Part shown: piece after piece, positions 1 through 64,000 of the stretch | Numbering within the stretch: position 1 is the stretch's first letter | Layout: every line of letters begins with the position of its first letter | Sequence record: OZ335964.1 | DNA from: a phage | Length of the DNA: 64,000 nt | Reading direction: 5' to 3' (one strand) | Position numbers and translations under genes: made by a program | Notes under the pieces: generated by a model | Told to the model about the DNA's origin: nothing | Seen by the model: the letters and a program-made list of their open reading frames with translations, nothing else | Databases searched by the model: none

Positions 1-141
1 AATATTAGAAACGATAATACGGTTACTAATACTGCTAACGTTGCCAATACGCAGATCTATAACAATAATAGGACAGTGCAGATAACTAGACCTCAAACTA
101 ATACACCTTCTCCTGGACTATTACAAAAAGGAATAGTTTAA
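1..141 (+). CDS. 3' end of upstream late structural gene (partial; gp29-like baseplate hub/tape-measure by synteny)
   Basis: Open frame 1 from window edge to TAA at 139-141, immediately before gene 48; Asn/Thr-rich tail. Identity by T4 order 29-48-54 only. Confidence 0.35.
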   Translation, partial: NIRNDNTVTNTANVANTQIYNNNRTVQITRPQTNTPSPGLLQKGIV

Positions 142-142
142 T

Positions 143-1189
143 ATGAAAATTCAAATTTTGGATGATGCTAAAGATACTATTAATCGGGGTATCAAAGCAT
201 CTGCTGGGTTTACTAAAAAACCAGATAATACAACATTAACCGCACAATTTCCGTCTGAACGAGCTAGCGGTAATGATACTTCTGGTATATACATAAATGA
301 CCTTTATAATAACGGCTTGTTGTTTACTGCCTATGATTATAAAGAGCGTGTTACCGGTTCTCTTCGAAATTTCAGAAACGAACATAGTACATTGCGTGGA
401 TTTGGTGCACAAGGAAAGATAAGCGACAAGGAATTTTATCAAACATCTTTTGATCGCGAGGCTGTTGCTAATATCCTACTTCCTCGTAGTCAATCCGATG
501 TTGACTCGGTGAGTCATAAGTTTAATGATGTGGGTGAATCTCTCGTTACACGTGGTGGTGGCACTATTTCTGGTGCGTTGTCTGCTATGGCATCAACCGC
601 CGTATTTGGTGGTTTGGAGAGTTTAACGGGTGGTTATCTTGCCGATAAAAACGAACAGATTTATAATACCGCTCGTAGCATGTATGCTGGCGCAGATCCT
701 AGAACTAAAAACTATGTTTGGCACTTAACACCACGTAGTATTGAAGACCTGCGCAATATATTGATTATCTATGAAACTTTTGTAGAATTGTCTTATGGTT
801 CCAGCGGTATTTCTAGCACAGCAAAGCAATTAAAAGCGGAAGTTGATGCATGGTATAAAAAGACAATTCTTTCTAAGACGGTTCCAGAAGGAGCGGATAC
901 TTCCGGTACTTTGTTTGAGGGCATAACAGACTTTTTGACCAACGTGACCACGGTATCGAATCCGACTATATGGATGATCTCTAACTTTGGTAAACGTTCT
1001 GCTTATGAAGGTCGTAGCGACGTTTTCGGTCCAGCGCAAATTACTAACGTAAGGCTTGACAAATCACCAGACGGTAAATTTGGTGGTTTGGCTATTTCTC
1101 CTAACTTGCCTAGTACCTTCGTTCTGGAAGTATCGTTCAGGGAGATTCTTACTCTTTCTCGCGGTACTGTGTTTGGGAGTTCATTATAA
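143..1189 (+). CDS. 48: baseplate tail-tube cap protein gp48
   Basis: 348 aa, + strand, stop overlaps next start (TAATG); size and position match T4 gene 48 upstream of 54 and alt. Confidence 0.55.
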   Translation: MKIQILDDAKDTINRGIKASAGFTKKPDNTTLTAQFPSERASGNDTSGIYINDLYNNGLLFTAYDYKERVTGSLRNFRNEHSTLRGFGAQGKISDKEFYQTSFDREAVANILLPRSQSDVDSVSHKFNDVGESLVTRGGGTISGALSAMASTAVFGGLESLTGGYLADKNEQIYNTARSMYAGADPRTKNYVWHLTPRSIEDLRNILIIYETFVELSYGSSGISSTAKQLKAEVDAWYKKTILSKTVPEGADTSGTLFEGITDFLTNVTTVSNPTIWMISNFGKRSAYEGRSDVFGPAQITNVRLDKSPDGKFGGLAISPNLPSTFVLEVSFREILTLSRGTVFGSSL

Positions 1190-2118
1190 TGTTTGATTTA
1201 AAAGATTTCAACGAACAAGCCGCAAATCTTGATTTTCAGCGTTCTAATCTATTTTCGGTGGCATTTGCCACCGTTCCTAGTAGCAAGACACAGCAAATTT
1301 TAGAAAATTTTGGTGGTGCTATTCATGATATTATACCAGGTAAATTAAATGATTATTTTGGTATCACAGAGGGTGATTATACCGATGCTGTAAAAAATTT
1401 GGCTATACATGGAGTGCGCAGAGCCGTTACATCGTCAGGTGTCAAAAAGTATCTTTTGGGTGCAATGTCATCCCGTGTAGTTCAATCTCTTTTGGGGCAA
1501 TTTGAAGTTGGTACATATGTCATGGATTGGTTCAACATGGCATATAAGACAAGCGGTTTGATGGTATATGCTGTTAAGGTTCCAGAAAACCGATTGAGTT
1601 ATGAAATGGACAGAAACCACAATGCGCCTAACATTAGAATTACTGGACGTGATTATGACCCGTTGATTCTTAGCTTTAGAATGGACGCTAGCGCGTCTAA
1701 TTACAGGGCGATGCAGGATTGGGTTAACTCTGTAGAAGACCCCGTTACAGGGCTTCGTGCGCTTCCTGTAGACGTTGAAGCAGATATTCAAGTTAACCTA
1801 CATAATCGCATGGGTGTACCTCACACTATCATGATGTTTAATGGTTGTGTTCCTGTTGGGGTTAGTGCACCTGAGTTGAGTTATGAAAACAACAACGAGA
1901 TCACTACATTCGACGTGACGTTTGCTTATAGGACAATGCAAGTTGGTGCTGTTGGTGAGCAAGCCGCTAGAGAATGGATTGAAGATAAGGCCATAAACCT
2001 TATTCAAAATACTATAGGTGAGGGTAAAACAGGTTCATTAACTTCTGCTGGTAGTGCATTATCTAGATTGCAGGGTGTTGGTGGTAGGGTAGTTAATACT
2101 ATCACTAGATTATTTTAA
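1189..2118 (+). CDS. 54: baseplate tail-tube initiator gp54
   Basis: 309 aa, translationally coupled to gene 48; synteny 48-54-alt; followed by strong hairpin terminator. Confidence 0.55.
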   Translation: MFDLKDFNEQAANLDFQRSNLFSVAFATVPSSKTQQILENFGGAIHDIIPGKLNDYFGITEGDYTDAVKNLAIHGVRRAVTSSGVKKYLLGAMSSRVVQSLLGQFEVGTYVMDWFNMAYKTSGLMVYAVKVPENRLSYEMDRNHNAPNIRITGRDYDPLILSFRMDASASNYRAMQDWVNSVEDPVTGLRALPVDVEADIQVNLHNRMGVPHTIMMFNGCVPVGVSAPELSYENNNEITTFDVTFAYRTMQVGAVGEQAAREWIEDKAINLIQNTIGEGKTGSLTSAGSALSRLQGVGGRVVNTITRLF

Positions 2119-2120
2119 TA

Positions 2121-2148
2121 CAAAAAGGGGGCAAATGCCCCCTTTTTT
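2121..2148. terminator. bidirectional rho-independent terminator
   Basis: GGGGGC-AAAT-GCCCCC hairpin flanked by A-run and T-run between convergent genes 54 (+) and lipoprotein (-). Confidence 0.7.
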
Positions 2149-2653
2149 AATTTAGCAGATCTTCACACTGTTTACGCAGTTTATGACGATATTCTTTAGA
2201 TTGCAGTAGTTGTACTTTTTCATAATCCCCTATTTCATATGCATTTGAGAGATCATCCTGATATGCTGCCTCTGTACCAATTCGGCAAATGTCGTATTGA
2301 CGGGCTTTTTTCAAATCTAATTGTTCTCTCTCAAATTCTTTTCTTCGTTTTTCTTCTCGCTCTTGATACTTTTTATTTTGATATTCGATGTTGCTCTTAA
2401 TCTCTGCAATTCGTTGCTGTGCTTCTTGTGGCAATCCTACACGCAAAGCGGCTTCATCTTTTTTCTGTAACAGGTCGATAACACAGTATTCTGGTTCTTG
2501 ATAAGTCTGATTACCATGTGGATGGTAGTACCAACGAGCGCAATGTTCTTCGATTGACTGTATAGAAGCCGTAGCCGTTCGATAGTCTTTAATATTAGCA
2601 CAACCAGTTAACATGAATACAGCCGCAAGTCCGATTGGTTTAATCATTTTCAT
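2147..2653 (-). CDS. predicted lipoprotein, unknown function
   Basis: N-terminus MKMIKPIGLAAVFMLTGC has a signal peptide with lipobox L-T-G-C; charged coiled-coil-like C-terminal half; start overlaps upstream stop (ATGA). Confidence 0.6.
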   Translation of the reverse strand: MKMIKPIGLAAVFMLTGCANIKDYRTATASIQSIEEHCARWYYHPHGNQTYQEPEYCVIDLLQKKDEAALRVGLPQEAQQRIAEIKSNIEYQNKKYQEREEKRRKEFEREQLDLKKARQYDICRIGTEAAYQDDLSNAYEIGDYEKVQLLQSKEYRHKLRKQCEDLLN

Positions 2654-3474
2654 TTAGTCACCTCACCGAAAATTGTAAATTGTCTACGATTCTCATCGCC
2701 GAAAGATTCTACTACGTCGTTTACCTTTATGCAAGTCCCGCGCGGTAAAATTACTTCACATTCGCAAGGATTCCATGCAATTGACCCAACAACAAAACCT
2801 TTATGATCTTTTACGTCAATTACCCATGATACATTACAAGAATGTTGCATCTTTCCGGTCATTGATTCATATCGATTCTCACAATAAAGGCTAGTGCTAT
2901 TTGAAAGCCAGCCTCCAAAGATGATCGGTGTCATGCTGGTCGACACAAAGTTTTTAAAGGTAAATTCCTTATCTTCAATAATACGCTCTATTGTCTGAAT
3001 GTCAAGATGTTGACCGCGATAAAGAGTACCGTTTAACTTTTCGGTTTTATCCATGACACAATCCATCAAATCGACGATCTCTGATATCTCATCGGTCATG
3101 TCTTCTTCCCCTAAGAGAGCACCATTTACCCATTCGTATTGTTCAGACACATAATCACAGATTGCATTATATTCTGCTGGGGTTATGTTGTTATGTTTGT
3201 AATGTTTGAACACATTATCTCCAAAGTCTTCAGAGTGTACTTCATACATCACATTAATGATTTTCTTGACAAATCCATAATCTTGTGTCTCGCGCTCAAG
3301 GAAGCGGATAACATTCACGTAATCATCAAAGTTAATCTGATCGCTGATCATCTCAGTGATCATGTAACCATTAATCCCCTCAATGTCATATGTTTCAATA
3401 TAATTGTCCATACGTTCCATCATTGATTCGCGTGATTCTTCCGAAAGACGAAAATCCTGTAATTTCTTGAACAT
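2650..3474 (-). CDS. ADP-ribosyltransferase-fold protein (Alt/Mod-like paralogue)
   Basis: 274 aa with R-S-E triad in order: TLYRGQ (Arg), FVSTSMT (STS), CECEVILPRG (ExE); same motif set as Alt next door. Confidence 0.55.
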   Translation of the reverse strand: MFKKLQDFRLSEESRESMMERMDNYIETYDIEGINGYMITEMISDQINFDDYVNVIRFLERETQDYGFVKKIINVMYEVHSEDFGDNVFKHYKHNNITPAEYNAICDYVSEQYEWVNGALLGEEDMTDEISEIVDLMDCVMDKTEKLNGTLYRGQHLDIQTIERIIEDKEFTFKNFVSTSMTPIIFGGWLSNSTSLYCENRYESMTGKMQHSCNVSWVIDVKDHKGFVVGSIAWNPCECEVILPRGTCIKVNDVVESFGDENRRQFTIFGEVTK

Positions 3475-3493
3475 TTTAAACCTCCCATATAAC

Positions 3494-3528
3494 AGAAAAC
3501 GGGGCTAGTATAAAACTAGTCCCCGTTT
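3494..3528 (-). terminator. rho-independent terminator downstream of alt
   Basis: 11-bp perfect stem ACGGGGCTAGT/ACTAGTCCCCGT followed on minus strand by T-rich tract. Confidence 0.6.
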
Positions 3529-3552
3529 GAGTCAACCATTATTTCTTAAAAA

Positions 3553-5604
3553 TTACATTTTAAATTTATCTGGCATAGCGTCTACAGATACCAGATCAGC
3601 GATAAGCTGACGTAGAGTTGCCTTATCTGCTTTCTTACGTTCGGTTTTAGCTTCGGTAATAAAGCTGGAGAAAGACAGGTCAGAAGCAGGTTTAACAACA
3701 CCTTCACGGATGAATGCATCACCGTCCGCGATCATCTCGCCAGATTCTTGTAATGCTGCCAGTTCATTTTTGTTCATAATATGTGCCTCAATGTAATAAG
3801 TTTCTTGTGAATCCGTCGATGCCGTAGCACGAGTTACCGTATCAAAGGATAACACAACACCGCGAGGAAGTAAAATCTCGCATTCTTTGTAAGCAAATGC
3901 TTTGTTACCTACTGGCAATACAGGGATGTTTTCCGCGCCAGCAATGGAGAAAGCAACATTAGCGCCACCTTCACCGCGAGATCCAGCCATAGAATCTACA
4001 CCAGCAACGGCACTAGCCACGTTTGCATTCCAGCCACCAAAAATGTTAGGTGCAAGGGAAGTGCTCACATAGTTTTTAAAGTAAAACGCTTTTTGCTTAC
4101 GTGCAGTTTCCCACATTTGAGACCGGAAGTCCATACCACGATACAGAATAGTACCAGGATCAAGTTTAACGCCATAGTTAGAGAAGGCATTATCCAGTGC
4201 ATCGCACATCTTGACCAATTCTTCTGGATCTGCGATGCCTTCAAACTCTTCCAGCTTACGGTCGGTTAGGAAGTTGTTCATATTGATGTATGCTGCATCG
4301 GCATATTCGCTCAACACAAAACCTTCCGCGCCAGGCAGATCAAGATCAATATCTGCCATCATTTCACCCATGTTGCTAGCAATTGCTTCAAACATACCGG
4401 AAGCAACATTACGTAGGGCATCGGTTTTAATCTGGGTGATATGACTACGCAGCATTTCAGCTTTTACATCTGCTGGCATAGACTGGTCTACTCGATCCAT
4501 TGCCAGTGCGGTGATCTTGTTTTCGAATACTTCCTCGCTCATGATTTCTTTTAAGCGTTTGATTGATGCTGCGATAACTTCCGCAGACAACGGATCATAT
4601 TGATCCTGAACTTTTACCAGTTCACTTACTGCGTATTTTGCATCGGCTTCGCTTTCAAAAATAGTACGCATGAAACCATAGCGAGTGATAATATCACTTG
4701 TCCAGTCATTCAGAGAACGGGCGGTTGAACGTTCTAAGGCTTGACGATCAATCAGAGTATTAAACTGTTTCTTAGGTTCGGCTTCGGTGATATCTTCTTC
4801 CGGTTTAAGATTAATTTTTTCTGGATGATTCACATAGTCGCTGTTATAGGTCGCTTGAGTTTTCAGCATTTCTTCTTTAGTCAAACGAGACTTAGCCGCT
4901 ACACGTTGTTCTGCTTCCGCGTTTCGTTCTTCTTCTGATGCAAGGCTAGCCGCATACGCTTCATCTTTAGTCAGAGATTCACCAGTAGCTTTAGATACCC
5001 AGCGATCACCTAAATCACTTTCTACTTTAGTGAACAGGGAATCATCAAGTTTAATCCCTTTAATCTTATCAATCGACATCCCGCGACGCTTGACAACAAC
5101 TAAAGCGATCTTTTTGCTGGTCATTACTTCCTGCTGGAATACTTCAAACTTAGGAGTACGACGCACCAAACGCTCTATAACGCGCTTAACCAGTTCGGTC
5201 TTACCTTTCATGCGGGATACGTTAAAACGGAACATAACAGCGTCTAATTGCGCTTTACGGGCTGTTTCCATAACCACATCAAAAGCACTTGCCATAACTG
5301 CAATCGGGTTATCGCCTAGACCATTTTTAAGCTGTACAATACGACCGCTTTTGTTCATCTCGCACAGTACAACATGTGCGGTCTTGTCACCCATACGAAT
5401 GATTTTAGGTGTTTTGTTGGTGAAGTTACAAAGACGGACAATCACATCTTTATCGCGTGTCTGTACTGCAAAAAGCTGTTTAGGGTTCTGCTTAGGCTTT
5501 AAGCACTGTACCGGAGCAATACTACCAAAGTTTTCTTCCTCTTCCGTCAACAGCCATTTCTCGAAAGATTCAATCATTAGATCGTCGATTTCTAAGTTAA
5601 ACAT
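3553..5604 (-). CDS. alt: ADP-ribosyltransferase Alt (packaged, modifies host RNA polymerase in T4)
   Basis: 683 aa (T4 Alt 682 aa); C-terminal ART motifs ILYRGM, YVSTSLA, YKECEILLPRG; synteny between 54 and 30. Confidence 0.8.
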   Translation of the reverse strand: MFNLEIDDLMIESFEKWLLTEEEENFGSIAPVQCLKPKQNPKQLFAVQTRDKDVIVRLCNFTNKTPKIIRMGDKTAHVVLCEMNKSGRIVQLKNGLGDNPIAVMASAFDVVMETARKAQLDAVMFRFNVSRMKGKTELVKRVIERLVRRTPKFEVFQQEVMTSKKIALVVVKRRGMSIDKIKGIKLDDSLFTKVESDLGDRWVSKATGESLTKDEAYAASLASEEERNAEAEQRVAAKSRLTKEEMLKTQATYNSDYVNHPEKINLKPEEDITEAEPKKQFNTLIDRQALERSTARSLNDWTSDIITRYGFMRTIFESEADAKYAVSELVKVQDQYDPLSAEVIAASIKRLKEIMSEEVFENKITALAMDRVDQSMPADVKAEMLRSHITQIKTDALRNVASGMFEAIASNMGEMMADIDLDLPGAEGFVLSEYADAAYINMNNFLTDRKLEEFEGIADPEELVKMCDALDNAFSNYGVKLDPGTILYRGMDFRSQMWETARKQKAFYFKNYVSTSLAPNIFGGWNANVASAVAGVDSMAGSRGEGGANVAFSIAGAENIPVLPVGNKAFAYKECEILLPRGVVLSFDTVTRATASTDSQETYYIEAHIMNKNELAALQESGEMIADGDAFIREGVVKPASDLSFSSFITEAKTERKKADKATLRQLIADLVSVDAMPDKFKM

Positions 5605-5645
5605 TTTATATCCTCTAGTTGATAACCTATAAACCTATATTTATG

Positions 5646-5673
5646 AAAAAAGGGGCTTAACGCCCCCTTTTTA
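5646..5673. terminator. hairpin terminator
   Basis: GGGGC-TTAAC-GCCCC hairpin with flanking A-run/T-run. Confidence 0.55.
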
Positions 5674-5886
5674 TTATAATGCACCATCAAGCAATTGCTC
5701 TAAGGTGTATCCTGAATAGTCTTTTTCAATCAGGATATATTTTCCTACTCGTTTAATCCAGCCACGCATTTCAACGTATTCTGCGTAGTTGATAGTGCGA
5801 GTTGTTCCATCTTCTAGCAAAGCAGTACCGATTTCGTTAATGCGGTCATAAGTTACGTCGGTGATGATGATTTCGATGTTAGCCAT
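5674..5886 (-). CDS. hypothetical small early protein
   Basis: 70 aa; preceded by promoter cassette and RBS AGGAG; begins MANIE like the 8047..8298 gene, whose first codons are part of the same cassette. Confidence 0.5.
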   Translation of the reverse strand: MANIEIIITDVTYDRINEIGTALLEDGTTRTINYAEYVEMRGWIKRVGKYILIEKDYSGYTLEQLLDGAL

Positions 5887-5922
5887 TTGATACTCCTTAG
5901 TAGTTCGTTTCGGTATGTGTGC

Positions 5923-5951
5923 ATTATAGGGGATCGATGATCCCCTGTCAA
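5923..5951 (-). promoter_or_regulatory. sigma70-type early promoter cassette
   Basis: Minus strand: TTGACA - 17 nt palindromic spacer GGGGATCATCGATCCCC - TATAAT, then conserved leader CCGAAACGAACT and RBS. Confidence 0.6.
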
Positions 5952-5958
5952 CAACTTT

Positions 5959-6477
5959 TTAGTTATTTTTTAATTGCTCATCTTGCAATAAAGCAATCAC
6001 ATGCTGGCGATGTTCTTCCGACTGAGGCACACCGAAAAAGTTTGTTTTGTAGAAATACTCTAATCGGTCTTCTCGTGTGCTCTCTTCCATCATGATCGCG
6101 GGTAGTCCGAGATTTCGGAAACGTCGCTTTTCTGCTGGCGTAAAATCGCTGTAATACAGCATAGAATCATCATTACCAGCAATGCTAAACTCATCCTTCA
6201 TGAAAGAGAATATTGCGTTTAAACGCTGTTTACCGTCCACGATTTCGATCTCATAGCGAGAGCCATCATCAATCTTAGCCATTGCGATAGCACCAACCGG
6301 AAAATCATTAATCAGGTTTTCGATAAACATACGTTTGTTTTCTGTGTCCCATACTAAAGGACGCTGATAATCTGGGTTCATGTTGATAAAGCCATCTTCT
6401 AGCCATGCTTCATAGACAGATATGACAAAGTTTTTAGTATTGGTATAGTAACGGCGTTTAGGCGTTAAACGGTTCAT
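5959..6477 (-). CDS. DUF262/ParB-like domain protein (GmrS N-terminal-domain-like)
   Basis: Motifs DYQRPLVW, FPVG and VDGKQRLNAI (DGQQR-like); start MNRLTPKRR chosen by RBS AGGAGA and coupling to upstream stop (track ORF extends to 6513). Confidence 0.6.
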   Translation of the reverse strand: MNRLTPKRRYYTNTKNFVISVYEAWLEDGFINMNPDYQRPLVWDTENKRMFIENLINDFPVGAIAMAKIDDGSRYEIEIVDGKQRLNAIFSFMKDEFSIAGNDDSMLYYSDFTPAEKRRFRNLGLPAIMMEESTREDRLEYFYKTNFFGVPQSEEHRQHVIALLQDEQLKNN

Positions 6478-6478
6478 G

Positions 6479-6811
6479 TTATAGTCTCCTGAATGGATCA
6501 TCACGTAAATCAATATCTTTTAAGAACTCATCCCATGAATGGCGGATATTGTTCTTAATTCTCCAGATAAGCGCAGGGATTGAACGCTCTCCCATCTGGA
6601 AGTAAGGATCATATGATCCGTATGCCCAATATGCTACTACAATTCCACAATCAGCGCAATAGTATTCTATTTCACTTGCTGGCGACCAAAGTCCATCAAT
6701 ATGATCGGTGATCTTGCTTTCGATGTTATGGCTATGGCAATCAGGGCAACGGATGCAATGACCTTGTTTATCGTAATTTGACGTTAGCGAATACTTAAAC
6801 AATCTCATCAT
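6479..6811 (-). CDS. Cys-rich zinc-ribbon protein
   Basis: 110 aa with CIRCPDC ... CADCG cysteine clusters; start overlaps upstream stop (ATGATGA). Confidence 0.5.
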   Translation of the reverse strand: MMRLFKYSLTSNYDKQGHCIRCPDCHSHNIESKITDHIDGLWSPASEIEYYCADCGIVVAYWAYGSYDPYFQMGERSIPALIWRIKNNIRHSWDEFLKDIDLRDDPFRRL

Positions 6812-7572
6812 AGATCCTTATTGGCTTCAAATACTGCCTTTGCGAATCCTCGCGGGGTAAGTGACCTGATAGTCTTTGTTCTGGTTCCTTTCCCGCCTAG
6901 CTTAGAATGCTGTTTACTGTACCCTTTCTCAATCGGCAACGGTTTCTTTTCTGGCATTATAAAGCCTTGTCCGGTCCATAAGCAAGTCTTTTTCGGGTAC
7001 ATATCACGGGCGGCAATATACTCAGGAAACGTAGGATGTATATCATCTTCCGGCAAATAACCGCCATATTCCCACGGGTGGAACATGTAATCAGGCTTAC
7101 GCCACATGCTAGAGATAACGCTTACAGGATTCTCTATCATGTAGGGAACTCCTAGCCATTCACCCAAATAAGCTGTTATTTTAGCTGCCCGTACATCATG
7201 AACTTGAATTAATGGTCCTTGCTCTCGTTTCTTTCGTTCAAAGTGTGCAGCGCCACTAACAGCTAAATTTGAACAGCTAGGAAACGCAAAGATCATATCC
7301 GGTTTGCCCCATTCAAGATCCATCGCCCTTTCCAACCAATCCAGATCTATCCATGAATTAACATAAGTTAAATTTGGGTGTTCAAATCGAGTGTTATACT
7401 TTTTATATGTTCCATGATCGGCATCATCAGCATTAAAGCAGATCACTTTATGACCTGCTTTAGCCCATTCTAGACCCATAATACCGGACCCATCGAATGT
7501 ACAAAATATAAGTTTACTTTCCGTGGTTTTCATGATAGCCATACTCTCTTTCTGCTTTGGTTCTAACTGCAA
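6808..7572 (-). CDS. SAM-dependent methyltransferase-like protein with C5-cytosine-MTase-type motifs
   Basis: 254 aa; FDGSGIMG (motif I FxGxG), FAFPSCS (motif IV Pro-Cys), MIENPVS (motif VI ENV-like) with canonical spacing; no obvious TRD or motifs VIII-X, so function uncertain. Confidence 0.45.
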   Translation of the reverse strand: MQLEPKQKESMAIMKTTESKLIFCTFDGSGIMGLEWAKAGHKVICFNADDADHGTYKKYNTRFEHPNLTYVNSWIDLDWLERAMDLEWGKPDMIFAFPSCSNLAVSGAAHFERKKREQGPLIQVHDVRAAKITAYLGEWLGVPYMIENPVSVISSMWRKPDYMFHPWEYGGYLPEDDIHPTFPEYIAARDMYPKKTCLWTGQGFIMPEKKPLPIEKGYSKQHSKLGGKGTRTKTIRSLTPRGFAKAVFEANKDL

Positions 7573-8050
7573 CGGCTTCTTCTAGTGTGTCGAAACACCC
7601 TAGATATTTTCTATCACCGCGTCGACCGCCGCCAATTCTAACTACCCATTTATTGTATTTGTTTTTATGTATTCCACTATGTCCGCTTGTATTCTTTTTA
7701 GACTTTGTTTGATTTCTCATGTTGTCGCGGTGTAGTTTAAGTTCAAAGTTAACCGCTCTATTATCTGTCTTAATGTGATTAATATGATCTACTTCATATC
7801 CTTCTGGTATAGGTCCATTGTGGATAATATAACATACTCGATGAACTTTGTAGTTAATAATTTTACCGTCAATTTTTATTGACGATTCAAGATAACGTCC
7901 ACCACTTCCTAGTGACCCGACCTCCTTTCCAGCCCATGCAGCATTCCATTGTTTTATTCTTGATGGGTGTATATCTGTTCTCTCCTTCCATGTAAGGATA
8001 CCAGTGTCAGGATCATAATTAAAGTATTTCTTCCAGTCTATATTGTTCAC
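7514..8050 (-). CDS. HNH homing endonuclease with AP2-like DNA-binding domain
   Basis: 178 aa; HNH_3-type motif VDHINHIKTDNRAVNFEL plus AP2-like SGHSGIHKNKYNKWVVRIGGGRRGDRKYLGCFDTLEEAVAVR. Confidence 0.75.
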   Translation of the reverse strand: MNNIDWKKYFNYDPDTGILTWKERTDIHPSRIKQWNAAWAGKEVGSLGSGGRYLESSIKIDGKIINYKVHRVCYIIHNGPIPEGYEVDHINHIKTDNRAVNFELKLHRDNMRNQTKSKKNTSGHSGIHKNKYNKWVVRIGGGRRGDRKYLGCFDTLEEAVAVRTKAEREYGYHENHGK

Positions 8051-8298
8051 GCTGCCCCCATTGGTTTGATAGTAACAGAATCTAAAAGACCTTTGTTAGC
8101 CAGTTCGCGGCAAGTTTTCAGATCCGTAACTTCCCAGCCAGCCGCAATCAGGTTATCAATCAGGCTGTTAGCAACTTCTTCGCTCATGAAAGAGCACTGT
8201 TTGCCGATGGTGTAGCGTACACGCTGTAATTTCAGTTTACGGAAGCCTTTAACGTTCAGGTCTTTAGCGATTTTCTTTGCGGTTTCGATGTTAGCCAT
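8047..8298 (-). CDS. hypothetical small early protein
   Basis: 83 aa; promoter cassette and RBS upstream; stop overlaps HNH start. Confidence 0.5.
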   Translation of the reverse strand: MANIETAKKIAKDLNVKGFRKLKLQRVRYTIGKQCSFMSEEVANSLIDNLIAAGWEVTDLKTCRELANKGLLDSVTIKPMGAA

Positions 8299-8338
8299 TG
8301 TTTGATTCTCCTAAGTGGTATCTCGTCTTGATGTTTGT

Positions 8339-8368
8339 ATTGTAGGGGATCTCCCGATCCCCTGTCAA
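8339..8368 (-). promoter_or_regulatory. sigma70-type early promoter cassette
   Basis: TTGACA - 18 nt palindromic spacer GGGGATCGGGAGATCCCC - TACAAT on minus strand. Confidence 0.55.
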
Positions 8369-8381
8369 CAACTTTTTTAGA

Positions 8382-8855
8382 TTATTTGCACCAAATTCGA
8401 ATTATTTCGTCTCGTTCAAATTTCTGCCAGATTACTCGGTCACCCGCTGCCATGATACTGACAAATCCAGTTGTGTTTCCTGTGTACTTGCTTTTAGTCT
8501 CGGCATCATATTCAAAGAATGGTGCTTTAAGATCGCTAAACTCATCTTTTCCCACAAACTTCATAACATGACGATGCGCGTAATATTCGCTTCTTAGTGT
8601 TGTTGTGATAGTTCCGTCATTATTTGATTTCAGATGTAATTCTGCATCTTCATAAAGACTTGCATCTCGTTGTTTACTTTCAATACCGTCGTTATATGTT
8701 GATTTCGTTGCACTCCAACATTGATAAGTTTTATCAACATTTTCGATCTTTTCCTGTGTCATATCAAAAAGCGGTGCAACCTTTTTCTTAGCCGCGTGTG
8801 CTACGTTGGTCATGGACAGTGCTGCAACAACCACAATAGCAATAATCTTCTTCAT
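8382..8855 (-). CDS. secreted/periplasmic protein, unknown function
   Basis: 157 aa; N-terminal signal peptide MKKIIAIVVVAALSMTNVAHA. Confidence 0.6.
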   Translation of the reverse strand: MKKIIAIVVVAALSMTNVAHAAKKKVAPLFDMTQEKIENVDKTYQCWSATKSTYNDGIESKQRDASLYEDAELHLKSNNDGTITTTLRSEYYAHRHVMKFVGKDEFSDLKAPFFEYDAETKSKYTGNTTGFVSIMAAGDRVIWQKFERDEIIRIWCK

Positions 8856-8885
8856 AGTATTCTCCTTTTGTTTTGTGTTGGGAGT

Positions 8886-8914
8886 ATCTTAGCGACACTC
8901 CCGTTATTTTTCAA
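8886..8914 (-). promoter_or_regulatory. early promoter cassette (variant)
   Basis: TTGAAA - 17 nt - TAAGAT on minus strand; -10 lies in loop of GGGAGT..ACTCCC inverted repeat. Confidence 0.45.
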
Positions 8915-8919
8915 ATCTT

Positions 8920-9201
8920 TTATTCGTGATTAGTTTCGATGTTATACATTTTGCACCAGTTCAGCCAATCGCCCAGATCTTGATAGTTGATGCTTTTATC
9001 TGCTGCCATCGTTTTGGTCTTGATACCCATATGTGCGTTATGAGTAAGCATTTTTACAGTGAACTCAATTTTATCGCCTTTAGCTTTAACATCAACCAGT
9101 TTGGTCCACTGGCTACCAGCGCCGCGAATGTTCATACCAACGATGTTTCCGATGTATGCTTCTTTGTTTTTCAGGATTTCGGTTGCTTTGATGAATTTCA
9201 T
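8920..9201 (-). CDS. hypothetical protein
   Basis: 93 aa ORF with RBS and promoter cassette upstream. Confidence 0.5.
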   Translation of the reverse strand: MKFIKATEILKNKEAYIGNIVGMNIRGAGSQWTKLVDVKAKGDKIEFTVKMLTHNAHMGIKTKTMAADKSINYQDLGDWLNWCKMYNIETNHE

Positions 9202-9234
9202 TTTTGATTCTCCAGTTCGTTTCGGTATGGGTGT

Positions 9235-9263
9235 ATTATGCTATGTTCTTACTTTGGTGTCAA
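9235..9263 (-). promoter_or_regulatory. sigma70-type early promoter cassette
   Basis: TTGACA - 17 nt - CATAAT on minus strand, followed by conserved leader and RBS. Confidence 0.5.
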
Positions 9264-9270
9264 CAACTTT

Positions 9271-9540
9271 TTAGATATTTTCAGAAATAAATTTTAAAAC
9301 TTGACGTAAATGTTTCTCATCTTTGATAGTCGCCGGAAGTTCTTCTTTTACTTCCTGTGCAAGATAGATATTTCCGTTCCAAGTGAAAGATCCGTCTTCG
9401 TTTACGCGATAGCTGAACATCCACTCGCAATCATTTTCGATTTCATATACACACAGAAGGGTGTAATCGTTAAAGCTATTGATTTCAAGGTCGAAGCCGT
9501 GACGTTTTGCAAAGTTGGTAGTGGTTTTAGTCAGTGCCAT
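9271..9540 (-). CDS. hypothetical protein
   Basis: 89 aa; shares near-identical leader/RBS with the 8047..8298 gene. Confidence 0.5.
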   Translation of the reverse strand: MALTKTTTNFAKRHGFDLEINSFNDYTLLCVYEIENDCEWMFSYRVNEDGSFTWNGNIYLAQEVKEELPATIKDEKHLRQVLKFISENI

Positions 9541-9580
9541 TGTTTGATTCTCCTAAGTGGTATCTCGTTTCGATGGGTGT

Positions 9581-9609
9581 ATTATGCTATACACAGGATC
9601 TGGTGTCAA
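9581..9609 (-). promoter_or_regulatory. sigma70-type early promoter cassette
   Basis: TTGACA - 17 nt - CATAAT on minus strand. Confidence 0.5.
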
Positions 9610-9633
9610 TGCCTTTTTTAAAAATTTTGGCAA

Positions 9634-9659
9634 TAAAAAAGCCGACACTAAGGTCGGCT
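9634..9659 (-). terminator. rho-independent terminator
   Basis: GCCGAC-ACTAAG-GTCGGC hairpin followed on minus strand by T-run. Confidence 0.6.
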
Positions 9660-9666
9660 AATAAAA

Positions 9667-9975
9667 TCAACGAGATAGATAATCGTTTTGCGCGATCTGG
9701 TCGGCGTATGCTGGTGTTATGTCAATCGCCAACACTTTAACGCGTGCTTTCTTGCGACCTGGGTTTTCTCGTAACCAGTGCTCATGACCGTGCACATTTT
9801 TATATTTTGATGCGGTTTCGAAGGTACGGATCGGACCTGGATAATCTGCGTAAAGGATCTCTAGGTCTTCGGTGATGTAAAAATATACATCATAATTACT
9901 GTTCTCTAGTTTAAGCAGAGAATTGCGAAATTGTGGTAAATTCTCGCGGGTAAATTCAACTACAAGATTTTTCAT
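9667..9975 (-). CDS. HxHW/AVDV paralogue family member 1
   Basis: 102 aa from MKNLVVEF (RBS GAGGA upstream); track ORF's 49-aa extension runs through a terminator hairpin; motifs YFYITEDLEI, HGHEHW, VLAIDI. Confidence 0.55.
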   Translation of the reverse strand: MKNLVVEFTRENLPQFRNSLLKLENSNYDVYFYITEDLEILYADYPGPIRTFETASKYKNVHGHEHWLRENPGRKKARVKVLAIDITPAYADQIAQNDYLSR

Positions 9976-9997
9976 AGTGATATCCTCATTCAGATAG

Positions 9998-10022
9998 ATT
10001 AAAAGGGGCTTAATGCCCCCTA
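9998..10022 (-). terminator. rho-independent terminator
   Basis: AGGGGC-TTAAT-GCCCCT hairpin with minus-strand T-run. Confidence 0.55.
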
Positions 10023-10024
10023 TA

Positions 10025-10312
10025 TTAAAACAGTCCTTCCTGTACACCGTAGTAGAGTTCATCGCTGATAATTTCATTAATGCGACGGTGTGCATATTCC
10101 TGATTTGCGAAGTTGTCAGCAAGTTCTACTTTAGTTTCGCCGTCATGAGTCCATTTAGTGATAACTTTACCATCTGCAAATTTGAAGTTGAACTCTTTAG
10201 CTACCGCATCGCGTACCAGACATGCAAACTTGTTGTTGCGGATTGCATTATCGGTTTCGTGTGCAGCGTGAGCAAATTTGTTAACTTTCAGAGTGATAGT
10301 AATGTATGCCAT
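10025..10312 (-). CDS. hypothetical protein
   Basis: 95 aa ORF with cassette promoter and RBS. Confidence 0.5.
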   Translation of the reverse strand: MAYITITLKVNKFAHAAHETDNAIRNNKFACLVRDAVAKEFNFKFADGKVITKWTHDGETKVELADNFANQEYAHRRINEIISDELYYGVQEGLF

Positions 10313-10358
10313 AATTTGATTCTCCTAGTTAGAAAGTGTATCTCGTTTCGATGGGTGT

Positions 10359-10387
10359 ATTATGCTATACACCCGATCCGGTGTCAA
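10359..10387 (-). promoter_or_regulatory. sigma70-type early promoter cassette
   Basis: TTGACA - 17 nt - CATAAT on minus strand. Confidence 0.5.
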
Positions 10388-10394
10388 CAACTTT

Positions 10395-10688
10395 TTATAA
10401 AATAATTTTTTGATATTTTTCTATGATGTTCGTGTAATTCACATCAACCGCTATCACCGTTGCTTCGAATCCACCGTTTAGCCAATGGCTATGGTCATGA
10501 TCGTGAAAGAAACCAAGACCAGTGCGAAGACCTTCTTTATATTCGGCGCGTACATTTAGAGAATCGTCGATAAACAGATAAAACCATGAATTTTTACTAG
10601 GATTGATGATACAACCTTTCAGATTAGGGAGAATATCACGACTAAGAATAAACTTATCACCTACTTTGAACATAATATTAGTCCTCAC
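10395..10688 (-). CDS. HxHW/AVDV paralogue family member 2
   Basis: 97 aa; FYLFIDDSLNV, HDHDHSHW, VIAVDV. Confidence 0.55.
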   Translation of the reverse strand: MRTNIMFKVGDKFILSRDILPNLKGCIINPSKNSWFYLFIDDSLNVRAEYKEGLRTGLGFFHDHDHSHWLNGGFEATVIAVDVNYTNIIEKYQKIIL

Positions 10689-10998
10689 TTATAAGGTCAA
10701 ACCAATTGTTTTTCGCATAATGCTTAATGCGTGCTTGATCTGCTTCCGCTGGTGATAGATTCCATGCAACCACTACAACTTCTGACGCATCGTCATCCGT
10801 TTCTGATACCCAATGATTGTGATTCATACAGTTATTTGCGATCGAGTGAGCAAATGATTTCATCACTGGAGACGTATAATCATAGTAACGGATTTTCAGA
10901 TTTTCATCAACGTACAAATAGATCGTATAAGGTTTATATTCAGTAACCAGTAACAGACAGTTACGCAATTCTGGGAAAATATTTTTAGTTAATTTCAT
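10678..10998 (-). CDS. HxHW/AVDV paralogue family member 3
   Basis: 106 aa; IYLYVDENLKI, NHNHW, VVVVAW; N-terminus similar to member 1. Confidence 0.55.
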   Translation of the reverse strand: MKLTKNIFPELRNCLLLVTEYKPYTIYLYVDENLKIRYYDYTSPVMKSFAHSIANNCMNHNHWVSETDDDASEVVVVAWNLSPAEADQARIKHYAKNNWFDLISED

Positions 10999-11200
10999 AT
11001 TCTAGTTCTCCGTAATATACGGTAATCCATTTTTCTTCATACTTTGTATCTTTCCAACACACAATCCCGTTTACTGTGCAATCTTTGGAATTGACGAATG
11101 ATTCATATTGTTCTGCATCTTCCATCATTGCATGAGCGGTCTTTTCATCGAATATATCGCAGATCGCTTTATATGCTCGATAATCTTTAAATTTGCTCAT
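10985..11200 (-). CDS. hypothetical small protein, tandem duplicate A
   Basis: Starts MSKFKDYRAYK (track ORF has 4 extra codons); paralogue of adjacent 11203..11412 (MSKFKDYKAY...MMEDA). Confidence 0.5.
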   Translation of the reverse strand: MSKFKDYRAYKAICDIFDEKTAHAMMEDAEQYESFVNSKDCTVNGIVCWKDTKYEEKWITVYYGELEYEIN

Positions 11201-11202
11201 AA

Positions 11203-11412
11203 TTAAGACCACTCAAGAGTTTTTGAAAACACATCTATCCATTGTTGAGTATATGCGGTTTCTTTCCATGATACAATACCAGTCGAATAATGGTTTTTGT
11301 TTCCAGAAAAGGACGGGCATTTTGATGCATCTTCCATCATCTTTTCGGCGAACTCCGCGTCATATACCCGCAGGATCTGTTGATATGCTTTATAATCTTT
11401 AAATTTGCTCAT
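11203..11412 (-). CDS. hypothetical small protein, tandem duplicate B
   Basis: 69 aa; paralogue of 10985..11200. Confidence 0.5.
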   Translation of the reverse strand: MSKFKDYKAYQQILRVYDAEFAEKMMEDASKCPSFSGNKNHYSTGIVSWKETAYTQQWIDVFSKTLEWS

Positions 11413-11677
11413 AATTGTTAACTACCTTATCAGCTTCTTTTATTGTTTTTACATCAACTGCGATAATCCGTAAAGGTTCGTCGAAGGTCCACCAATGATC
11501 GTGAATATCGGCTTGTGATTTATCACCAAAGGAATCACGAATATCATTTTTACATTTATAGCTAATGTGACCTTCATAGTCAACATAAAGGTAATTATCG
11601 AAAATCGGCGTTTTTAAGATCATACCGAAAAATCTTTCTTTGTGTGTCTTATCCAGTGTTGCAGTAATTCGCATCAT
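11399..11677 (-). CDS. HxHW/AVDV paralogue family member 4
   Basis: 92 aa; LYVDYEGHISY, HDHW, IIAVDV. Confidence 0.55.
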   Translation of the reverse strand: MMRITATLDKTHKERFFGMILKTPIFDNYLYVDYEGHISYKCKNDIRDSFGDKSQADIHDHWWTFDEPLRIIAVDVKTIKEADKVVNNYEQI

Positions 11678-11689
11678 AATATATTCCTC

Positions 11690-11869
11690 TTAGAAAGGGA
11701 TGGTCATTTCTTGAGCTTGTACATTCTCGTTAGGATTAAACTTCATCCAACCGATATTGTCTACCAGCATATGTACATTTTTATCATATCCTACGTGAGT
11801 AGTCAACACTAAATGTGCTTTACCTTCAACGATGATTTCCATGTACTTCTGAACTTCGATAGCTTTCAT
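11690..11869 (-). CDS. small ORF (59 aa), below track threshold
   Basis: Hand-translated MKAIEVQKYMEIIVEGKAHLVLTTHVGYDKNVHMLVDNIGWMKFNPNENVQAQEMTIPF; RBS GGAGAATCAAAA and promoter cassette directly upstream. Confidence 0.4.
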   Translation of the reverse strand: MKAIEVQKYMEIIVEGKAHLVLTTHVGYDKNVHMLVDNIGWMKFNPNENVQAQEMTIPF

Positions 11870-11902
11870 TTTTGATTCTCCGTTTGTTGTCTTGATGGGA
11901 GT

Positions 11903-11931
11903 ATCTTACTACTCCCTTTAATCATTGTCAA
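11903..11931 (-). promoter_or_regulatory. early promoter cassette
   Basis: TTGACA - 17 nt - TAAGAT; -10 inside GGGAGTA..TACTCCC hairpin. Confidence 0.5.
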
Positions 11932-11934
11932 CTA

Positions 11935-12102
11935 TTATTTGTTAATTTCTGGTGCGTTGCTCGGATAGTAACCTTCTTTAACACCTAGATATTTTGCAAC
12001 CATTCCGGGGATCTTCTGTGCTACTACGATATCGAATTTCAGGTAGTCTTCACCGTGGTTTGCTACAATGTATGCTTCGCATTCTGCTTTAGTCTGGAAC
12101 AT
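11935..12102 (-). CDS. hypothetical small protein
   Basis: 55 aa from MFQTK with RBS AGGAGAATAAAA; track ORF's extension uses a GTG that overlaps the promoter -10 TATAAT. Confidence 0.45.
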   Translation of the reverse strand: MFQTKAECEAYIVANHGEDYLKFDIVVAQKIPGMVAKYLGVKEGYYPSNAPEINK

Positions 12103-12135
12103 TTTTATTCTCCTATATCTCGTTGGTATGTGTGC

Positions 12136-12164
12136 ATTATAGGGGATCACCGATCCCCTGTCAA
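12136..12164 (-). promoter_or_regulatory. sigma70-type early promoter cassette
   Basis: TTGACA - 17 nt palindromic spacer GGGGATCGGTGATCCCC - TATAAT on minus strand. Confidence 0.6.
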
Positions 12165-12169
12165 CAACT

Positions 12170-12463
12170 TTATAATGCTTTATATGCGTATTTCATAAAT
12201 TTGTCTGCCACTTCATTGGCATGTTCAGATTCTACGCCTGATTCGAGAACAATAGCTAGGTCGGTTTCGTCATTCCCGCCGTACCAATGATTTGATGTTC
12301 GATTTTTTTCAATTGGAAATTGGTCACTTTTATCTGTGCGACAAAATACATCTAAATGCTCGTCGATGTAAAAGATCCAATCCTCATAAAGAATAACGGT
12401 ATTAGCCAGATTTTTATTACCTTCAACGAAAGGTTCGGCTACAAACAAATTAGTATGTTCCAT
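12170..12463 (-). CDS. HxHW/AVDV paralogue family member 5
   Basis: 97 aa; IFYIDEHLDV, SNHW, LAIVLE. Confidence 0.5.
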   Translation of the reverse strand: MEHTNLFVAEPFVEGNKNLANTVILYEDWIFYIDEHLDVFCRTDKSDQFPIEKNRTSNHWYGGNDETDLAIVLESGVESEHANEVADKFMKYAYKAL

Positions 12464-12520
12464 AGTATTTTCCTCAATTTGTGGGAGAGTATTGCCCCTC
12501 CCGATGATTGTTATATTATA

Positions 12521-12841
12521 TCACACAAAATGGCGTGTCAATGCTTCTTTTGCGGTTCCGCTAAGACTTTCGATCTCGCCTGGCATAACATCAACTGCCA
12601 GAACTTCTACAACATCCTCTGATCCTAACCAGTGAGTATGACCTTTGTAGAACTTGATAACCAGACTACCTTCCTCGTCCCATTTAACGCTATCGCTAGC
12701 CCACCACACATCACCGTCGATAAAGTTGATGTAAAGCACACTACGCCACATTGAATTAATTACTTTCAATACTGCGCCTTTCATCTCTTCCACGGTGTGG
12801 TCTTCCATTTTGAAGACCTCACCTACCTGAACTTTTGCCAT
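12521..12841 (-). CDS. HxHW/AVDV paralogue family member 6
   Basis: 106 aa; LYINFIDGDV, HTHW, VLAVDV. Confidence 0.55.
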   Translation of the reverse strand: MAKVQVGEVFKMEDHTVEEMKGAVLKVINSMWRSVLYINFIDGDVWWASDSVKWDEEGSLVIKFYKGHTHWLGSEDVVEVLAVDVMPGEIESLSGTAKEALTRHFV

Positions 12842-12858
12842 TTAGTCACCTCTCTTTA

Positions 12859-13038
12859 TTACATAACAATCACGCCAGCCGTTGAAAGTTGATGTTTCAA
12901 CTGAGCATTTTCTGCTACTGTCAAATCAATGATTTCTTGTGACGCTGCAATCATATAACCATTGGTGATATTGTTTTGCATCAGTTCAATGGTTTCTTCG
13001 TTGTAGCGGATTTTAGCGATGATTTCGTTGAAGTTCAT
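12859..13038 (-). CDS. small ORF (59 aa), below track threshold
   Basis: Hand-translated MNFNEIIAKIRYNEETIELMQNNITNGYMIAASQEIIDLTVAENAQLKHQLSTAGVIVM; RBS and promoter cassette upstream. Confidence 0.4.
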   Translation of the reverse strand: MNFNEIIAKIRYNEETIELMQNNITNGYMIAASQEIIDLTVAENAQLKHQLSTAGVIVM

Positions 13039-13072
13039 GTTTGATTCTCCTAGTTCGTTTCGGTATGTGTGT

Positions 13073-13101
13073 AGTATAGGGGATCACCGATCCCCTGTCA
13101 A
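13073..13101 (-). promoter_or_regulatory. sigma70-type early promoter cassette
   Basis: TTGACA - 17 nt palindromic spacer GGGGATCGGTGATCCCC - TATACT. Confidence 0.55.
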
Positions 13102-13114
13102 CAACTTTTTTGAA

Positions 13115-13591
13115 TTATTTTTCTTGATGCTCGCGCTCGTACTTTTCGAAATAAAATTCTACTGGCTGGTCGTGGATTGACAGTAAGCCAAAGCGTTTAG
13201 CCGCTCGCAACCCCATATTGCGCTGAATGTACTTCTGGAAGTTCTCGCGTATACACTTACGCCAGTATTCTAAGCCCATACAGCTTTTATAAAGATTGCA
13301 TTGCACACACGCCGGATTCATGTTATCAAGTATATCATGCTCCGGTTTATGCATTCCTACAACCTTATACTTCCACGATCCATCATCATTACGGGCAATT
13401 CGTCCATTTTCATCATAGACTACTTTTGAGCGTCGTAATACTGGTTTGATGTGGTCTGCGTGCCAGCGATCCCCTAGTTCCTCGCCACAATAGGCACAAT
13501 GTCCACCATATTTCATTTTCAGGATCTGGCGTTGCTCTTTCTTTGACAATTTTTTAGGTTTAGGGGCTTTCGCCCCTTCATTATCACACAT
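13115..13591 (-). CDS. HNH-motif zinc-finger endonuclease-like protein
   Basis: 158 aa; CAYCG ... HADHIKP ... N ... CVQCN: canonical HNH Cys/His pattern; stop coupled to ligase start. Confidence 0.55.
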   Translation of the reverse strand: MCDNEGAKAPKPKKLSKKEQRQILKMKYGGHCAYCGEELGDRWHADHIKPVLRRSKVVYDENGRIARNDDGSWKYKVVGMHKPEHDILDNMNPACVQCNLYKSCMGLEYWRKCIRENFQKYIQRNMGLRAAKRFGLLSIHDQPVEFYFEKYEREHQEK

Positions 13592-15086
13592 CGAATACCT
13601 CTTTTACTGTATTTGCAGTGGTCTTGTCGTAGCGAATACGTTTGATGATCGGGAGAAATAAAGAGAACTCCGGTTCATCTTCTTTACGTGATTTGCTGCG
13701 GATATACCCGTTGCATGTCATCTCAATGACTTTTCCAATCAGGTTATGACGGTCAGCCCATAACATTTCTCGGTCAAGTTCATTTCGACGATCGAACGGA
13801 ATTACACGTTCGATACCATCATCACCTTTTTCGGTTGTAGTGTCGGTTAATCCCGATCCGGTGTTAGTCATCATTCGTCCACACGCACTACGGACAGTAA
13901 AACCGCCTACCTTATTGGGGTCTTTACTATGCGGATATACATCAACAATTTCCGCGTCGAAGTCAATCACTTCTTTAAATTTAACCTGATCTTTACTACG
14001 GCGATCTTCAAATACACCATGCAGATTTTTAAGGATAATACCTTCTAAGCCCATGTTTACATAGCGATGATATACTTCGCGAGCTTCATCGATATTGTTA
14101 ACTACAGTATTTTCGATTATCTGAACACGAGGATCGTTAAGTTCTTCAACAATCTGTTTTAGTTCTTCGAATCGATCTTTATATTGCTTCGTTGCTTTCT
14201 CGTTTCCGTAATACACATCACGGTCGATAACATCCCAGACAGTGTAAACAATACATTGGGCTTCTTCTTTTGGAATAGTTCCTTTCAGTGATTTGTTGAG
14301 GATACCATTTCCGGTCTGACGATCTGCAACAACGGATTCTTTTACTGCTTCCGCTACTGGCGTTAATGGTATTTCCTCTTCTTCAAATATCCATGACAGA
14401 GTACCATCATAAACGCTCTCAACGAAGTTCTGCGCTGGTGTTTGCGAAAGGGTAGGCATATATACCAATTCGCCATCTAGAACAATTCCACGGCCTCGTA
14501 GACGCTCTAAAACAGAAAACAAATCATCCAGCCCCTGGTAGGTATTACCTGAACGGGTATATATTGCTAATGTTTCCCCGTCAATATCAGCCATACCACG
14601 AGCGCCATCACTTTTAAGTTGTGCATATGCCGGATATTTGATATTAGCAATAGCCTTATCAGAATATGACGATGCAAGGTGGCATGGTTGCTGGGGGATC
14701 AGTTTCTTCCATACCTTGTTTGAAGTGGTAGCGGAACAACCGCATTCCAGATCACGATTCAGGACCATCATTGCAACTTTAGCATCATCTTCTGACAAGC
14801 AAGTCAGAGTATCGGTAACTAGCTGTAATGCTGCATTACCAGTTACTTGACGCGTGGCAAGTTTATTTTTAAAGACCTGCAATGCACCGGATAAAGACAA
14901 TACAGACGAATAGCGCGATGGTTTATCGTATTTCTTTACGCCAAACGTAACCTGTTTGCAATATGCCAGATAAAAGCATTCTTTCAGCGTTTCATTGCTT
15001 GCAGATTCTTTCAGGATCTTTTCTTTCAGCGATGTTTTGTCGGTCGCTGCAAGCTGGTTAATGATATTAAGAATTGACATTTTCAC
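13584..15086 (-). CDS. 30: ATP-dependent DNA ligase
   Basis: 500 aa (T4 gp30 487 aa); adenylation motif I KSDGARG; synteny alt...30...31. Confidence 0.9.
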   Translation of the reverse strand: MKMSILNIINQLAATDKTSLKEKILKESASNETLKECFYLAYCKQVTFGVKKYDKPSRYSSVLSLSGALQVFKNKLATRQVTGNAALQLVTDTLTCLSEDDAKVAMMVLNRDLECGCSATTSNKVWKKLIPQQPCHLASSYSDKAIANIKYPAYAQLKSDGARGMADIDGETLAIYTRSGNTYQGLDDLFSVLERLRGRGIVLDGELVYMPTLSQTPAQNFVESVYDGTLSWIFEEEEIPLTPVAEAVKESVVADRQTGNGILNKSLKGTIPKEEAQCIVYTVWDVIDRDVYYGNEKATKQYKDRFEELKQIVEELNDPRVQIIENTVVNNIDEAREVYHRYVNMGLEGIILKNLHGVFEDRRSKDQVKFKEVIDFDAEIVDVYPHSKDPNKVGGFTVRSACGRMMTNTGSGLTDTTTEKGDDGIERVIPFDRRNELDREMLWADRHNLIGKVIEMTCNGYIRSKSRKEDEPEFSLFLPIIKRIRYDKTTANTVKEVFDV

Positions 15087-15546
15087 CTCGTTTTGTTAAA
15101 CGTTCACGAATATCATTGAGGATACTACAAAATTCCGATTCGGTCAATATGGTCTTTAACGGATCAGTTCCACCTATGCTATGACGCAATTTCTTATTTC
15201 CGGTAGCGAGTAATGCTTTACAAAATTCTGGGTTATTCCGTGCCATCGTAACAAATGCCAGATGCACCAGTCTGTAATAATGCTCACTCATTCTATGAAT
15301 CGGGCGACCCTGAAAATATAGCATGTGATTCTCTATCTTTTCAGCCCTTCCGGTTCTTTTTGCTTTGCCACCGTGCATCAAAAAGATTTCTCTTTGTCTC
15401 TGAGGGTTCTTAAATCTTAGCCCCTGTAAAAATCCTTCTGTGCTGTTAATATCGCAACCAAATAGACGGAATGGTCTTTTATTGAAATTACTCAATTCAC
15501 CCGATGGATAAGGTCCACCCGCATAGATATCAATTTCAGAAGTCAT
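15067..15546 (-). CDS. NADAR/YbiA-like (DUF1768) domain protein
   Basis: 159 aa; GELSNFNKRPFRLFGCDINSTEGFLQGLRF parallels E. coli YbiA GDFSNFAAWPIKVDGKTWPTSEHYFQAQKF; C-terminal ALLATG also shared. Confidence 0.6.
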   Translation of the reverse strand: MTSEIDIYAGGPYPSGELSNFNKRPFRLFGCDINSTEGFLQGLRFKNPQRQREIFLMHGGKAKRTGRAEKIENHMLYFQGRPIHRMSEHYYRLVHLAFVTMARNNPEFCKALLATGNKKLRHSIGGTDPLKTILTESEFCSILNDIRERLTKRGENVNS

Positions 15547-15700
15547 TGAAACTAATCTCGCTAATCATAGAGAACGGATCATAATCGTCATGAGGAATAT
15601 CGATAGTAATCGAATGAGGATTTACCCATACACCAAACTGGTCTTCTTCGGTGAATACTTCGGTATGGATTTCGTGGATGTTTACATTCATAGTTTTCAT
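15536..15700 (-). CDS. small ORF (54 aa), below track threshold
   Basis: Hand-translated MKTMNVNIHEIHTEVFTEEDQFGVWVNPHSITIDIPHDDYDPFSMISEISFNDF; stop overlaps start of NADAR gene; RBS AAGGAA upstream. Confidence 0.35.
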   Translation of the reverse strand: MKTMNVNIHEIHTEVFTEEDQFGVWVNPHSITIDIPHDDYDPFSMISEISFNDF

Positions 15701-15743
15701 AATAAAATTCCTTAATAATCAATAACTTACAAAATCATATAGC

Positions 15744-15772
15744 CAAAATATAGGCGGGATTATTTCCCGCCG
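15744..15772 (-). terminator. rho-independent terminator after gene 31
   Basis: GGCGGGA-TTATTT-CCCGCC hairpin with minus-strand T-run. Confidence 0.6.
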
Positions 15773-15782
15773 TTTAAAATCA

Positions 15783-16106
15783 TTAACCGTAAACTACCAC
15801 AATATTCTGTTTGTGCGTTACAGTCCATTTCAGGTCGATCTCTTCTTCCTTCTTAACGCCGTTAATAACGTCTGGATGAGGAACTTTATTCATCTTGCCA
15901 TGTGGCAGTAGAACAATTTTACCCAGCAATTCTTTATCTACAGTTTCACCAATATCAATAATCTTACCTACCAGCGGAATCTCGCCCATAGTGCGCTTTT
16001 GCTCAATAATGATCCCCATAGAGCTTTTTACTTCGGTCCCTGCGCTTTCTGCTTTAGCTTCGATAATTACATAATCACCAAGTGCTTTAGGAGTTTTAAC
16101 GGTCAT
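15783..16106 (-). CDS. 31: GroES-like co-chaperonin gp31
   Basis: 107 aa; resembles T4 gp31 (GEYVI..., NVPHP mobile-loop region); synteny 30-31-cd. Confidence 0.7.
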   Translation of the reverse strand: MTVKTPKALGDYVIIEAKAESAGTEVKSSMGIIIEQKRTMGEIPLVGKIIDIGETVDKELLGKIVLLPHGKMNKVPHPDVINGVKKEEEIDLKWTVTHKQNIVVVYG

Positions 16107-16147
16107 AATTTTATTACCTCTTCAAATCAATACAGTTTAATGATGAA

Positions 16148-16468
16148 TTATTTATAAATTTCGACGATCTGCGCTGGAGTCAGCCCGTCTACATTAATCA
16201 GACTATCAAGCCCAAAACTACGGAAACCTTCAACTGCAATTTCATATACTGGCAAAGATGTTTCTGATTCTTTACGCGGTTTTTCAACATTCGGAACTAA
16301 CCACTTTTCGTATGTTTCAAACGGCATCAGTGCCGGATCTCTCGTAGCGATCATCTCGCGGACAGTACCATCTTTCTTAGTAAACTGCAAAGAGTGAGTA
16401 CCGACCGAAAACATTTTCTTTAGTGCTTCACGAAGTGCGATATTATCAATTTGTTCGGTCATTATCAA
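16148..16468 (-). CDS. hypothetical protein
   Basis: 106 aa ORF between 31 and cd; stop overlaps cd start. Confidence 0.5.
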   Translation of the reverse strand: MIMTEQIDNIALREALKKMFSVGTHSLQFTKKDGTVREMIATRDPALMPFETYEKWLVPNVEKPRKESETSLPVYEIAVEGFRSFGLDSLINVDGLTPAQIVEIYK

Positions 16469-16961
16469 TACCCTTCAAATCAGTCAATAATGCTTTTGGA
16501 ATACGCGTGATCGTAATATCTGCATTATTAAGAATATCAGCCCAATCACGCCCACCATTTCGATCATATGTGTCGCAATAGTATAGATGTTTAATTCCAC
16601 TGTTTGCAATTGCTTTAGCGCAATCTGGACACGGTGAAGCAGTACACCACATACTAGCACCTTCAATCGATACACCGCTACGGGCAGCAAACAAAATAGC
16701 ATTTAATTCAGCATGGATCTCGTTTTTCTGTGACCATGCACTATGTTCTGGTCGTTTTTCTGGGATCATTTTGCCGTCATCATCCAGCCAACCGCTTTTA
16801 TGTGCATGACAGCTACAATTTACTTGCCCTGCTGGAGTGCCGTTAAATCCAGTAGAAATGATTCGCCCGTCTTTTTCAATTAGTGCGCCTACCTTCCACG
16901 AAACGCATTTAGAGTTCTTTGCGATTAGATAGGCGATCTGCATGTAAGTTTGTGACAACAT
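16446..16961 (-). CDS. cd: dCMP deaminase
   Basis: 171 aa; zinc-binding deaminase motifs HAELNAI and CTASPCPDCAKAI. Confidence 0.85.
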   Translation of the reverse strand: MLSQTYMQIAYLIAKNSKCVSWKVGALIEKDGRIISTGFNGTPAGQVNCSCHAHKSGWLDDDGKMIPEKRPEHSAWSQKNEIHAELNAILFAARSGVSIEGASMWCTASPCPDCAKAIANSGIKHLYYCDTYDRNGGRDWADILNNADITITRIPKALLTDLKGIDNDRTN

Positions 16962-16982
16962 AATATAATCCTCACATATTAA

Positions 16983-17186
16983 TTAACCGTATACGCGAAA
17001 GTATTCTACTGTTCCGTCGCTATACTGTTTTACATTGAATGTATTCACGCCATGATCATTGCTCATAATGACATATACACTGCGACGCTCATCACCAAAC
17101 GGGTTAACTGGTGCGGGTTCAATTTCAACATTAAAACCACGTTTAGCAAGTGCTTCGCCTAATTGCTTGAGTTTATCGGTAAACAT
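16983..17186 (-). CDS. hypothetical small protein
   Basis: 67 aa ORF between cd and pseT. Confidence 0.45.
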   Translation of the reverse strand: MFTDKLKQLGEALAKRGFNVEIEPAPVNPFGDERRSVYVIMSNDHGVNTFNVKQYSDGTVEYFRVYG

Positions 17187-18085
17187 TAAAAGTCTCCGTA
17201 GTTAACCTGAAAACATTCTACACCAATTGAGCGGTACATGTCAACCACTTGATCACGGTCGTCTACTGCCAAAACAACATGATAACGCGGTGCAATTTCA
17301 GAGAAGAAAATCTCTTTCTTCACTTCATGGTCAGGACGACGATCATTAGTTTCGCGCTGGAAGTGATCACTAGGTTCAATACCTTGTTCACGCAACCATT
17401 GCAGCGTATCTTCCTCGCAAACATCCTCACGTCCTGAGCACGTAATGATACGATAGCCATTATCACGATACAGTTTAAGCATTTCGATCACTTGCGGACG
17501 CGGTTTATCTTCTTTGACCTTTGTCCAGTCAAACGGATGACGACCGCCCTTATCCGCTAATGTTCCATCAATATCAAAGATCACTGCCTTCGGCAGCATT
17601 GTATTCGGTTTGTATACTTCTTGACCCATATATTCCTGCATCAGATAAAATTGGTTACGCAAATGAGAAAGTGGAATTGCTTTCTCGCCGCGATAGAAAT
17701 TACGTTTCTTTAGTGTCTCAAATGATTCATTGAACACTTGTTCAGTATACACCGCGTTAAATTCTTTTGCAAGTTCTTTGTAGAATACACGATGTTTTTC
17801 TTTCAGGTTGGTATCGGAGATAATGATACTCAATCCGCGTGATAGAGTCTCACGAGCAATCATTCTCTGAATAGACTCTACCAGCTTTTCTTTTTCCTTA
17901 GTATACTTGTATTTCAAAAGTGAGTCAACACCAAACAACATAAGACGAAGATCATCGCGATTCACATTACGATAATTACTAAACCGTTTACATGTTTCCA
18001 TAGCCCATGTAGTTTTACCAGACCCAGAACAACCAACGGTTAAAATCACTTCACATTTCGGCATTATTTCTCCTTCGGTTTGCAC
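17186..18085 (-). CDS. pseT: polynucleotide 5'-kinase/3'-phosphatase
   Basis: 299 aa (T4 PNK 301 aa); Walker A GCSGSGKTTWA and HAD phosphatase motif VIFDIDGTLAD. Confidence 0.9.
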   Translation of the reverse strand: MQTEGEIMPKCEVILTVGCSGSGKTTWAMETCKRFSNYRNVNRDDLRLMLFGVDSLLKYKYTKEKEKLVESIQRMIARETLSRGLSIIISDTNLKEKHRVFYKELAKEFNAVYTEQVFNESFETLKKRNFYRGEKAIPLSHLRNQFYLMQEYMGQEVYKPNTMLPKAVIFDIDGTLADKGGRHPFDWTKVKEDKPRPQVIEMLKLYRDNGYRIITCSGREDVCEEDTLQWLREQGIEPSDHFQRETNDRRPDHEVKKEIFFSEIAPRYHVVLAVDDRDQVVDMYRSIGVECFQVNYGDF

Positions 18086-18516
18086 CGTTCCTCATTAAGT
18101 TCTTTGCGATAATAACACATGATCAACTTACTTTCAAGTGTATATCTCTTAATATCAGCCAACCAAACTCTAAATTTTTGGGAGTCCTCCCACGACATAG
18201 AAACTCTAGGTTTACCGTCTATTGTATCCACTTTCAGGTTAATGTCAACTTTTTCTATTGGTGCTGGTAGTGGAGGATGTAATTTCGGTTCCTGTGAATA
18301 ATGGTCCATTGTACACGAAGAAAGAGCAAATACAATAGGCACAGCGAAGACATGGATTATGGCGGTCTGAAAATTCTTATGTGCTTTCTTAAACATCCAG
18401 TGTATCACGAAAATTGAAAACACCATAAGGATAATAATGCTTGCACCTATCCCCAGATAATCAACCAGATTAAAATTGTTTATCTGCTCTTGCGTAGGCA
18501 ATATTTCTATGCTCAT
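18064..18516 (-). CDS. membrane protein, unknown function
   Basis: 150 aa with two hydrophobic helices (IGASIIILMVFSIFVIHW, IIHVFAVPIVFAL); exact start uncertain. Confidence 0.45.
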   Translation of the reverse strand: MSIEILPTQEQINNFNLVDYLGIGASIIILMVFSIFVIHWMFKKAHKNFQTAIIHVFAVPIVFALSSCTMDHYSQEPKLHPPLPAPIEKVDINLKVDTIDGKPRVSMSWEDSQKFRVWLADIKRYTLESKLIMCYYRKELNEERCKPKEK

Positions 18517-18848
18517 TTAGTAGCCTCCTTTAATTCTTCGGTAAACTCCTTAAATGAATCATTAAGCTGTTTCTCTACCAACTTGGGTTTTTGTGCTACT
18601 ACATAGCCTCGTGTAGCGTCTTTCATTGCTTTGTTTTGTTCTTCTGCAAACTTAGTTCTTATTCCGTACATCTCCTTTTGTAGTGAGTCTACGACCTTCA
18701 TCTTTTCATCTGTCTTTTTCTTATACTCTGTAAATTCCTGATTCAGACGATCTACCTCCTTTTTATTTTCCCACCACATATTGCCACCTACCCCCAGCAA
18801 TACAGATATGATAACAATGTATATCAGCTTTGACATATTACCCCCCAA
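18513..18848 (-). CDS. membrane-anchored coiled-coil protein
   Basis: 111 aa; N-terminal TM segment LIYIVIISVLLGVGG then charged helical region. Confidence 0.5.
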   Translation of the reverse strand: MGGNMSKLIYIVIISVLLGVGGNMWWENKKEVDRLNQEFTEYKKKTDEKMKVVDSLQKEMYGIRTKFAEEQNKAMKDATRGYVVAQKPKLVEKQLNDSFKEFTEELKEATK

Positions 18849-18849
18849 C

Positions 18850-18876
18850 GACGAAAGGCGGGGAACTAGCCCCGCT
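18850..18876 (-). terminator. hairpin terminator after rnlA
   Basis: GCGGGG-AACTAG-CCCCGC hairpin just downstream of rnlA stop. Confidence 0.45.
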
Positions 18877-18881
18877 TATTA

Positions 18882-20051
18882 TTACCAATCAATCTTATCA
18901 GCCGGAATTAGTTTCTTATAATTCCGTAGATAGTAAGTTTTCATTGAAGCCAGAATACGGTCATAATCAAGACCATCAAATGCAATCATCAGACACATGA
19001 AAATATATGCTTGTGCATCACCATGTTTACGTGATTCGATAGTCGCATTGGATGCATATGTCTTTCTGTCTTCTCCAGCGTGTGCGTTATAAAATTCTGT
19101 TGCTGTCGTGAAGGCATTGCGAAGAATAGACCTGAATGCTTCCTCGAATAGCTCGATTCGTTCCAGTGCTTCCGGTTCTCCTTCATATGCAGCACGCAAA
19201 TCATCGGTTTCGCTTTCTACGACATAGTAGATCAGGTTATTAGGAAACATCGATGTGTTTTTAATGTTGTGCACACCAATATACCATTCACTCTTCACTT
19301 TGAACATTTGACCGTCTTTAGTGCGTGCAACAATTCCTTCGATACCTTCTGCGGTCCGAACTTCATCAAGAATATTGCTAAAACGCGCTGAATCAACCTG
19401 TAACGCATTTACCAGATGAGGACGTAGGATTGCGTCAGCAAATAGCATTTGATGCGGTACGTACTCTCCTGTGACGTTATGGCGTACATTCAGAAGTGTT
19501 AGCGACGGTTCAGAATATTCTACAACAATTCGGTTGCTGGGTGCTGTATATTCAAAGTTGAAAGTATAATCAGACCCAATATCGGCGATCTTAGCGCGTA
19601 GATCCGCATACTTCTCTGAATACAGAAGACCGTTTGCTCTCTCTGCCTGGCTTGAGTACAAGGCCGCTTTAGACTTCAACTGAACATAGCCGTTATCAAT
19701 GTATGTGCTTACTAGACTACCGTCCATTTTGTCCATGACCATTTCCACATCTTCCGGCTTAAAGCGAGCGCGATCATTCTCACCTAAATTAAAAAACTTC
19801 TCCATAGGACGAGATGCAATGCGGACAGGTCGGTCTTTATCATCGATTTCAAACATGATCCCGCGACACTCTAACGCATCTGGTTTATTCCACATTTCCG
19901 GTTTGCTCAAGTACAGATAACTAAAAATGCGCATACGGGTTTGCATTGCCGTAATTTCATCTTTGTAATAGAACGTATCAGATCCGTCACATAGTGCCAT
20001 CAGATTTTTGAACAATGCTAAAACTTTTTTGTTGTTTTCTTTTGTTGACAT
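18882..20051 (-). CDS. rnlA: RNA ligase 1
   Basis: 389 aa (T4 Rnl1 374 aa); nucleotidyltransferase motif I KMDGSL; synteny next to pseT. Confidence 0.8.
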   Translation of the reverse strand: MSTKENNKKVLALFKNLMALCDGSDTFYYKDEITAMQTRMRIFSYLYLSKPEMWNKPDALECRGIMFEIDDKDRPVRIASRPMEKFFNLGENDRARFKPEDVEMVMDKMDGSLVSTYIDNGYVQLKSKAALYSSQAERANGLLYSEKYADLRAKIADIGSDYTFNFEYTAPSNRIVVEYSEPSLTLLNVRHNVTGEYVPHQMLFADAILRPHLVNALQVDSARFSNILDEVRTAEGIEGIVARTKDGQMFKVKSEWYIGVHNIKNTSMFPNNLIYYVVESETDDLRAAYEGEPEALERIELFEEAFRSILRNAFTTATEFYNAHAGEDRKTYASNATIESRKHGDAQAYIFMCLMIAFDGLDYDRILASMKTYYLRNYKKLIPADKIDW

Positions 20052-20448
20052 AATTTGTGTTCCATTCTGGTTTAAATTTGGTGATCAAAACAGGTTCTTC
20101 GATATCGGCAGTGCTTATAATATCTTTACCCGTTGGATTCTCGATGTACAACTCAAAGCATTGGCGGTAATAGAATGTTACTGTCTTACCTTCCTCTAGC
20201 GCCTTATGAATATTCTTACTCTTGCGAGTATCCGCTGTTGGTGTTTGTCTGTTAATGCTCGTCCGGTAATAATTGATCCGCTTTCTGAGATTAACAGTCT
20301 GACCAATATATACCAGTTCATCATCAACCACAATAGCGTAAAGAACATTTAAACGGTTCTTCTGAGGCGGTAGAATCACATCACCATCTTTACACTCTAA
20401 ACATGAATATTTAACGAATCCATAGTTTTCTATTAGCTCATTAATCAT
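19987..20448 (-). CDS. denA: endonuclease II (GIY-YIG family)
   Basis: 153 aa; NVLYAIVVDDELVYIGQTVNLRKRINYYRT closely matches remembered T4 EndoII GIY-YIG core. Confidence 0.8.
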   Translation of the reverse strand: MINELIENYGFVKYSCLECKDGDVILPPQKNRLNVLYAIVVDDELVYIGQTVNLRKRINYYRTSINRQTPTADTRKSKNIHKALEEGKTVTFYYRQCFELYIENPTGKDIISTADIEEPVLITKFKPEWNTNYVNKRKQQKSFSIVQKSDGTM

Positions 20449-20469
20449 TATCCTTTCCTCACGTCACAA

Positions 20470-20492
20470 CAAAGGCGGGATTTCTCCCGCCC
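20470..20492 (-). terminator. hairpin terminator
   Basis: GGCGGGA-TTTC-TCCCGCC hairpin between denA start and upstream gene stop. Confidence 0.45.
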
Positions 20493-20498
20493 ACCTTA

Positions 20499-20897
20499 TT
20501 AACTTTCCAGAATATCGCGAGCTTCGTTACGCTCCTTGATGATTTTCAGGACAAATTCCAGTTTTTCTTTGTTCAGTGTTCCGTTTTCCATTGCTTCTTT
20601 GACGGTAAACACTCCGCCACCTTGCCCGTATACAGTGACAGTGATTTCACCTAACATCGTGGTATGAAAACCGCCAATTTTCGGTGATTCGAAAGAAACA
20701 ATCACCTCACGGATAGTATTGCCATCGTTGATTTCTTCCAGCGTAATATCGCTTTTGTAAGCGGTTGCTTTAACCATACGGATCAGCATAGTCTGATCTG
20801 GGGAGATGGTCATTTTGTCCATTGCATGTTGCAATGCAGCGTAACCGAAAACTTTAACGAAGTCCAGAACGTCTTTGCGAGTTTGAAATTTAATCAT
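20499..20897 (-). CDS. hypothetical protein
   Basis: 132 aa ORF with cassette promoter and RBS AAGGAG. Confidence 0.5.
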   Translation of the reverse strand: MIKFQTRKDVLDFVKVFGYAALQHAMDKMTISPDQTMLIRMVKATAYKSDITLEEINDGNTIREVIVSFESPKIGGFHTTMLGEITVTVYGQGGGVFTVKEAMENGTLNKEKLEFVLKIIKERNEARDILES

Positions 20898-20938
20898 CTT
20901 GATACTCCTTAGTAAGTTAGTTTCGTTTCGATGGGGGT

Positions 20939-20967
20939 ATCTTACTACCCCCGTTTCAGGCTGTCAA
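20939..20967 (-). promoter_or_regulatory. early promoter cassette
   Basis: TTGACA - 17 nt - TAAGAT; -10 in loop of GGGGGTA..TACCCCC hairpin; conserved leader CATCGAAACGAAAC. Confidence 0.5.
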
Positions 20968-21186
20968 CTACTTTTTAATGACAAGTTCGAATTTTGCTAC
21001 CTTACGTCCTCGTTTATTGAAAGCAACCCACGGACGGTTTTCAATGTAGAACAATTCTTCGCCAATAATGAATACTGGCTGATTGTAAAGGCGACCCATC
21101 AGGTCACGCTGGCGAATGGTAGTAGATTCGTATACTTCGCCTACTACAAAGTGTTTGCTGATAGAGTCGGTGCAAGTAAATTTCAT
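20968..21186 (-). CDS. hypothetical small protein
   Basis: 72 aa; C-terminus VAKFELVIKK resembles 47700..47906 (VAKFEIIE). Confidence 0.5.
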   Translation of the reverse strand: MKFTCTDSISKHFVVGEVYESTTIRQRDLMGRLYNQPVFIIGEELFYIENRPWVAFNKRGRKVAKFELVIKK

Positions 21187-21219
21187 TTTGATTCTCCTGT
21201 GTTTCGTTTCGATGGGGGT

Positions 21220-21248
21220 ATCTTACTACCCCCGCTATTCAGTGTCAA
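21220..21248 (-). promoter_or_regulatory. early promoter cassette
   Basis: TTGACA - 17 nt - TAAGAT; near-identical to the 20939..20967 copy. Confidence 0.5.
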
Positions 21249-21255
21249 CTACTTT

Positions 21256-21474
21256 TTACTTGTTGTATTCATTCCACCATTGAGTGAGCTTATCAATTAT
21301 TTTTGTGTTTCTATCCAACTTATCCCACCGTTTTCGAGGGTTTATCAACCGGAATAGGTAAGGTGTACTTGTTAAGTGAACTCTGTCAATATAGTGATTG
21401 ATGTACTGTTTTTCAATTCTAAGTTTCATCTTTTTACGATGAAAATATGCAATGACTTGTTCTTCTGTTTCCAT
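21256..21474 (-). CDS. hypothetical small protein
   Basis: 72 aa basic protein. Confidence 0.45.
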   Translation of the reverse strand: METEEQVIAYFHRKKMKLRIEKQYINHYIDRVHLTSTPYLFRLINPRKRWDKLDRNTKIIDKLTQWWNEYNK

Positions 21475-21498
21475 ATGTTCCTCCGTTTCGATGTGCGT

Positions 21499-21528
21499 AT
21501 TATGCTATGGCAAGATCTGATTGTCAAC
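21499..21528 (-). promoter_or_regulatory. sigma70-type early promoter cassette
   Basis: TTGACA - 18 nt - CATAAT on minus strand. Confidence 0.45.
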
Positions 21529-21540
21529 ACCCAATAACAA

Positions 21541-21566
21541 AAAAGTCGCCACTATGGGCGACTTTG
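21541..21566 (-). terminator. rho-independent terminator
   Basis: GTCGCC-ACTATG-GGCGAC hairpin with minus-strand T-run. Confidence 0.6.
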
Positions 21567-21574
21567 AACAAACA

Positions 21575-22051
21575 TTAATCATGACCGTGATTTGCAATAT
21601 CCGCTCGCGTCTTATCTTTGTGATTTCCTACGTCAAAGACACGATAACCATTTTCACGCAAAACTTTAATCACTTCTGGGTTATCTTCGAATACCCCCAC
21701 TACTCCATCTTTATCAAAGGATTTAATTACCTCTAATTTGATGTGATAGTCTTTACGGGAATCGGTACGTCCTCTCATAAAGATTTTATCAAAACATACA
21801 CCGTTAGAAATTAACCAATCAATTGTTTCCATGTAAGCATGTGAACTTCGTCCGGTGAGGATGTAAATCAAATGCCCGTTGTCGGAAAGAGCATTGATAA
21901 CACGGATTACATCGTAAATGGGGGAATCTCCCCCACATGCCTTGTTATATTCGATCCATGACTCGACTTTATCAAGATTTTCGGTTGGCATCTTTGCTAG
22001 TCGATGTGTTGGATCTGTGATCGTAAAATCTAAATCGACAAAATATATCAT
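21575..22051 (-). CDS. HAD-superfamily phosphatase (possible nucleotidase)
   Basis: 158 aa; motif I FVDLDFTIT (DxDxT), ILTGR, C-terminal VFEDNPE; coupled to nrdB stop (ATGA). Confidence 0.55.
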   Translation of the reverse strand: MIYFVDLDFTITDPTHRLAKMPTENLDKVESWIEYNKACGGDSPIYDVIRVINALSDNGHLIYILTGRSSHAYMETIDWLISNGVCFDKIFMRGRTDSRKDYHIKLEVIKSFDKDGVVGVFEDNPEVIKVLRENGYRVFDVGNHKDKTRADIANHGHD

Positions 22052-23208
22052 AGATATTTCCCGAATCGGTTGTAGTCATCGTCTGTTAAATCGGTATTAA
22101 CCTGAGACACCAGATACATAATCTCTACTTCCTGCGCTGCATTCTGCACTTCGTCAGAGTTTAACCACTTACGCATCCACGGTAAAGGATGACGACGAAC
22201 ACTAAACGGGCTTTTCAGTCCGGCAGCACGCATACGGGAATCTGCCAGGTATTCTACATAGGTTTTCAGAATTTCCGGTGACAGGTTAGGAATTGCCCCC
22301 ATTGCGAATAGGTGGTCTACCCATTCTTTTTCTTGCTCGACAACATCCAGAAAGATTTTCGTTGCTTCGTCTTCAAGTTCTTCCGCAATCTGTTTCCACT
22401 CATCACCATCAGCCCCCGTTTGCCATTGACGAATAATGTATTGTGTGCCTTTTAAGTGAAGTTGTTCATCACGCGCAATAAATTTCATGATCTTCGCGTT
22501 ACCTTCCAGTAAACCACGTTCGGCAAAGCTGAAAGTACATGCAAAGGACACATAAAAACGGATTGCTTCCAAAGCATTGACGCAGTGTGCACACAGATAA
22601 ATCGAAGCCATCAGATCTCGTTTTGTATCTTCAAAAAATCTTCTTGCATCATCTAATGCTGTCGGGTCGTCTCGTTCTTCCCAATAGCGGAGATCTTCTT
22701 TTGCGTTCTCATACTTACGAATCCAATAGAGAACATCATCATAATATTGCCCGATAGATTCCGCTCGCTTCATGATAGCAGGGTTATCGATGATCTGGTC
22801 AAACTCACTAGCCGGATCAATAAAACAGTTACGCATAATGTGAGTATAACTGCGGCTATGAATCGTTTCGCTGAATGTCCATGTTTGCAACCATGTATCA
22901 AGAGTCGGATCAGATACAATTGGACCAAATGCTGCGGACGGTGCGCGACCTTGAATAGAATCAAGTAATGTCTGATACTTCAAGTTTTCGGTAAAGAAAC
23001 GCTTTTCAACGTCACCCATATTAAGATATTGAATGCGGTCAGTTGCAAGCGAGATCTCTTCTGGACGCCAGAAAAATGACAATTGCTTTTCGATCAGTTC
23101 TTCAAATACTTGATGACGCTGAATATCATAGCGAGCGATACCCAACCCACTACCCAGAAACATCGGTTCGTTCATAATATCAACATGTTCGCGGTTAAAT
23201 ACGCTCAT
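22048..23208 (-). CDS. nrdB: ribonucleotide reductase small subunit
   Basis: 386 aa (T4 NrdB 388 aa); uninterrupted, no intron; synteny with nrdA. Confidence 0.9.
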   Translation of the reverse strand: MSVFNREHVDIMNEPMFLGSGLGIARYDIQRHQVFEELIEKQLSFFWRPEEISLATDRIQYLNMGDVEKRFFTENLKYQTLLDSIQGRAPSAAFGPIVSDPTLDTWLQTWTFSETIHSRSYTHIMRNCFIDPASEFDQIIDNPAIMKRAESIGQYYDDVLYWIRKYENAKEDLRYWEERDDPTALDDARRFFEDTKRDLMASIYLCAHCVNALEAIRFYVSFACTFSFAERGLLEGNAKIMKFIARDEQLHLKGTQYIIRQWQTGADGDEWKQIAEELEDEATKIFLDVVEQEKEWVDHLFAMGAIPNLSPEILKTYVEYLADSRMRAAGLKSPFSVRRHPLPWMRKWLNSDEVQNAAQEVEIMYLVSQVNTDLTDDDYNRFGKYL

Positions 23209-23223
23209 TAATTCACCTCACTA

Positions 23224-23391
23224 TCACTTTTTAACACAAAAGAACTTAGTATTTCTGTTTATTTCGTTATCCTGTTGCAATTCCTGCACGGCTTCAAAAC
23301 AACTTTGATGTGATGAAAACTCCACGCTGGTAACAGTTCCTTTATTATATGAGCCTACGCTAACGGAAAGCAATAACCATATTGTAGCCAT
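23224..23391 (-). CDS. small ORF (55 aa), tandem paralogue 1
   Basis: Hand-translated MATIWLLLSVSVGSYNKGTVTSVEFSSHQSCFEAVQELQQDNEINRNTKFFCVKK; start overlaps upstream stop (TAATG). Confidence 0.45.
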   Translation of the reverse strand: MATIWLLLSVSVGSYNKGTVTSVEFSSHQSCFEAVQELQQDNEINRNTKFFCVKK

Positions 23392-23564
23392 TAGTTCACC
23401 TTCTGCTTTTCAACACAGTACAGATTCATAAAGCGTTTATTGTCTTCGCGGATAATCTCGCGAGCTTTAACGCAATCCTGCTTTGTTGCAAATTCAATAC
23501 TTGACATGTTTCCGTAATTATACATTGAATTGCTGATTGCAATCAATAACCATACAGTAGCCAT
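23391..23564 (-). CDS. small ORF (57 aa), tandem paralogue 2
   Basis: Hand-translated MATVWLLIAISNSMYNYGNMSSIEFATKQDCVKAREIIREDNKRFMNLYCVEKQKVN; paralogue of 23224..23391; coupled on both sides. Confidence 0.45.
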   Translation of the reverse strand: MATVWLLIAISNSMYNYGNMSSIEFATKQDCVKAREIIREDNKRFMNLYCVEKQKVN

Positions 23565-23731
23565 TATTCGACAACCTCAAAGCATTTATCATCAGGAAGA
23601 ATAGCCCATTCTACGCCGTATTCATCCTCAACGTAGTAGCAAGTCCCATCATGTCGAGCATCATATACATCACCGACAACAAAGCTATCGGCTAGTTCAA
23701 AATCTACAGCAACACATTTTAATTTGGTCAT
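23564..23731 (-). CDS. hypothetical small protein
   Basis: 55 aa from MTKLKCV with RBS GAGGA; track ORF's 21-codon extension overlaps the promoter. Confidence 0.45.
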   Translation of the reverse strand: MTKLKCVAVDFELADSFVVGDVYDARHDGTCYYVEDEYGVEWAILPDDKCFEVVE

Positions 23732-23762
23732 AATAAAATCCTCACTTGTTTTTGATGGTTGT

Positions 23763-23791
23763 ATTATAGCGGGGATTTCTCCCCGCGTCAA
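23763..23791 (-). promoter_or_regulatory. sigma70-type early promoter cassette
   Basis: TTGACG - 17 nt palindromic spacer CGGGGAGAAATCCCCGC - TATAAT. Confidence 0.5.
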
Positions 23792-23800
23792 CACTTATTT

Positions 23801-26044
23801 TTACAGTTTGCAAGATGAACATTCGCTAGCGTCTTCCGTACCATCAGCACCATCACGCACGTTAGCGTAATACAGTGTCTTGAGGCCGTAATATTGAGCA
23901 AATAACATATCATCTAATACATCAGCAATATCGACTTTACCAGTCTTATAAGTGCTTGGATCATAGGATGTATTGGAACTAATCGCCTGGTCGACAAACT
24001 TCTGCATAATAGCTGCCAGTGTCAGATAAGGCTTGTTACCTTTCTTGATCAGTGTCCAAAGCAAGTCAATAACATCAGCATTATTCTCTACGTTCGGAAT
24101 AACCTGATTAAATTGCCCTTCTTTCGATCCTTTAACCGATACAATCCCGCGAGGCGGTTCAATACCGTTTGTGCTGTTAGACACCTGAGAAGACGACTCA
24201 CAAGGCATCAGCGCCGAAAGCGTACTGTTACGAATGCCATATTTTTTCAGGTCTTCGCGCAGTTCTTCCCAATCCATCTCATACACCGGGTCAACCAGTT
24301 CATCTACTGTCTTTTTGTACCAGTCGATAGGCAGTTCACCGCGACCATAACGTGTTTCGTGCATCAGTTCGCAAGCACCCTTCTCTTTAGCCAGTTGCAC
24401 ACTAGCCTTAATCAGAGCATATTGCAAGCGTTCAAACGTTTTATGCGTAAACTCGTTGGCGTCTTCATATGTGAAGAAATTATCCGCCAGATATGATGCA
24501 AAGTTAGTCACACCAACACCCAGAGAGCGACGTTTTTTTGCTGTCAGAGCTTGTTCTACGGGATAATCCTGGTAATCTAACAAGTTGTCAAGTGCACGCA
24601 CCATAACCATAGCAATGCGTTCTACTTCTTCCATGTTTTCGATATCGAAATTACCTAAAACATATGCTGCCAAAGTACATAGGCTGATCTCTGAATCATC
24701 ACGCCCCATTGGTTTAGTAGGCAGTGCAATTTCGCAACACAGGTTAGATTGTTTAATCGGTGCTACATTGCGAATAAACGCCCCGTGATTGTTCATGTTG
24801 TCTGTGAACGCTGGATAGATTCGACCAGTGTTAAAACGTTCAATTGCCACCGCTAAAAACAGGTCTTCGGCTTTAACACGAGTTTTACGAACACTCGGAT
24901 CTTTTTCCAGTTTTTCGTAAAGCTGGCGGAAACCTTCCTCATCTCGGAAGTACAGATCCCACAACAAGCCACCTGCAACATCTGGACTAAACAGAGTAAT
25001 GTAATCCCGTTTAAGGAATCGCTCTACCATCAGGTTATTAATCTGTACGCCGTAATCAAGATGGCGAATGCGGTTATCTTCTACCCCTTTGTTGTTCTTC
25101 AACACAATAAGACTTTCAAACTCTAAATGCCACATTGGGTAATAGAGAGTCGCCGCCCCGCCACGAATACCGCCTTGTGAGCATGACTTAACGGCAGTCT
25201 GAAAATGTTTCCAGAATGGGATAACGCCAGTATGACGAACTTCACCATGCCCGATCTTAGATCCTTCCGCGCGAATCATGCCAGCGTTGATACCGATGCC
25301 AGCACGCTTACTAATATACTTGATGATTGCATTTGCTGTTTCGTTGATGCCCTGCAATGAGTCATCAGATTCGATCACCACACACGAACTAAATTGGCGT
25401 GTTGGAGTACGCACACCAGCCATAATCGGAGTAGGAAGAGAAATTTGCTTATTAGCAACAGCATTATAAAAATCAATCACATGTTCAAGTCGATTTTCTG
25501 TCTCTTCTTGATGTAAACACATACCGATCAGCATATACGCAAATTGCGGTGTTTCGATGATTTTCTTAGTGCTGCGATCCTGAACAAGATATTTCTCTTT
25601 TAATTGCATCGCACCAGCATAGGTCATTTTAAAATCAAGTTTATGATCGATGAATTTCTCCAGATATTCCACTTCTTCACGGGAATACTTTTGCAGAATT
25701 TCGCGATCATATTTTCCGGTTGCAATATTACGCTCAATATGGCTGTAAAAATCAATCGGTTGGAATTGACCGTATACTGATTTACGAAGCGCGAACATTG
25801 CAAGGTTACTTGCTACATATTGATAATCAGGTGTTTCTACAGTAATGTTGTCTGCGGCGACCTTAATCAATACTTTCTGGATATCGTTGGTAGACATACC
25901 TTCTGTCAGAAGTGGTTCAACCATATCAAACAATTCATATGGATCAACGTTATGACCTTCGGCTGCCGCTTCCAGAATTTTCATTACTTTTTCTTTTTCA
26001 AACGGAACAGTCAGACCGGAAGACTTAACAACATTTTTAATCAT
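23801..26044 (-). CDS. nrdA: ribonucleotide reductase large subunit
   Basis: 747 aa (T4 NrdA 754 aa); ATP-cone N-terminus, class I RNR catalytic core. Confidence 0.9.
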   Translation of the reverse strand: MIKNVVKSSGLTVPFEKEKVMKILEAAAEGHNVDPYELFDMVEPLLTEGMSTNDIQKVLIKVAADNITVETPDYQYVASNLAMFALRKSVYGQFQPIDFYSHIERNIATGKYDREILQKYSREEVEYLEKFIDHKLDFKMTYAGAMQLKEKYLVQDRSTKKIIETPQFAYMLIGMCLHQEETENRLEHVIDFYNAVANKQISLPTPIMAGVRTPTRQFSSCVVIESDDSLQGINETANAIIKYISKRAGIGINAGMIRAEGSKIGHGEVRHTGVIPFWKHFQTAVKSCSQGGIRGGAATLYYPMWHLEFESLIVLKNNKGVEDNRIRHLDYGVQINNLMVERFLKRDYITLFSPDVAGGLLWDLYFRDEEGFRQLYEKLEKDPSVRKTRVKAEDLFLAVAIERFNTGRIYPAFTDNMNNHGAFIRNVAPIKQSNLCCEIALPTKPMGRDDSEISLCTLAAYVLGNFDIENMEEVERIAMVMVRALDNLLDYQDYPVEQALTAKKRRSLGVGVTNFASYLADNFFTYEDANEFTHKTFERLQYALIKASVQLAKEKGACELMHETRYGRGELPIDWYKKTVDELVDPVYEMDWEELREDLKKYGIRNSTLSALMPCESSSQVSNSTNGIEPPRGIVSVKGSKEGQFNQVIPNVENNADVIDLLWTLIKKGNKPYLTLAAIMQKFVDQAISSNTSYDPSTYKTGKVDIADVLDDMLFAQYYGLKTLYYANVRDGADGTEDASECSSCKL

Positions 26045-26087
26045 ATTACCTCACTTCATATTTTAGCAGGAACAAGTTTATCCTCCA

Positions 26088-26107
26088 TATTGGGGGCTTT
26101 CGCCCCC
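26088..26107 (-). other. GNRA-type stem-loop (possible terminator or RNA stability element)
   Basis: GGGGGC-TTTC-GCCCCC; minus-strand reading GGGGGCGAAAGCCCCC is identical to the hairpin 3' of gene 34; no clear minus-strand T-run. Confidence 0.35.
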
Positions 26108-26113
26108 CTTTGT

Positions 26114-27346
26114 TTATACTGCCATTTGAGCGGTGATTGCTGGATGGCTTTGATAGTTGTGAATTTTAAAGTCTTTCGGAGTCTTTGTCAATACCTCATC
26201 TAATGATTTAAATTCCGGCAACTCAATTGTTGGTTTATCAAACGGAACACGGCTTAACTGTTCCATAACTTGATCAAAATGGTTTTTGTAAATGTGAGTA
26301 TCTCCACCAGAGAAAATCAGTTCTCCTACCTCAAGATCACACATTTTCGCTATGATGTGAGTTAACAGCGCATAGCTGGCAACATTAAAGGGCAAGCCCA
26401 AAAAGCTGTCTACGCTTCGCTGAAACCACATACAAGACAGTTTACCTTCATTGACATAGAATTGTACGAACGGATGACATACACCCAATACAGCATTATG
26501 TGTTCCTTGTACGTTCCATGAGTCAATGATGATACGTCGATCCGTTGGATTGTTTTTAATTTGTTCAATCACGTTTTGTAACTGGTCTTCCCAAATCTTC
26601 GGGCGATAGACATATTCTTCATCGTCTTTAGTGCTCGATGTGTCTACGTCCATACTAGCAAAGATCGTGGTATCTGGCGCTAAAATATCCCCGCCCAGAT
26701 AATCACTATCAAGCAGATAACCGAAATAACCATCATCTACCCATTCCTGGAATCCCCACAAGCAATATGCATCATTAACAAAATTAGATTGAGTCTTCCA
26801 GTGGTCTGCTACTAAGAATAGATTATATTCAGAATCAAACTCTTCATAACGCATACCACGCCAGATGGCACATAAACGGTCTTCTGTTTCATTGGTTGGC
26901 GTAAAGTCTTCTACCCACGGGTGCTTAAATGTATGTGTATATTTGCTCTTAACGCGCTTAATTTTGATTTCACCGTGTGGATGAATCGGTTTGCGTCGCC
27001 AAGCCATACCATACATATTGCCGACATTATAACCATTGAATCGCAAAGGATTCTTTTCTTTCATATCAAGACAGTTGCCGCGCCAAATGTCGAAGGCTTC
27101 TTCGTCAAACTTACCGCGTGTAATTTCCTGTAAGCGACGGCGGTCAAGTGATCCCTCCATAAACCATAGCAACTCGCCAATTACAGAGGCTGTAGCCATC
27201 TTTTTAGTGGTCAGTAAGGGGAAACCCTTGCTTAAATCGATTCGCATCTCTGCGCCGAATTTAGAGAGCGTACCTACCCCCGTGCGGTCTTCACGAGGCC
27301 AGCCATTATCAAGAACATCACGCAACAGTTTCAAATATTCTTTCAT
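26114..27346 (-). CDS. td: thymidylate synthase with large in-frame insertion
   Basis: 410 aa; DRTGVGT, RRIIIDSWN, CHPFVQFYV and C-terminal MAV match ThyA, but ~120 extra residues lie between the MYGMAWRR and IWEDQLQ blocks. Confidence 0.8.
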   Translation of the reverse strand: MKEYLKLLRDVLDNGWPREDRTGVGTLSKFGAEMRIDLSKGFPLLTTKKMATASVIGELLWFMEGSLDRRRLQEITRGKFDEEAFDIWRGNCLDMKEKNPLRFNGYNVGNMYGMAWRRKPIHPHGEIKIKRVKSKYTHTFKHPWVEDFTPTNETEDRLCAIWRGMRYEEFDSEYNLFLVADHWKTQSNFVNDAYCLWGFQEWVDDGYFGYLLDSDYLGGDILAPDTTIFASMDVDTSSTKDDEEYVYRPKIWEDQLQNVIEQIKNNPTDRRIIIDSWNVQGTHNAVLGVCHPFVQFYVNEGKLSCMWFQRSVDSFLGLPFNVASYALLTHIIAKMCDLEVGELIFSGGDTHIYKNHFDQVMEQLSRVPFDKPTIELPEFKSLDEVLTKTPKDFKIHNYQSHPAITAQMAV

Positions 27347-27587
27347 CCCACTTCACCTTTTTCTTATTGATTGCTTTCTTACGCAGTTTTGCTACTGTCT
27401 CGTCAATATCGATAAAGACAACGCCCGGATCGAATACAGTAACAGGTCTTGAAATGTCGCTATTTTCCTGTACTGGAAGCCATGACGCTTTAGCTTCATC
27501 ATAGAGATATTGTAAACCGTAATAATCTACGGCTACTGCGTAGTTTTCACTGGTAGCTGACCATAATTGAATAATGGTTATTTTCAT
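27318..27587 (-). CDS. hypothetical protein
   Basis: 89 aa from MKITIIQ (track ORF starts 9 codons earlier). Confidence 0.45.
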   Translation of the reverse strand: MKITIIQLWSATSENYAVAVDYYGLQYLYDEAKASWLPVQENSDISRPVTVFDPGVVFIDIDETVAKLRKKAINKKKVKWDERIFETVA

Positions 27588-27680
27588 TATTGTTCCCGTC
27601 CGCAATGTAAACACCGACTACCAGCAAACATCAAAGATTCACCACAATGTTTGCACTCATAATCTGTCAGAATTTTCATG

Positions 27681-28268
27681 TTACACCTTCTTACGTTCTA
27701 AAATTTGTTCGCTGATCAGGTAATCATCAAGGAAGTAATTATGTTCTTCTTTTGTTGCAAAGTCAAAATATAATTCCTGAATCATTTCCTTAGAGATACC
27801 AACATCATATTCAAATGGATCGTTGATTCCTGAACGTTGAACATACGTTAACACAATACGATCCGCAAAGTCAACCGCTTTTTCAATCAGGGAAGGTCCA
27901 CCGATAACACTTACCAAACCTTGCGTTTTCTCTAGGGCTTTTAACAGATCCTTCAATTCAATTCCAGTGTACACATCAGGTTGGTCGCCGTTTTTTGTTT
28001 TCGGTTCTGGCTTGCTGGTATCGGTGCTAACAACCACATTCAAGCGCCCCCAAAGTGCTTTAGGCAGACTTTCAAAGGTATTACGTCCCATTACTACCGC
28101 AGCAAAATCAACCTCACCAATGGTGCGGATTTTAAAGTTCTCCATATCTTTTTTGATTGGACGACCCCACGGTAAACCGCCTTTAAAACCAAAAGCCCAA
28201 TTTTCATCCGACATTTTAGTGTCACCAATCGCAAATACACATTGAATCATAATATAATCTCCTGTCAA
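27681..28268 (-). CDS. frd: dihydrofolate reductase
   Basis: 195 aa (T4 Frd 193 aa); DHFR N-terminal motif around GGLPW; synteny td-frd-32. Confidence 0.85.
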   Translation of the reverse strand: MTGDYIMIQCVFAIGDTKMSDENWAFGFKGGLPWGRPIKKDMENFKIRTIGEVDFAAVVMGRNTFESLPKALWGRLNVVVSTDTSKPEPKTKNGDQPDVYTGIELKDLLKALEKTQGLVSVIGGPSLIEKAVDFADRIVLTYVQRSGINDPFEYDVGISKEMIQELYFDFATKEEHNYFLDDYLISEQILERKKV

Positions 28269-28594
28269 ATCAATTTAAAGAAGTTTTCGTTTACATTTTC
28301 TTCGGTGATTGCTGTCTTAAATTCAGCTTCATCATCAGGCGAAACATAATAGCGTTCGGAATAATCACGCCACATTTTCAGTAAGCTAACACCAACATTA
28401 ACACCATTTTCCCAGAAACGGAATACAATTTTATGTGCGGTGTAACGGTAATCACTTTGAATCAAGCTACCATCCCCGCGACGAGATTCATAAACCGTAA
28501 TACATTCACGATTAGCGGCTTTAATGCATTCTTCAATAGTTCCACACGAGACAATTTCGGTTGATTCGTCTACGATTTTTTCTACTGTCCACAT
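28265..28594 (-). CDS. hypothetical protein
   Basis: 109 aa; stop coupled to frd start. Confidence 0.5.
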   Translation of the reverse strand: MWTVEKIVDESTEIVSCGTIEECIKAANRECITVYESRRGDGSLIQSDYRYTAHKIVFRFWENGVNVGVSLLKMWRDYSERYYVSPDDEAEFKTAITEENVNENFFKLI

Positions 28595-28625
28595 AATATA
28601 ATCCTCTCTTTGTTTCTATGTTTGT

Positions 28626-28653
28626 ATTATACATCATCTGTGTTCGGCGTCAA
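28626..28653 (-). promoter_or_regulatory. sigma70-type promoter
   Basis: TTGACG - 16 nt - TATAAT on minus strand upstream of 28265..28594. Confidence 0.45.
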
Positions 28654-28979
28654 CCTTTTTGTTCCATGAAAAGCGGTGCTGTTTCTTCTTTCAGTTTAAT
28701 AACTAGCGCGGAAACTTCATCAAGAAAATCTTTTTCCATATGAGCAAGCATTGATTTAGAATCTTTGATGACTTTCAAAGAATATTCACTTAGATTTCCT
28801 TTTCCTAACAATAATGCGGGATACACACTATGTGGGATCTCGATTTCATGATATTCACTCATAGTATAATATTTGTGAATTTTTAAATCTATATTTCTTC
28901 GTTGTACGTCTACATCAGCAATGACATACAGAAGTTCGATTTTATCACTTTTCTGGGAAAGGGTAGCATTCAAAAACAT
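28650..28979 (-). CDS. hypothetical protein
   Basis: 109 aa ORF with RBS GGAGGA. Confidence 0.5.
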   Translation of the reverse strand: MFLNATLSQKSDKIELLYVIADVDVQRRNIDLKIHKYYTMSEYHEIEIPHSVYPALLLGKGNLSEYSLKVIKDSKSMLAHMEKDFLDEVSALVIKLKEETAPLFMEQKG

Positions 28980-29008
28980 TGTTAATCCTCCGTTGTTTCG
29001 ATGAGTTC

Positions 29009-29036
29009 ATTATACATTACCTCGCCAACATGTCAA
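29009..29036 (-). promoter_or_regulatory. sigma70-type promoter
   Basis: TTGACA - 16 nt - TATAAT on minus strand. Confidence 0.45.
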
Positions 29037-29062
29037 CACCTTTTTCATAAATTTTTAGGCAA

Positions 29063-29088
29063 TAAAAAAGCCTCCCCGAAGGGAGGCT
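29063..29088 (-). terminator. rho-independent terminator after gene 32
   Basis: GCCTCCC-CGAA-GGGAGGC hairpin followed on minus strand by TTTTTTATT. Confidence 0.75.
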
Positions 29089-29098
29089 GTAAAATTCA

Positions 29099-30073
29099 TT
29101 ACATCGCTAACAGAGAGTCCAGGTCATCCAGATCAGAAGCGGAGGAAGTACCGCCACCCAGGTCCAGAGATGCCATCAGATCATCAGCGGAAGAATCTGA
29201 CGCCGTGCTAGCTGCGTTAATACCAACTACAGTGCTAGCTGCGGTAATACCAGAATCGAATGCATTTAAAGCAGCGTCAAAATCGTCAAGCTGGCTGTTA
29301 ATCGCTGCCGCAGCACTGGAAGCCGCAGCACCAGCTACCATAGAAACGCCCATAGTTTTCTTAAATTTGGTTTCCAGTTCATCGAACGGTTTAAACTGGC
29401 TAGGCGCTACAATCTCTCCCAGGTCAACCATGTTTTCCATCAGATATTTCTGATATGCTTCGTCTTCAATTTTCGGAAGCTGTGATTGCTGCATGAAACG
29501 AGAATCATCATAGTTCTGGTGTTTATCAACCTTCTTAGCTTTCAGGAGGAAGTTAGCACCGGAGAACACACAAGTTACATCGACCGGAACTTCGCCCATA
29601 TCGGTATTCACGTTCACCATTGCAACGATCTTATCATAAATTTTCTGACCGAAGCGGAATTTGAATACCTTACCTTCATTTTCTGGTGCTTGAGGATCTT
29701 TCAGTACCAGAATATTTGCGTAGTAAGAGGCTTTACGCTTAATCAGTTGCCATTCGGTTTTGTCGGTATTGTACAGGTCTTTTTCGTTAATATATTTGCA
29801 CACAGGGCAAGAATCAAAATCACCGTGGGTGCTGGAGCAGTTTTCCCAATACCATTTTCCATTAACTTTGAAGGAATGGTTTACCAGTTTCACAATCGGC
29901 AGACCGTCTTCTGTCTTAGACGGCAGGAAGCGAATCAGGGCTTCACCGTTACCTGCTGCATCAGTCTTAATCTTCCACTCTTTCGGGTCTTCTTTGGAGA
30001 AACCGTTGCCACCTTTCAGTGCGGCCAGTTGAGCTTGCAGTTTGGAGCTATCTTGACGACGAAACATGTTCAT
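29099..30073 (-). CDS. 32: single-stranded DNA-binding protein gp32
   Basis: 324 aa; ALIRFLPSK, NGKWYWENCSSTHGDFDSCPVC, ENEGKVFKFRFG closely match T4 gp32 including the Zn site. Confidence 0.9.
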   Translation of the reverse strand: MNMFRRQDSSKLQAQLAALKGGNGFSKEDPKEWKIKTDAAGNGEALIRFLPSKTEDGLPIVKLVNHSFKVNGKWYWENCSSTHGDFDSCPVCKYINEKDLYNTDKTEWQLIKRKASYYANILVLKDPQAPENEGKVFKFRFGQKIYDKIVAMVNVNTDMGEVPVDVTCVFSGANFLLKAKKVDKHQNYDDSRFMQQSQLPKIEDEAYQKYLMENMVDLGEIVAPSQFKPFDELETKFKKTMGVSMVAGAAASSAAAAINSQLDDFDAALNAFDSGITAASTVVGINAASTASDSSADDLMASLDLGGGTSSASDLDDLDSLLAM

Positions 30074-30133
30074 AATTATACCTCTTTATACATTAACTAT
30101 TGATTAATTTACGTTTTATACTATATCAGATAC

Positions 30134-30730
30134 TTAATTGCTTGTCAATACTTTATCAATTATATCTAACAGTTTTGGCTTTCTATTTTCAAATTCTAAC
30201 ATCTCTTCGGGAGAAATGTCAACTACTTCTGTTTTGTTGAAAAAGTTTGGGTCTATAGCATCAGCAACAAAGTTTCTCGCAAGTGCTGCCGCTTTCTCAT
30301 GAACATATATTCCCAAATATATCAACTTCTTTCTTTCGACCTGAATATTGGCAACATATTTACCATCTCGTTTATAAAGACTAACACCGATATATTCAGA
30401 CGATCGACCTTTCTGTTTACCCATATTTCTTGAGTTTTGTTGCTCGTTCGCATCTCTCAAGTTTTCAATCCTATTATCTGTTATAATTCGGTTAACATGG
30501 TCAACGTATTTTGGCATGTATCCATGATGCATAAAGAAAATTATTCTATGCTCTTTATGATGTTTACCATCGATACACACCAATCTGTATCCATGACTAG
30601 GATTAACTCCACCCGCTCTAGATCCGACTTTATGCTTTCTGTTTGTCGATATCTTGCGAATCAGCTTACCGTTATCATATTTAAAGAGTTCATGACAACG
30701 AGCATACAATTCAGGATCATATGTTTTCAC
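30134..30730 (-). CDS. HNH homing endonuclease with AP2-like domain
   Basis: 198 aa; HNH_3 motif VDHVNRIITDNRIENLR plus AP2-like SEYIGVSLYKRDGKYVANIQV; sits between 59 and 32. Confidence 0.7.
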   Translation of the reverse strand: MKTYDPELYARCHELFKYDNGKLIRKISTNRKHKVGSRAGGVNPSHGYRLVCIDGKHHKEHRIIFFMHHGYMPKYVDHVNRIITDNRIENLRDANEQQNSRNMGKQKGRSSEYIGVSLYKRDGKYVANIQVERKKLIYLGIYVHEKAAALARNFVADAIDPNFFNKTEVVDISPEEMLEFENRKPKLLDIIDKVLTSN

Positions 30731-31394
30731 CTTTTAACCTCGATATTTCTTTACACTCTTTAACTACTTTAACAAATAATGCTCTTGCTTTTGCGGCGTC
30801 AATAACAAGTAGTTTCTTGTACGCCTTCATTTTAACACTATAAGTTTGCCAAATCAAGTCTTTGGCTACCTTGTCGTGTTCGTCGATTATATTTAGAAAG
30901 CTATCTAACAACATAAACGACTCAAACGATATAATCCGATTTTGCAGTAGTTTAAAGATACCGCTAGTTTCGGTTGCGGGATTGTATGTAATTAGCTCTT
31001 TAAGAGTAACCCCGCGTTTCTCGGAGAAGTATACCAGACTTTTAATGTCATCGTCAAATCTTGTTGCTGCATCAGTGATCTTACCGATATACTCCATGTA
31101 AAATCCGTATGCGTCAACATCAGTGATTTCGCCTACCCATGCATCGGTATTAGCTACCAGATTGCTTAGGAATAGGAAGTATAATTCTCTTAGATTGTAC
31201 TTTTCCGCTAATTTCGCGAAATAATACTTATCTCTGCGTTTATTGAATGCGGCATCAGATAACCGCATCCTCCAATTGTATTTTACGCAATCGTAACGCC
31301 CGTTCATATGAGCTTTCATCATGCAATATAACATATACACAGATTTAGCATTAATTCGCATATCTGGATCTGGAGGAAGACGGTTTCTGATCAT
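30717..31394 (-). CDS. 59: helicase loader gp59
   Basis: 225 aa; KSVYMLY, MNGRYDCVKYNWRMRLSDAAFNKRRDKY, FLSNLVAN, SFMLLDSFLNIIDEHD closely match T4 gp59. Confidence 0.85.
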   Translation of the reverse strand: MIRNRLPPDPDMRINAKSVYMLYCMMKAHMNGRYDCVKYNWRMRLSDAAFNKRRDKYYFAKLAEKYNLRELYFLFLSNLVANTDAWVGEITDVDAYGFYMEYIGKITDAATRFDDDIKSLVYFSEKRGVTLKELITYNPATETSGIFKLLQNRIISFESFMLLDSFLNIIDEHDKVAKDLIWQTYSVKMKAYKKLLVIDAAKARALFVKVVKECKEISRLKGENI

Positions 31395-31403
31395 ACATAC
31401 CCC

Positions 31404-31673
31404 TTAAATATCGAGAGTGTTGGTCGGTTCGTCGATCACTCCCTTCCTGAGCGTTCTATTTACTATACATTCTTGTGTGATCTTGTCAATAATGGACACC
31501 GGAATATATTTCTGATAGTGACCATATTCTATAGAGTTTTCCTCTACAAACTGCGTTGTCGCTTCAAGATAGGTCAATCCCTCTTCAACAACTAGTTTTT
31601 CGATTGCAAGACCGTTTGCTGTTTTGTTCGCGGCTTTTACCGCATGTTCATTAAGCATTGAACACCCGATCAT
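31404..31673 (-). CDS. 33: late transcription co-activator gp33
   Basis: 89 aa; GLTYLEATTQFVEENSI matches T4 gp33 GMSYLEATTAFLEENSI; C-terminal TNTLDI conserved. Confidence 0.7.
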   Translation of the reverse strand: MIGCSMLNEHAVKAANKTANGLAIEKLVVEEGLTYLEATTQFVEENSIEYGHYQKYIPVSIIDKITQECIVNRTLRKGVIDEPTNTLDI

Positions 31674-31926
31674 AGAGTTCTACTGCTTCGTCGCGTTCTG
31701 CTTCGAAGGTTTCGCGCTGTTGTTGGTGATACAGTTTAAACAGAATGCCCCACATTTTACCGTCTACGCCTAATTCTTCTTTAGCACGCTGCTTTATCTC
31801 TTTGATCTTATCGCCGTATGCTTCTTGAATGGTTTTCTGATCGCTGGCTTCTTTAATCAGTTGTGCCAGGGTATTTCCGTGCACTGCTTCGTCAAATACT
31901 ACTTTTTCTTTTTTCTGTTCAGTCAT
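31651..31926 (-). CDS. dsbA: DsbA-like dsDNA-binding protein (by synteny)
   Basis: 91 aa acidic/basic helical protein between 33 and rnh, as T4 dsbA; sequence identity not verifiable from memory. Confidence 0.4.
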   Translation of the reverse strand: MTEQKKEKVVFDEAVHGNTLAQLIKEASDQKTIQEAYGDKIKEIKQRAKEELGVDGKMWGILFKLYHQQQRETFEAERDEAVELYDRVFNA

Positions 31927-31930
31927 AATA

Positions 31931-32530
31931 TTAACCCTCTTTAGTCATTAATTGAAAACCACGTTCAGCTTTTGAGATTTCGCTAGGACGTAAATCGTCA
32001 CCCACATATTCTAGCATCATTTCTCGGATAATGTCAAGTGCTTTTTCATCACCTGATTTTAACTCGAACTCAAGTTCATAATGAGCAGTGTCGCCAATTC
32101 CTTCGCCTACTTTGCCATAATAGAAAGTGTCTTTGCACATTTCCACTATACCACAATCCATATCTAGAGTCAATGACTTGCGATATGTCATTACTTGCAT
32201 TATTGTAGTGATATAGTCGGAGTTTACCCCTAGACTATCAATAAAATGGACGAACTCATCCCAATTTGAAAATGTAATTTCCTCGCGGTTGAATAGTCCA
32301 GATTCATTATCACCAATTTTGACCATGATCTCTGATTTTCTACAGTCAAGTCGTGCATAAATTCCTTTTTGACGTAGAGCATGATCTTCGGTATCATAAT
32401 AAAATTCGTGTTTTAGAATGTTATCTCGGTCTAAGAGATTGTACCCGTCATACATTGCCACCCACAAATCACAGATGGTTTCGACGCCAATTTGTGAGTG
32501 TGCATAGTATTTTAATTCAAGTTCTTTCAT
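31931..32530 (-). CDS. CYTH-domain protein (triphosphate tunnel metalloenzyme / CyaB-like)
   Basis: 199 aa; N-terminal ELELKY (ExExK signature) and C-terminal acidic strand YELEFELK; not in T4 between dsbA and rnh. Confidence 0.5.
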   Translation of the reverse strand: MKELELKYYAHSQIGVETICDLWVAMYDGYNLLDRDNILKHEFYYDTEDHALRQKGIYARLDCRKSEIMVKIGDNESGLFNREEITFSNWDEFVHFIDSLGVNSDYITTIMQVMTYRKSLTLDMDCGIVEMCKDTFYYGKVGEGIGDTAHYELEFELKSGDEKALDIIREMMLEYVGDDLRPSEISKAERGFQLMTKEG

Positions 32531-32540
32531 GTGTCAACCC

Positions 32541-33488
32541 TTAGAACTCACCAATTTTCTGCAACATTTTAACTAACGCATTTGTTACAAAATAGTTATA
32601 AATTTTACCGCGTGGTGCTGGTTTAGATTTTTCCCATGACTCCAGAATCTGGTTCTGAATATCATCTGGGATGTAATCAAAATCAATAAGTTCGCGGTTT
32701 TCGTCAAAGCGTCGTGCTTCTTCCTCTGTCATCAAAGACTTTGGATCTTCGGCATCGAAAATTTGCTCTAACCATTTGGTCGCAACTGGTTTAGCTCGCT
32801 CCCCTTCCAGTCGAGAGATAATAAAATCACTACGACATTTGACAGAAGCTACACCGTCTTTTGCGTCACCCTTAACACATTTTACCATAAGGTCTTTGTA
32901 AGGACTACCATATTTGCATTTCTTCCATGCTTTCTGTACTGGCGCCCACTGTTTCACGTTTTTGTATTTGTGCAACTGTGTGTAGTCACCATCACCGGAG
33001 TTGATCAGCACCTGACGACCTTCTACAGAAAACTTTTTAGTTAACACAGCGATTATATCATCCGCTTCAACTTTGTCAACCTTAATAACGTGATAAGGCA
33101 TGTTCTCTTTAAACTCTTCTGTGATCTTATTGATCGCAGCAAAGATCATCTCCCAATCACGCGGGTCTGCGTCTCGCTTTTCCTTGCGGTTACGCTTGTA
33201 ATAAGGTGCGATATCACGTCGCCAGTAACCTTTGCTTGAATCAAAAGCAAGTACCGTAATCGGGTATTGCTCTTTGAATTTTGTCATATTATAACGCATG
33301 GTGTCAAGAATAAGATGACGGATCATGCCTTCACTAATAGGATCTTCCGGTTTAAAGGTATGCGAGATAGTAGCAATCATAAGCTGCGACATATCAATCA
33401 AATGCACACCTTCCGGCAGTTTATCTTCTGGATCATCGAAGAAATCATTAAGTGTAGCGGTAGTTTTTGTAAACGGGTTATACGTCAT
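32541..33488 (-). CDS. rnh: RNase H (5'-3' exonuclease, FEN-1 family)
   Basis: 315 aa (T4 305 aa); GYWRRD, YYKRNR, ADDIIAVLTKKFS, SGDGDYTQLHKY, ASVKCRSDF, IDFDYIPD, PRGKIY match T4 RNase H. Confidence 0.85.
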   Translation of the reverse strand: MTYNPFTKTTATLNDFFDDPEDKLPEGVHLIDMSQLMIATISHTFKPEDPISEGMIRHLILDTMRYNMTKFKEQYPITVLAFDSSKGYWRRDIAPYYKRNRKEKRDADPRDWEMIFAAINKITEEFKENMPYHVIKVDKVEADDIIAVLTKKFSVEGRQVLINSGDGDYTQLHKYKNVKQWAPVQKAWKKCKYGSPYKDLMVKCVKGDAKDGVASVKCRSDFIISRLEGERAKPVATKWLEQIFDAEDPKSLMTEEEARRFDENRELIDFDYIPDDIQNQILESWEKSKPAPRGKIYNYFVTNALVKMLQKIGEF

Positions 33489-33490
33489 AA

Positions 33491-33676
33491 TTAAGTTCTC
33501 TCCACTCTCACAACAACAGACTCATCAAACGAGCTAGATACTTCACGATCATACCCGTATTTCTCCATAACTCGCAGAATTGCATTGTTTAATTCGGCAC
33601 GGAAATAATTGTAATCCTTATCTGGGATTCTGTCAACTATCCATTTTGCACCGTCTGACAAATCAACTTTAACCAT
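33491..33676 (-). CDS. hypothetical small protein
   Basis: 61 aa, coupled to rnh. Confidence 0.4.
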   Translation of the reverse strand: MVKVDLSDGAKWIVDRIPDKDYNYFRAELNNAILRVMEKYGYDREVSSSFDESVVVRVERT

Positions 33677-33712
33677 AATAACATCCTCTCTTTATTTGTC
33701 AAGCCTTCATTT

Positions 33713-33720
33713 TATAAATA
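33713..33720 (+). promoter_or_regulatory. T4-type late promoter
   Basis: Exact TATAAATA ~29 nt upstream of gene 34 ATG. Confidence 0.6.
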
Positions 33721-33748
33721 ATCTCATACTATAACAGGAGATCATATA

Positions 33749-36700
33749 ATGGCAGATTTATTAAATCAACATTTTAAAGCCACATTTGGCTTTGATGCTG
33801 GTAACGAAAAAGTCGTTAATGTAGCACTTGCAGATAAGAACACTCTCACTGATGCCGTTAACGTCGAATTTTTCAATTACCATAACGGTATTACGCAGTA
33901 TGACACAACTCGCGGTTATGATCAATACGGTACTGCAATCTATCAAAACCGTCCTTACTATGCAAAAGAAGATATCGCAAAACCAGCCGGAGAATTTGAT
34001 CCGACTAAATGGCAAGCACTGCGTACTGATCCACGTTGGGATTACATTGCAGCGACGTCCGGCGATACTCCCTTAAAGTCCGGTGATTATATCGCGGCGG
34101 ATTGCCAATTTGCAAACTTGACTTTCTCTATGCCTAACAAACCAGCCGAGGGAGATACTATAACAGTAAAAGATATCGGTGGCAAGTGTGGCGTAAACGA
34201 ATTATCGTTCCTTAGTTCCGGTCATGAGTTCTATCATAACGGAAACGTGTATAATCGCAAGTGGTATTGCACTACCCCTTATTCTATGGTGTATTTCATC
34301 TTTGCTCGTAACCGTTGGCATGTCTATCAGACTGGAACGGAGCCGCGCGGGGTATATGCACAACCAGCGATCGATCCTATCCAGATGCAGAACGGCGATC
34401 AGATATTCCGTCGCAGTGCGTTAGGTGAAATCAGTCTCGTGTTGCCTAAATTCGCTAATAATGGTGATGTGGTTTATACCACGGATCTGGATGGTCTGAC
34501 AGCAACCAACCACGTTACGATCAAGACTCATGAAGGAGCGCCGGATCATTCAATTGGCGCGGCTGGCGTGAAAGAGATTGTTGGTAAACGTAGCGGTCAT
34601 GGTGCATTCATCTTTGATATTGCAGAAAACTTATGGCGTGTCTGGGATGGCGACCAGTCTGTTCGTTTAAATCCGATTGTATCGGATACCCGTTTATCTC
34701 CGAATAGCTATGTTGCTGTATTTGGTGACAAAGATGTTACTCTGACTCTTCCTAGCAATGTAGAAATTGGTGACCGTATTCAGGTATCTATGCAGTATAT
34801 GCACGGAAACCAGAATTGCAAAATCGTAACTGCTGACGCAGATACAAAAATTCTTATGCAAAAGAATATGTTACAATTCCCTAAACGCAGTGAATACCCA
34901 TTCAACGGCGTTAATACATGGGGCGAAGTAACAGAATTATCATTCAATGCAGAGAAAGATTATGTTCCTTATCTGGAGTTCTCTTATACAGAAGGTGATG
35001 ACGGTAAGAAACACTGGTTGATTGCACATGCTCACCCGATGGTTGAACGCGTCGATCCTAAGCGTAAAGCGCGTGTAGGTGTTATTGCACTGGCTACTCA
35101 GGAAGAAACCAATAAAAACCATGAAGATAATCCTAACGATGAAGTAGCAGTTACCCCAAAAATGCTGGCTAACAAAACCGCAACCGAAACACGACGCGGT
35201 ATTGCTCGCATTGCTACTCAGGCGGAAACTCATCAAAATACTGGTTCCAACTTCCTCGATGATGTTATTGTTACGCCTAAAAAGCTGAATAACTGCGTTG
35301 CTACCGAAGAACGACGCGGGGTACTGGAAATCGCTACCCAGAATGAAACTAACGAAGGCTTAGACGATACCCGCGCTATTACTCCTAAGAAATTAGAAGA
35401 ACGTCGCGCTAGCGAAACTCTGGCAGGGATCGCGGAAATTGTAACTAATGGCGGTAAAGCTGCAACCGTTCGCGGTCAAACTGGCACTGGCATTTATGAT
35501 ATTAATGACCATGCTAAGATTGTTACCCCGCATAACCTGAATGAAGTTAAAGCTACCGAAACGTCTCGCGGTGTGGGTTATCTGGCAACTGATGCAGAAG
35601 TGCAAGGAGCAACGGAAACAACGCCACAAGATGCATTATTCATCACTACCCGTACTTTAACTAAGCGCACAGCAACAGAAACACGCACCGGGATCGCGGA
35701 GATTGCAACTCAGGAAGAAACCAACTTAGGGCAAAGTGATAACCATATTGTTACGCCTAAAAAGCTGCATACTCGCCGTGCTACTGAAACACTTCACGGT
35801 TTGGCTGAAATTGCCACACAAGACGAGTTTGACGCAGGACGCGATGATGCTCGCATTTCTACCCCGTTGAAGATTAAAACTTTCTTTGAACGTGCACAAC
35901 GTCTGAAAGTAGATCCGACTCAAGGGCTTAATCTTGAGGGTAATTTGTGGGATGGTATCACGATTCGCGGTTTGGATGCAAATGAAACCACTAAAGGTGT
36001 TGCTAAAGTTGCTACCCAGCAATTAACCGATGAAGGTCAAGATGATACTACCATTATCACGCCGAAAAAGCTACATGCTAAAAAGGCAACAGAAGATAAA
36101 GAAGGTATTATTCGAGTTGCTACAGAAGAAGAGGCTAAAGGTGGTGATTTAGGTAATGTTGCAATCACTCCTAAAACCTTTAAACTGGTTGTTCAGGATG
36201 CAGAAGACTGGAAAGCTACCGAAGGACGACGCGGATTCCTGAAAGTATCAACCAAAGAAAACTGTTTCGTTGGTGACAATTTACAGGGTTCTACTCAAGC
36301 ACTTGAACAATACCAGCATGAAGGGATTGCCGTAACTCCACGCGGTTTAAACTATGCTCTTGATAATTTCTTACCGAAAATGGCAACCGCTCAGAATAGT
36401 TTGAAATTAGGCAACGTAGAGGCCGCTAAATGGGCGCGTAGAGACGTAGATCAGGTTATTGAGTCCAACTATACCTTTAATAAAAAAGTCACTGTAAAAG
36501 GCGAATTAGAGGGATTAAAATCTGGATCGTTTGAAACTCTTTATATAACCAAAAATTCAACAGAAGAGGCGAGTACAGGGAATCTTGTTTTAGGTCTTCG
36601 TGGACAGAATGGTCATACCGGAATTGCACTGCATGGAACAACCGGAGACGTTGAGAACTCATGGGCTATGCTGGTAGGTGGCACTGGAACGAATCAAATC

Positions 36701-37480
36701 ACCAGTCCAACGGCAATTGCTTTTGGTGGAATTAATGATGTTGGTTATATTGACCATTATGCTTTTGCAATTGAACGTAATGGTGATGTTGCAGCATATC
36801 AGGATTTTATCGCAGGTCGTAACCTGATGGCTAAATCAGGTGGTCTTTACATCGGTGATCATGAAAATGCGGCAATGACTTACGCTTCCGGTGTTCTTAA
36901 TATTGGACACGGTAAAGTAAACTTTAAGGCTGGTTATCAGGAATTGACCACAGAGATCGCAGGACAGAAATATCAAATTGTTCATGCAGGAAACGCTGAC
37001 GAAGTTCTTAACCGTCAATTTGTTAAGAATGCTGGTGATACGATGACCGGAAAGCTGATTATGGACAATGCCGCAATTGTTTCTGTTAAACATGAAGCAA
37101 CGGCAGCAACCGCACCAGCCATCGGTAATATCGGCTTCTGGAATATGCGCGTGGCAACACAGAATATTGCAGACACCTACCCAGAAAAGAAAAATGGTAC
37201 ATTGATGCAATGGGGTACTGATGAAAACGGCCTTACCCAAATCTGGTCGCCTGATGGTACTCATAAGCATTATATCCGTTCCGGTACAGATGGTCAATGG
37301 ACCGCATGGGGCGAAATTTACACCAAACAGAACAAGCCTACTGCTCAGGAAATCGGGGCAGTGGTTGCCGAAGGTGGTTTGATGAACTCTATGACGGTGC
37401 GTGACTGGATCAAGGTTGGTAATGTTAAAATCATCGCCAATAATCTGACTCGTACCGTAGATTTTATCTGGGAAGACTAA
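33749..37480 (+). CDS. 34: long tail fibre proximal subunit gp34
   Basis: 1243 aa (T4 gp34 1289 aa); first of four + strand late genes; internal ~40-aa repeats. Confidence 0.75.
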   Translation: MADLLNQHFKATFGFDAGNEKVVNVALADKNTLTDAVNVEFFNYHNGITQYDTTRGYDQYGTAIYQNRPYYAKEDIAKPAGEFDPTKWQALRTDPRWDYIAATSGDTPLKSGDYIAADCQFANLTFSMPNKPAEGDTITVKDIGGKCGVNELSFLSSGHEFYHNGNVYNRKWYCTTPYSMVYFIFARNRWHVYQTGTEPRGVYAQPAIDPIQMQNGDQIFRRSALGEISLVLPKFANNGDVVYTTDLDGLTATNHVTIKTHEGAPDHSIGAAGVKEIVGKRSGHGAFIFDIAENLWRVWDGDQSVRLNPIVSDTRLSPNSYVAVFGDKDVTLTLPSNVEIGDRIQVSMQYMHGNQNCKIVTADADTKILMQKNMLQFPKRSEYPFNGVNTWGEVTELSFNAEKDYVPYLEFSYTEGDDGKKHWLIAHAHPMVERVDPKRKARVGVIALATQEETNKNHEDNPNDEVAVTPKMLANKTATETRRGIARIATQAETHQNTGSNFLDDVIVTPKKLNNCVATEERRGVLEIATQNETNEGLDDTRAITPKKLEERRASETLAGIAEIVTNGGKAATVRGQTGTGIYDINDHAKIVTPHNLNEVKATETSRGVGYLATDAEVQGATETTPQDALFITTRTLTKRTATETRTGIAEIATQEETNLGQSDNHIVTPKKLHTRRATETLHGLAEIATQDEFDAGRDDARISTPLKIKTFFERAQRLKVDPTQGLNLEGNLWDGITIRGLDANETTKGVAKVATQQLTDEGQDDTTIITPKKLHAKKATEDKEGIIRVATEEEAKGGDLGNVAITPKTFKLVVQDAEDWKATEGRRGFLKVSTKENCFVGDNLQGSTQALEQYQHEGIAVTPRGLNYALDNFLPKMATAQNSLKLGNVEAAKWARRDVDQVIESNYTFNKKVTVKGELEGLKSGSFETLYITKNSTEEASTGNLVLGLRGQNGHTGIALHGTTGDVENSWAMLVGGTGTNQITSPTAIAFGGINDVGYIDHYAFAIERNGDVAAYQDFIAGRNLMAKSGGLYIGDHENAAMTYASGVLNIGHGKVNFKAGYQELTTEIAGQKYQIVHAGNADEVLNRQFVKNAGDTMTGKLIMDNAAIVSVKHEATAATAPAIGNIGFWNMRVATQNIADTYPEKKNGTLMQWGTDENGLTQIWSPDGTHKHYIRSGTDGQWTAWGEIYTKQNKPTAQEIGAVVAEGGLMNSMTVRDWIKVGNVKIIANNLTRTVDFIWED
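35040..36250 (+). repeat. tandem coding repeats within gene 34
   Basis: About ten ~40-aa units of form ATETxRG(I/V)AxIATQxE...ITPKKL (RRGIARIATQAETHQN, RRGVLEIATQNETNEG, RTGIAEIATQEETNLG, LHGLAEIATQDEF...). Confidence 0.6.
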
Positions 37481-37484
37481 TTAA

Positions 37485-37505
37485 AAGGGGGCGAAAGCCC
37501 CCCTA
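37485..37505 (+). other. GNRA-type stem-loop between genes 34 and 35
   Basis: GGGGGCGAAAGCCCCC, same sequence as the hairpin 3' of td. Confidence 0.4.
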
Positions 37506-37515
37506 TGGGGTTATT

Positions 37516-38655
37516 ATGACACAAGAGATAGAATTACGCAATACTGGAATTAAGTTTGCGCATTTCGACGAAGACTCCGCGACATTTACAAGCATTTCAG
37601 AAAACAACTCTGTGATGTATAAGCTGGAAGTGCGCGGATCTAATGCGGATTCTTCCAAACCAGCAAGGATTAGATTTAATGGAGTGGAGATCGTCGGGAC
37701 TGGCTATGAGACTGGCCTAAACTTTAAAGTTCTTACTCCAACTGGACAATTGCACGAAGAAAAGGTATTCTATGGTCGTGGTGCTGTATTGGCAATGCGT
37801 GATTATCTTTCTTTACTGAAAGGGGATTATATTATCGCAATGGCATCACATGGAGAACTATTTGCAGATGTTGTAAGTGATGGCATATTTGCTAAGTTAG
37901 GATCTGTATCATTCCCAAATCACATTTTGTTACAGCAAATGCCTCGTGTGTCCTATGCTGCAATTTATTCTACTAAAATGGGTAAAATTGTGTGCGAAGG
38001 GATGCAAGCAACGCACGGAGAAGGTCAAGATTCGTCTATACAAATTGAGAAAGTTTATGATACTATAGACGATCTTGCAATTACAGGAACACCACAACGA
38101 TTTTTAGATTATCCGGTCGAGTATGTTAGCGAAGATGCCGAACATTTCGAGCTAATACAATGGCCTCATGATGAGATCAGCGCACCACTTGAAGATTTTA
38201 ACATCAAGACAGGTGACAAACTATCAATATCTTTTGAATTGTTCCGTGATAGTGCCGCAGCCGCAGCCAACGTAACAGCGCGATTCTTCCATAACTATTT
38301 TATGGAGGGTCAATATAAAACTGGCGTTCGTTATAATGCCAGCCAGAAAGATCAATGGGAAAAGTTCGAAGCTGTTTATACTGTACCGGAAGGTGTCGAT
38401 AGTGTAGTAACTGGTTGTATCAGATATCCAACCAACTCCAATGAAGGTGTTGTTAAGGTTAGAAACATCCTGATCACTCCTATAAGTGGTGTCGTCAAAA
38501 CTACCGGACCTACTTCCTTTGGTGTTAACGGTATTAGAACAACTCACATTCAGGATAACGGTGATTTTACTAACCCTGTTATGAGTCTTCTTAAACTACC
38601 TAGAGACAATAAACATATCACATCCAACAACTTTAAAGAGTTCGATGTTGATTAA
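37516..38655 (+). CDS. 35: long tail fibre hinge protein gp35
   Basis: 379 aa (T4 gp35 372 aa); position 34-35-36-37. Confidence 0.6.
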   Translation: MTQEIELRNTGIKFAHFDEDSATFTSISENNSVMYKLEVRGSNADSSKPARIRFNGVEIVGTGYETGLNFKVLTPTGQLHEEKVFYGRGAVLAMRDYLSLLKGDYIIAMASHGELFADVVSDGIFAKLGSVSFPNHILLQQMPRVSYAAIYSTKMGKIVCEGMQATHGEGQDSSIQIEKVYDTIDDLAITGTPQRFLDYPVEYVSEDAEHFELIQWPHDEISAPLEDFNIKTGDKLSISFELFRDSAAAAANVTARFFHNYFMEGQYKTGVRYNASQKDQWEKFEAVYTVPEGVDSVVTGCIRYPTNSNEGVVKVRNILITPISGVVKTTGPTSFGVNGIRTTHIQDNGDFTNPVMSLLKLPRDNKHITSNNFKEFDVD

Positions 38656-38666
38656 CATTTTTAACA

Positions 38667-38696
38667 AGCCGATCCTCGTGGTCGGCTTTATTTTTA
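38667..38696 (+). terminator. rho-independent terminator after gene 35
   Basis: AGCCGA..TCGGCT hairpin followed by TTTATTTTTAT. Confidence 0.6.
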
Positions 38697-38816
38697 TACA
38701 GTTGGTTAAAACATAACCAAAACGAAGAAAGATCTTTAGAATAATAGAAAATTTGTTTCGGCTAAAAAATAGTCAGTGCCTACGGCACGTCGCGAAGCGA
38801 TATTTTGTTAACATTC

Positions 38817-38824
38817 TATAAATA
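38817..38824 (+). promoter_or_regulatory. T4-type late promoter
   Basis: Exact TATAAATA ~34 nt upstream of gene 36 ATG. Confidence 0.6.
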
Positions 38825-38857
38825 CTCGGAACTATAACTAATTTTTGAGGTTACTTT

Positions 38858-40348
38858 ATGGCAGATTTGAAACATGGATCTACTGTAGGTGGATCTCCCA
38901 TTTGGACGCAAGGAAACTTGACGATCCAGCCAGCGGGTGATCAGCTTTTCTACAAAGGTCATAAAATCTATACCGCTTTTGATAAACCTTCGGCTGCCGA
39001 TTTTGATGCTGTTAGTGCATCCGAAGGTGGTACATTTCAGAAACTGGTCCATTTTGAGGAAGGTTTAAGCGTAGGTAGCGCATCGGCGGGTGAAACCAAA
39101 AAGAATGGTATCTTTAAAGGCCAGAGTGATGCTGCTAATTTTGACGGTGTAAGCTGGGGTTTGCATTCATGGAAGTCAATCGGCTTTGTTAATGCCCGTG
39201 ATGGCGTTATCATGGCGTATATTGACACCACAACGGGCGAATTTAAGTCTAAAGGGACTATCGAAGGGACAACCATTAAAGACACAGGTCAACGCGTCTA
39301 TAGCCCTGTTAATAAACCAACGAATAATGATTTAGATTTGGTGTCTCGTCGCGGTGATACCCTCACAGGAACATATAATTTAAACACTGTCACTGTTAAA
39401 CTATCGGTTGATTCGAAATTAATTGCAAGGGAACGTGATTTAATTAATTTTGATGCGACTAAGATCTATTATGGTAACGTTCTTGATACGTTGGTCTTCC
39501 GAAGTAAAGATGAGCCTACCATTTTTGTTAATGGCAAAGAAGGTCGTTTTTATCACACCAACAATAAACCAACTAAAGCCGATGTTGGACTAGGCAATGT
39601 CACCAATGATGCACAGGTTAAACGTGCTGGTGATATTATGGAAGGCAACTTGCAAGCGCCTAGAATGCTGGCGACAAACGATCCTGCTGGTCCTAATGAA
39701 TTGGTTCGTTTGAGCTACTTTGAGAAAAAATCAATGGTAGCAAATCCAACCATCATTGGAAACGTTGATTGGAACACTCTTATTAATCGCGGTATCTATC
39801 GTGTGGAAAATGCTGGATCAGGTACTAATAAACCGTCTGATAGCTATTATAACGGCGTTTTGATGGTATATCGCCCAGAAGATGCGGTCGGTACTCGTCG
39901 AATTGTTCAGGTGTATTATCCTGAATCTATTGACCATCCGATGTGCTGGCGTTCTTGTTCTAATGAATCGTGGACTGCATGGAACTATGTAGATCACCGT
40001 AAATTAGCCGATATTCGCTATGTTAACGTAACTGGCGATACCATGACAGGACCGTTAACTGTTCCGGCTGCAAATGGAGTTAGAACGGCTAAAACTAACT
40101 ATAATGGGGATAATTGCTATGCGGCTTTAAGTGGTGCTGATGGCACTGCTATGATTCACCGTATTAGTGATATTAAAGGGACCGAAAAGCTGGGGATCAC
40201 CCACGACTCAAAGGTCGTGTTTTTCCGTTCTAGAAACAATACTCAAACCGTAGACCGCTATCAGCTTTATCATGAAGGTAATAAACCAACTCCGGCTGAT
40301 GTTGGCGCAGTTCCACTTAATGCGGTGATTGATTTTGGTACTTTCTAA
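38858..40348 (+). CDS. 36: long tail fibre distal subunit gp36
   Basis: 496 aa; N-terminus MADL as in genes 34 and 37; repeated NKPT(K/P)ADVG motif; synteny. Confidence 0.6.
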   Translation: MADLKHGSTVGGSPIWTQGNLTIQPAGDQLFYKGHKIYTAFDKPSAADFDAVSASEGGTFQKLVHFEEGLSVGSASAGETKKNGIFKGQSDAANFDGVSWGLHSWKSIGFVNARDGVIMAYIDTTTGEFKSKGTIEGTTIKDTGQRVYSPVNKPTNNDLDLVSRRGDTLTGTYNLNTVTVKLSVDSKLIARERDLINFDATKIYYGNVLDTLVFRSKDEPTIFVNGKEGRFYHTNNKPTKADVGLGNVTNDAQVKRAGDIMEGNLQAPRMLATNDPAGPNELVRLSYFEKKSMVANPTIIGNVDWNTLINRGIYRVENAGSGTNKPSDSYYNGVLMVYRPEDAVGTRRIVQVYYPESIDHPMCWRSCSNESWTAWNYVDHRKLADIRYVNVTGDTMTGPLTVPAANGVRTAKTNYNGDNCYAALSGADGTAMIHRISDIKGTEKLGITHDSKVVFFRSRNNTQTVDRYQLYHEGNKPTPADVGAVPLNAVIDFGTF

Positions 40349-40350
40349 TT

Positions 40351-40378
40351 TTAGCGGGGATTATCTCCCCGCTTTTCT
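40351..40378 (+). terminator. rho-independent terminator after gene 36
   Basis: AGCGGGGA-TTAT-CTCCCCGCT hairpin followed by TTTTCT. Confidence 0.65.
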
Positions 40379-40418
40379 AAATAATATTATTCTAATAACC
40401 GTTTAAGGATTTTATAAA

Positions 40419-43049
40419 ATGGCAGATTTAAGCAGAATCCAATTTAAACGCACTAGCACTAAAGGCCGTCGACCTGATGCTGGTACGATGAATCCGGGGG
40501 AATTGGCAATCAATCTTGCGGATCAATATCTTCTTACTAAAAATGATTCCGGTGCTATTATCAATTTAAGTTGTCCTCCGGTTTATGACCGTGATGTTAC
40601 AATGGCGGGTAAAGTTAAAGGAAATAATTATATTTTAAGTAAAACCGCTAACTATCTGGAAGATCAGACAGCGCGAGATCTTAACTACTTTGGTGCTTTC
40701 CGTACCAATGGTCTTGATGGTTTTCTCGAACTCACGCTAAACGTTCCTCATTCTTCTGGTGTTCAGCATGGTCGAGGATTTACTTTCCAGTATGGACACA
40801 CAGGAAACCGTGTAGAAACTTATGGTTATAATAAAGAAGGACAAAAAGCATTTAGTTATAAAATGTATCACGAAGGTGATAAACCAACTCCAGGAGAATT
40901 GAACGTCTATAGCAAACAAGAAATTGACCGTATGTTTGTGAAAAACGTTAAAATGTCTGTTCCTTCCGGTGACGCAACTCGTGGTTACTTTAAGATCGCG
41001 ACCGCAATGATTCCGCAGAATGGTCGAATGGCATTTTTACGAATTTACGGCGGAAACGGATATAATGTTAACTCCTACGACCAGGTTGATTTCCTTGAAA
41101 TTGTGATTCGCGGTGGTAATAATAACCCTAAAGGTGTTAGTATTGCTGCATATCGTCGAAATTCTTTGAACGTACATGAGGTATTTGCAATTAATACTTC
41201 CGGTGATAACTATGACATTTATGTTAACTATGGTCGTTACACCGATAACGTTATTGTCGAGTTTGGAAAAACTGTTGATGTTGCATTGACTGTTCATGAT
41301 GTTCCTGAATTTTCTGCGACTAAACCAGCAACCGGAACTAAATTTGATGCTCGTGTTATTACGATGTTCAACACCGAAAACAAAGCCGGAACGTTGATGT
41401 TTGATAATAACTCACAAGCAACCTATGATATTGTGAGCCTTAATAACGTACCAGACAACAATAAAAAATATATGCGTAAATTCCGCAGTCGTGCGGCGGA
41501 AACAATATGGCATGAAACTGTTCAAGGTGATGTGTATCGTTTGGCTACTGGTTCTACCGACCAAAAAGAAGTATTAAAAATTGTTGGTAGTGATGGTTTA
41601 TTTGTCGATAGACTTCATCTGCAAGGCAATAACGCGATTCGTATGTGGCGTCCTACTGGTCGTAGTAACTATTTTGAATATATGGATCAGCGAGATGGTG
41701 CTAATAAGCGTCAAGGTTGGTTTGGCTTTGGTTCTATAGATACTAACGATTTTCAATGGTATAGTGACGAAGGTAAAAACTTTGTTAAGCTAGAAGCAAG
41801 TGGTCAAGTATCTTTAAGTACTGGTGCGACCAAAATTGTATACACTAATGGTCAATATGTAGCTGCCAATTCTGATGCATACCGTATGATCTTTGGTAAT
41901 TACGGTGCATTCTGGCGTAATGACGGCACTAAAGTTTATCTTCTTTCTACGGCTGAAAATGATAAATTTGGTGGCTGGAATACCTACCGACCGTTTATCT
42001 ATAATTTAGTATCTGGAAACGTTGATTTGGGTGGTGATACCACAGCCTCCGCATTGACCTTAGAAGGTGCAAGCAAAACCGCTCGATTTGGTGGTCATGT
42101 TTATACAGGCGGTAACTTACATAATACAGGTCAGTATATAACTATGGAGGCCGGACTTGCTGGTCAATCAATGGATTATATTCGTTTTAACCATTGGGGT
42201 AGTAGCAGCACCGGACGAAATAACATCTTGTATGTTGAAGACAGCAAAGGTCGTCATTTTTCTACCGAACGTTCTTCCACAGGAGCACTTAAAGCTGACT
42301 TTTTAGGTGAACTCGAAGTTGGTGGTAAGCTGACATGGGGTAAGGGTACAGCTAAATCCTCGTTTAACTTACGAGTGTGGGGCAATGATTCCCGTAAACA
42401 AGTGTTTGAATGTGCGGACGAAAGCGGTTGGCATTTCTATACCCAGCGTGCGGGTGGTCCTGGAACTAATGTAATTGAGTTTAACGTAAACGGTAGGATT
42501 ACTGTTCCTGAATTATATGTTGGTACTGCTGCATCAATATCTAAAATCAATGGTGCTTTTGGTGTCGGTACTACTAATGGATTAGGTGGTAGTTCAATTA
42601 CTCTGGGTGATAGTGATACTGGCTTTAAGCAAAATGGCGATGGCAACCTTGATGTTTATGCTAACAACGTTGCAGTAATGCGTTTTACTTCTGGTGCGAT
42701 TACCGCAAACAAACAATTGAACGTATCTGGTCGTGTTAACCCGTCTGATTATGGAAACTTTGATGGTCGTTATATCAAAAAGACCAGAGGATGGACTAGA
42801 ATATGGACGGGTACACTAGGTGGGAATACTCAGACCGGAACATTGCCTCAAGACCTTCGCTACCGTAACGTGTGGATCGTAATGGCTGATGGATTTAAAA
42901 ACTTCTTCCGTTTTGGTGATGACGGTACTTATTATCTGTCTGGTTATGGAGGTTGGATTAAAATGCAACTTCACTCTAGTGGTAAGATCTTTAAAAATAT
43001 TCAAGACCATTATTGCGTTCCTCGCGAAATTTGGGTTGAAAACGAATAA
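40419..43049 (+). CDS. 37: long tail fibre distal subunit / receptor-binding protein gp37
   Basis: 876 aa; N-terminus MADL; Gly-rich C-terminal region; immediately upstream of holin t with no gene 38-sized ORF between. Confidence 0.65.
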   Translation: MADLSRIQFKRTSTKGRRPDAGTMNPGELAINLADQYLLTKNDSGAIINLSCPPVYDRDVTMAGKVKGNNYILSKTANYLEDQTARDLNYFGAFRTNGLDGFLELTLNVPHSSGVQHGRGFTFQYGHTGNRVETYGYNKEGQKAFSYKMYHEGDKPTPGELNVYSKQEIDRMFVKNVKMSVPSGDATRGYFKIATAMIPQNGRMAFLRIYGGNGYNVNSYDQVDFLEIVIRGGNNNPKGVSIAAYRRNSLNVHEVFAINTSGDNYDIYVNYGRYTDNVIVEFGKTVDVALTVHDVPEFSATKPATGTKFDARVITMFNTENKAGTLMFDNNSQATYDIVSLNNVPDNNKKYMRKFRSRAAETIWHETVQGDVYRLATGSTDQKEVLKIVGSDGLFVDRLHLQGNNAIRMWRPTGRSNYFEYMDQRDGANKRQGWFGFGSIDTNDFQWYSDEGKNFVKLEASGQVSLSTGATKIVYTNGQYVAANSDAYRMIFGNYGAFWRNDGTKVYLLSTAENDKFGGWNTYRPFIYNLVSGNVDLGGDTTASALTLEGASKTARFGGHVYTGGNLHNTGQYITMEAGLAGQSMDYIRFNHWGSSSTGRNNILYVEDSKGRHFSTERSSTGALKADFLGELEVGGKLTWGKGTAKSSFNLRVWGNDSRKQVFECADESGWHFYTQRAGGPGTNVIEFNVNGRITVPELYVGTAASISKINGAFGVGTTNGLGGSSITLGDSDTGFKQNGDGNLDVYANNVAVMRFTSGAITANKQLNVSGRVNPSDYGNFDGRYIKKTRGWTRIWTGTLGGNTQTGTLPQDLRYRNVWIVMADGFKNFFRFGDDGTYYLSGYGGWIKMQLHSSGKIFKNIQDHYCVPREIWVENE

Positions 43050-43091
43050 GGAAAACTCCCAGGGAAGGGAAACTACTAAGGAGAAACGGCT

Positions 43092-43331
43092 ATGGTCTAT
43101 AATATCGTCATTGGTGCTTTGTCTAATTTCGGAATGAAATTATTGTCAAAGTTAATTAGTGAAAAGATGCTCACTAAAATTTTCTTCTACTGCGCTCGTC
43201 GTCTTGCGGCGTATACCAATACGCCAATTGATGATCGTTTTGTGGAAGAACTTTATAAGGAGTTTAATAAAGATCAGTCAGAAGATAGCAACGAGCAAAA
43301 TAAAAATAGTGATAGTCAAGTACCTAAATAA
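43092..43331 (+). CDS. hypothetical small protein
   Basis: 79 aa; hydrophobic N-terminus, acidic C-terminus; occupies the position of T4 gene 38 but is too small and shows no adhesin-like Gly-rich motifs. Confidence 0.4.
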   Translation: MVYNIVIGALSNFGMKLLSKLISEKMLTKIFFYCARRLAAYTNTPIDDRFVEELYKEFNKDQSEDSNEQNKNSDSQVPK

Positions 43332-43364
43332 GAGTACACTGTCATAGTTATTTTAGGGCATTAT

Positions 43365-44021
43365 ATGCAAGTTTCTGAAAAAGAGAAAGACTTTGCTATC
43401 TCAAATGTCCTGCGCGCTATTTTCACAACTAAAAGCACGGAGTTGCTCGTACTTCGTGTTTTTGCTGCCGTCGTGTTGTCCATATTAGCATTTGTCGTTT
43501 ATAGCAAAAACGAGTTATTTGCCTTGTATAAAGAGACTCGTTATGAGACTTATGCTCACGTTCTCCAGGTAGAGAAAGACCGCAATTTTGATAATGCAGC
43601 ACAGGAGCAGTTACAGATAGTTCATGTGTCGGCTGATGCCGATTTTTCTGCTGTTTTTAGTTTTCGTCCGAAAAACCTAAATTATTTTGTTGATTTGGTG
43701 GCATATGAAGGAAAGCTACCGCATACAATCGATGAAAAAAATTTAGGCGGATTTCCTATCAATAAAACGAGTGAAGAATATCGTAGGCATCTTTTAGGTA
43801 AATCCTATTTTACCGATAAAGATTTCCAGTATATTCCGTCGAGGGAGAAAAAATTAGAGAATATCGATATAGGGTTTATGTATTCTTGTCCTATATTCAA
43901 TCTCGATAATGTCTATTCTGGTAGTATCGCCATTGCATGGAAGAATAAACCGGATATTGACATTGAGAATTTAGATACTCTTTGCAATCAATCTGCCAGA
44001 ATCCTCGGAAGGATTAGATAA
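43365..44021 (+). CDS. t: holin T
   Basis: 218 aa (T4 T 218 aa); LEQLQIVHVSADADFSAVFSFRPKNLNYFVDLVAYEGKLP and MYSCPIFNLDNVYSG match T4 holin almost residue-for-residue. Confidence 0.85.
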   Translation: MQVSEKEKDFAISNVLRAIFTTKSTELLVLRVFAAVVLSILAFVVYSKNELFALYKETRYETYAHVLQVEKDRNFDNAAQEQLQIVHVSADADFSAVFSFRPKNLNYFVDLVAYEGKLPHTIDEKNLGGFPINKTSEEYRRHLLGKSYFTDKDFQYIPSREKKLENIDIGFMYSCPIFNLDNVYSGSIAIAWKNKPDIDIENLDTLCNQSARILGRIR

Positions 44022-44025
44022 CTTA

Positions 44026-44058
44026 AAGGGGAAGCCTTTCGGCCTCCCCTTCTTTTTT
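44026..44058 (+). terminator. rho-independent terminator after t
   Basis: GGGGAAGCC-TTTC-GGCCTCCCC hairpin followed by TTCTTTTTTATT. Confidence 0.65.
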
Positions 44059-44305
44059 ATTGGCGCATAGAAGCCCCTGAATCACATTTTGACGCTGTAT
44101 GATGAAAACATGTAGCGTACCAGTCATCGGCTTGTTTGTCTTCGTCAGAGAACGCATAGTTTCGTTGTATGCCGTTTTCTACTTTGACCAGTACAATAGC
44201 TGTTTCTGGAAGATCAATCAATCGGACAAAATCACCATCTTCCCACTCTACACGAGCAATATCATAACCCATCTCAAAATAAACAATCGCTTGCTCTAAT
44301 CTCAT
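44057..44305 (-). CDS. hypothetical protein
   Basis: 82 aa ORF. Confidence 0.4.
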   Translation of the reverse strand: MRLEQAIVYFEMGYDIARVEWEDGDFVRLIDLPETAIVLVKVENGIQRNYAFSDEDKQADDWYATCFHHTASKCDSGASMRQ

Positions 44306-44634
44306 TCTGGAAACTTCCCGTAAATGTTTTCTGCCAACATACGCGCATCGCTAATGATATCTTTCATGCTATGACCGTAGTGTTCAGCCATTGAGTTGAC
44401 ACAATCAACAAAGAAATTATAACGTCGACGGTTTAAGATTTCTTCTCTGTTATAGTTTTCATATTTGACGGTCGAGTGTGCTTTCTCTATTGCCTTGATC
44501 GCTATATTGACTTCATTGATAATGGTTTTAGCATTGTATGCGCCACGACGGATCAGGATATTTGTCAATTCTCTTGCAATATCTTGCAATTCTTCATATT
44601 CATGTTCAAACATAATCAACCTCTCAAAATACAA
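44302..44634 (-). CDS. hypothetical protein
   Basis: 110 aa ORF, coupled to neighbours. Confidence 0.5.
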   Translation of the reverse strand: MYFERLIMFEHEYEELQDIARELTNILIRRGAYNAKTIINEVNIAIKAIEKAHSTVKYENYNREEILNRRRYNFFVDCVNSMAEHYGHSMKDIISDARMLAENIYGKFPE

Positions 44635-44637
44635 TCC

Positions 44638-44970
44638 TTACAGATGAAAACCTGTTACAATTACCGCATCGATCATACCGCTAGGGATAAACGGTTCACC
44701 CTCTTTTATCTCAACTTTGAATTGATGCCATTTCGCTAATACTTCTTCCGGTACACCCAGAGATTCGGCATCTGCTTTAGTTTCATCCATAATCCAACTA
44801 GGCTGCATGAGAGCATAGTTTACATAGTCCATTTCTGGGGTCATGTCATCAATGTTAATATATTTGCAGTTGACGCGTTTCAGAATTTCAAATTCTTTAT
44901 TGTCAACCTGTACCATGTATAATTCAGTAGTTTCTGGAATCAGTTCCCACACAATCAGTACATTTTTCAT
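44638..44970 (-). CDS. hypothetical protein
   Basis: 110 aa ORF. Confidence 0.5.
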   Translation of the reverse strand: MKNVLIVWELIPETTELYMVQVDNKEFEILKRVNCKYINIDDMTPEMDYVNYALMQPSWIMDETKADAESLGVPEEVLAKWHQFKVEIKEGEPFIPSGMIDAVIVTGFHL

Positions 44971-44978
44971 AGTTCACC

Positions 44979-45347
44979 TCACTTAACAAAGATTTTCTTT
45001 AATGCTTTCAGGATCGTTGCTTCCGGCGCTTCTTCCGGTGGAGGAAGCAATTCTACCACTTCCTCTTCCAACTCGATATAGTCTACCAGATATTCTACAT
45101 AGAATGCAAGTGCTTCCATGAAATTAAATGCTACATCCGATTCACCACAAGCGCCTACATGCATTGTATAAACATCACTGCGATCAAGTTTGTGGATGCT
45201 CCCCAGATAGTTCCGGTTATACCAGACTTCCCACACTTTCAGCTTTCCAGTTTTGGTTGCTGTTTTATAATCGGTTTCGTAGTGGTGCAATTGACGTTGC
45301 AGATCATTGATAATAACACATTTTTCGTAATTGTTTTGAATTTCCAT
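44979..45347 (-). CDS. hypothetical protein
   Basis: 122 aa ORF. Confidence 0.5.
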   Translation of the reverse strand: MEIQNNYEKCVIINDLQRQLHHYETDYKTATKTGKLKVWEVWYNRNYLGSIHKLDRSDVYTMHVGACGESDVAFNFMEALAFYVEYLVDYIELEEEVVELLPPPEEAPEATILKALKKIFVK

Positions 45348-45357
45348 GATGTAATCC

Positions 45358-45549
45358 TCACTTATCGTTAAGAAGTTCTAAAACTTTCTGTCGTACTTTG
45401 TCAATATTAGTTGATTCAAAAACTGTACGGTATCCCCAGCTTTGACCGTATGAGCGCGAGCAATCCCCATATCCCCATTGTTCAACCTGATAGTATTCAA
45501 GGAATGGATGTTGCCGAACTATGATACCATCACGATTAAAAATTACCAT
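45358..45549 (-). CDS. hypothetical small protein
   Basis: 63 aa ORF. Confidence 0.4.
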   Translation of the reverse strand: MVIFNRDGIIVRQHPFLEYYQVEQWGYGDCSRSYGQSWGYRTVFESTNIDKVRQKVLELLNDK

Positions 45550-45572
45550 AATATAATCCTCAAGTCAACAAC

Positions 45573-45854
45573 TTATTTTCGGTTGTACTTCTGCCACTTT
45601 CGGTAATACTGCTTGTAAACCTGTTTTGCGTTTTCACCATCTTTACTATACATGTTATCTACCATCAAGTCAATAAGACCTTCCGGTGTCTGGTAGTTCC
45701 CCGCTCGAATAAGTTCTTTAATTAAAGTGTCCTGATGATCTTTGTATACTACGTTAATGATGGTCTTTTCTGCTTTCTTCGTCCCGATCATCCGGTGATT
45801 AGCTTTCATCGCATCCCACCAATCTTTTGTGATCTTCATGTTATTGAATTGCAT
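45573..45854 (-). CDS. hypothetical protein
   Basis: 93 aa basic protein. Confidence 0.45.
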   Translation of the reverse strand: MQFNNMKITKDWWDAMKANHRMIGTKKAEKTIINVVYKDHQDTLIKELIRAGNYQTPEGLIDLMVDNMYSKDGENAKQVYKQYYRKWQKYNRK

Positions 45855-45865
45855 AATTTAACCTC

Positions 45866-46624
45866 TTACTTGCACACGTATTGATCTACATCAATTGCGC
45901 CACCGAATGTAGGATGACGTTTTTCAAATCGAATAGTTCCGTCGTTTGGTTCGAAAACGGAGTATTCATATAGATCTTTCTTGCCAACATTCTTATAAAA
46001 CCCGCCTTTAGTCATAACGGTTTCTTGTACGTTTGCTTTGTGTACGTTGTATTCGTCAATGTATACAAAATCAACCATCTTCCCATTTTTAATGGTTACT
46101 TTAAGATCTCCTGGTTGGTTTCCATATTTTGCATACAGTGGAGCTTCTTTAATTTTGGTGGAAATTCCATCTTTCATACTCCACTCATAACGAACGGTGC
46201 ATTGATAGGTAAAAGTTTCGACCTTCGGTTCTTCCACCACTTTTTCTTCCTGTTTCGGTTGTTCTTCGTCAACCTTCACGGAAGTCTCTGAATCGCTTTC
46301 TGACGCGGTTTCTTCTTTAGGTAATACATTCATCAAGTTTTGGATTTGAGCGTTGTATACAGCCTCCAGTGGCTGAATCTGCCCGATATTGATCATTGTA
46401 TCACGAACAGTTTTATTCCAGTTGCGTTGCTCTTGTTTCAGAGACGGATCAATCTTAACAGCCTTAACATATACTTCATGAAGTTTCGAATCCAGTGCGG
46501 AGATTGACTCATTAGCACAAATAAACTTCTCTGATTTGGTAGTGGCTTTAGCGCAATCAAAGGACGCAGCATTAGCACCGAAAGCAGTAGCAGAAAGAAC
46601 GATAGCAGCGATAATGTTTTTCAT
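45866..46624 (-). CDS. secreted protein with LprI/DUF1311-like N-terminal domain
   Basis: 252 aa from MKNIIAAIVLSATAFGANA (signal peptide); ASFDCAKATTKSEKFIC...LDSKL...QRNWNKTVRD pattern; track ORF's extension overlaps the promoter. Confidence 0.5.
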   Translation of the reverse strand: MKNIIAAIVLSATAFGANAASFDCAKATTKSEKFICANESISALDSKLHEVYVKAVKIDPSLKQEQRNWNKTVRDTMINIGQIQPLEAVYNAQIQNLMNVLPKEETASESDSETSVKVDEEQPKQEEKVVEEPKVETFTYQCTVRYEWSMKDGISTKIKEAPLYAKYGNQPGDLKVTIKNGKMVDFVYIDEYNVHKANVQETVMTKGGFYKNVGKKDLYEYSVFEPNDGTIRFEKRHPTFGGAIDVDQYVCK

Positions 46625-46658
46625 AATATATTCCTCAGTGTTTTGTCTTGATGGGAGT

Positions 46659-46687
46659 ATCTTACTACTCCCCTGTTCTGGTGTCAA
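46659..46687 (-). promoter_or_regulatory. early promoter cassette
   Basis: TTGACA - 17 nt - TAAGAT; -10 within GGGAGTA..TACTCCC hairpin. Confidence 0.5.
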
Positions 46688-46706
46688 CTACTTTTTAAAT
46701 TTCTTC

Positions 46707-46850
46707 TACAGTAAAGTCTTCAATGTTGTTGTGCTCGGCGAACGTTGCCAGACCAGCATCCCATGCATCATCCTCAGAGAAGAATACACCGTAACGTTCA
46801 TATCCTTTAGCGCCTTCAAATTTAACCATTAATTTATGAGTATGTTTCAT
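46707..46850 (-). CDS. small ORF (47 aa), below track threshold
   Basis: Hand-translated MKHTHKLMVKFEGAKGYERYGVFFSEDDAWDAGLATLPSTTTLKTLL; RBS GGAGAATCAAAA and promoter cassette upstream. Confidence 0.35.
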
Positions 46851-46882
46851 TTTTGATTCTCCTTCGTTGTCTTGATGAGTTT

Positions 46883-46911
46883 AGTATAGGGGATCGCCGA
46901 TCCCCTGTCAA
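46883..46911 (-). promoter_or_regulatory. sigma70-type early promoter cassette
   Basis: TTGACA - 17 nt palindromic spacer GGGGATCGGCGATCCCC - TATACT. Confidence 0.55.
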
Positions 46912-46920
46912 CCGCTATTT

Positions 46921-47133
46921 TTAATTTTTACCCGCTCGTGCATTAATACGCATTTTCTGCATAGCCATGATCTGGGTTATTGCTTCTTCTTTACGTTCTT
47001 GTGTGATAACGTGACCAGATTCCGCAAACTCTCCAGCGACTTCTTCCACGATCTCGCGAATTTGAGAACGTCCAAAGATGCGGTTTCCTTCGTAGCTCAT
47101 AAACTCGGTTACTACTTGCTCGATAGATTTCAT
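46921..47133 (-). CDS. hypothetical small protein
   Basis: 70 aa from MKSIEQVV (RBS GGAGAATCAC); track ORF has 15-codon extension. Confidence 0.45.
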   Translation of the reverse strand: MKSIEQVVTEFMSYEGNRIFGRSQIREIVEEVAGEFAESGHVITQERKEEAITQIMAMQKMRINARAGKN

Positions 47134-47172
47134 GTGATTCTCCTTTCGTTTGGTATGGGAGTATGTTACTAC

Positions 47173-47201
47173 TCCCATTTCTTTACGTCAACAACTATTT
47201 T
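47173..47201 (-). promoter_or_regulatory. early promoter cassette
   Basis: TTGACG - 17 nt - TAACAT; GGGAGTAGTAACATACTCCC hairpin spans -10. Confidence 0.4.
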
Positions 47202-47425
47202 AAATTATTTTCGACCTTCATCCATTCCGCGTATTCTTGCGCGGCTACTTTCGGATTTAGTCCGTCTTCGTACATTGCTTCAAGTAATTCTTCGTCGGTG
47301 GGCTTATACCCTAGATAAGCCTCCACCTGATTTTTCCAAATTTTATACCAGTTCATATTATCACCAGTCAAGAGCGCGTGTCTCTGCGTCTTCCCATGCT
47401 TGGTCCATAACAGCCTTGAAAACAT
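47195..47425 (-). CDS. hypothetical small protein
   Basis: 76 aa ORF; an internal start at MNWYKIW (47356) would remove the 65-nt overlap with the upstream gene. Confidence 0.4.
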   Translation of the reverse strand: MFSRLLWTKHGKTQRHALLTGDNMNWYKIWKNQVEAYLGYKPTDEELLEAMYEDGLNPKVAAQEYAEWMKVENNLK

Positions 47426-47633
47426 ATTCTAAAGTATCATCTTTAGAGAATCCGAAGACCTTAGACGGAATATCTTCAATTGCTACTCCCGCAACTTCTG
47501 CATTACGCGCTTGGCAATAATGCAACTCTAAGTTATCGAGATAGCGACCGCCTAATTTCTCCATATCATCCCAGCATTTCCAGTAACCTACTTTATCTGC
47601 AATTGCCAACACTTTGCTGTTTTTGTTGCTCAT
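47361..47633 (-). CDS. hypothetical protein
   Basis: 90 aa from MSNKNSKVL (RBS GGAGAATCAAAG); track ORF's extension overlaps the promoter. Confidence 0.45.
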   Translation of the reverse strand: MSNKNSKVLAIADKVGYWKCWDDMEKLGGRYLDNLELHYCQARNAEVAGVAIEDIPSKVFGFSKDDTLEYVFKAVMDQAWEDAETRALDW

Positions 47634-47664
47634 CTTTGATTCTCCTTTTGTTTGATATGGGAGT

Positions 47665-47693
47665 ATATTACTACTCCCATTATTCACTGTCAA
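47665..47693 (-). promoter_or_regulatory. early promoter cassette
   Basis: TTGACA - 17 nt - TAATAT; GGGAGTAGTAATATACTCCC hairpin spans -10. Confidence 0.45.
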
Positions 47694-47699
47694 TAGATT

Positions 47700-47906
47700 T
47701 TATTCGATTATTTCAAATTTTGCTACCGGATCACCGTTTCGTTTGGTTGCAGTAAGTTTCTGTTTGTCAAAGTAAAACCAAATATAGTCACCATGAACTA
47801 CATCAAATGTGTTTCCGCTATTGTCCGTGAATACATCAACATCATAATCACACCCAACACTAAAGCTATAATTGATGTGATCGGTTTCAATGCAACGTAC
47901 TTTCAT
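47700..47906 (-). CDS. hypothetical small protein
   Basis: 68 aa from MKVRCIETD (RBS AAGGAGATTC); C-terminal VAKFEIIE resembles 20968..21186. Confidence 0.45.
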   Translation of the reverse strand: MKVRCIETDHINYSFSVGCDYDVDVFTDNSGNTFDVVHGDYIWFYFDKQKLTATKRNGDPVAKFEIIE

Positions 47907-47937
47907 TTTTGAATCTCCTTTTTGTTTCACTGTGTGT

Positions 47938-47966
47938 ATTATGCAATGCTGGATTATGGAAGTCAA
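47938..47966 (-). promoter_or_regulatory. sigma70-type promoter
   Basis: TTGACT - 17 nt - CATAAT on minus strand. Confidence 0.4.
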
Positions 47967-47980
47967 ACAACTTTTCAAAT

Positions 47981-48006
47981 AAAAAAGCCGACCACAAGGA
48001 TCGGCT
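47981..48006 (-). terminator. rho-independent terminator
   Basis: GCCGA..TCGGC hairpin with minus-strand T-run (plus A6). Confidence 0.55.
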
Positions 48007-48016
48007 TAATAGTCAG

Positions 48017-48412
48017 TTACTTACTAAATTTCTTTTTGGCTTCGTCTACTGCATGAGATGCCAGCACCGCTGCCGCATGTGCACTTTTATCTGTGTTGCA
48101 TAGAACACCCAGATAAACATCACGCCAAAGTTTAATCATCTCGTAGATCATATCAATATCATTTTCTTGTTTGTTGGCGATGCTATTCGTCGTTATCTGG
48201 TAAGGCAACGGTTTGATCTGTACTGGTTCCGCCATCGGGCTAATCGGTTTCGGATCGGTCATAATAGGTGCTGTTGTTGGTGATGTTTTCCATACGTCAT
48301 TATTCCACGGTTTAACGGTTGTACCGTATATTTTATAAGGATTTTTGTCTGGATCAACCATCCATGTATGATGGATACCTAAACCATTTGAAGTGATGCG
48401 TCGTTCAGTCAT
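48017..48412 (-). CDS. hypothetical protein
   Basis: 131 aa ORF. Confidence 0.5.
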   Translation of the reverse strand: MTERRITSNGLGIHHTWMVDPDKNPYKIYGTTVKPWNNDVWKTSPTTAPIMTDPKPISPMAEPVQIKPLPYQITTNSIANKQENDIDMIYEMIKLWRDVYLGVLCNTDKSAHAAAVLASHAVDEAKKKFSK

Positions 48413-48617
48413 GTTTTACCCCCTCTGATAATTCTTTCATCAAGCTGTCGATCTTTGCTCTGTGTTCTGGCGTGTTTGTCATCTCTGCTAATTTGCTCAG
48501 AGATTCACCGGTGATCCGGTTGGATTCTTCCAGTGTTTCAACGACAATTGGCACAATCTTTTTATTGTTGTACAGAAATGCAATATAACCGCCTTCTGGA
48601 TATTCTTTCATAATCAA
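48405..48617 (-). CDS. hypothetical small protein
   Basis: 70 aa, coupled to gene 52. Confidence 0.45.
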   Translation of the reverse strand: MIMKEYPEGGYIAFLYNNKKIVPIVVETLEESNRITGESLSKLAEMTNTPEHRAKIDSLMKELSEGVKHD

Positions 48618-49993
48618 CCCTTCTTAAGTTCTTTAAGATCTTTCTTATATTCCTTCATTGCGGTCGTCTTTGTCCAATACTCATATTCACTATGATGTTT
48701 ATCGGCATCTTTGACCAGTCGATCATACTCTTCTTGAGTAACGCTATACAATGGCATAGAAACGAGCTTATCGGCATATGGACGCAGTTTTTCATGTTCA
48801 TTGATGGATTGCATTACCTCGGCCTTTTTCTTGCCCTGTAGCTCGATTTCGCCCTTAATTACGCGGTCGATAAATTCGGCTTTAGCCATTGCATAATTGT
48901 ATGCTTCCAGTGTTTCGGCTTGCATCAATTCAATGCGTTTATCGACATACCCTAAGCGGATTTCGACGAATCGACGAATCAGGTCGCTAGCTTTCTCGAA
49001 TACTTCAACTAAACCACGTTCATTAACCACTACGATATTCTGGGCTACTAACTGCGTTAGTTTAAAATCCTTCATGATTTGCTCATGTCGAGCGGATTCA
49101 TCTTCGCTTTTGAAATAATCTCGTTTCAGTGTTACTTCAAATCTGAAACCATCCTTAGAGCAACGGTCATTATACGATACAATCAGATCTTTTTCTTCCA
49201 GTGCATCCAGCACCGCTACATATTCTTCACGGTCGAACTTATAAGGAACTTCCGTTATTGTCAGCTTAGTCTTGCCATTTAATTCATATGTACCCTCAAG
49301 AATCACGCCATCGCGATCATCTCGCGGGATAACTTTACCCGTGAATTTCGGGAATTGAACACTAGGTTCTTTATCCAGTTTTCCGGCAAGTGCTAGCTCT
49401 GTGCATTCAATGAGGCTTTCCAGTGAATGCGGTAAAATGTCAGTTTTATACCCTGTAGCAATACCACTAATACCATTAGCCAATACCATTGGCACAACTG
49501 GCAAGTAGAAGGCTGGCGGGATGTGTTCCAGATCTTCGTGCTTAGGTGCGCAATTCATATCTTTATAGATTTTAAAGAAGTTTTCATGCACACGAGCAAA
49601 GATATAACGTGCCGCACCTGCTTTCTGGACTAAACGCGATCCGAAGTTACCTTGACCGTCAAGCAGTGGAGTATTATTGCTCCATGTATTCGCCATGAGT
49701 GATCCGGCTTCTACGGCATTAGTTTCCCCGTGGTGATAACCCAACTCAGCAACACCAGATCCAATATCTGCCATCTTACGGAATTTCTTACGGTCGCCTT
49801 TACTCTTTTGAAGTGCACATTCCATAACAAAGCGTTGCACTGGTTTAAGCCCATCTACCAATTGAGGAATCCCGCGTTCCTCGGCAGAATAGATCGCATA
49901 TTCCTTAGCTTCATTATGTACAATGCTTTCAAGGCTGCGGTAAGTAAATGTGTTTACAATTTGACTAATTTTATCCATCTTCACCTCATACAC
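48614..49993 (-). CDS. 52: DNA topoisomerase II medium subunit (GyrA-like)
   Basis: 459 aa (T4 gp52 442 aa); GyrA-type LVDGLKPVQR and HHGE motifs. Confidence 0.85.
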   Translation of the reverse strand: MYEVKMDKISQIVNTFTYRSLESIVHNEAKEYAIYSAEERGIPQLVDGLKPVQRFVMECALQKSKGDRKKFRKMADIGSGVAELGYHHGETNAVEAGSLMANTWSNNTPLLDGQGNFGSRLVQKAGAARYIFARVHENFFKIYKDMNCAPKHEDLEHIPPAFYLPVVPMVLANGISGIATGYKTDILPHSLESLIECTELALAGKLDKEPSVQFPKFTGKVIPRDDRDGVILEGTYELNGKTKLTITEVPYKFDREEYVAVLDALEEKDLIVSYNDRCSKDGFRFEVTLKRDYFKSEDESARHEQIMKDFKLTQLVAQNIVVVNERGLVEVFEKASDLIRRFVEIRLGYVDKRIELMQAETLEAYNYAMAKAEFIDRVIKGEIELQGKKKAEVMQSINEHEKLRPYADKLVSMPLYSVTQEEYDRLVKDADKHHSEYEYWTKTTAMKEYKKDLKELKKG

Positions 49994-50348
49994 GCTTACA
50001 AATCACATTCTTTACTTTATCAGATTTATCAGCCCAATCCAATAGCCATTTTAACGGAAGGATTGAAACAATAAACGGGGCAGCAATCAAAGCAAACATG
50101 ATACACCGGATAATCAGGAAAACGCAAGTGACAAAACTAGCGATAGTGATCCCGACAAAACAAAATACCATAGAAAACAGAGTAATGATATAGAAAGGCC
50201 AGAATACCCACTCCCGCATCTTAACGCCTTTGTATTCTCTGAATTGCTTAAAATCTACAAACAACTCTCGGATAGACGCGTACAGGACCGAAAAATCATC
50301 TTTCATTGCTCTGAATGAGCAATCTTCTATTTTAGAATGACCTAACAT
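49986..50348 (-). CDS. membrane protein, unknown function
   Basis: 120 aa with two long hydrophobic segments. Confidence 0.5.
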   Translation of the reverse strand: MLGHSKIEDCSFRAMKDDFSVLYASIRELFVDFKQFREYKGVKMREWVFWPFYIITLFSMVFCFVGITIASFVTCVFLIIRCIMFALIAAPFIVSILPLKWLLDWADKSDKVKNVICKRV

Positions 50349-50350
50349 TA

Positions 50351-50644
50351 TTAACCGCCTTTCATCATTGATACTGGAATTGTTTTCTGATTTGTGTATA
50401 ATTGGCCTACTTCAATTTTTTCTTGAATCACCACAACGTTACAATATCCACTGTCTTTAAGTTTTCTGATAATGACTCGCTTTTGTTCGTCGGTGATAGG
50501 ATTGACTGTTCTCACCAATTCACCGCAAATAATAGCACCATCTTTACAATTACCAGTAACTTTCATGCTACGACCGTGAACAACAACCACATCACCGTAA
50601 ATCACATTTTCGTCGTCGTATTTGGTAATAACCGTGACCGTCAT
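50351..50644 (-). CDS. hypothetical protein
   Basis: 97 aa ORF. Confidence 0.5.
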   Translation of the reverse strand: MTVTVITKYDDENVIYGDVVVVHGRSMKVTGNCKDGAIICGELVRTVNPITDEQKRVIIRKLKDSGYCNVVVIQEKIEVGQLYTNQKTIPVSMMKGG

Positions 50645-50657
50645 AATGTATTCCCTC

Positions 50658-50682
50658 TAAGAAAGGCCGCGCAAAGCGGCCT
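50658..50682 (-). terminator. hairpin terminator
   Basis: GGCCGC-GCAAA-GCGGCC hairpin downstream of 50690..51016. Confidence 0.5.
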
Positions 50683-50689
50683 ATGTTGA

Positions 50690-51016
50690 TTATTGTTCTA
50701 CAGTATAACCGTTGTTTTCAAGCCATGCAATAACAATCTTTTCACCAATTTCATCGAGCATTTCATCAGAACCATATTCTTTGATGAAAGTCGATGGATC
50801 ATTATTGCTTACTACGTGCTGGATCACAACATGTTCAGGAATTGCGTCTAGCAGTTCGCTATGATCATACTCATTAACGATATCTTCAACACTAACATTA
50901 TTAACCAAATCAACATCATCCATAGTCACAGTAACGCGACCGGACGGACGCAGTGAATATTGGCTACTTTCAACTTCAACATGTGCACTTTCGCAAGTAA
51001 CTTTCATATCAACCAT
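50690..51016 (-). CDS. hypothetical acidic protein
   Basis: 108 aa, strongly acidic. Confidence 0.5.
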   Translation of the reverse strand: MVDMKVTCESAHVEVESSQYSLRPSGRVTVTMDDVDLVNNVSVEDIVNEYDHSELLDAIPEHVVIQHVVSNNDPSTFIKEYGSDEMLDEIGEKIVIAWLENNGYTVEQ

Positions 51017-51030
51017 AATTAATTCCTCTG

Positions 51031-52032
51031 TTAGTAATGGCTAAAACCTTCGGTTACATCTTCAACCACATAGTAACGATGACAGCGCATTTTGGCATTC
51101 GCATAATCTTTCGGGATACTTACAACGTGACGCGGATCAACTTTACATTTAATGATTCTGCCTCGTCCACCGCCATAGTGCGGAATATAGTGTTTCGCTG
51201 CAACATGGAGGCCATTAGAGCAAGTACGGTCATCATCTGGGTCCACGTCTTTACGCTTCATTTTAACCGTGCGCCCTGGGCTATTATCAAACGTATGCGT
51301 AAAGAAATCTTTATAATCAACATCAACACGTTTCCATGCATAGAAACAACCATCTTCCCCGATCTCAATGTCGTTGTGCTCTAAGAAGTCAAACAGACGA
51401 TCTACGGCCTTACGGCTAGGGTTTTTCTTGCACTTCTCAAAGAAGTTCAGATAGTGCGTATATGGCTTATTCTCTTTAATCGACTCCACAACTCGACGAG
51501 TCAGATTATTATCAAGAACAATATTATGATAATACACAATACCATTTTCGATACGGAAAGCGCCGTGATAATATACTTCAACCGCTTTCTTAATGTCAAT
51601 CAGCGTAATTGCTTTAATGAAATCATTCTGCTTAACTGCTTCCAGTGCTTCATTAAAGTTAACATGTGATGGATCAGCAGTATAAACAATGTCACCACAT
51701 GTAATAGTAATAAACTTAGTTGAGGCTATGGCTACGATTTTTGAGGAAGTAGTCACGGGCTTTTTTGCGCGTTCACCGCCTTTTCCTTTACTGGTTTTAC
51801 GGCGTGCTTTACGTTTTTCTAGTGCCTTGCGACCTTCCGCTACTGCGTCTTTCTGAATCAGTAATACACGGGAGGCAGTGCGACGAGATACACCAAATGC
51901 TGCCGCAAGTGCTTCGCGGGTAGTAAACTTACCTTCGCCCCACTGTTTAGCCAGTTTGATTTGTTTTGCAGAGTCCAGACATTGAACGTTACGGTCAGAG
52001 ACGGTGATTTTTGCTTTAGTCATAGTATTCAT
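51031..52032 (-). CDS. rIIB: RIIB protein
   Basis: 333 aa (T4 rIIB 312 aa); NPSRKAVDRLFDFL, FYAWKRV, CSNGLHV, YIPHYG, DPRHVVSIPKDYANAKMR, VVEDVTE match T4 rIIB. Confidence 0.85.
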   Translation of the reverse strand: MNTMTKAKITVSDRNVQCLDSAKQIKLAKQWGEGKFTTREALAAAFGVSRRTASRVLLIQKDAVAEGRKALEKRKARRKTSKGKGGERAKKPVTTSSKIVAIASTKFITITCGDIVYTADPSHVNFNEALEAVKQNDFIKAITLIDIKKAVEVYYHGAFRIENGIVYYHNIVLDNNLTRRVVESIKENKPYTHYLNFFEKCKKNPSRKAVDRLFDFLEHNDIEIGEDGCFYAWKRVDVDYKDFFTHTFDNSPGRTVKMKRKDVDPDDDRTCSNGLHVAAKHYIPHYGGGRGRIIKCKVDPRHVVSIPKDYANAKMRCHRYYVVEDVTEGFSHY

Positions 52033-52084
52033 TCCTCTATTAGTGGGCGACTCTCGCCGCCCGATTCACATCATTATACCAGAA

Positions 52085-52216
52085 TTATTTTGCTTCTACA
52101 ACCTTGCGGATTGTGCGGTCTGATACATTATAGATTCGTGCCAGTTCGCCTTTAGTCAAGCCGCGAGCGTATTGTTTACGGATGGTTTCTTTCTGGATAG
52201 CGGTCAGTTTAGTCAT
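52085..52216 (-). CDS. small helix-turn-helix protein (43 aa), below track threshold
   Basis: Hand-translated MTKLTAIQKETIRKQYARGLTKGELARIYNVSDRTIRKVVEAK; sits between rIIA stop and rIIB start. Confidence 0.4.
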   Translation of the reverse strand: MTKLTAIQKETIRKQYARGLTKGELARIYNVSDRTIRKVVEAK

Positions 52217-52227
52217 AATATCACCTC

Positions 52228-54336
52228 TTAAAATTTAACATTCTTAACCAGTTTCATAAAGTCTTGTGCTCGTTTGTCGTTGTGCAGAATACGATACCAG
52301 TTATCTACAATATCATACAGTAACGGGCTATTCTCTTTAAACTTCGCACAAACTGCTTTAATTCGTTCGTTTGCTGCCGTGAATTTTTCATCACAAATCT
52401 TTTTAGTTTCTTCGTCCATAATCCAACGGGTGTGAAGGAGTAACTTGGAAACCACTTTATTATAATGACGACCGTACAGTCTGTCAATAAATTCTGGAAC
52501 ACAGCGTTCTAATTCATCGTCATGATACAACATAGTGATCACACCCAGATATTCGCCATACCCCAGATGATTGGTCTTAACCTTCTTAGCCAGACCAGCC
52601 AGCTTACCGCGAACAAATTCTAGCGCACATTCCAGTTGTTCGTCAACGAGATATTTTTGTGTCTCATTACGGGTAATAATATACTTTGTTACCCCGAAGT
52701 AGTCAAGCGCCGTGTGTAATGTATTTTCATTATAGATCGATTGACGGCTACGGCTTTCGAATGCATCACCCACGCGGAACATGTGCAAGCCTGATAACTC
52801 GCGAATCTCTGCCGCTTTCATGTGATGGCTGGTTTTATGCCAACTGTCACCGATCTTTTCCACAATATACACGTTAGGCAGCTTAGGAGTCGCTTCACGC
52901 TGTACACGTTCTGTCTTCTCCGGCTTAACTGCTTTAGCACGCAGGTCGTCGGCCTCGGATACCTTAATCACGGTCATTTCAGATTCATCATAATACTGTT
53001 TGATGTACTCGAAAGTCTCCATATGTTTTTCGTTGTTCTGACGGAACACCAGTACCTTTTTATTGATGCCGTATTCCTGGACCATGCCGTTAAGAGTCAG
53101 TGCACGCAGTTTCGGTTTATCGGTATCATCAATAAGACATGTAATATCTTCTTTATGCATCCATACAAAATGCGTAATGTTGTATTGACTGCTAACGAAA
53201 GCAGGGCGCAATTTACTGATTGTATGTCGAGTACGATACAGAGTATACACTTGACCTTCTACGTCATTAGGCGAATCTTTACCAGCATTAACAAACTTAT
53301 TATAGATTTCTACCGGATCATCCCATTGTCCGATCTTACCCATCTTGCTAATAATATTGCGTTGAGTCGATGAATACTCGCTCATAAATTGCGCAAGTTT
53401 GCGCTCTGTTTTAATGTTGGCGATCTTTTCTTTAACCTTTTCCAACATCATTTCATTGATTTCTGCAATGCGTTTTTCGATGTTCGCTTTAGTCTCAATT
53501 GACAAGTGAACTTCTTCACGCGATGGCATCAGGTCCAGATCACCCAACTCAAAATTAATGTAAATGGTCTGGTGCTGGCGGTTTACAGCTTCTAACCATG
53601 TTCCGCGAACATATTCATACGGGATCGGATACTGGATCTTACCCATGATTGCATATACCACATAGGAATCGTTATCACGTCCATTACACACATAATAATT
53701 ATCAAAGCTAGGGAAATAATTAATTTCGATGGCATTGATATTAGGTTTGTGTTCCCCAAAATGACGCAGTACAAATTGTGCTTCTCGATGCCATGTCTGA
53801 ATATCTTTTTCCTTCACCGGAATAGTGATTTTCAGACCGTTGTCTTCATAGGTCGGTTCGTCGAAAATCTGCACCATTTTCGGCATAGAGTTTTGCACGA
53901 ATGCAGTAAAGCCATAAGCACGACCATTGTAGTAGTTTACGATTGTAAAGGTGTCGGTGTAGCTATAAGCAGATTTCGCACCTAAACCAAAAGATCCGAT
54001 ATAATCATTAGTCTGGTCTTTGGTTGATTCAAAGTAAACAGTAAACAGTTGTTCTAATTCTTTCTTAGACGGAATACCAGTACCATAATCACGCACAGAA
54101 AAATACGGTTCGATTGCAGTCGGTAAATGAATATCAAACGGACGATCTAAGGTTCCGGCTTCTTTGTGAGTGTCGGTAGCATTACATGAATACTCACGGA
54201 CGCAAGCACGCTCACAATATTGATAAGTGTTCTTAGAAAGCACCATAAAAGCCTTGCTACTTGCTTTCAGTGAAAAATCAACCGCACCGCTCAAGTCACT
54301 GCCAAATACTTCTTCATTATCAATATGCATTTTCAT
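52228..54336 (-). CDS. rIIA: RIIA protein (GHKL ATPase-like N-terminal domain)
   Basis: 702 aa (T4 rIIA 725 aa); DYGTGIP and GSFGLGAKSAYSYTDTF Bergerat-fold motifs; adjacent to rIIB. Confidence 0.85.
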   Translation of the reverse strand: MKMHIDNEEVFGSDLSGAVDFSLKASSKAFMVLSKNTYQYCERACVREYSCNATDTHKEAGTLDRPFDIHLPTAIEPYFSVRDYGTGIPSKKELEQLFTVYFESTKDQTNDYIGSFGLGAKSAYSYTDTFTIVNYYNGRAYGFTAFVQNSMPKMVQIFDEPTYEDNGLKITIPVKEKDIQTWHREAQFVLRHFGEHKPNINAIEINYFPSFDNYYVCNGRDNDSYVVYAIMGKIQYPIPYEYVRGTWLEAVNRQHQTIYINFELGDLDLMPSREEVHLSIETKANIEKRIAEINEMMLEKVKEKIANIKTERKLAQFMSEYSSTQRNIISKMGKIGQWDDPVEIYNKFVNAGKDSPNDVEGQVYTLYRTRHTISKLRPAFVSSQYNITHFVWMHKEDITCLIDDTDKPKLRALTLNGMVQEYGINKKVLVFRQNNEKHMETFEYIKQYYDESEMTVIKVSEADDLRAKAVKPEKTERVQREATPKLPNVYIVEKIGDSWHKTSHHMKAAEIRELSGLHMFRVGDAFESRSRQSIYNENTLHTALDYFGVTKYIITRNETQKYLVDEQLECALEFVRGKLAGLAKKVKTNHLGYGEYLGVITMLYHDDELERCVPEFIDRLYGRHYNKVVSKLLLHTRWIMDEETKKICDEKFTAANERIKAVCAKFKENSPLLYDIVDNWYRILHNDKRAQDFMKLVKNVKF

Positions 54337-54350
54337 AATATAATCCTCAC

Positions 54351-54608
54351 TTAATTAAAATCTTCTTTGTCCATCTCTGCGTAGATTGCATCCCACGCCC
54401 ATAAATCAATAAACGCATTATATGTCACGGTGCAATCGTTGTCAATCACTTCTTTCGCATATTTCTTGATGTTTTCGTAGGAAACTTGCGGATTAATTTT
54501 GTTCTTCCGAAGGTGCGCATATTCATACCTCAAACATTTCATAAACAGGTCCATCGATTTCTTTTCTCGATGACACTTGGCGATCATAAAATCAAAACTT
54601 CGACTCAT
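54351..54608 (-). CDS. hypothetical protein
   Basis: 85 aa ORF upstream of rIIA. Confidence 0.45.
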   Translation of the reverse strand: MSRSFDFMIAKCHREKKSMDLFMKCLRYEYAHLRKNKINPQVSYENIKKYAKEVIDNDCTVTYNAFIDLWAWDAIYAEMDKEDFN

Positions 54609-54619
54609 TTTTCTACTCC

Positions 54620-54814
54620 TTACACATTTTCAATCACCCATTGCAGATGGGCTTCTTCGGCAACCAGTTCAGCGCGGCTTTTCTCTAAGCACTTGCTGTA
54701 TTCTTTACGTTCCCACTCGGCAATTTCGTTTTTCAGGACTTCTTCATAGTAAGCAATTACTCCTTTCAGGTCTGAAACTTTACGGTTTGCCAATTCGATG
54801 TAATGGTTACGCAT
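54620..54814 (-). CDS. hypothetical small protein
   Basis: 64 aa. Confidence 0.4.
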   Translation of the reverse strand: MRNHYIELANRKVSDLKGVIAYYEEVLKNEIAEWERKEYSKCLEKSRAELVAEEAHLQWVIENV

Positions 54815-55010
54815 TTTGATTCTCCTTTGTTACTAGATAACGAATTTGGTCTTGCATTGCGATCAGTTCCCAGCGTGCTACTTTCATCATGGAAACTGAC
54901 TCTTTGAACATAATATTAGCTTTTTCCTTCTCCCCTGTCAAGTAGATTTCTGCAATTTTTTCACAAAATTTTTGAGTTTCTTCATTCTTAAACGGTTTCA
55001 TATAAGTCAA
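54807..55010 (-). CDS. hypothetical small protein
   Basis: 67 aa; promoter cassette upstream. Confidence 0.45.
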   Translation of the reverse strand: MTYMKPFKNEETQKFCEKIAEIYLTGEKEKANIMFKESVSMMKVARWELIAMQDQIRYLVTKENQNA

Positions 55011-55031
55011 CCTTTTGTTTTCGATGGGGAC

Positions 55032-55060
55032 ATTATGATATATCCCCGATCCAGTGACAA
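55032..55060 (-). promoter_or_regulatory. early promoter cassette
   Basis: TTGTCA - 17 nt - CATAAT; GGGGA..TCCCC inverted repeat spans -10. Confidence 0.4.
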
Positions 55061-55067
55061 CAGATTT

Positions 55068-55367
55068 TTAATCTTTTTTCAGTGCATCCATTACTCGCTC
55101 TGCGATCAGTTCTCGTAAGCACTGATAACCATGATATTTGATGGCAATGTCACGCAGATCATTAACCAGTTCCCGTACTTCATGGTCTTTCAGATCGTCT
55201 CTGTATTTCGATTTAATCGTATCTTTAGGTGGATTGCGGATAACCTGAAAACCTTGTTCTGCAATCACTGCGGCTTCTCGCTGGCGTTCATGCTGTACTG
55301 TATTTTTGATCAGGTCTGCTTCCATGAACTTTGCCATACTCATCATCATGTTATTCTTTTTGCTCAT
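55068..55367 (-). CDS. hypothetical protein
   Basis: 99 aa from MSKKNN (RBS GAGGA); track ORF has 12-codon extension. Confidence 0.45.
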   Translation of the reverse strand: MSKKNNMMMSMAKFMEADLIKNTVQHERQREAAVIAEQGFQVIRNPPKDTIKSKYRDDLKDHEVRELVNDLRDIAIKYHGYQCLRELIAERVMDALKKD

Positions 55368-55425
55368 TATTAAATCCTCATAAAAGAAAAGGGAGACTCC
55401 CATTATAGAGAATCTCCCTTGTATG

Positions 55426-55989
55426 TCAACTAAAATTTAAAGATGCAAACTCCCCGTGATGAATTTTTGCATATTCATCATATGCTCTAGCGGCTTCCTC
55501 CTGAGTAGCAAACGATCCTATGTATTTTCTGTATCCGTTTATCCTTATTTGTGCTTGCCACGGTCTTTTGCTAGATCCTTTGCGATGAGTAACACCATTA
55601 TATATGCTCGTGCACCCGTCCATTTTCTTTTTATTGTACATGTTTTGTTGTTGTGTTGCCTCCCGTAAATTTGGTGGATTGTTGTTTTCTGGATTCCCGT
55701 CTATGTGGTCTATTACCTTAACCTGTGTTCCATATTCAAGAAACCAGACAATTCTATGTACAAGATATGTAGATGTTCTCTTTTTAACCTTATTGTAAAC
55801 ATCTATTGCCAAATGACCGTAATTTAACTTTTTTGTTTTTACTTTATCACCGACTCGGTAGAAATATCCCTCTGGTAGACCATTAAAAGACGGACTATTT
55901 GTTTTGTGATATAGAACACCTTCCGTGTGTTCAAATCTGCGTTTTAATTCCTCTTGAATTTCAGTATTCCAAAATTTCGCACTTTTCAT
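55426..55989 (-). CDS. HNH homing endonuclease with AP2-like domain
   Basis: 187 aa; HNH_3 motif IDHIDGNPENNNPPNLR..QQQN plus AP2-like SIYNGVTHRKGSSKRPWQAQIRINGYRKYIGSFATQEEAARAYD; immediately downstream of gene 39. Confidence 0.7.
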   Translation of the reverse strand: MKSAKFWNTEIQEELKRRFEHTEGVLYHKTNSPSFNGLPEGYFYRVGDKVKTKKLNYGHLAIDVYNKVKKRTSTYLVHRIVWFLEYGTQVKVIDHIDGNPENNNPPNLREATQQQNMYNKKKMDGCTSIYNGVTHRKGSSKRPWQAQIRINGYRKYIGSFATQEEAARAYDEYAKIHHGEFASLNFS

Positions 55990-55990
55990 A

Positions 55991-57814
55991 TTATGACGCC
56001 ATCCATGCCTTCCTCATGTCTGAATCTTCACTATAGAGCAAATCGAATAGCTCTTTATAGTTTTCCGGTAACGTGATGATTTCCATTACAGGATCGTTGA
56101 TCACGCGATGATAATCTGATTCTGTAAGCGATGCTAACCCTTTGATATATCGAATGTTGTAACCTTTGATATTATCGCGATCGTTCTCGAAATCTTCTAG
56201 GTCATAATACCATCGAACATCATCACCTTTCTTTGGTTCCGCAATGATAATAGGTGTTTTGATAAACCGGATTCGTCCATCTTCGAACAATTCAGGCCAA
56301 CGAGCAAAGAAAGAGATCAGACTAGGTTTAATAGACCCGATGCCGTCAGTATCAGCGTCAGTCATAATCGCAATATTTTTGTATTGCATAACTTCCAGCG
56401 CATCAACACCAAATTGCAAACCAGTGATCGCCATGATGTTAAAAATTTCGGCGTTCTTAACGATCTTTGCCTCCGGTTGTTCCCACGTTGTAAGAGTTTT
56501 GCCTCGCAACGGGAAACCGCCATGTAAATCTTGATCACGTACAGAGATCAGATAGTTGATCGCGGAATCACCTTCCGTCAAAAACAGGGTAGTTTCTGCG
56601 TCAGTTCCAATAAGGTTAGCTTTAACGTGTTTTGCTACCTTAGCCCGTTTTGCTGCCTTTGCTGCCTTAGTCGCTGCCGCTTTATCTGCTGCCTCTTTGC
56701 GTGCCAAAACTACAGCAATAATAGGCATGATAATGTTTTCTTTCTTCGCAATGACTTTAGCCAGTTTTTTAAAATCCAGATCAATGTGTCGCTTGATATC
56801 ACCAGTTGGATTAGTCAAGCGTTCTTTTGTCTGTGAATCAAAACGAAGGTTAGGCAATTCACGAACAATAAGAATACAGGTCAATCCAGACTTAACCGCA
56901 GCTTTAGTAACATCAACCTTATATTCTTTCTTGATTCGTTTTACAATCTCTTCACAAAGATCATCTGTCACGTAGTCTACGTGTGTTCCCCCGTTTTTGG
57001 TAAACAGACCATTAGCAAATGATACTGATTTAAAACCTTCACCTTCAACCGCAGGAACTAGGGCAAGTGAAAAGTTTTTATCTTCAATGACAAACGGATC
57101 ATCATTGTATAGTTTAGCATAATCCTTGAACTTACTAACAATACGTTTACCATTAAACTTAAACGTGATCTTAGGAAAGATTACGCTCAATGATTGCAGA
57201 CGATCATGAACAATATCTAAAACAGAGTTGTCCATCATATAACCTTCGAAGTGGTCGAAGTCTGGGCAAAATGTAACCTTTGTTCCCTTCAATTTTGATG
57301 GTTTTGATGACCATGTGATATTTTCAGCACCGTTTGTGCACTGTACGGTCATTTCTGTTTCGCCGTCACAGGTCACACCAGTAAACCAATCGCTAAAGAA
57401 ATTTGACAACGACGATCCTACGCCGTTCATCCCTTGCGTGAGTCGATTTGTATCATCAAAGTTAGACCCTGCTTTTGTTCGTGTCCAAGCGGCTACAGGT
57501 TGCGGAATCTGCGTGCCCTCTGGGGTAGTAACCATATGTTGAGGAATACCGCGACCATTGTCTGTTACCGTAACAATATTGTTTTGGATATCGACGCTAA
57601 TCACATTGGCAAATTCAAAGTTAGTGCGGATCGCCTCGTCTACAGAGTTGTCGATGATCTCATCAATGATTTTAACCAGTCCAGGAACGTATGAAATTTT
57701 TGTCCACTTACCGAACAGGAAACGTTGATGTTCTTCGTATGTAGTTGACCCTATGTACATCCCAGCACGCTTAAGGACATGTTCACGATCAGATAAAATG
57801 CGGAACTCACTCAT
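55991..57814 (-). CDS. 39: DNA topoisomerase II large subunit (GyrB-like), uninterrupted 39+60 equivalent
   Basis: 607 aa; LKRAGMYIGS, IIDNSVDEA, DNGRGIP (GHKL ATPase) and TEGDSA (TOPRIM); length equals T4 gp39 (516) plus gp60 (160) fused. Confidence 0.85.
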   Translation of the reverse strand: MSEFRILSDREHVLKRAGMYIGSTTYEEHQRFLFGKWTKISYVPGLVKIIDEIIDNSVDEAIRTNFEFANVISVDIQNNIVTVTDNGRGIPQHMVTTPEGTQIPQPVAAWTRTKAGSNFDDTNRLTQGMNGVGSSLSNFFSDWFTGVTCDGETEMTVQCTNGAENITWSSKPSKLKGTKVTFCPDFDHFEGYMMDNSVLDIVHDRLQSLSVIFPKITFKFNGKRIVSKFKDYAKLYNDDPFVIEDKNFSLALVPAVEGEGFKSVSFANGLFTKNGGTHVDYVTDDLCEEIVKRIKKEYKVDVTKAAVKSGLTCILIVRELPNLRFDSQTKERLTNPTGDIKRHIDLDFKKLAKVIAKKENIIMPIIAVVLARKEAADKAAATKAAKAAKRAKVAKHVKANLIGTDAETTLFLTEGDSAINYLISVRDQDLHGGFPLRGKTLTTWEQPEAKIVKNAEIFNIMAITGLQFGVDALEVMQYKNIAIMTDADTDGIGSIKPSLISFFARWPELFEDGRIRFIKTPIIIAEPKKGDDVRWYYDLEDFENDRDNIKGYNIRYIKGLASLTESDYHRVINDPVMEIITLPENYKELFDLLYSEDSDMRKAWMAS

Positions 57815-57913
57815 TATTAAACCTCTTCATAACATAACCATAACTTACTGCAACCGCCACAAAGACGGCTGCAACAATCATATTAAAAATTGAGTGATTG
57901 TCAAGTATATGAC

Positions 57914-58087
57914 TCATGACACGCGCACATTTTTATCGTAATACCCGCCATTAATCCCGCGCGGGGCAGTCAATCCCTGTTTGCATTCTTTACCGCATTC
58001 AGGGCATTCTGCCTTTTCACGCTCGGAAATTTTGCGGATTTTCTGAAATTGACCGTGTTCTTCACAAGAATAATCGTATAATGGCAT
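57914..58087 (-). CDS. zinc-ribbon small protein
   Basis: 57 aa from MPLYDYSCEEHG...CPECG (CxxC...CxxC); track ORF extension overlaps dexA 3' end. Confidence 0.45.
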   Translation of the reverse strand: MPLYDYSCEEHGQFQKIRKISEREKAECPECGKECKQGLTAPRGINGGYYDKNVRVS

Positions 58088-58088
58088 A

Positions 58089-58757
58089 TTATCCCCTTTG
58101 TTTCTTAACTGAATTTGGATCTGGATTTTCTGGTAGGTCTTCCAGACCCATAGCATAACGTTGTGCATAGATTAGCATAAGAATATCGCGAGCGCAATCA
58201 TGAATTGCATCATGTGCGATAAAACCATCTAGCGTACCCATTGGTAACGGACACTCACACATCCCGCGATGCATCAATGTACGCTCAATGGCGGTGCGAA
58301 CATCTCGGATGTTCCAGAATCGCACAGGTTCAAGATTGAACGTCTCTCGTGTATTGTGTGCATCGCGGATCATATCAACTAGTAACGGAATATCAAACGC
58401 ATTACCGCGTGACCACATTACGGATTTAACCGGATCTATTCCTACGGATTCACAGAATGCGTTAAAACGCGCTAAACCTTCTTTAGTTGATACTTCCGTA
58501 CCATTTGTGATTAATTGCTTTCTCATGCCTTCTGAGGCGGTATTCTTCCACCATTCAACCACACCATGATCAAACACCCTTACACCTTTCTGGGAAGGAA
58601 TATCAAATTTTACCAGAAAGGAGTTGTCAACCAGTTCTTTAAATGTAGGTGGATTGTGCGGATCTTCTTTAAATCCGATTGCCGCCATATTGATCACCGC
58701 CCCATCAGGTGGATAACCTAAACTTTCAAAGTCAATCATTAAATCCACTGGAAGCAT
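58089..58757 (-). CDS. dexA: exonuclease A (DEDDh 3'-5' exonuclease)
   Basis: 222 aa from MLPVDLMIDFESLG (T4 DexA 227 aa); DxE and H-x4-D motifs; RBS GGAGGA. Confidence 0.65.
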   Translation of the reverse strand: MLPVDLMIDFESLGYPPDGAVINMAAIGFKEDPHNPPTFKELVDNSFLVKFDIPSQKGVRVFDHGVVEWWKNTASEGMRKQLITNGTEVSTKEGLARFNAFCESVGIDPVKSVMWSRGNAFDIPLLVDMIRDAHNTRETFNLEPVRFWNIRDVRTAIERTLMHRGMCECPLPMGTLDGFIAHDAIHDCARDILMLIYAQRYAMGLEDLPENPDPNSVKKQRG

Positions 58758-58758
58758 T

Positions 58759-59001
58759 TTAAATATCCTCCGCGATGTGCCGGAATAACTCCAGATCATT
58801 TTTATCAAGAATGAAACCGCTACAATCAATAATTCCTTTACCGTAATTATCGGTTAATAGTCGGTCCGTTGCCATGTATGCGCGTACTTTGTTGTTAAAA
58901 TTCATTACATGTTGTGCATAGTCACAATGAATCTTTTGACGGTTCCACGCGACAATTGATTCAAGATGAATTACCTTAGAGATATCGTTAATAACAACCA
59001 T
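58759..59001 (-). CDS. hypothetical small protein
   Basis: 80 aa, coupled to dexA. Confidence 0.45.
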   Translation of the reverse strand: MVVINDISKVIHLESIVAWNRQKIHCDYAQHVMNFNNKVRAYMATDRLLTDNYGKGIIDCSGFILDKNDLELFRHIAEDI

Positions 59002-59180
59002 ATCAAAAACCTCGCTTAGTGAAATGTTCGATCATTTTATTGATACATGCAGCTTCACTATCGCCGGACACATTCCAGCCATATAGACCCCATCTAAAAC
59101 ACATGGTAACAGTTCCATTGTGACGGCTTACCGTCACATCATTAAATTCTGGGATACTTCGCATAATCATAATAATTTCC

Positions 59181-60572
59181 TCAAATATAGTCTACTCGAT
59201 ACCGCGCACGGGTAACACCCACATATAATAACTGCATTGCCAATTCAAAGTCAACATTGTCTGTACACATGCAAGGAGTATACAGGAACACGCGGTCTAC
59301 GCTTATCCCTTGTGACTTATGAATGGTGCAAGCTGGTAATGCTTTTACATTCAAGAACATACGTTTCATCGTCCAGAAGGAATCCCAATCTGGTTTAAAT
59401 TTTGGATTCTCTTTCTTCATTTCGCGATATTGTCCGGCGACCGTATTCAGATAGATAGAGAAAATGTTCTTCTGACGTTGTTCTGTCAGAATGTTGATTT
59501 CTACTAAATCCGGTTTATCTGTAGTGATTCCGACTGCATCTAAACCGACTTTCTGATTTAGGATTTCTTTGTCTTCGTCATCATCGACGCTTTCCACTTT
59601 CAGAGTATAGCCTAAAACTGGTTGCGGATCTACCCCTGTGCAACGTAATGTAAATTCGCGCGGGATAACCTCTTTAACTCGGATCATCTCACCATTGTTA
59701 AAAATAACATTGGGAATCTTCTTCCCGCGTTCATCTCGCAGATATTCGATCAACGGTTCCTGAGTAACCAGAATTTCATCTACAATCACTGGTTCATCGG
59801 TGTTATAAACGCGCTTACGCACAATTTCATTGAGTTTTTCGACGCTCTTGTTAGTGTAGGCCAGAATACGGTTTTCCAACAAGTCTTCCGGCGTTTTAAC
59901 AGCTTCAAAATAATGTTTCATGAACTCTGGCAGCGTTGAGCTATGGAATACACCCTCGTTGTCGCACTGCTTTTCGAATACCCATTTACCGTTACGGACA
60001 GCAGTCGCCACATCAATTATTGGCGCATTAGATCGTTTAATCTCTGTAAGTTCTACATTCTGGAACCTTTCATCTGTGAAGAAAGGAGAGATCGACGTTG
60101 CACCGCTCGGATCAACTGGTCGTAACTGGTACAGATCACCCACGGCAATAATAACAATTCGACCGTTGATACTCTTCATGAGAATATCAAATAGTTTCTT
60201 ATCGACCATACTCGCTTCATCAACAATGATGATCTGAACATCATCTAGCTTAGGAGTATCTTTTTGTTCAAATACTTGAGTATCTTCATAGTTGGTTGGA
60301 TTTAGTCGCAGTAGTGCATGTAAAGTAAATGCTTGACGACCTACCGCCTTACTCAAAACTTTTTTAGCCTGGTGGGTAGGCGTTGCCAAAACCACACCAG
60401 TTACACCACGGCGGACCATTTCCTGGACAATGAATTTCATCATTGCGGTTTTACCAGTACCCGCCGCACCACGGACAGTTGTATGCTTCTTTTGTTCAAT
60501 GCGTTTCATTAGAACATCAAAAGCATGTTTTTGTCCGTCTGTCAACATATCGAAAGTTAATACTCTGCTCAT
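59181..60572 (-). CDS. dda: Dda DNA helicase (SF1B)
   Basis: 463 aa; FDMLTDGQKHAF, Walker A GAAGTGKT, ATPTHQAKKVLSK, IIIVDEASM match T4 Dda. Confidence 0.85.
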   Translation of the reverse strand: MSRVLTFDMLTDGQKHAFDVLMKRIEQKKHTTVRGAAGTGKTAMMKFIVQEMVRRGVTGVVLATPTHQAKKVLSKAVGRQAFTLHALLRLNPTNYEDTQVFEQKDTPKLDDVQIIIVDEASMVDKKLFDILMKSINGRIVIIAVGDLYQLRPVDPSGATSISPFFTDERFQNVELTEIKRSNAPIIDVATAVRNGKWVFEKQCDNEGVFHSSTLPEFMKHYFEAVKTPEDLLENRILAYTNKSVEKLNEIVRKRVYNTDEPVIVDEILVTQEPLIEYLRDERGKKIPNVIFNNGEMIRVKEVIPREFTLRCTGVDPQPVLGYTLKVESVDDDEDKEILNQKVGLDAVGITTDKPDLVEINILTEQRQKNIFSIYLNTVAGQYREMKKENPKFKPDWDSFWTMKRMFLNVKALPACTIHKSQGISVDRVFLYTPCMCTDNVDFELAMQLLYVGVTRARYRVDYI

Positions 60573-60886
60573 TATCCTAAAATCCTCACCTTGCGAACAC
60601 AGATAGTATTGAGTTCTCGCCGTACCCGTTCTTTTTCATATTCAGGAATTTTGTATTCTATACCATCCCGAACAATTTCAGAAGACCGGATTATACCAAA
60701 TTTTCGTTTAGGCACAACCTTGTATTTCGGTTCACCTGCCAATAGACTCTCACAATAATCTATCTGATCACACATTGACGCTAAAGCTGCATCATGTGTT
60801 TCGCAAGTTAGGACGCGACCTTTCGCGTCCACTGAGTATTGAAAGAATCCGTCTTTATCACGATAACATACAGCAAATACATGCAT
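60572..60886 (-). CDS. hypothetical protein
   Basis: 104 aa, coupled to dda (ATGA-type overlap). Confidence 0.5.
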   Translation of the reverse strand: MHVFAVCYRDKDGFFQYSVDAKGRVLTCETHDAALASMCDQIDYCESLLAGEPKYKVVPKRKFGIIRSSEIVRDGIEYKIPEYEKERVRRELNTICVRKVRILG

Positions 60887-61641
60887 TATAAACCTACCTT
60901 CGCTTTCATCAATTCAATCCACGACGCATCAATCGGAAGCCCGTATTTCACGCGTTCTTTTTGTGCTGGCGTTAAGTTCTCATACTTAGAAAGAGATTCA
61001 ATCAAAACGCTGGTATATTTTAGCACGATTTCGGTATTGTTTGCAATAGCCTTAAGTTTTTCCTCTTTCTTGTTGATTTCGCTAAGGGCTTGCTTGAGAT
61101 CTGCAATTTTCTGATAACGTTCTTCCATACGGAAGAGAGTATTTTTAATCGCTCGCTCGGCTGCCTCTGCTTTCTCCGGTTCGTTGTGCTTTTTGTGGCG
61201 CTCGATTGCTAATTTCTTTTCTTCGATTGCCATTTCCTGATTTTTGATGCGATTCTCGTTAAGTTCGATCCACTCTATGTACTTCGCACGTAGGGCAATT
61301 TCATCATCAGAAAGTTTACCGTTAGTTCCTAGTTCTTGGATCTCTTTAAGAGATTCGATAGTGTGATTACCACGGAAAGAATTGTATTTCAGTTTAACCG
61401 GAATCACATTTCCATCAACATAGCCCAGATTGCAATCAATGCGCTCTAAGGAGAGTCCATCATCACCTTCACCAAACTCCTCACCTGAATATGCGCAATG
61501 AGTCTGGCGATAGATGTTACGCACAGTGACTAAGCTCATAGAGAAGTCTTTGTTACGACGAGAAGCGCCAGCCATGATAGAGTTCAAACGGAAAACAACC
61601 AGCGCCAATTCTTCGTTAGATTTAAAAGCAAACAGTTTCAT
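60886..61641 (-). CDS. hypothetical protein (position of T4 srd)
   Basis: 251 aa; N-terminal Cys/His-containing region, C-terminal coiled coil; assignment by position only. Confidence 0.35.
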   Translation of the reverse strand: MKLFAFKSNEELALVVFRLNSIMAGASRRNKDFSMSLVTVRNIYRQTHCAYSGEEFGEGDDGLSLERIDCNLGYVDGNVIPVKLKYNSFRGNHTIESLKEIQELGTNGKLSDDEIALRAKYIEWIELNENRIKNQEMAIEEKKLAIERHKKHNEPEKAEAAERAIKNTLFRMEERYQKIADLKQALSEINKKEEKLKAIANNTEIVLKYTSVLIESLSKYENLTPAQKERVKYGLPIDASWIELMKAKVGL

Positions 61642-61670
61642 AATTGATTCTCCTTAGTTGGTATGTGTGT

Positions 61671-61699
61671 ATTATTGTCTATCTGGTTTGTGCTGTCAA
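61671..61699 (-). promoter_or_regulatory. sigma70-type promoter
   Basis: TTGACA - 17 nt - AATAAT on minus strand, then RBS AAGGAGAATCAATT. Confidence 0.4.
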
Positions 61700-61702
61700 C
61701 AC

Positions 61703-62206
61703 TTAAATTAAAGAAAATTTGTAAATCTCTATCAGGTCGCCATTGCACGCGTAAACTTCCTCGATCTCATCAAGGATCATGGTCGTCCCTGTCTTGTATA
61801 TGCACTCGCGCTCATCCGCCAACATAGCATACAAAGACAGTCGAGTAGTCGGATTGTCATACTCTTTAGACACCACTCGGTCTATAGCATGTTCGTAATA
61901 ATTCATGCAAGGCTTGGTAGGTTTTATTGCAATAATCTTTCCTGTTGCATAAACATCGGTTGCAAAGTCCTCTGCTGTTGATTGTAGTGGCGTAAAGCTC
62001 ATAGGACGCTCTACAACGAAAGAATCACCTACAATTAAGGTATCCAGCTTACGGCCTTCTCTTTTGCTCACACCGCGATACAAGGCTTCGTGATGCACTA
62101 ACCGTTCAGTCTTTTCAATCAATCCATTAAGGATCGACATATCGATATTTTCTTTAGAGTTCATCACTTCATCAATGATGTTAAGTTCTTCTGGTGTGAA
62201 TTGCAT
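61703..62206 (-). CDS. ADP-ribosyltransferase ModA/ModB-like
   Basis: 167 aa; ALYRGV (Arg), SFTP (S-T), ADEREC (ExE); position after dda as T4 modA/modB. Confidence 0.55.
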   Translation of the reverse strand: MQFTPEELNIIDEVMNSKENIDMSILNGLIEKTERLVHHEALYRGVSKREGRKLDTLIVGDSFVVERPMSFTPLQSTAEDFATDVYATGKIIAIKPTKPCMNYYEHAIDRVVSKEYDNPTTRLSLYAMLADERECIYKTGTTMILDEIEEVYACNGDLIEIYKFSLI

Positions 62207-62210
62207 AATA

Positions 62211-62240
62211 AAAAAGCCTCCAATCTTTCGACGGGAGGCA
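62211..62240. other. stem-loop in leader of Mod-like gene
   Basis: GCCTCC...GGAGGC inverted repeat flanked by A-run and T-rich sequence. Confidence 0.35.
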
Positions 62241-62287
62241 TAATAAAACCATTATAGAGTAGTGTCAATCACAAAGTGTATGTGATC

Positions 62288-62295
62288 TATAAATA
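62288..62295 (+). promoter_or_regulatory. T4-type late promoter
   Basis: Exact TATAAATA ~30 nt upstream of the + strand HNH gene ATG. Confidence 0.5.
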
Positions 62296-62324
62296 AGTTT
62301 GCTAGAACTAAAGGAGACCACAAA

Positions 62325-63254
62325 ATGAACTATAAACGTATTTATGATAACCTGATTGAACGTGCTAAGACTAGAACTATCGACGGATATACAGAAAAGC
62401 ATCACATCATACCACGTTGTATGAATGGAAGCGATGATGATAGCAATCTAGTTAGACTCACCCCAGAGGAACATTACATTGCTCACCTTCTGTTAGTTAA
62501 GATTTACCCAGATAACAGTAAATTGGTTTATGCTGCAAATATGATGTGCGTTTCTTCTGATTCACATAATGGAGAAAGACAGTCAAATAAACGTCATGGT
62601 TGGTTGCGTAGAAAAATGGCAGAGGCACATAGTAAAAGAATCCGCGATAGAATGGAGAACGATCCTGAATATAGAGCTAAGGTTTCGGAATGGGCTAGAA
62701 AAATGGGTAAAGCCATGAAAGGAGTTAAGCGAGGACCGGAATTTAGCAGAAAGTTGGCAGAAAGAAACAGAAATACCGTGATGAAAGAAGAAACTAAACG
62801 TAAAATCGGGGAAGCCAACAAAGGAAGGAAACGTACAGAAGAATATAAAAGAAAACATAGTGAGCGGTATAAGGGTGAAGGTAATCCGATGTATGGTAAA
62901 CGAGGAAAGGAACATCCGGCATATGGTACTAAACCGTGGAACAACCAAACATCATTTGTTGAGCAGAAAGCATGGTGGCGGTTCGCTGGCATGTTCTATG
63001 ACTGGTATCAGATGGATATTGACCGTGGGAAACATAAACGCCACGGTCATAAAAGAATGCTTGATGAATTGGGTTTTGTTGGTTGGCGAGAAAAAGAGCC
63101 AGCCGCAGCAAGACGATCAATTGAAATGTTTGCTAAAGGCTGGAATCCTTATGAAGACCAAGAATGGTTAGATTATATTAATACCCGCTTTCCAAACGAC
63201 GATAGTTTTCCGCGTTCTTCAACATATACAAAACAAACAAATCCTTTGCAGTAA
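62325..63254 (+). CDS. HNH homing endonuclease with NUMOD3-like repeats
   Basis: 309 aa; EKHHIIPRCMNGSDDDSNLVRLTPEEHYIAH (HNH) and repeated basic HSKRIRDRM / KRKIGEANKGRK / HSERYKGEGNPMYGKRGKEH motifs; only + strand gene in this block. Confidence 0.7.
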   Translation: MNYKRIYDNLIERAKTRTIDGYTEKHHIIPRCMNGSDDDSNLVRLTPEEHYIAHLLLVKIYPDNSKLVYAANMMCVSSDSHNGERQSNKRHGWLRRKMAEAHSKRIRDRMENDPEYRAKVSEWARKMGKAMKGVKRGPEFSRKLAERNRNTVMKEETKRKIGEANKGRKRTEEYKRKHSERYKGEGNPMYGKRGKEHPAYGTKPWNNQTSFVEQKAWWRFAGMFYDWYQMDIDRGKHKRHGHKRMLDELGFVGWREKEPAAARRSIEMFAKGWNPYEDQEWLDYINTRFPNDDSFPRSSTYTKQTNPLQ

Positions 63255-63702
63255 GACCTAATGCTAGGAATTTACACATAATAAAATGGAGTTGGTCCAC
63301 CGCCTCTAGGTATGTTTCGAGACGATCCGCCTCTGGCAAATCACTAAAGAGGCGGTTTCGTGCTTCCATGTGATTTGCTTTCCAGTGTTTCCATACCGCG
63401 CTCGCGTCCTTCCCGTTAGACATTCCACCTAATGCAGTATACAATTCTCGTGTTTCGTCGTCAAGAGCATTATCATTCGCTCGAATAAAATCTAAAATTT
63501 CTCCACACGTTTTCAATTCGTCAATTTTTGCTACCCACGGACGGTCCTTAGACACCTGATCCTGTAACGCTTTTTGCATATTCATCATGTGTTGGAACGG
63601 GTTATCACCGTTGGCGATGATTTCTTTATATTTTTCTTCTGCAAAATTCAGAGTTTCCGCATTTACTAAGTGTGCACAAGAATTAAATTCTGACATATTC
63701 AC
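63178..63702 (-). CDS. 56: gp56-like dCTP pyrophosphatase (tentative)
   Basis: 174 aa; ASAVWKHWKA and C-terminal LKNAENYRRLESGY resemble what I recall of T4 gp56; position after mod genes; 3' end overlaps HNH gene convergently. Confidence 0.45.
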   Translation of the reverse strand: MNMSEFNSCAHLVNAETLNFAEEKYKEIIANGDNPFQHMMNMQKALQDQVSKDRPWVAKIDELKTCGEILDFIRANDNALDDETRELYTALGGMSNGKDASAVWKHWKANHMEARNRLFSDLPEADRLETYLEAVDQLHFIMCKFLALGLTAKDLFVLYMLKNAENYRRLESGY

Positions 63703-63710
63703 CTCATTAA

Positions 63711-63983
63711 TTAAAATTTACAATATTTCATAAACCGCATTTTAGCCATCAGACCTTGTACGGTGTTCTCTTTGATATATTCCATGATCTGGTCGCGTGT
63801 AGCGCCCTCGTCCTGAATCATGGCGTTAACGTCTTTAGAATGCCACGGGCAACGGTCCCACAATACAATCTTTTCCCCTGCATTGATAAACTTTTCCAGT
63901 CGGTGCATTGTATCGGCTGACCGTGGTTCCGCATCAAGTACAAACACTCGCTGGTCTGGGAAAGGTATTTCATCTAATCCCAA
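63711..63983 (-). CDS. hypothetical protein
   Basis: 90 aa ORF at window edge. Confidence 0.45.
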   Translation of the reverse strand: MGLDEIPFPDQRVFVLDAEPRSADTMHRLEKFINAGEKIVLWDRCPWHSKDVNAMIQDEGATRDQIMEYIKENTVQGLMAKMRFMKYCKF

Positions 63984-64000
63984 AGTACCGCCAGTAATTG

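Follow-up and report, generated by a model that had tools for sequence, protein, structure and literature searches.

The window analysed here is a 64,000-nucleotide stretch of phage DNA (OZ335964.1) from a Krischvirus, an RB49-like T4-type phage. Gene 39, which encodes the large subunit of DNA topoisomerase II, occupies positions 55,991–57,814 on the minus strand, opening with ATG and closing with the TAA stop at 55,993–55,991. Its 607-residue product matches PHROG 543 ('DNA topoisomerase II large subunit') over residues 2–606 with E=1.3e-252. Pfam places HATPase_c at residues 45–186 (36.8 bits), DNA_gyraseB at 259–383 (62.3 bits), Toprim at 409–518 (21.2 bits) and TOPRIM_C at 519–606 (27.9 bits), the last two slightly below cut-off. 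The GHKL ATPase, gyrase B transducer, Toprim and TOPRIM_C regions are consequently all carried by a single polypeptide.

In BLASTP comparisons, residues 2–474 (56,393–57,811) are colinear with residues 4–475 of T4 gp39 (57% identity, 474 columns), and residues 476–606 (55,997–56,389) with residues 31–159 of T4 gp60 (53% identity, E=1e-51). The first-pass annotation had described the product as gp39 plus gp60 in one uninterrupted frame, with no split or bypass element, and had proposed an alignment with T4 39/mobA/60. The open reading frame list, Pfam, PHROGs and BLASTP bear out this description, and the C-terminus of gene 39 aligns with gp60 in the proposed comparison. The equivalent of the T4 MobA/50-nt bypass site, as defined in bioRxiv 10.1101/2022.08.31.505936, lies at residues ~466–491 (56,342–56,419), ends in DADTDG and is intact and empty. 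The Toprim motif runs on without a break as TDADTDG|IGS: G491 is followed directly by IGS, D490/G491 being the equivalent of the T4 bypass take-off codon G46. Around the DADxDG motif, the alignment to T4 gp39/gp60 is free of stop codons, frameshifts and any 50-nt gap, and the product has no N- or C-terminal extensions.

Gene 39 is unsplit in all 59 related Krischvirus records, none of which has a split at the MobA site. In RB49 the gene is annotated as one that 'corresponds to gp60 and gp39 in T4 which are disrupted by an insertion', and in Phi1 it is named '60+39'. Because the unsplit form is the annotated norm in Krischvirus, its occurrence in the window is the ordinary form of the genus and no special state.

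In G5211, JK32 and FL04, a second polymorphic endonuclease gene, Endonuclease VII-like, adjoins gene 39 at its 5' end, beside a patch of ~800 nt with only ~79% identity. The G5211 gene was considered as a MobA-like element and rejected as such; it is absent from the window.

The gene 39 stop codon is separated by a single base (TAA-T-ATG, position 55,990) from the start codon (55,989–55,987) of a free-standing homing endonuclease gene (HEG) on the same strand. The HEG (55,426–55,989) encodes 187 residues and is annotated in several GenBank records as 'HNH endonuclease' or 'homing endonuclease'. It had been reported as an HNH-AP2 gene starting 2 nt after the stop; the spacing is right when read as a one-nucleotide spacer, and the domain naming agrees with the results given below. 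Both the 607-residue and the 187-residue frames are genuine and not chance open reading frames.

The 187-residue protein matches PHROG 99 (E=5e-49) and the Pfam family HNH_3 at residues 75–118 (55,636–55,767) with 51.8 bits, against a cut-off of 24.8. This catalytic motif was also recovered in alignments with I-HmuI and with 34 homologs, in which D93, H94, N102, N106 and R108 are invariant. The AP2 DNA-binding domain comprises residues ~130–186 (55,432–55,602); Pfam scores it at residues 130–175 with 25.7 bits, under the gathering cut-off of 33.3. A phmmer search of the PDB matched it to solved plant AP2/ERF domains (WRI1, ERF096 and AtERF1; E=9e-6 to 3e-4). The AlphaFold model of the protein (pLDDT 95.8) gave Foldseek matches to 1u3e and 1gcc, and the AP2 part of the model superposes on the AP2 domains of AtERF1 and TEM1 with an rmsd of 1.4–1.6 Å over 61 columns (target-normalised TM 0.78). 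The AP2 assignment was accepted despite the sub-threshold Pfam score because the phmmer matches and the fold comparison agree. On the predicted structure and the conserved residues, the protein looks like a functional homing nuclease.

At 36.2%, the GC content of the HEG is below the window mean of 40.4% and ranks among the lowest 4% of equal-sized windows. Another HNH-AP2 copy in the window, at 30,134–30,730, has ~36% identity to it over the HNH-AP2 core. Its closest relatives outside its own cluster share 46–51% identity and occupy other intergenic sites of T4-like phages, adjoining gene 2 or between rpbA and gene 45.

Insertion site, recoded gene end and distribution of the HEG

Pairwise and multiple alignments with HEG-less relatives delimit a mobile cassette of 588 nt (55,430–56,017) that replaces ~30 nt, namely the RB49-type gene 39 tail and its CAC spacer. 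To its left lies a resident promoter/terminator module (55,389–55,429) recognised by pattern scan, folding and identity with HEG-less genomes. It consists of a perfect TTGACA-16-TATAAT promoter (55,429–55,402) inside a 13-bp hairpin (-23.8 kcal/mol, z=-3.9), followed by a U-tract. The module is the same in HEG-less genomes and was kept intact: the left flank is identical as far as 55,429 in genomes with and without the HEG, and the TGA stop of the HEG overlaps the -35 hexamer of the downstream promoter. The insertion point of the HEG is the 3-nt spacer that separates the stop codon of gene 39 from the promoter/terminator module.

The right border of the cassette falls inside gene 39. The last nine codons of the gene (D-M-R-K-A-W-M-A-S-stop; 55,991–56,017) are recoded, and this haplotype occurs in 9/9 HEG-carrying records and in none of the 50 others. 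Twelve alignment columns share no allele between the two groups, and all of them lie within 55,988–56,017; neither the remaining 1,791 bases of gene 39 nor the 430-base left flank holds a fixed difference. In a metagenome copy (L034) a recombination junction lies between 56,017 and 56,023. The recoded tail keeps the conserved D..RK.WM residues while 12 of its ~30 bases are changed. Among HEG-less genomes, too, the final 33 nt of gene 39 are hypervariable (19.5%, against 2.5–3.9% nearby), so part of the contrast between the two groups may reflect weak constraint on the C-terminus. By its linkage to the HEG, the tail is probably an altered homing target together with a co-conversion patch. It could instead be hitch-hiking donor DNA and no immunity determinant. 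An exact 24-mer of the tail had no match in IMG/VR or JGI metagenome contigs.

Features that might govern HEG expression were sought in the surrounding sequence. The best sigma-70-like site in the 3' region of gene 39 (56,137–56,108) scores 9/12, and sites of this sigma-70-like type, to which the scan was directed, are not commoner than in shuffled sequences. The fold of 55,950–56,060 equals that of shuffled sequences (z=0.02), so no RNA structure masking the HEG start was found there. A Shine-Dalgarno sequence created by the recoding was considered and discarded: GAGGAAGG lies 19–26 nt upstream of the ATG and is too distant, and the nearer GGAUGG is present in HEG-less alleles too. The ACCGCCG sequence found in some empty-site tails, which resembles the 'GCC-box' of AP2 proteins, was given no weight, as the RB49-type alleles are devoid of it.

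The HEG is carried by 9 of the 59 related phage records, always at the 3' site of gene 39. In the other 50 the site is empty and clean, with 45 of the RB49 type (...KIWMQS-stop-CAC-TTGACA) and five of the Makalu type (KEWMCS in Makalu_002). Public assemblies index the exact 187-residue protein in 35 blocks, and in each place examined it directly follows the 607-residue topoisomerase gene. Seventeen further copies of the HEG are 99.1–100% identical, and all 18 are intact; eight synonymous and four non-synonymous distinct changes were counted among them, none in the catalytic motif. The copy of phage JSE (EpJSE_00005) has 99.3% DNA identity to that of the window. A search of IMG/VR with a conserved 17-mer for more Krischvirus alleles yielded only two relevant contigs, both HEG-less. 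No protein relatives between ~51% and 99% identity that could represent a donor were found in 5.8 billion proteins or 50,697 phage records.

Across the nine aligned HEG-carrying sequences, the window included, divergence is 1.3–2.8% in the flanks and rises to 9.5% over the first (5') third of gene 39, against 0–0.9% for the HEG in the same genomes. Judged by this divergence, the HEG is a recent insertion, younger than the surrounding DNA. HEG-less JK32 is nearer to the window over 56,024–57,000 than are most HEG-carrying genomes. Flanking variation is weakly linked to HEG status (permutation p=0.01–0.05), and part of the HEG distribution is for this reason regarded as vertical.

Origin and role of the HEG

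The data are quite probably explained by an independent invasion, in which a free-standing HNH-AP2 HEG unrelated to the MobA element of T4 came to lie beside an ordinary unsplit gene 39. Its target is probably the 3' terminus of gene 39 in alleles that lack the HEG. Since it has no convincing promoter or Shine-Dalgarno sequence of its own, the HEG would be transcribed within gene 39 transcripts, and ribosomes that terminate and reinitiate at TAA-T-ATG would probably translate it at a low level. When a carrier and a HEG-less relative infect the same cell, the AP2 domain would attach to the gene 39 3' end of the relative, and the I-HmuI-like HNH domain would then introduce a nick or a double-strand break close by. 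With the HEG-carrying genome as template, recombinational repair would transfer the HEG along with the recoded last nine codons, and the altered bases would protect the carrier from its own enzyme.

A more far-reaching and only tentative proposal, rather doubtful at present, is that the 3' end of gene 39 is an active battleground. The HNH-AP2 enzyme would recognise the last ~30 nt of the gene, and the hypervariability of this segment among HEG-less phages (three haplotypes; 19.5% against ~3% nearby) might arise from target-site escape or from earlier hit-and-run visits. HEG and tail would have arrived together from an unsampled phage genus. On this proposal at least three unrelated homing nucleases, namely MobA in T4, the Endonuclease VII-like one and the HNH-AP2 HEG product, would converge on the topoisomerase large-subunit gene as a hotspot and drive its mosaicism.

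The protein might also be domesticated and beneficial to the phage, either as a nuclease that excludes competitors by marker exclusion or as a regulator of AP2 type that acts on the early promoter next to it. T4 HEGs are known to cause localized marker exclusion of related phages, the HEG lies in an early transcription unit just before a strong promoter/terminator module, and no copy has decayed. The gene is nevertheless dispensable, as only ~15% of otherwise near-identical phages carry it, and the full conservation of the catalytic residues argues against a pure DNA-binding regulator. Exclusion and homing are, moreover, two faces of one activity, so that domestication would differ from independent invasion mainly in the beneficiary. 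Domestication is therefore regarded as unlikely.

Still less probable is an HNH gene ancestral to the genus and precisely deleted in most lineages, with vertical descent and loss in place of homing. HEGs are known to cycle through loss (bioRxiv 10.1101/2022.08.31.505936), and the link of flanking variation to HEG status, weak but significant, is in keeping with such a history. An ancestral gene should nonetheless diverge at least as much as its flanks, which the HEG does not. The empty sites are clean and fall into two haplotypes, the tails of both being unlike the HEG-linked tail; a deletion would have had to excise exactly the open reading frame and to change nine codons besides. The low GC content likewise suggests a foreign origin.

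It is scarcely credible, lastly, that the locus represents an earlier or sister stage of T4 39/mobA/60, with an HNH gene that is related to MobA, lies beside its target and could enter Toprim and split the gene: the host gene and the broad HNH superfamily are shared with T4, the MobA site is intact and conserved, and MobA elements have entered topoisomerase genes repeatedly (bioRxiv 10.1101/2022.08.31.505936), but the HEG belongs to another HNH subfamily with another DNA-binding module, lies beyond the stop codon and 116 codons downstream of the MobA site in a gene without extensions or bypass, and is linked to changes at the extreme 3' end of gene 39 and not in Toprim, while none of the 59 Krischvirus records is split. 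In addition, tblastn of the 187-residue protein against T4 bases 1–9000 (the rIIA–dexA region) gave a best E of 0.63, for a match outside mobA, and the protein was rejected as a MobA homolog. On these sequence comparisons, this precursor or sister reading is largely refuted already.

The first-pass annotation had suggested a pre-insertion or alternative-insertion state of the same locus. The second part stands in so far as a different homing endonuclease has been inserted beside the same gene, and an alternative insertion in this sense is a fair description. The HEG is not the same element as MobA, and 'pre-insertion' only means that this lineage has at no time taken up the MobA element, as the unsplit gene is normal throughout the genus. 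The tempting link to the T4 gene 60 bypass story is thereby corrected: the unsplit gene is the norm and the adjoining HNH gene is a different element.

With independent invasion as the preferred reading, the HEG adds a further uncharacterised representative to a familiar class of selfish genes. The comparison of W115 or JSE with RB49 offers a cleanly delimited natural pair with and without the HEG, in which a 588-nt cassette, its 27-nt recoded host-gene tail included, has been inserted with preservation of the overlapping promoter/terminator. This pair is convenient for studying homing, target recognition by phage AP2 domains and very short co-conversion tracts.

Comparison with known homing systems

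The MobA site at residues ~466–491 is associated in T4 with a 50-nt translational bypass (Manning & Atkins 2022, bioRxiv 10.1101/2022.08.31.505936; Bonocora et al. 2011 as cited there). According to the same study, polymorphisms alone did not block MobA in T4. MobA and the HEG of the window are alike in being HNH-superfamily homing endonucleases at the topoisomerase II large-subunit gene that are polymorphic among close relatives. Each element also holds a diverged short copy of host-gene sequence, homR in MobA and the last nine codons here. MobA inserts inside Toprim, splits the open reading frame and adds terminal extensions and a bypass cassette, amounting to ~1.1 kb, whereas the present element of ~0.59 kb lies beyond the stop codon and leaves the topoisomerase whole. 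The T4 mobA remnant has a different HNH motif (HHILPRSMGGSDDNENL) from the I-HmuI-like HNH_3 and AP2 of the HEG.

In RB49, RB43 and JSE, HNH-AP2 HEGs form an established class (PMC1524935; PMC2993671 Table 5), whose definition goes back to Magnani et al. 2004 (as cited in PMC1524935); Table 5 of PMC2993671 gives two of them for JSE. By sequence and predicted structure, the HEG of the window is a member of this class, with an AP2/ERF-type domain C-terminal to the HNH nuclease. The copies of T4-related phages (RB49ORF040c and those of RB43 and RB16) have the same HNH_3 and AP2 architecture in ~160–200 residues and are, like the HEG of the window, free-standing, intergenic beside a conserved replication gene and patchily distributed. 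They differ from it in sequence, with 46–51% identity for the nearest outside the cluster, and in their sites. The HNH-AP2 literature consulted holds no description of the insertion site between the gene 39 stop and spacer with its linked recoded tail. Within this phage subgroup, we know of no member with a mapped cleavage site.

I-HmuI of Bacillus phage SPO1 (PDB 1U3E) aligns in sequence with residues 42–122 of the HNH protein (E=4e-5) and in fold over 103 columns (rmsd 3.5 Å, probability 1.0). The two proteins have a similar N-terminal antiparallel sheet and HNH core and share the motif VHR...DH.DGN..NN...NLR. I-HmuI is an intron-encoded nicking enzyme with helical and helix-turn-helix C-terminal DNA-binding modules, whereas the HEG of the window is free-standing and carries AP2. 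Strand nicking by the HNH protein is assumed by analogy with I-HmuI.

Other free-standing HEGs of T4 with intronless homing, such as SegF, SegG and MobE, are likewise intergenic beside a conserved gene. In the general model a HEG cleaves the neighbouring gene of a HEG-less phage and the flanking markers are co-converted (PMC2993671). The Seg and Mob enzymes of T4 are of the GIY-YIG type or the Mob type of HNH and have experimentally mapped sites, whereas the HEG of the window combines HNH_3 with AP2. Compared with those of the T4 Seg and Mob HEGs, its putative fixed co-conversion patch is unusually short, covering <30 nt on one side only.

Unsplit topoisomerase gene and the HNH gene behind it

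By megablast, the window is assigned to the genus Krischvirus (RB49, Phi1, JSE, W115 and others), and 59 of 59 matching records are 90-99% identical to it across 55000-58900. Identity to W115 is 100% over 55300-56150; in a comparison across 55000-57814, the fully identical block spans about 55430 to 56500, with 95.5-97.9% in the segments on either side. The phage is thus a mosaic relative of W115 and not W115 itself. The identical block has sharp edges and is centred on the HNH gene, which is consistent with a recent exchange of this segment.

The neighbourhood of gene 39 is the T4-type rIIA-39-dexA-dda region. The ORF list places gene 39 at 55991-57814 (minus strand, 607 aa) and the HNH gene at 55426-55989 (minus strand, 187 aa). 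Around them lie rIIA (52228-54336), a 111-aa ORF beyond the HNH gene (55068-55403) followed by three small ORFs, the zinc-ribbon gene 39.2 (57914-58168), dexA (58089-58829, Rv2179c-like exonuclease domain in Pfam) and a dda-like helicase gene (59181-60572). In the approximately 100-nt gap between genes 39.2 and 39, there is a promoter-like TTGACA-16-TATGAT (11/12; 57904-57877, minus strand) followed by a 14-bp hairpin with a weak T-tail (57877-57845, minus strand). Relatives annotate a 36-aa ORF (RB49p006.1) overlapping the region 57845-57904 and the gene 39 start.

The gene 39 product carries the Pfam domains HATPase_c, DNA_gyraseB, Toprim and TOPRIM_C in this order and is matched in PHROGs to 'DNA topoisomerase II large subunit' (E=1.3e-252). 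Residues 2-474 align with T4 gp39 4-475 (57% identity), and residues 476-606 align with T4 gp60 31-159 (53% identity, E=1e-51). The gp39/gp60 junction is uninterrupted (...GVDALE-V-MQYKNIAIMTDADTDG-IGS...); D490/G491 is the counterpart of the T4 take-off codon G46, and in the alignment to T4 no 50-nt gap follows it. The reading of the first-pass annotation, that gp39 and gp60 are joined in one frame having neither split nor bypass, is borne out, including the C-terminal alignment to gp60 on which it depended. The HNH gene was likewise correctly placed directly behind gene 39: the stop TAA (55993-55991) is followed by one base (55990) and the ATG (55989-55987). The unsplit state is already known and annotated, since the RB49 record describes a gene that 'corresponds to gp60 and gp39 in T4 which are disrupted by an insertion', and the Phi1 record names it '60+39'.

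The HNH-AP2 protein and related genes

The 187-aa protein has an HNH_3 domain at residues 75-118 (Pfam, 51.8 bits, cut-off 24.8) and an AP2 match under the cut-off at residues 130-175 (25.7 bits). In a sequence search of solved structures, residues 42-122 matched I-HmuI, the SPO1 intron endonuclease (1u3e, E=4e-5), with the common motif VHR...DH.DGN..NN...NLR, and plant AP2/ERF proteins were also matched (WRI1, 9e-6; ERF096, 3e-5; AtERF1, 3e-4). A confident AlphaFold model built from 34 homologs (pLDDT 95.8, pTM 0.87) was matched by Foldseek to I-HmuI over its N-terminal ~100 residues and to AP2 domains over its C-terminal 61 residues (rmsd 1.4-1.6 A, TM 0.78, AtERF1-normalised). D93, H94, N102, N106 and R108 are invariant in the homologs. 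With its I-HmuI-like nuclease, the gene falls into the HNH-AP2 class, and several records already label it HNH or homing endonuclease.

Beyond its own 99% cluster, the closest proteins are only 46-51% identical and belong to further T4-like phages, where their genes lie in different intergenic sites (adjoining gene 2; between rpbA and gene 45); the best match among phage records (46%) adjoins an exonuclease-subunit gene in Klebsiella phages. This spread is the usual pattern for a family of free-standing homing endonuclease genes (HEGs), each lineage being bound to its own site. HNH-AP2 HEGs were noted in RB49 and RB43 in 2006 (PMC1524935), and Table 5 of Petrov et al. 2010 counts two in JSE and one in RB49 (PMC2993671). 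The additional JSE copy is very probably the 187-aa gene (EpJSE_00005).

The window holds other HNH genes. A second HNH_3 plus AP2 gene (30134-30730, minus strand, 198 aa, GC 35.0%) lies between gene 59 (30717-31394) and gene 32 (29099-30073). Over the HNH-AP2 core, it shares about 36% identity with the copy behind gene 39, and it probably also encodes a free-standing homing endonuclease, possibly of the RB49ORF040c type. A third HNH_3-family gene (7514-8050, minus strand, 178 aa) has a GC of 37.4%, and no AP2 was detected in its product. A 251-aa ORF (60886-61641, minus strand) without Pfam matches contains an HNH-like string (...SLERIDCNLGYVDGNVIPVKLKYNSFRGNHT...) in its N-terminal part, then a long charged coiled-coil-like tail, and may encode a further HNH protein, either degenerate or novel. 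Directly upstream of gene 39, G5211 (L003, 4322-5050, minus strand), JK32 and FL04 carry a 242-aa Endonuclease VII-like gene, unrelated to MobA and absent from the window, where its site corresponds to ~57815-57915. In these three phages, the 5'-terminal ~800 nt of gene 39 (window 57001-57814) match the window at only ~78-80% identity; the diverged segment also occurs in G37-3, there without the Endonuclease VII-like gene. Gene and diverged segment together appear to mark a second homing element, independent of the first and with a long co-conversion tract.

Insertion site, recoded tail and age

The HNH gene is present in nine of the 59 records (W115, FL15, pEJ01, G37-3, G5211, kvi, LF73P4 and JSE twice); in each of the remaining 50, the alignment falls into two pieces with a gap at the gene. 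The index of public assemblies lists the exact protein in 35 blocks, and in every assembly context examined the gene immediately follows the 607-aa topoisomerase gene. In an alignment of the window with eight genomes carrying the HEG and nine lacking it, the left flank is the same in both groups as far as 55429. Genomes lacking the HEG read gene 39 stop, CAC, TTGACA; the window reads gene 39 stop, T, ATG...AGT, TGACA. The ORF therefore occupies the 3-nt spacer, and its TGA stop is made from a resident -35 hexamer, part of a perfect sigma-70 promoter, TTGACA-16-TATAAT (55429-55402, minus strand). The promoter is nested in a terminator hairpin (55420-55389, minus strand; -23.8 kcal/mol, z=-3.9) before the 111-aa ORF. 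Both elements (55389-55429) are unchanged by the insertion and conserved in all relatives, and the GEC-3S record annotates a terminator and promoter at this site.

In every genome with the HEG, gene 39 ends in ...GAC ATG AGG AAG GCA TGG ATG GCG TCA TAA (D-M-R-K-A-W-M-A-S), against D-Q-R-K-I-W-M-Q-S, D-R-R-K-I-W-M-Q-S or D-R-R-K-E-W-M-C-S in genomes without it. The D, RK and WM residues are retained, and part of the changes are synonymous (CGC AAA to AGG AAG). Twelve columns have no allele common to the two groups, all within 55988-56017; there are none in the other 1,791 bases of gene 39 (310 variable) or in the 430-base left flank. When the recoded tail is used as a 45-nt probe, the matches are precisely the nine HEG-bearing records. 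Of the others, 45 have the RB49-type empty junction and five are of the Makalu/SSG23 type. A metagenome copy (L034) has an RB49-like codon immediately upstream of the recoded patch, and a recombination junction therefore falls between 56017 and 56023.

The last 33 nt of gene 39 (55991-56023) also vary among genomes lacking the HEG (L002 and L011-L018), with three haplotypes and 19.5% mean pairwise divergence, against 2.5-3.9% in the adjacent 1 kb. Weak constraint and target-site escape are possible causes of this hypervariability, and so are traces left by elements that visited the site earlier. Since MobA polymorphisms by themselves are insufficient for immunity in T4 (bioRxiv 10.1101/2022.08.31.505936) and the tail is hypervariable even where the HEG is missing, a contribution of the recoded tail to destroying the target site is plausible but unproven.

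Seventeen further HEG copies, from eight GenBank phages and nine public assemblies (one of which, L041, repeats the FL15 record), are all intact and 99.1-100% identical to the window copy. They show 12 distinct substitutions (8 synonymous, 4 non-synonymous), none in the catalytic motif. Among the nine aligned sequences with the HEG, window included, the flanks differ by 1.3-2.8% and the 5' third of gene 39 by 9.5%. JK32, which lacks the HEG, is 98.3-99.6% identical to the window over 56024-57000, closer than most genomes that carry it. Judged from these sequences, the HEG is younger than the DNA around it. Weak linkage of the flanks with HEG status (permutation p=0.01-0.05) fits partial hitch-hiking, as expected. 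At 36.2% GC, the HEG ranks among the lowest 4% of windows of its size (mean 40.4%), and the window's two other HNH genes are likewise low in GC.

Proposed homing and comparison with T4 elements

No promoter above 9/12 was found in the gene 39 3' region in a scan for sigma-70-like sites, and no terminator was found between gene 39 and the HEG, which would be read off gene 39 transcripts. Because there is no Shine-Dalgarno at a useful distance from its ATG, translation is proposed to be probably weak, via reinitiation at TAA-T-ATG. The architecture, exact insertion, polymorphism, linked recoded tail and low divergence are observed here; the route of homing is inferred. In co-infection, the HEG protein would recognise gene 39 at its 3' end in a phage lacking the HEG and, by analogy with I-HmuI, may nick it rather than make a double-strand break. 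Repair would then copy in the HEG with the recoded tail, and tail and insertion together would destroy the site.

The split of T4 gene 39 is due to the ~1.1-kb MobA element, which inserts at residues ~466-491, and adds C-/N-terminal extensions and a bypass; every clade having the element also includes close, unsplit 'parental' relatives (Manning & Atkins, bioRxiv 10.1101/2022.08.31.505936). In a tblastn search, nothing in the T4 mobA region resembles the 187-aa protein (best E=0.63, for a hit outside mobA), and the HNH motif of the mobA remnant is unlike the protein's own. All features defining the MobA element, namely homology, insertion site, terminal extensions and bypass, are absent from the HEG. 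The suggestion that the locus may be a pre-insertion or alternative-insertion state of T4 39/mobA/60 is partly supported, holding only loosely, in that another homing endonuclease adjoins gene 39. The locus is tidy, convenient for experiments and unsurprising, and its HEG is proposed to work like the free-standing HEGs of T4, by intronless homing.

Follow-up and report, generated by a model that had tools for sequence, protein, structure and literature searches.

The endonuclease gene on the plus strand of this stretch is probably a free-standing homing endonuclease gene of the HNH and NUMOD3 type, expressed late and targeting gene 56 in the manner of T4 SegF, that moves together with a foreign gene 56 as a cassette. 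The gene was analyzed within a window of 64,000 nucleotides (sequence record OZ335964.1), the term window being used here for the whole of that stretch, and the window phage was identified as a Krischvirus, an RB49-like coliphage of the RB49/JSE kind. The region matched 59 Krischvirus records. The endonuclease gene (HEG) was found in three of these, two records of JSE and one of G37-3, with full coverage of the region in G37-3 (97.0%) and in both JSE records (94.3%). The remaining 56 records matched the flanks at approximately 98% but were without approximately 0.9 kb and had no HEG; in RB49 and GEC-3S, gene 56 was followed directly by modB. The initial annotation, made from the sequence alone, had read the gene as a homing endonuclease insertion, and this was borne out insofar as the gene is optional, its presence or absence being polymorphic at one locus among near-identical genomes. 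HEG is intergenic, lying in the spacer that separates the gene 56 stop from the modB promoter, and is not in an intron or intein. The ORF was already present in GenBank as "Homing endonuclease" in JSE and as "putative HNH endonuclease" in G37-3. The main features of the locus are as follows.

62269-63673, no strand assigned: proposed mobile cassette comprising the late promoter, the endonuclease gene and all of gene 56 after its first 23 nt, delimited by identity breaks against RB49 and GEC-3S.
62325-63254, plus strand: free-standing HNH and NUMOD3 homing endonuclease gene, 309 aa, ATG start.
63178-63696, minus strand: gene 56 (dCTPase/dUTPase family; PHROG 173, E 6.9e-33), 172 aa, in the form of the foreign allele linked to HEG.

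Both cassette boundaries were deduced from comparison with genomes lacking HEG (RB49 and GEC-3S). Identity to these genomes ended on the left at 62268, which is the upstream edge of the -35 element (TTGACA) of the modB promoter, and, on the right, was regained in the 23 nt with which gene 56 begins (63674-63696). The cassette stands in place of approximately 0.5 kb of the HEG-negative genomes, and a search for an insertion scar, flanking repeat or target-site duplication at the cassette found none beyond trivial short repeats. The start of gene 56 was taken as the ATG chosen by the GenBank annotators, the mechanical ORF call being two codons earlier, at the GTG at 63702.

The gene 56 allele of the window proved particularly divergent. 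From nt 24 to the stop, it was 58% identical to the RB49 allele in nucleotides and 57% in amino acids, and the divergence from the HEG-negative allele was uniform over the gene, with 12 to 24 of 30 positions identical per 30-nt bin. The product, gp56, was 172 aa in both HEG-positive and HEG-negative genomes, ending in LKNAENFARQERGY and LKNAENYRRLESGY, respectively, and the terminal pattern NAEN..R.E.GY before the stop was conserved in both classes. Homology to T4-type gp56, an all-alpha NTP pyrophosphohydrolase, extended over the full length, with full-length tblastn matches in 1399 phage records, while the score of gp56 against Pfam dUTPase_2 was just below the cutoff (20.4 versus 22.9). The window-type allele was present only in the three HEG-positive records among 1409 gp56-bearing phage records, so that its linkage to HEG was perfect. 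In a distance tree, it joined P0002 and P0003 from other T4-like contigs (64 to 66%) and not the RB49 clade (56%); on the contigs bearing P0002 and P0003, gene 56 was followed by Mom-like and Tad2-like genes, and the site was devoid of an endonuclease gene. It is evident from these comparisons that gene 56 was replaced as a whole foreign allele, not repaired, and that the cassette carries its own foreign gene 56. A donor having both this HEG and this gp56 allele was not found, the next HEG being at 44% and the next gp56 at 66%, and a search of 5.8 billion proteins yielded, beyond the cluster of the endonuclease itself, no relative above 44%. The cassette donor is unsampled. Within Krischvirus as a whole, gene 56 fell into three deep allele classes, which were 58 to 72% identical in nucleotides and were carried in backbones approximately 98% identical. 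Class B was present in Makalu_003 without any endonuclease gene, and in KFS-EC a second, unrelated HNH and AP2-like endonuclease gene was located at the 5' end of gene 56.

The assignment of the 309-aa protein was made from its motifs, which map as follows.

62388-62486, plus strand: HNH catalytic motif, residues 22-54 (YTEKHHIIPRCMNGSDDDSNLVRLTPEEHYIAH), from conserved residues, profile match and model.
62823-62900, plus strand: NUMOD3 DNA-binding motif, residues 167-192 (Pfam PF07460).

NUMOD3 scored above the Pfam cutoff (29.1 bits versus 20.4, E 9.5e-7), and the protein matched PHROG 655, "homing endonuclease," with an E value of 4.5e-78. The gathering score of Pfam HNH (PF01844) was missed (16.5 bits versus 21.4, E 0.0094); that model is short, and the endonuclease family is divergent. 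The catalytic His...Asn...His motif was present, with H26, H27, N41, H50 and H54 invariant or nearly so in 41 homologues, and a family profile aligned residues 22-50 with the HNH domain of McrA (E 0.0024) and also with a group II intron maturase and Cas8-HNH. The AlphaFold model had a mean pLDDT of 86 and placed a strand (24-27), a second strand (42-45) and a helix (47-60) around the HNH motif at a pLDDT of approximately 96 or more. Whole-model fold searches gave nothing significant, a PDB sequence search with the single protein as query gave chance matches only, and NCBIfam assigned a family to neither the endonuclease nor gp56. No GIY-YIG domain was found in the endonuclease, the Pfam and PHROG matches being to HNH and NUMOD3 only. 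Among the three HEG-positive phages (the window phage, G37-3 and JSE), dN/dS was 0.09 to 0.14 for the endonuclease (dS 0.09 to 0.29) and 0.01 to 0.02 for gene 56. Together with the invariant HNH residues, these ratios indicate that both cassette genes are functional. The endonuclease gene had been described as the only plus-strand gene in a long minus-strand block, and this held for approximately 44.3 to 64 kb in the sense that it is the only credible plus-strand gene there. Other plus-strand ORFs of at least 100 aa in that interval were nested in or overlapped minus-strand genes, and the sole free-looking one (46999-47520) had a TTG start and lay over small minus-strand ORFs with ATG starts.

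The following expression signals were located around the two genes.

62288-62295, plus strand: putative T4-type late promoter box TATAAATA, an exact match 37 nt upstream of the endonuclease ATG.
62310-62317, plus strand: Shine-Dalgarno sequence AAAGGAGA, read from the sequence, with GGAG 8 nt before the ATG.
62240-62268, minus strand: sigma-70-type early promoter of modB, -35 TTGACA at 62268-62263 and -10 TATTAT at 62245-62240.
62210-62239, minus strand: terminator hairpin with U-run past the end of gene 56, immediately preceding the modB ATG (-15 kcal/mol, z -4.3).
63327-63355, plus strand: hairpin inside gene 56, 73 nt past the endonuclease stop (-20.6 kcal/mol, z -3.4).

The exact late box reported upstream of the endonuclease gene was thus found again. 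The number of TATAAATA copies in the window was not enriched (4 found versus 5.7 expected) and was dropped as promoter evidence, so the argument for the promoter rests on its position and on its conservation in homologues. All three plus-strand copies were located 36 to 41 nt upstream of plus-strand start codons, and the same box was present 30 to 37 nt upstream of endonuclease homologues at six other loci. Seven of the eight clade members examined had it at that distance. A late promoter for the endonuclease gene is therefore plausible from the sequence. The predicted leader of the late transcript was unstructured (-3.6 kcal/mol, z -0.28). The modB early promoter matched 11 of 12 consensus positions and is an annotated promoter in GEC-3S; in RB49, the interval between this promoter and the gene 56 stop is only 8 to 9 nt. 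An annotated terminator in Makalu_003 corresponds to the hairpin and U-run at 62210-62239. The hairpin at 63327-63355 is annotated as a putative terminator in G37-3, although its U-tract is weak, and it is tentatively assigned as the 3' end of the late endonuclease transcript. An autorepressor operator like that of I-TevI was also sought by comparing 62262-62330 with gene 56 of RB49 and KFS-EC, but the best match (13/20) was no better than shuffles and the candidate was rejected.

The two genes converge and share their ends in the following manner.

63178-63254, no strand assigned: convergent overlap of two coding regions, 77 nt, both stops present.
63189-63251, plus strand: lineage-specific 21-residue endonuclease tail (FPNDDSFPRSSTYTKQTNPLQ), antisense to gene 56 and without counterpart in Slopekvirus.

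The 77-nt overlap that had been noted with a gp56-like ORF was confirmed at 63178-63254, and the suspicion of a miscalled stop was dismissed, as both stop codons were present in the window phage, G37-3 and JSE. The initial annotation had also asked which of the two overlapping C termini is conserved. In the overlap, gp56 was identical in the three HEG-positive phages, the 4 to 5 nucleotide differences being all silent for gp56, while the same differences altered the endonuclease tail (K303R, N306D, P307L and L308S); the gp56 frame was thus fully conserved and the endonuclease frame was not. In Slopekvirus, the homologue terminates at the position that aligns with R288, leaving residues 289-309 without counterpart there, and other relatives had different C-terminal extensions in place of the 21-residue tail. 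The tail is predicted to be disordered, with a mean pLDDT of 57 for residues 291-300 and values below 50 for residues 298-309. It is the endonuclease tail, and not gp56, that is novel and unconstrained in the overlap. The gene 56 stop, as read from the sequences, fell within two codons of the same aligned endonuclease position in both Krischvirus and Slopekvirus, which implies that the convergent geometry is ancestral. The overlap would accordingly be a by-product, in which the homologous enzyme core ends where gene 56 ends and the lack of a stop codon at the core end in the Krischvirus lineage would have added 21 codons running antisense into gene 56. Open antisense read-in of at least 25 codons in the same frame was found at 20% of the 55 minus-strand gene ends in the window. 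The 77-nt overlap is incidental read-through, reflecting only the missing stop in this lineage.

The age of the cassette was assessed from synonymous divergence among the three HEG-positive phages. For gene 56, dS was 0.24 to 0.57, compared with 0.06 to 0.12 for the backbone gene modB, which had no amino acid changes, so that dN/dS was not applicable. The window phage and G37-3 were near-identical over 62300-62999 and approximately 9% different over 63000-63499, and the reverse pattern of blocks was observed between G37-3 and JSE. Within the cassette, the window phage and G37-3 gave a dS of 0.44 for gene 56 versus 0.09 for HEG. Since gene 56 is more diverged than HEG within the same cassette, simple co-inheritance is an oversimplification. 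The description of the insertion as recent was not upheld by these mosaic cassettes and their high gene 56 dS relative to modB; judging from the sequence comparisons, the cassette is an old, recombining, functional element.

The nearest homologues of the endonuclease (38 to 44% identity) each lay in convergent orientation to a homologue of gp56 (E 1e-44 to 1e-69). They were found in Slopekvirus (phT4A, KMI9 and Prick1), in the Acinetobacter phages AB-Navy and Porter, and on metagenomic contigs (L014/L015, L016 and L018), so that a location at the 3' end of gene 56 is common to the closest relatives, which come from at least five other T4-like lineages. The spacing to gene 56 in these ranged from a 7-nt overlap to a 25-nt gap. 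Farther homologues (36 to 37%) were found at other loci, for example between nrdA and nrdB in Limestonevirus. In Slopekvirus the homologue was polymorphic (22 HEG-positive versus approximately 90 HEG-negative records) without a foreign gene 56. When three HEG-positive and four HEG-negative Slopekvirus genomes were compared, all 28 of the fixed differences in gene 56 (537 nt) fell in the last 126 nt (positions 412-536), with 18 of the 28 in a single 43-nt block (412-454). This distribution is what would be expected of a target/immunity region and a co-conversion tract. Taken together, the data are consistent with flanking co-conversion linked to HEG, which would extend over the whole of gene 56 in Krischvirus and over the last 126 nt in Slopekvirus. 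It is conceivable, though we would stop short of giving it even odds, that gene 56 is a long-standing, contested homing endonuclease site across T4-like phages, that one HNH and NUMOD3 clade, in no fewer than five or six lineages, has become specialized for its 3' end, and that the Krischvirus member of the clade captured a foreign gene 56 as "immunity cargo," an essential-pathway gene being exchanged between lineages. A contested site, considered together with the 5' endonuclease gene of KFS-EC and T4 SegF, would explain the three Krischvirus gene 56 allele classes.

The following mechanism is proposed. Late transcription of HEG would start at the TATAAATA promoter of the gene itself and use the opposite strand to that of the early genes. 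During mixed infection, the gene 56 region of a co-infecting HEG-negative phage would be cut by the enzyme, and repair of the break by recombination off the HEG-positive genome would copy HEG into the recipient, as in intronless homing. Because the linked allele, at 58%, is too diverged to pair, homology for repair would be available only outside 62269-63673, and HEG and gene 56 would for that reason move as one 1.4-kb cassette. The diverged gene 56 allele presumably has no cleavage site. Early transcripts of genes 61 and 56 should run approximately 1 kb antisense through HEG, up to the hairpin at 62210-62239, while the late transcript may stop at the hairpin at 63327-63355 in gene 56. The frequency of HEG counts against a homing reading, as the gene is rare (approximately 5% of the sampled Krischvirus genomes), unlike a freely sweeping element; such rarity fits resistant alleles or a fitness cost.

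Three other explanations were weighed. If HEG had recently entered a resident gene 56 at its 3' end and the incoming DNA had provided the gp56 C terminus, this would match the 77-nt overlap of the ORFs and the lack of HEG in most relatives. Such a scenario corresponds to the initial annotation, in which the insertion was held to have regenerated the neighbor's C terminus, and it is considered very improbable. The comparison of the junction with HEG-negative relatives gave a gp56 of the same length with a homologous end and no scar, and it is the whole gene that differs, the divergence being spread over all of gene 56 and not the 3' end alone. The length and terminal residues of gp56 are conserved in both classes, the scar and repeat search at the cassette found none, and the cassettes are mosaic, with a gene 56 dS of 0.24 to 0.57.

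The overlap might alternatively be functional, either because the enzyme needs the tail or because the late plus-strand transcript acts as an antisense RNA that shuts off gene 56 late. The overlap is retained in all three HEG-positive Krischviruses, the stable plus-strand hairpin at 63327-63355 could end such an antisense transcript, and the convergence of all clade members with gene 56 suggests that some antisense transcription into gene 56 is general. We regard this as improbable nonetheless, since the tail is missing in Slopekvirus, replaced by other extensions in other relatives and predicted to be disordered, and since the nucleotide changes in the overlap all leave gp56 unaltered while changing the tail. 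An antisense opening of at least 25 codons arises at 20% of gene ends by chance, and the spacing across the clade ranges from a 25-nt gap to a 77-nt overlap. Unlikely, too, is the proposal that the endonuclease is an inactive or domesticated passenger and that the cassette owes its retention or spread to ordinary recombination and to selection acting on its foreign gene 56, for example for escape from host defense or for a different nucleotide pool. The low frequency of the cassette, the very strong purifying selection on its gp56 allele and the three deep gene 56 classes, with class B in Makalu_003 lacking an endonuclease gene, would agree with this. It is opposed by the endonuclease dN/dS of 0.09 to 0.14 with intact catalytic residues, by the clade-wide conservation of the late promoter and by the perfect linkage of HEG to its allele. 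It is also opposed by Slopekvirus, where HEG is polymorphic with no foreign gene 56 and has a footprint like that of a conversion tract. A homing endonuclease that travels with its own gene 56 is therefore preferred.

The gene 56 alleles of T4 and T2 are closely related, whereas the allele linked to HEG in the window shares just 58% identity with the resident one. The free-standing endonuclease SegF of T4 is encoded between soc and 56; gene 56 is its target, and it accounts for the exclusion of the T2 gene 56 through gene conversion (PMC2988022 Table 1; PMC2330249). The window gene resembles segF in being a free-standing gene just 3' of gene 56, polymorphic among close relatives, and linked to the replacement of the neighbor's gene 56 (co-conversion or marker exclusion). 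The two proteins are not of the same family, as SegF is listed as GIY-YIG (PMC2988022) and the window protein is HNH. Furthermore, segF is listed among promoterless cassettes that are transcribed polycistronically from upstream T4 promoters (PMC2988022), while the window gene has its own late box, and segF is codirectional with gene 56, while HEG is convergent to it.

With MobE of T4 and Aeh1 and with mob-type HNH enzymes, the window protein shares the HNH family and an intergenic setting beside a conserved nucleotide metabolism gene, and its distant homologues in Limestonevirus lie between nrdA and nrdB. The target locus is a different one, and the likeness is drawn from family and setting. 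T4 mobE relies on promoters upstream of nrdA, while in Aeh1 the late promoter of mobE is positioned in such a way that transcripts made late avoid an inhibitory RNA structure (PMC2988022). Among the free-standing endonuclease genes of T4, segD alone is oriented against its neighbors (PMC2988022), and the window gene is likewise antisense to its flanking genes. However, segD has no identifiable promoter and its transcript is thought to be very low (PMC2988022), unlike the window gene with TATAAATA and a good Shine-Dalgarno sequence. The closest known counterparts are those of JSE (ACL77964.1) and G37-3 (QBO64613.1), in which the gene occupies the same locus and again overlaps gene 56 by 77 nt (91.6% and 97.4% amino acid identity, respectively); they are allelic variants of the window gene, in cassettes that are mosaics of one another. 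Petrov et al. listed seven homing endonuclease genes in JSE versus two in RB49 (PMC2993671 Table 5), which is consistent with the window-type gene being one of the extra endonuclease genes of JSE.

The element is thus one already annotated in JSE and G37-3 and belongs to a known kind of phage mobile element, with no new mechanism. The added interest is modest and lies in the foreign whole-gene cargo and in the recurrent targeting of gene 56 by homing endonucleases. Krischviruses, JSE and GEC-3S among them, have been investigated as possible therapeutic phages (PMC3528706), and strains bearing the cassette could overtransmit the locus in mixed infections or cocktails. What is added on the side of the enzyme is a clade associated, in several genera, with the 3' end of gene 56 and having a common late promoter, which provides defined enzymes and natural target and immune alleles for the study of how HNH specificity evolves. 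On the side of the cargo, it is whole-gene co-transfer, in which HEG would carry a complete, foreign and strongly constrained gene 56, making the cassette a clear natural case of a homing endonuclease gene moving a host-type metabolic gene between phage lineages.

Two allele classes of gene 56 were found among the Krischvirus genomes lacking the endonuclease gene of the window (HEG−), namely, the RB49 type and the KFS-EC/Makalu type (loci L023, L024, and L002; window equivalent 63178-63696). The nucleotide identity between them is 70 to 72%, with the first ~30 and the last ~40 nt identical. These identical ends suggest that the two types differ by an internal replacement. Together with the window type, they make up three deep gene 56 allele classes among Krischvirus backbones that are ~98% identical. 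The gp56 alleles nearest to that of the window are on T4-like contigs L009 and L010, where genes for Mom-like, Tad2-like, and N6/N4 methyltransferase proteins lie directly 3' of gene 56 (4519-6454 and 1443-2575, respectively) and occupy the place of the endonuclease gene.

A membrane-like ORF of 61 aa is located 3' of gene 56 in Slopekvirus, and the endonuclease insertion replaced its initial 6 codons (L005 2101-2330 and L021 898-1119 compared to L008 1098-1283). The HEG+ version has a longer alternative N terminus (MYNLLYYIYSIDQWHFLM...) that comes from the inserted DNA, and in this case the terminus of the neighboring ORF is indeed regenerated. The T4-type late promoter box TATAAATA of Slopekvirus (L005 ~2283-2290) precedes the ATG annotated for the endonuclease by ~210 nt, an interval in which the annotation also places a small plus-strand ORF (KMI9, L006 2317-2514). 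The start or leader of this endonuclease gene may be misannotated or may differ from that of other clade members.

Besides the box of the endonuclease gene, the window holds three exact TATAAATA boxes, each located 36 to 50 nt upstream of a start codon on the same strand:
33713-33720, plus strand, box upstream of the ORF starting at 33749
38817-38824, plus strand, box upstream of the ORF starting at 38858
16149-16156, minus strand, box upstream of the ORF starting at 16106
These are probably real late promoters. The modB promoter region (62207-62270) is the same in the window, G37-3, and RB49, while JSE (L001) differs at 9 of 64 positions and has GATTGAGTTT in place of ATAGAGTAGT between −35 and −10.

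The only other free-looking plus-strand ORF within the minus-strand block (46999-47520; 173 aa, TTG start) overlaps several small minus-strand ORFs with ATG starts and is probably spurious.

In the Acinetobacter-type relatives (L007 2501-3439, L011, L016, L017, and L018), the C-terminal GWNPY.D.E...W module occurs twice; the additional copy, ending in ...GWNPYTDDEYKNWMQKWHS, is probably a duplicated DNA-binding unit. In KFS-EC (L023, MH560358), an unannotated ORF (~925-1490) separates gene 56 from the primase gene, 61, and is on the gene 56 strand. Judged by eye, its sequence (...HRIVFFLEHGYCPPVIDHIDGNPENNDPPNL...FKGVHYNSRSGKWVAQIRD...) looks like that of an HNH plus AP2-type homing endonuclease. 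Krischvirus gene 56 would thereby be flanked by a second endonuclease gene, unrelated to the first.
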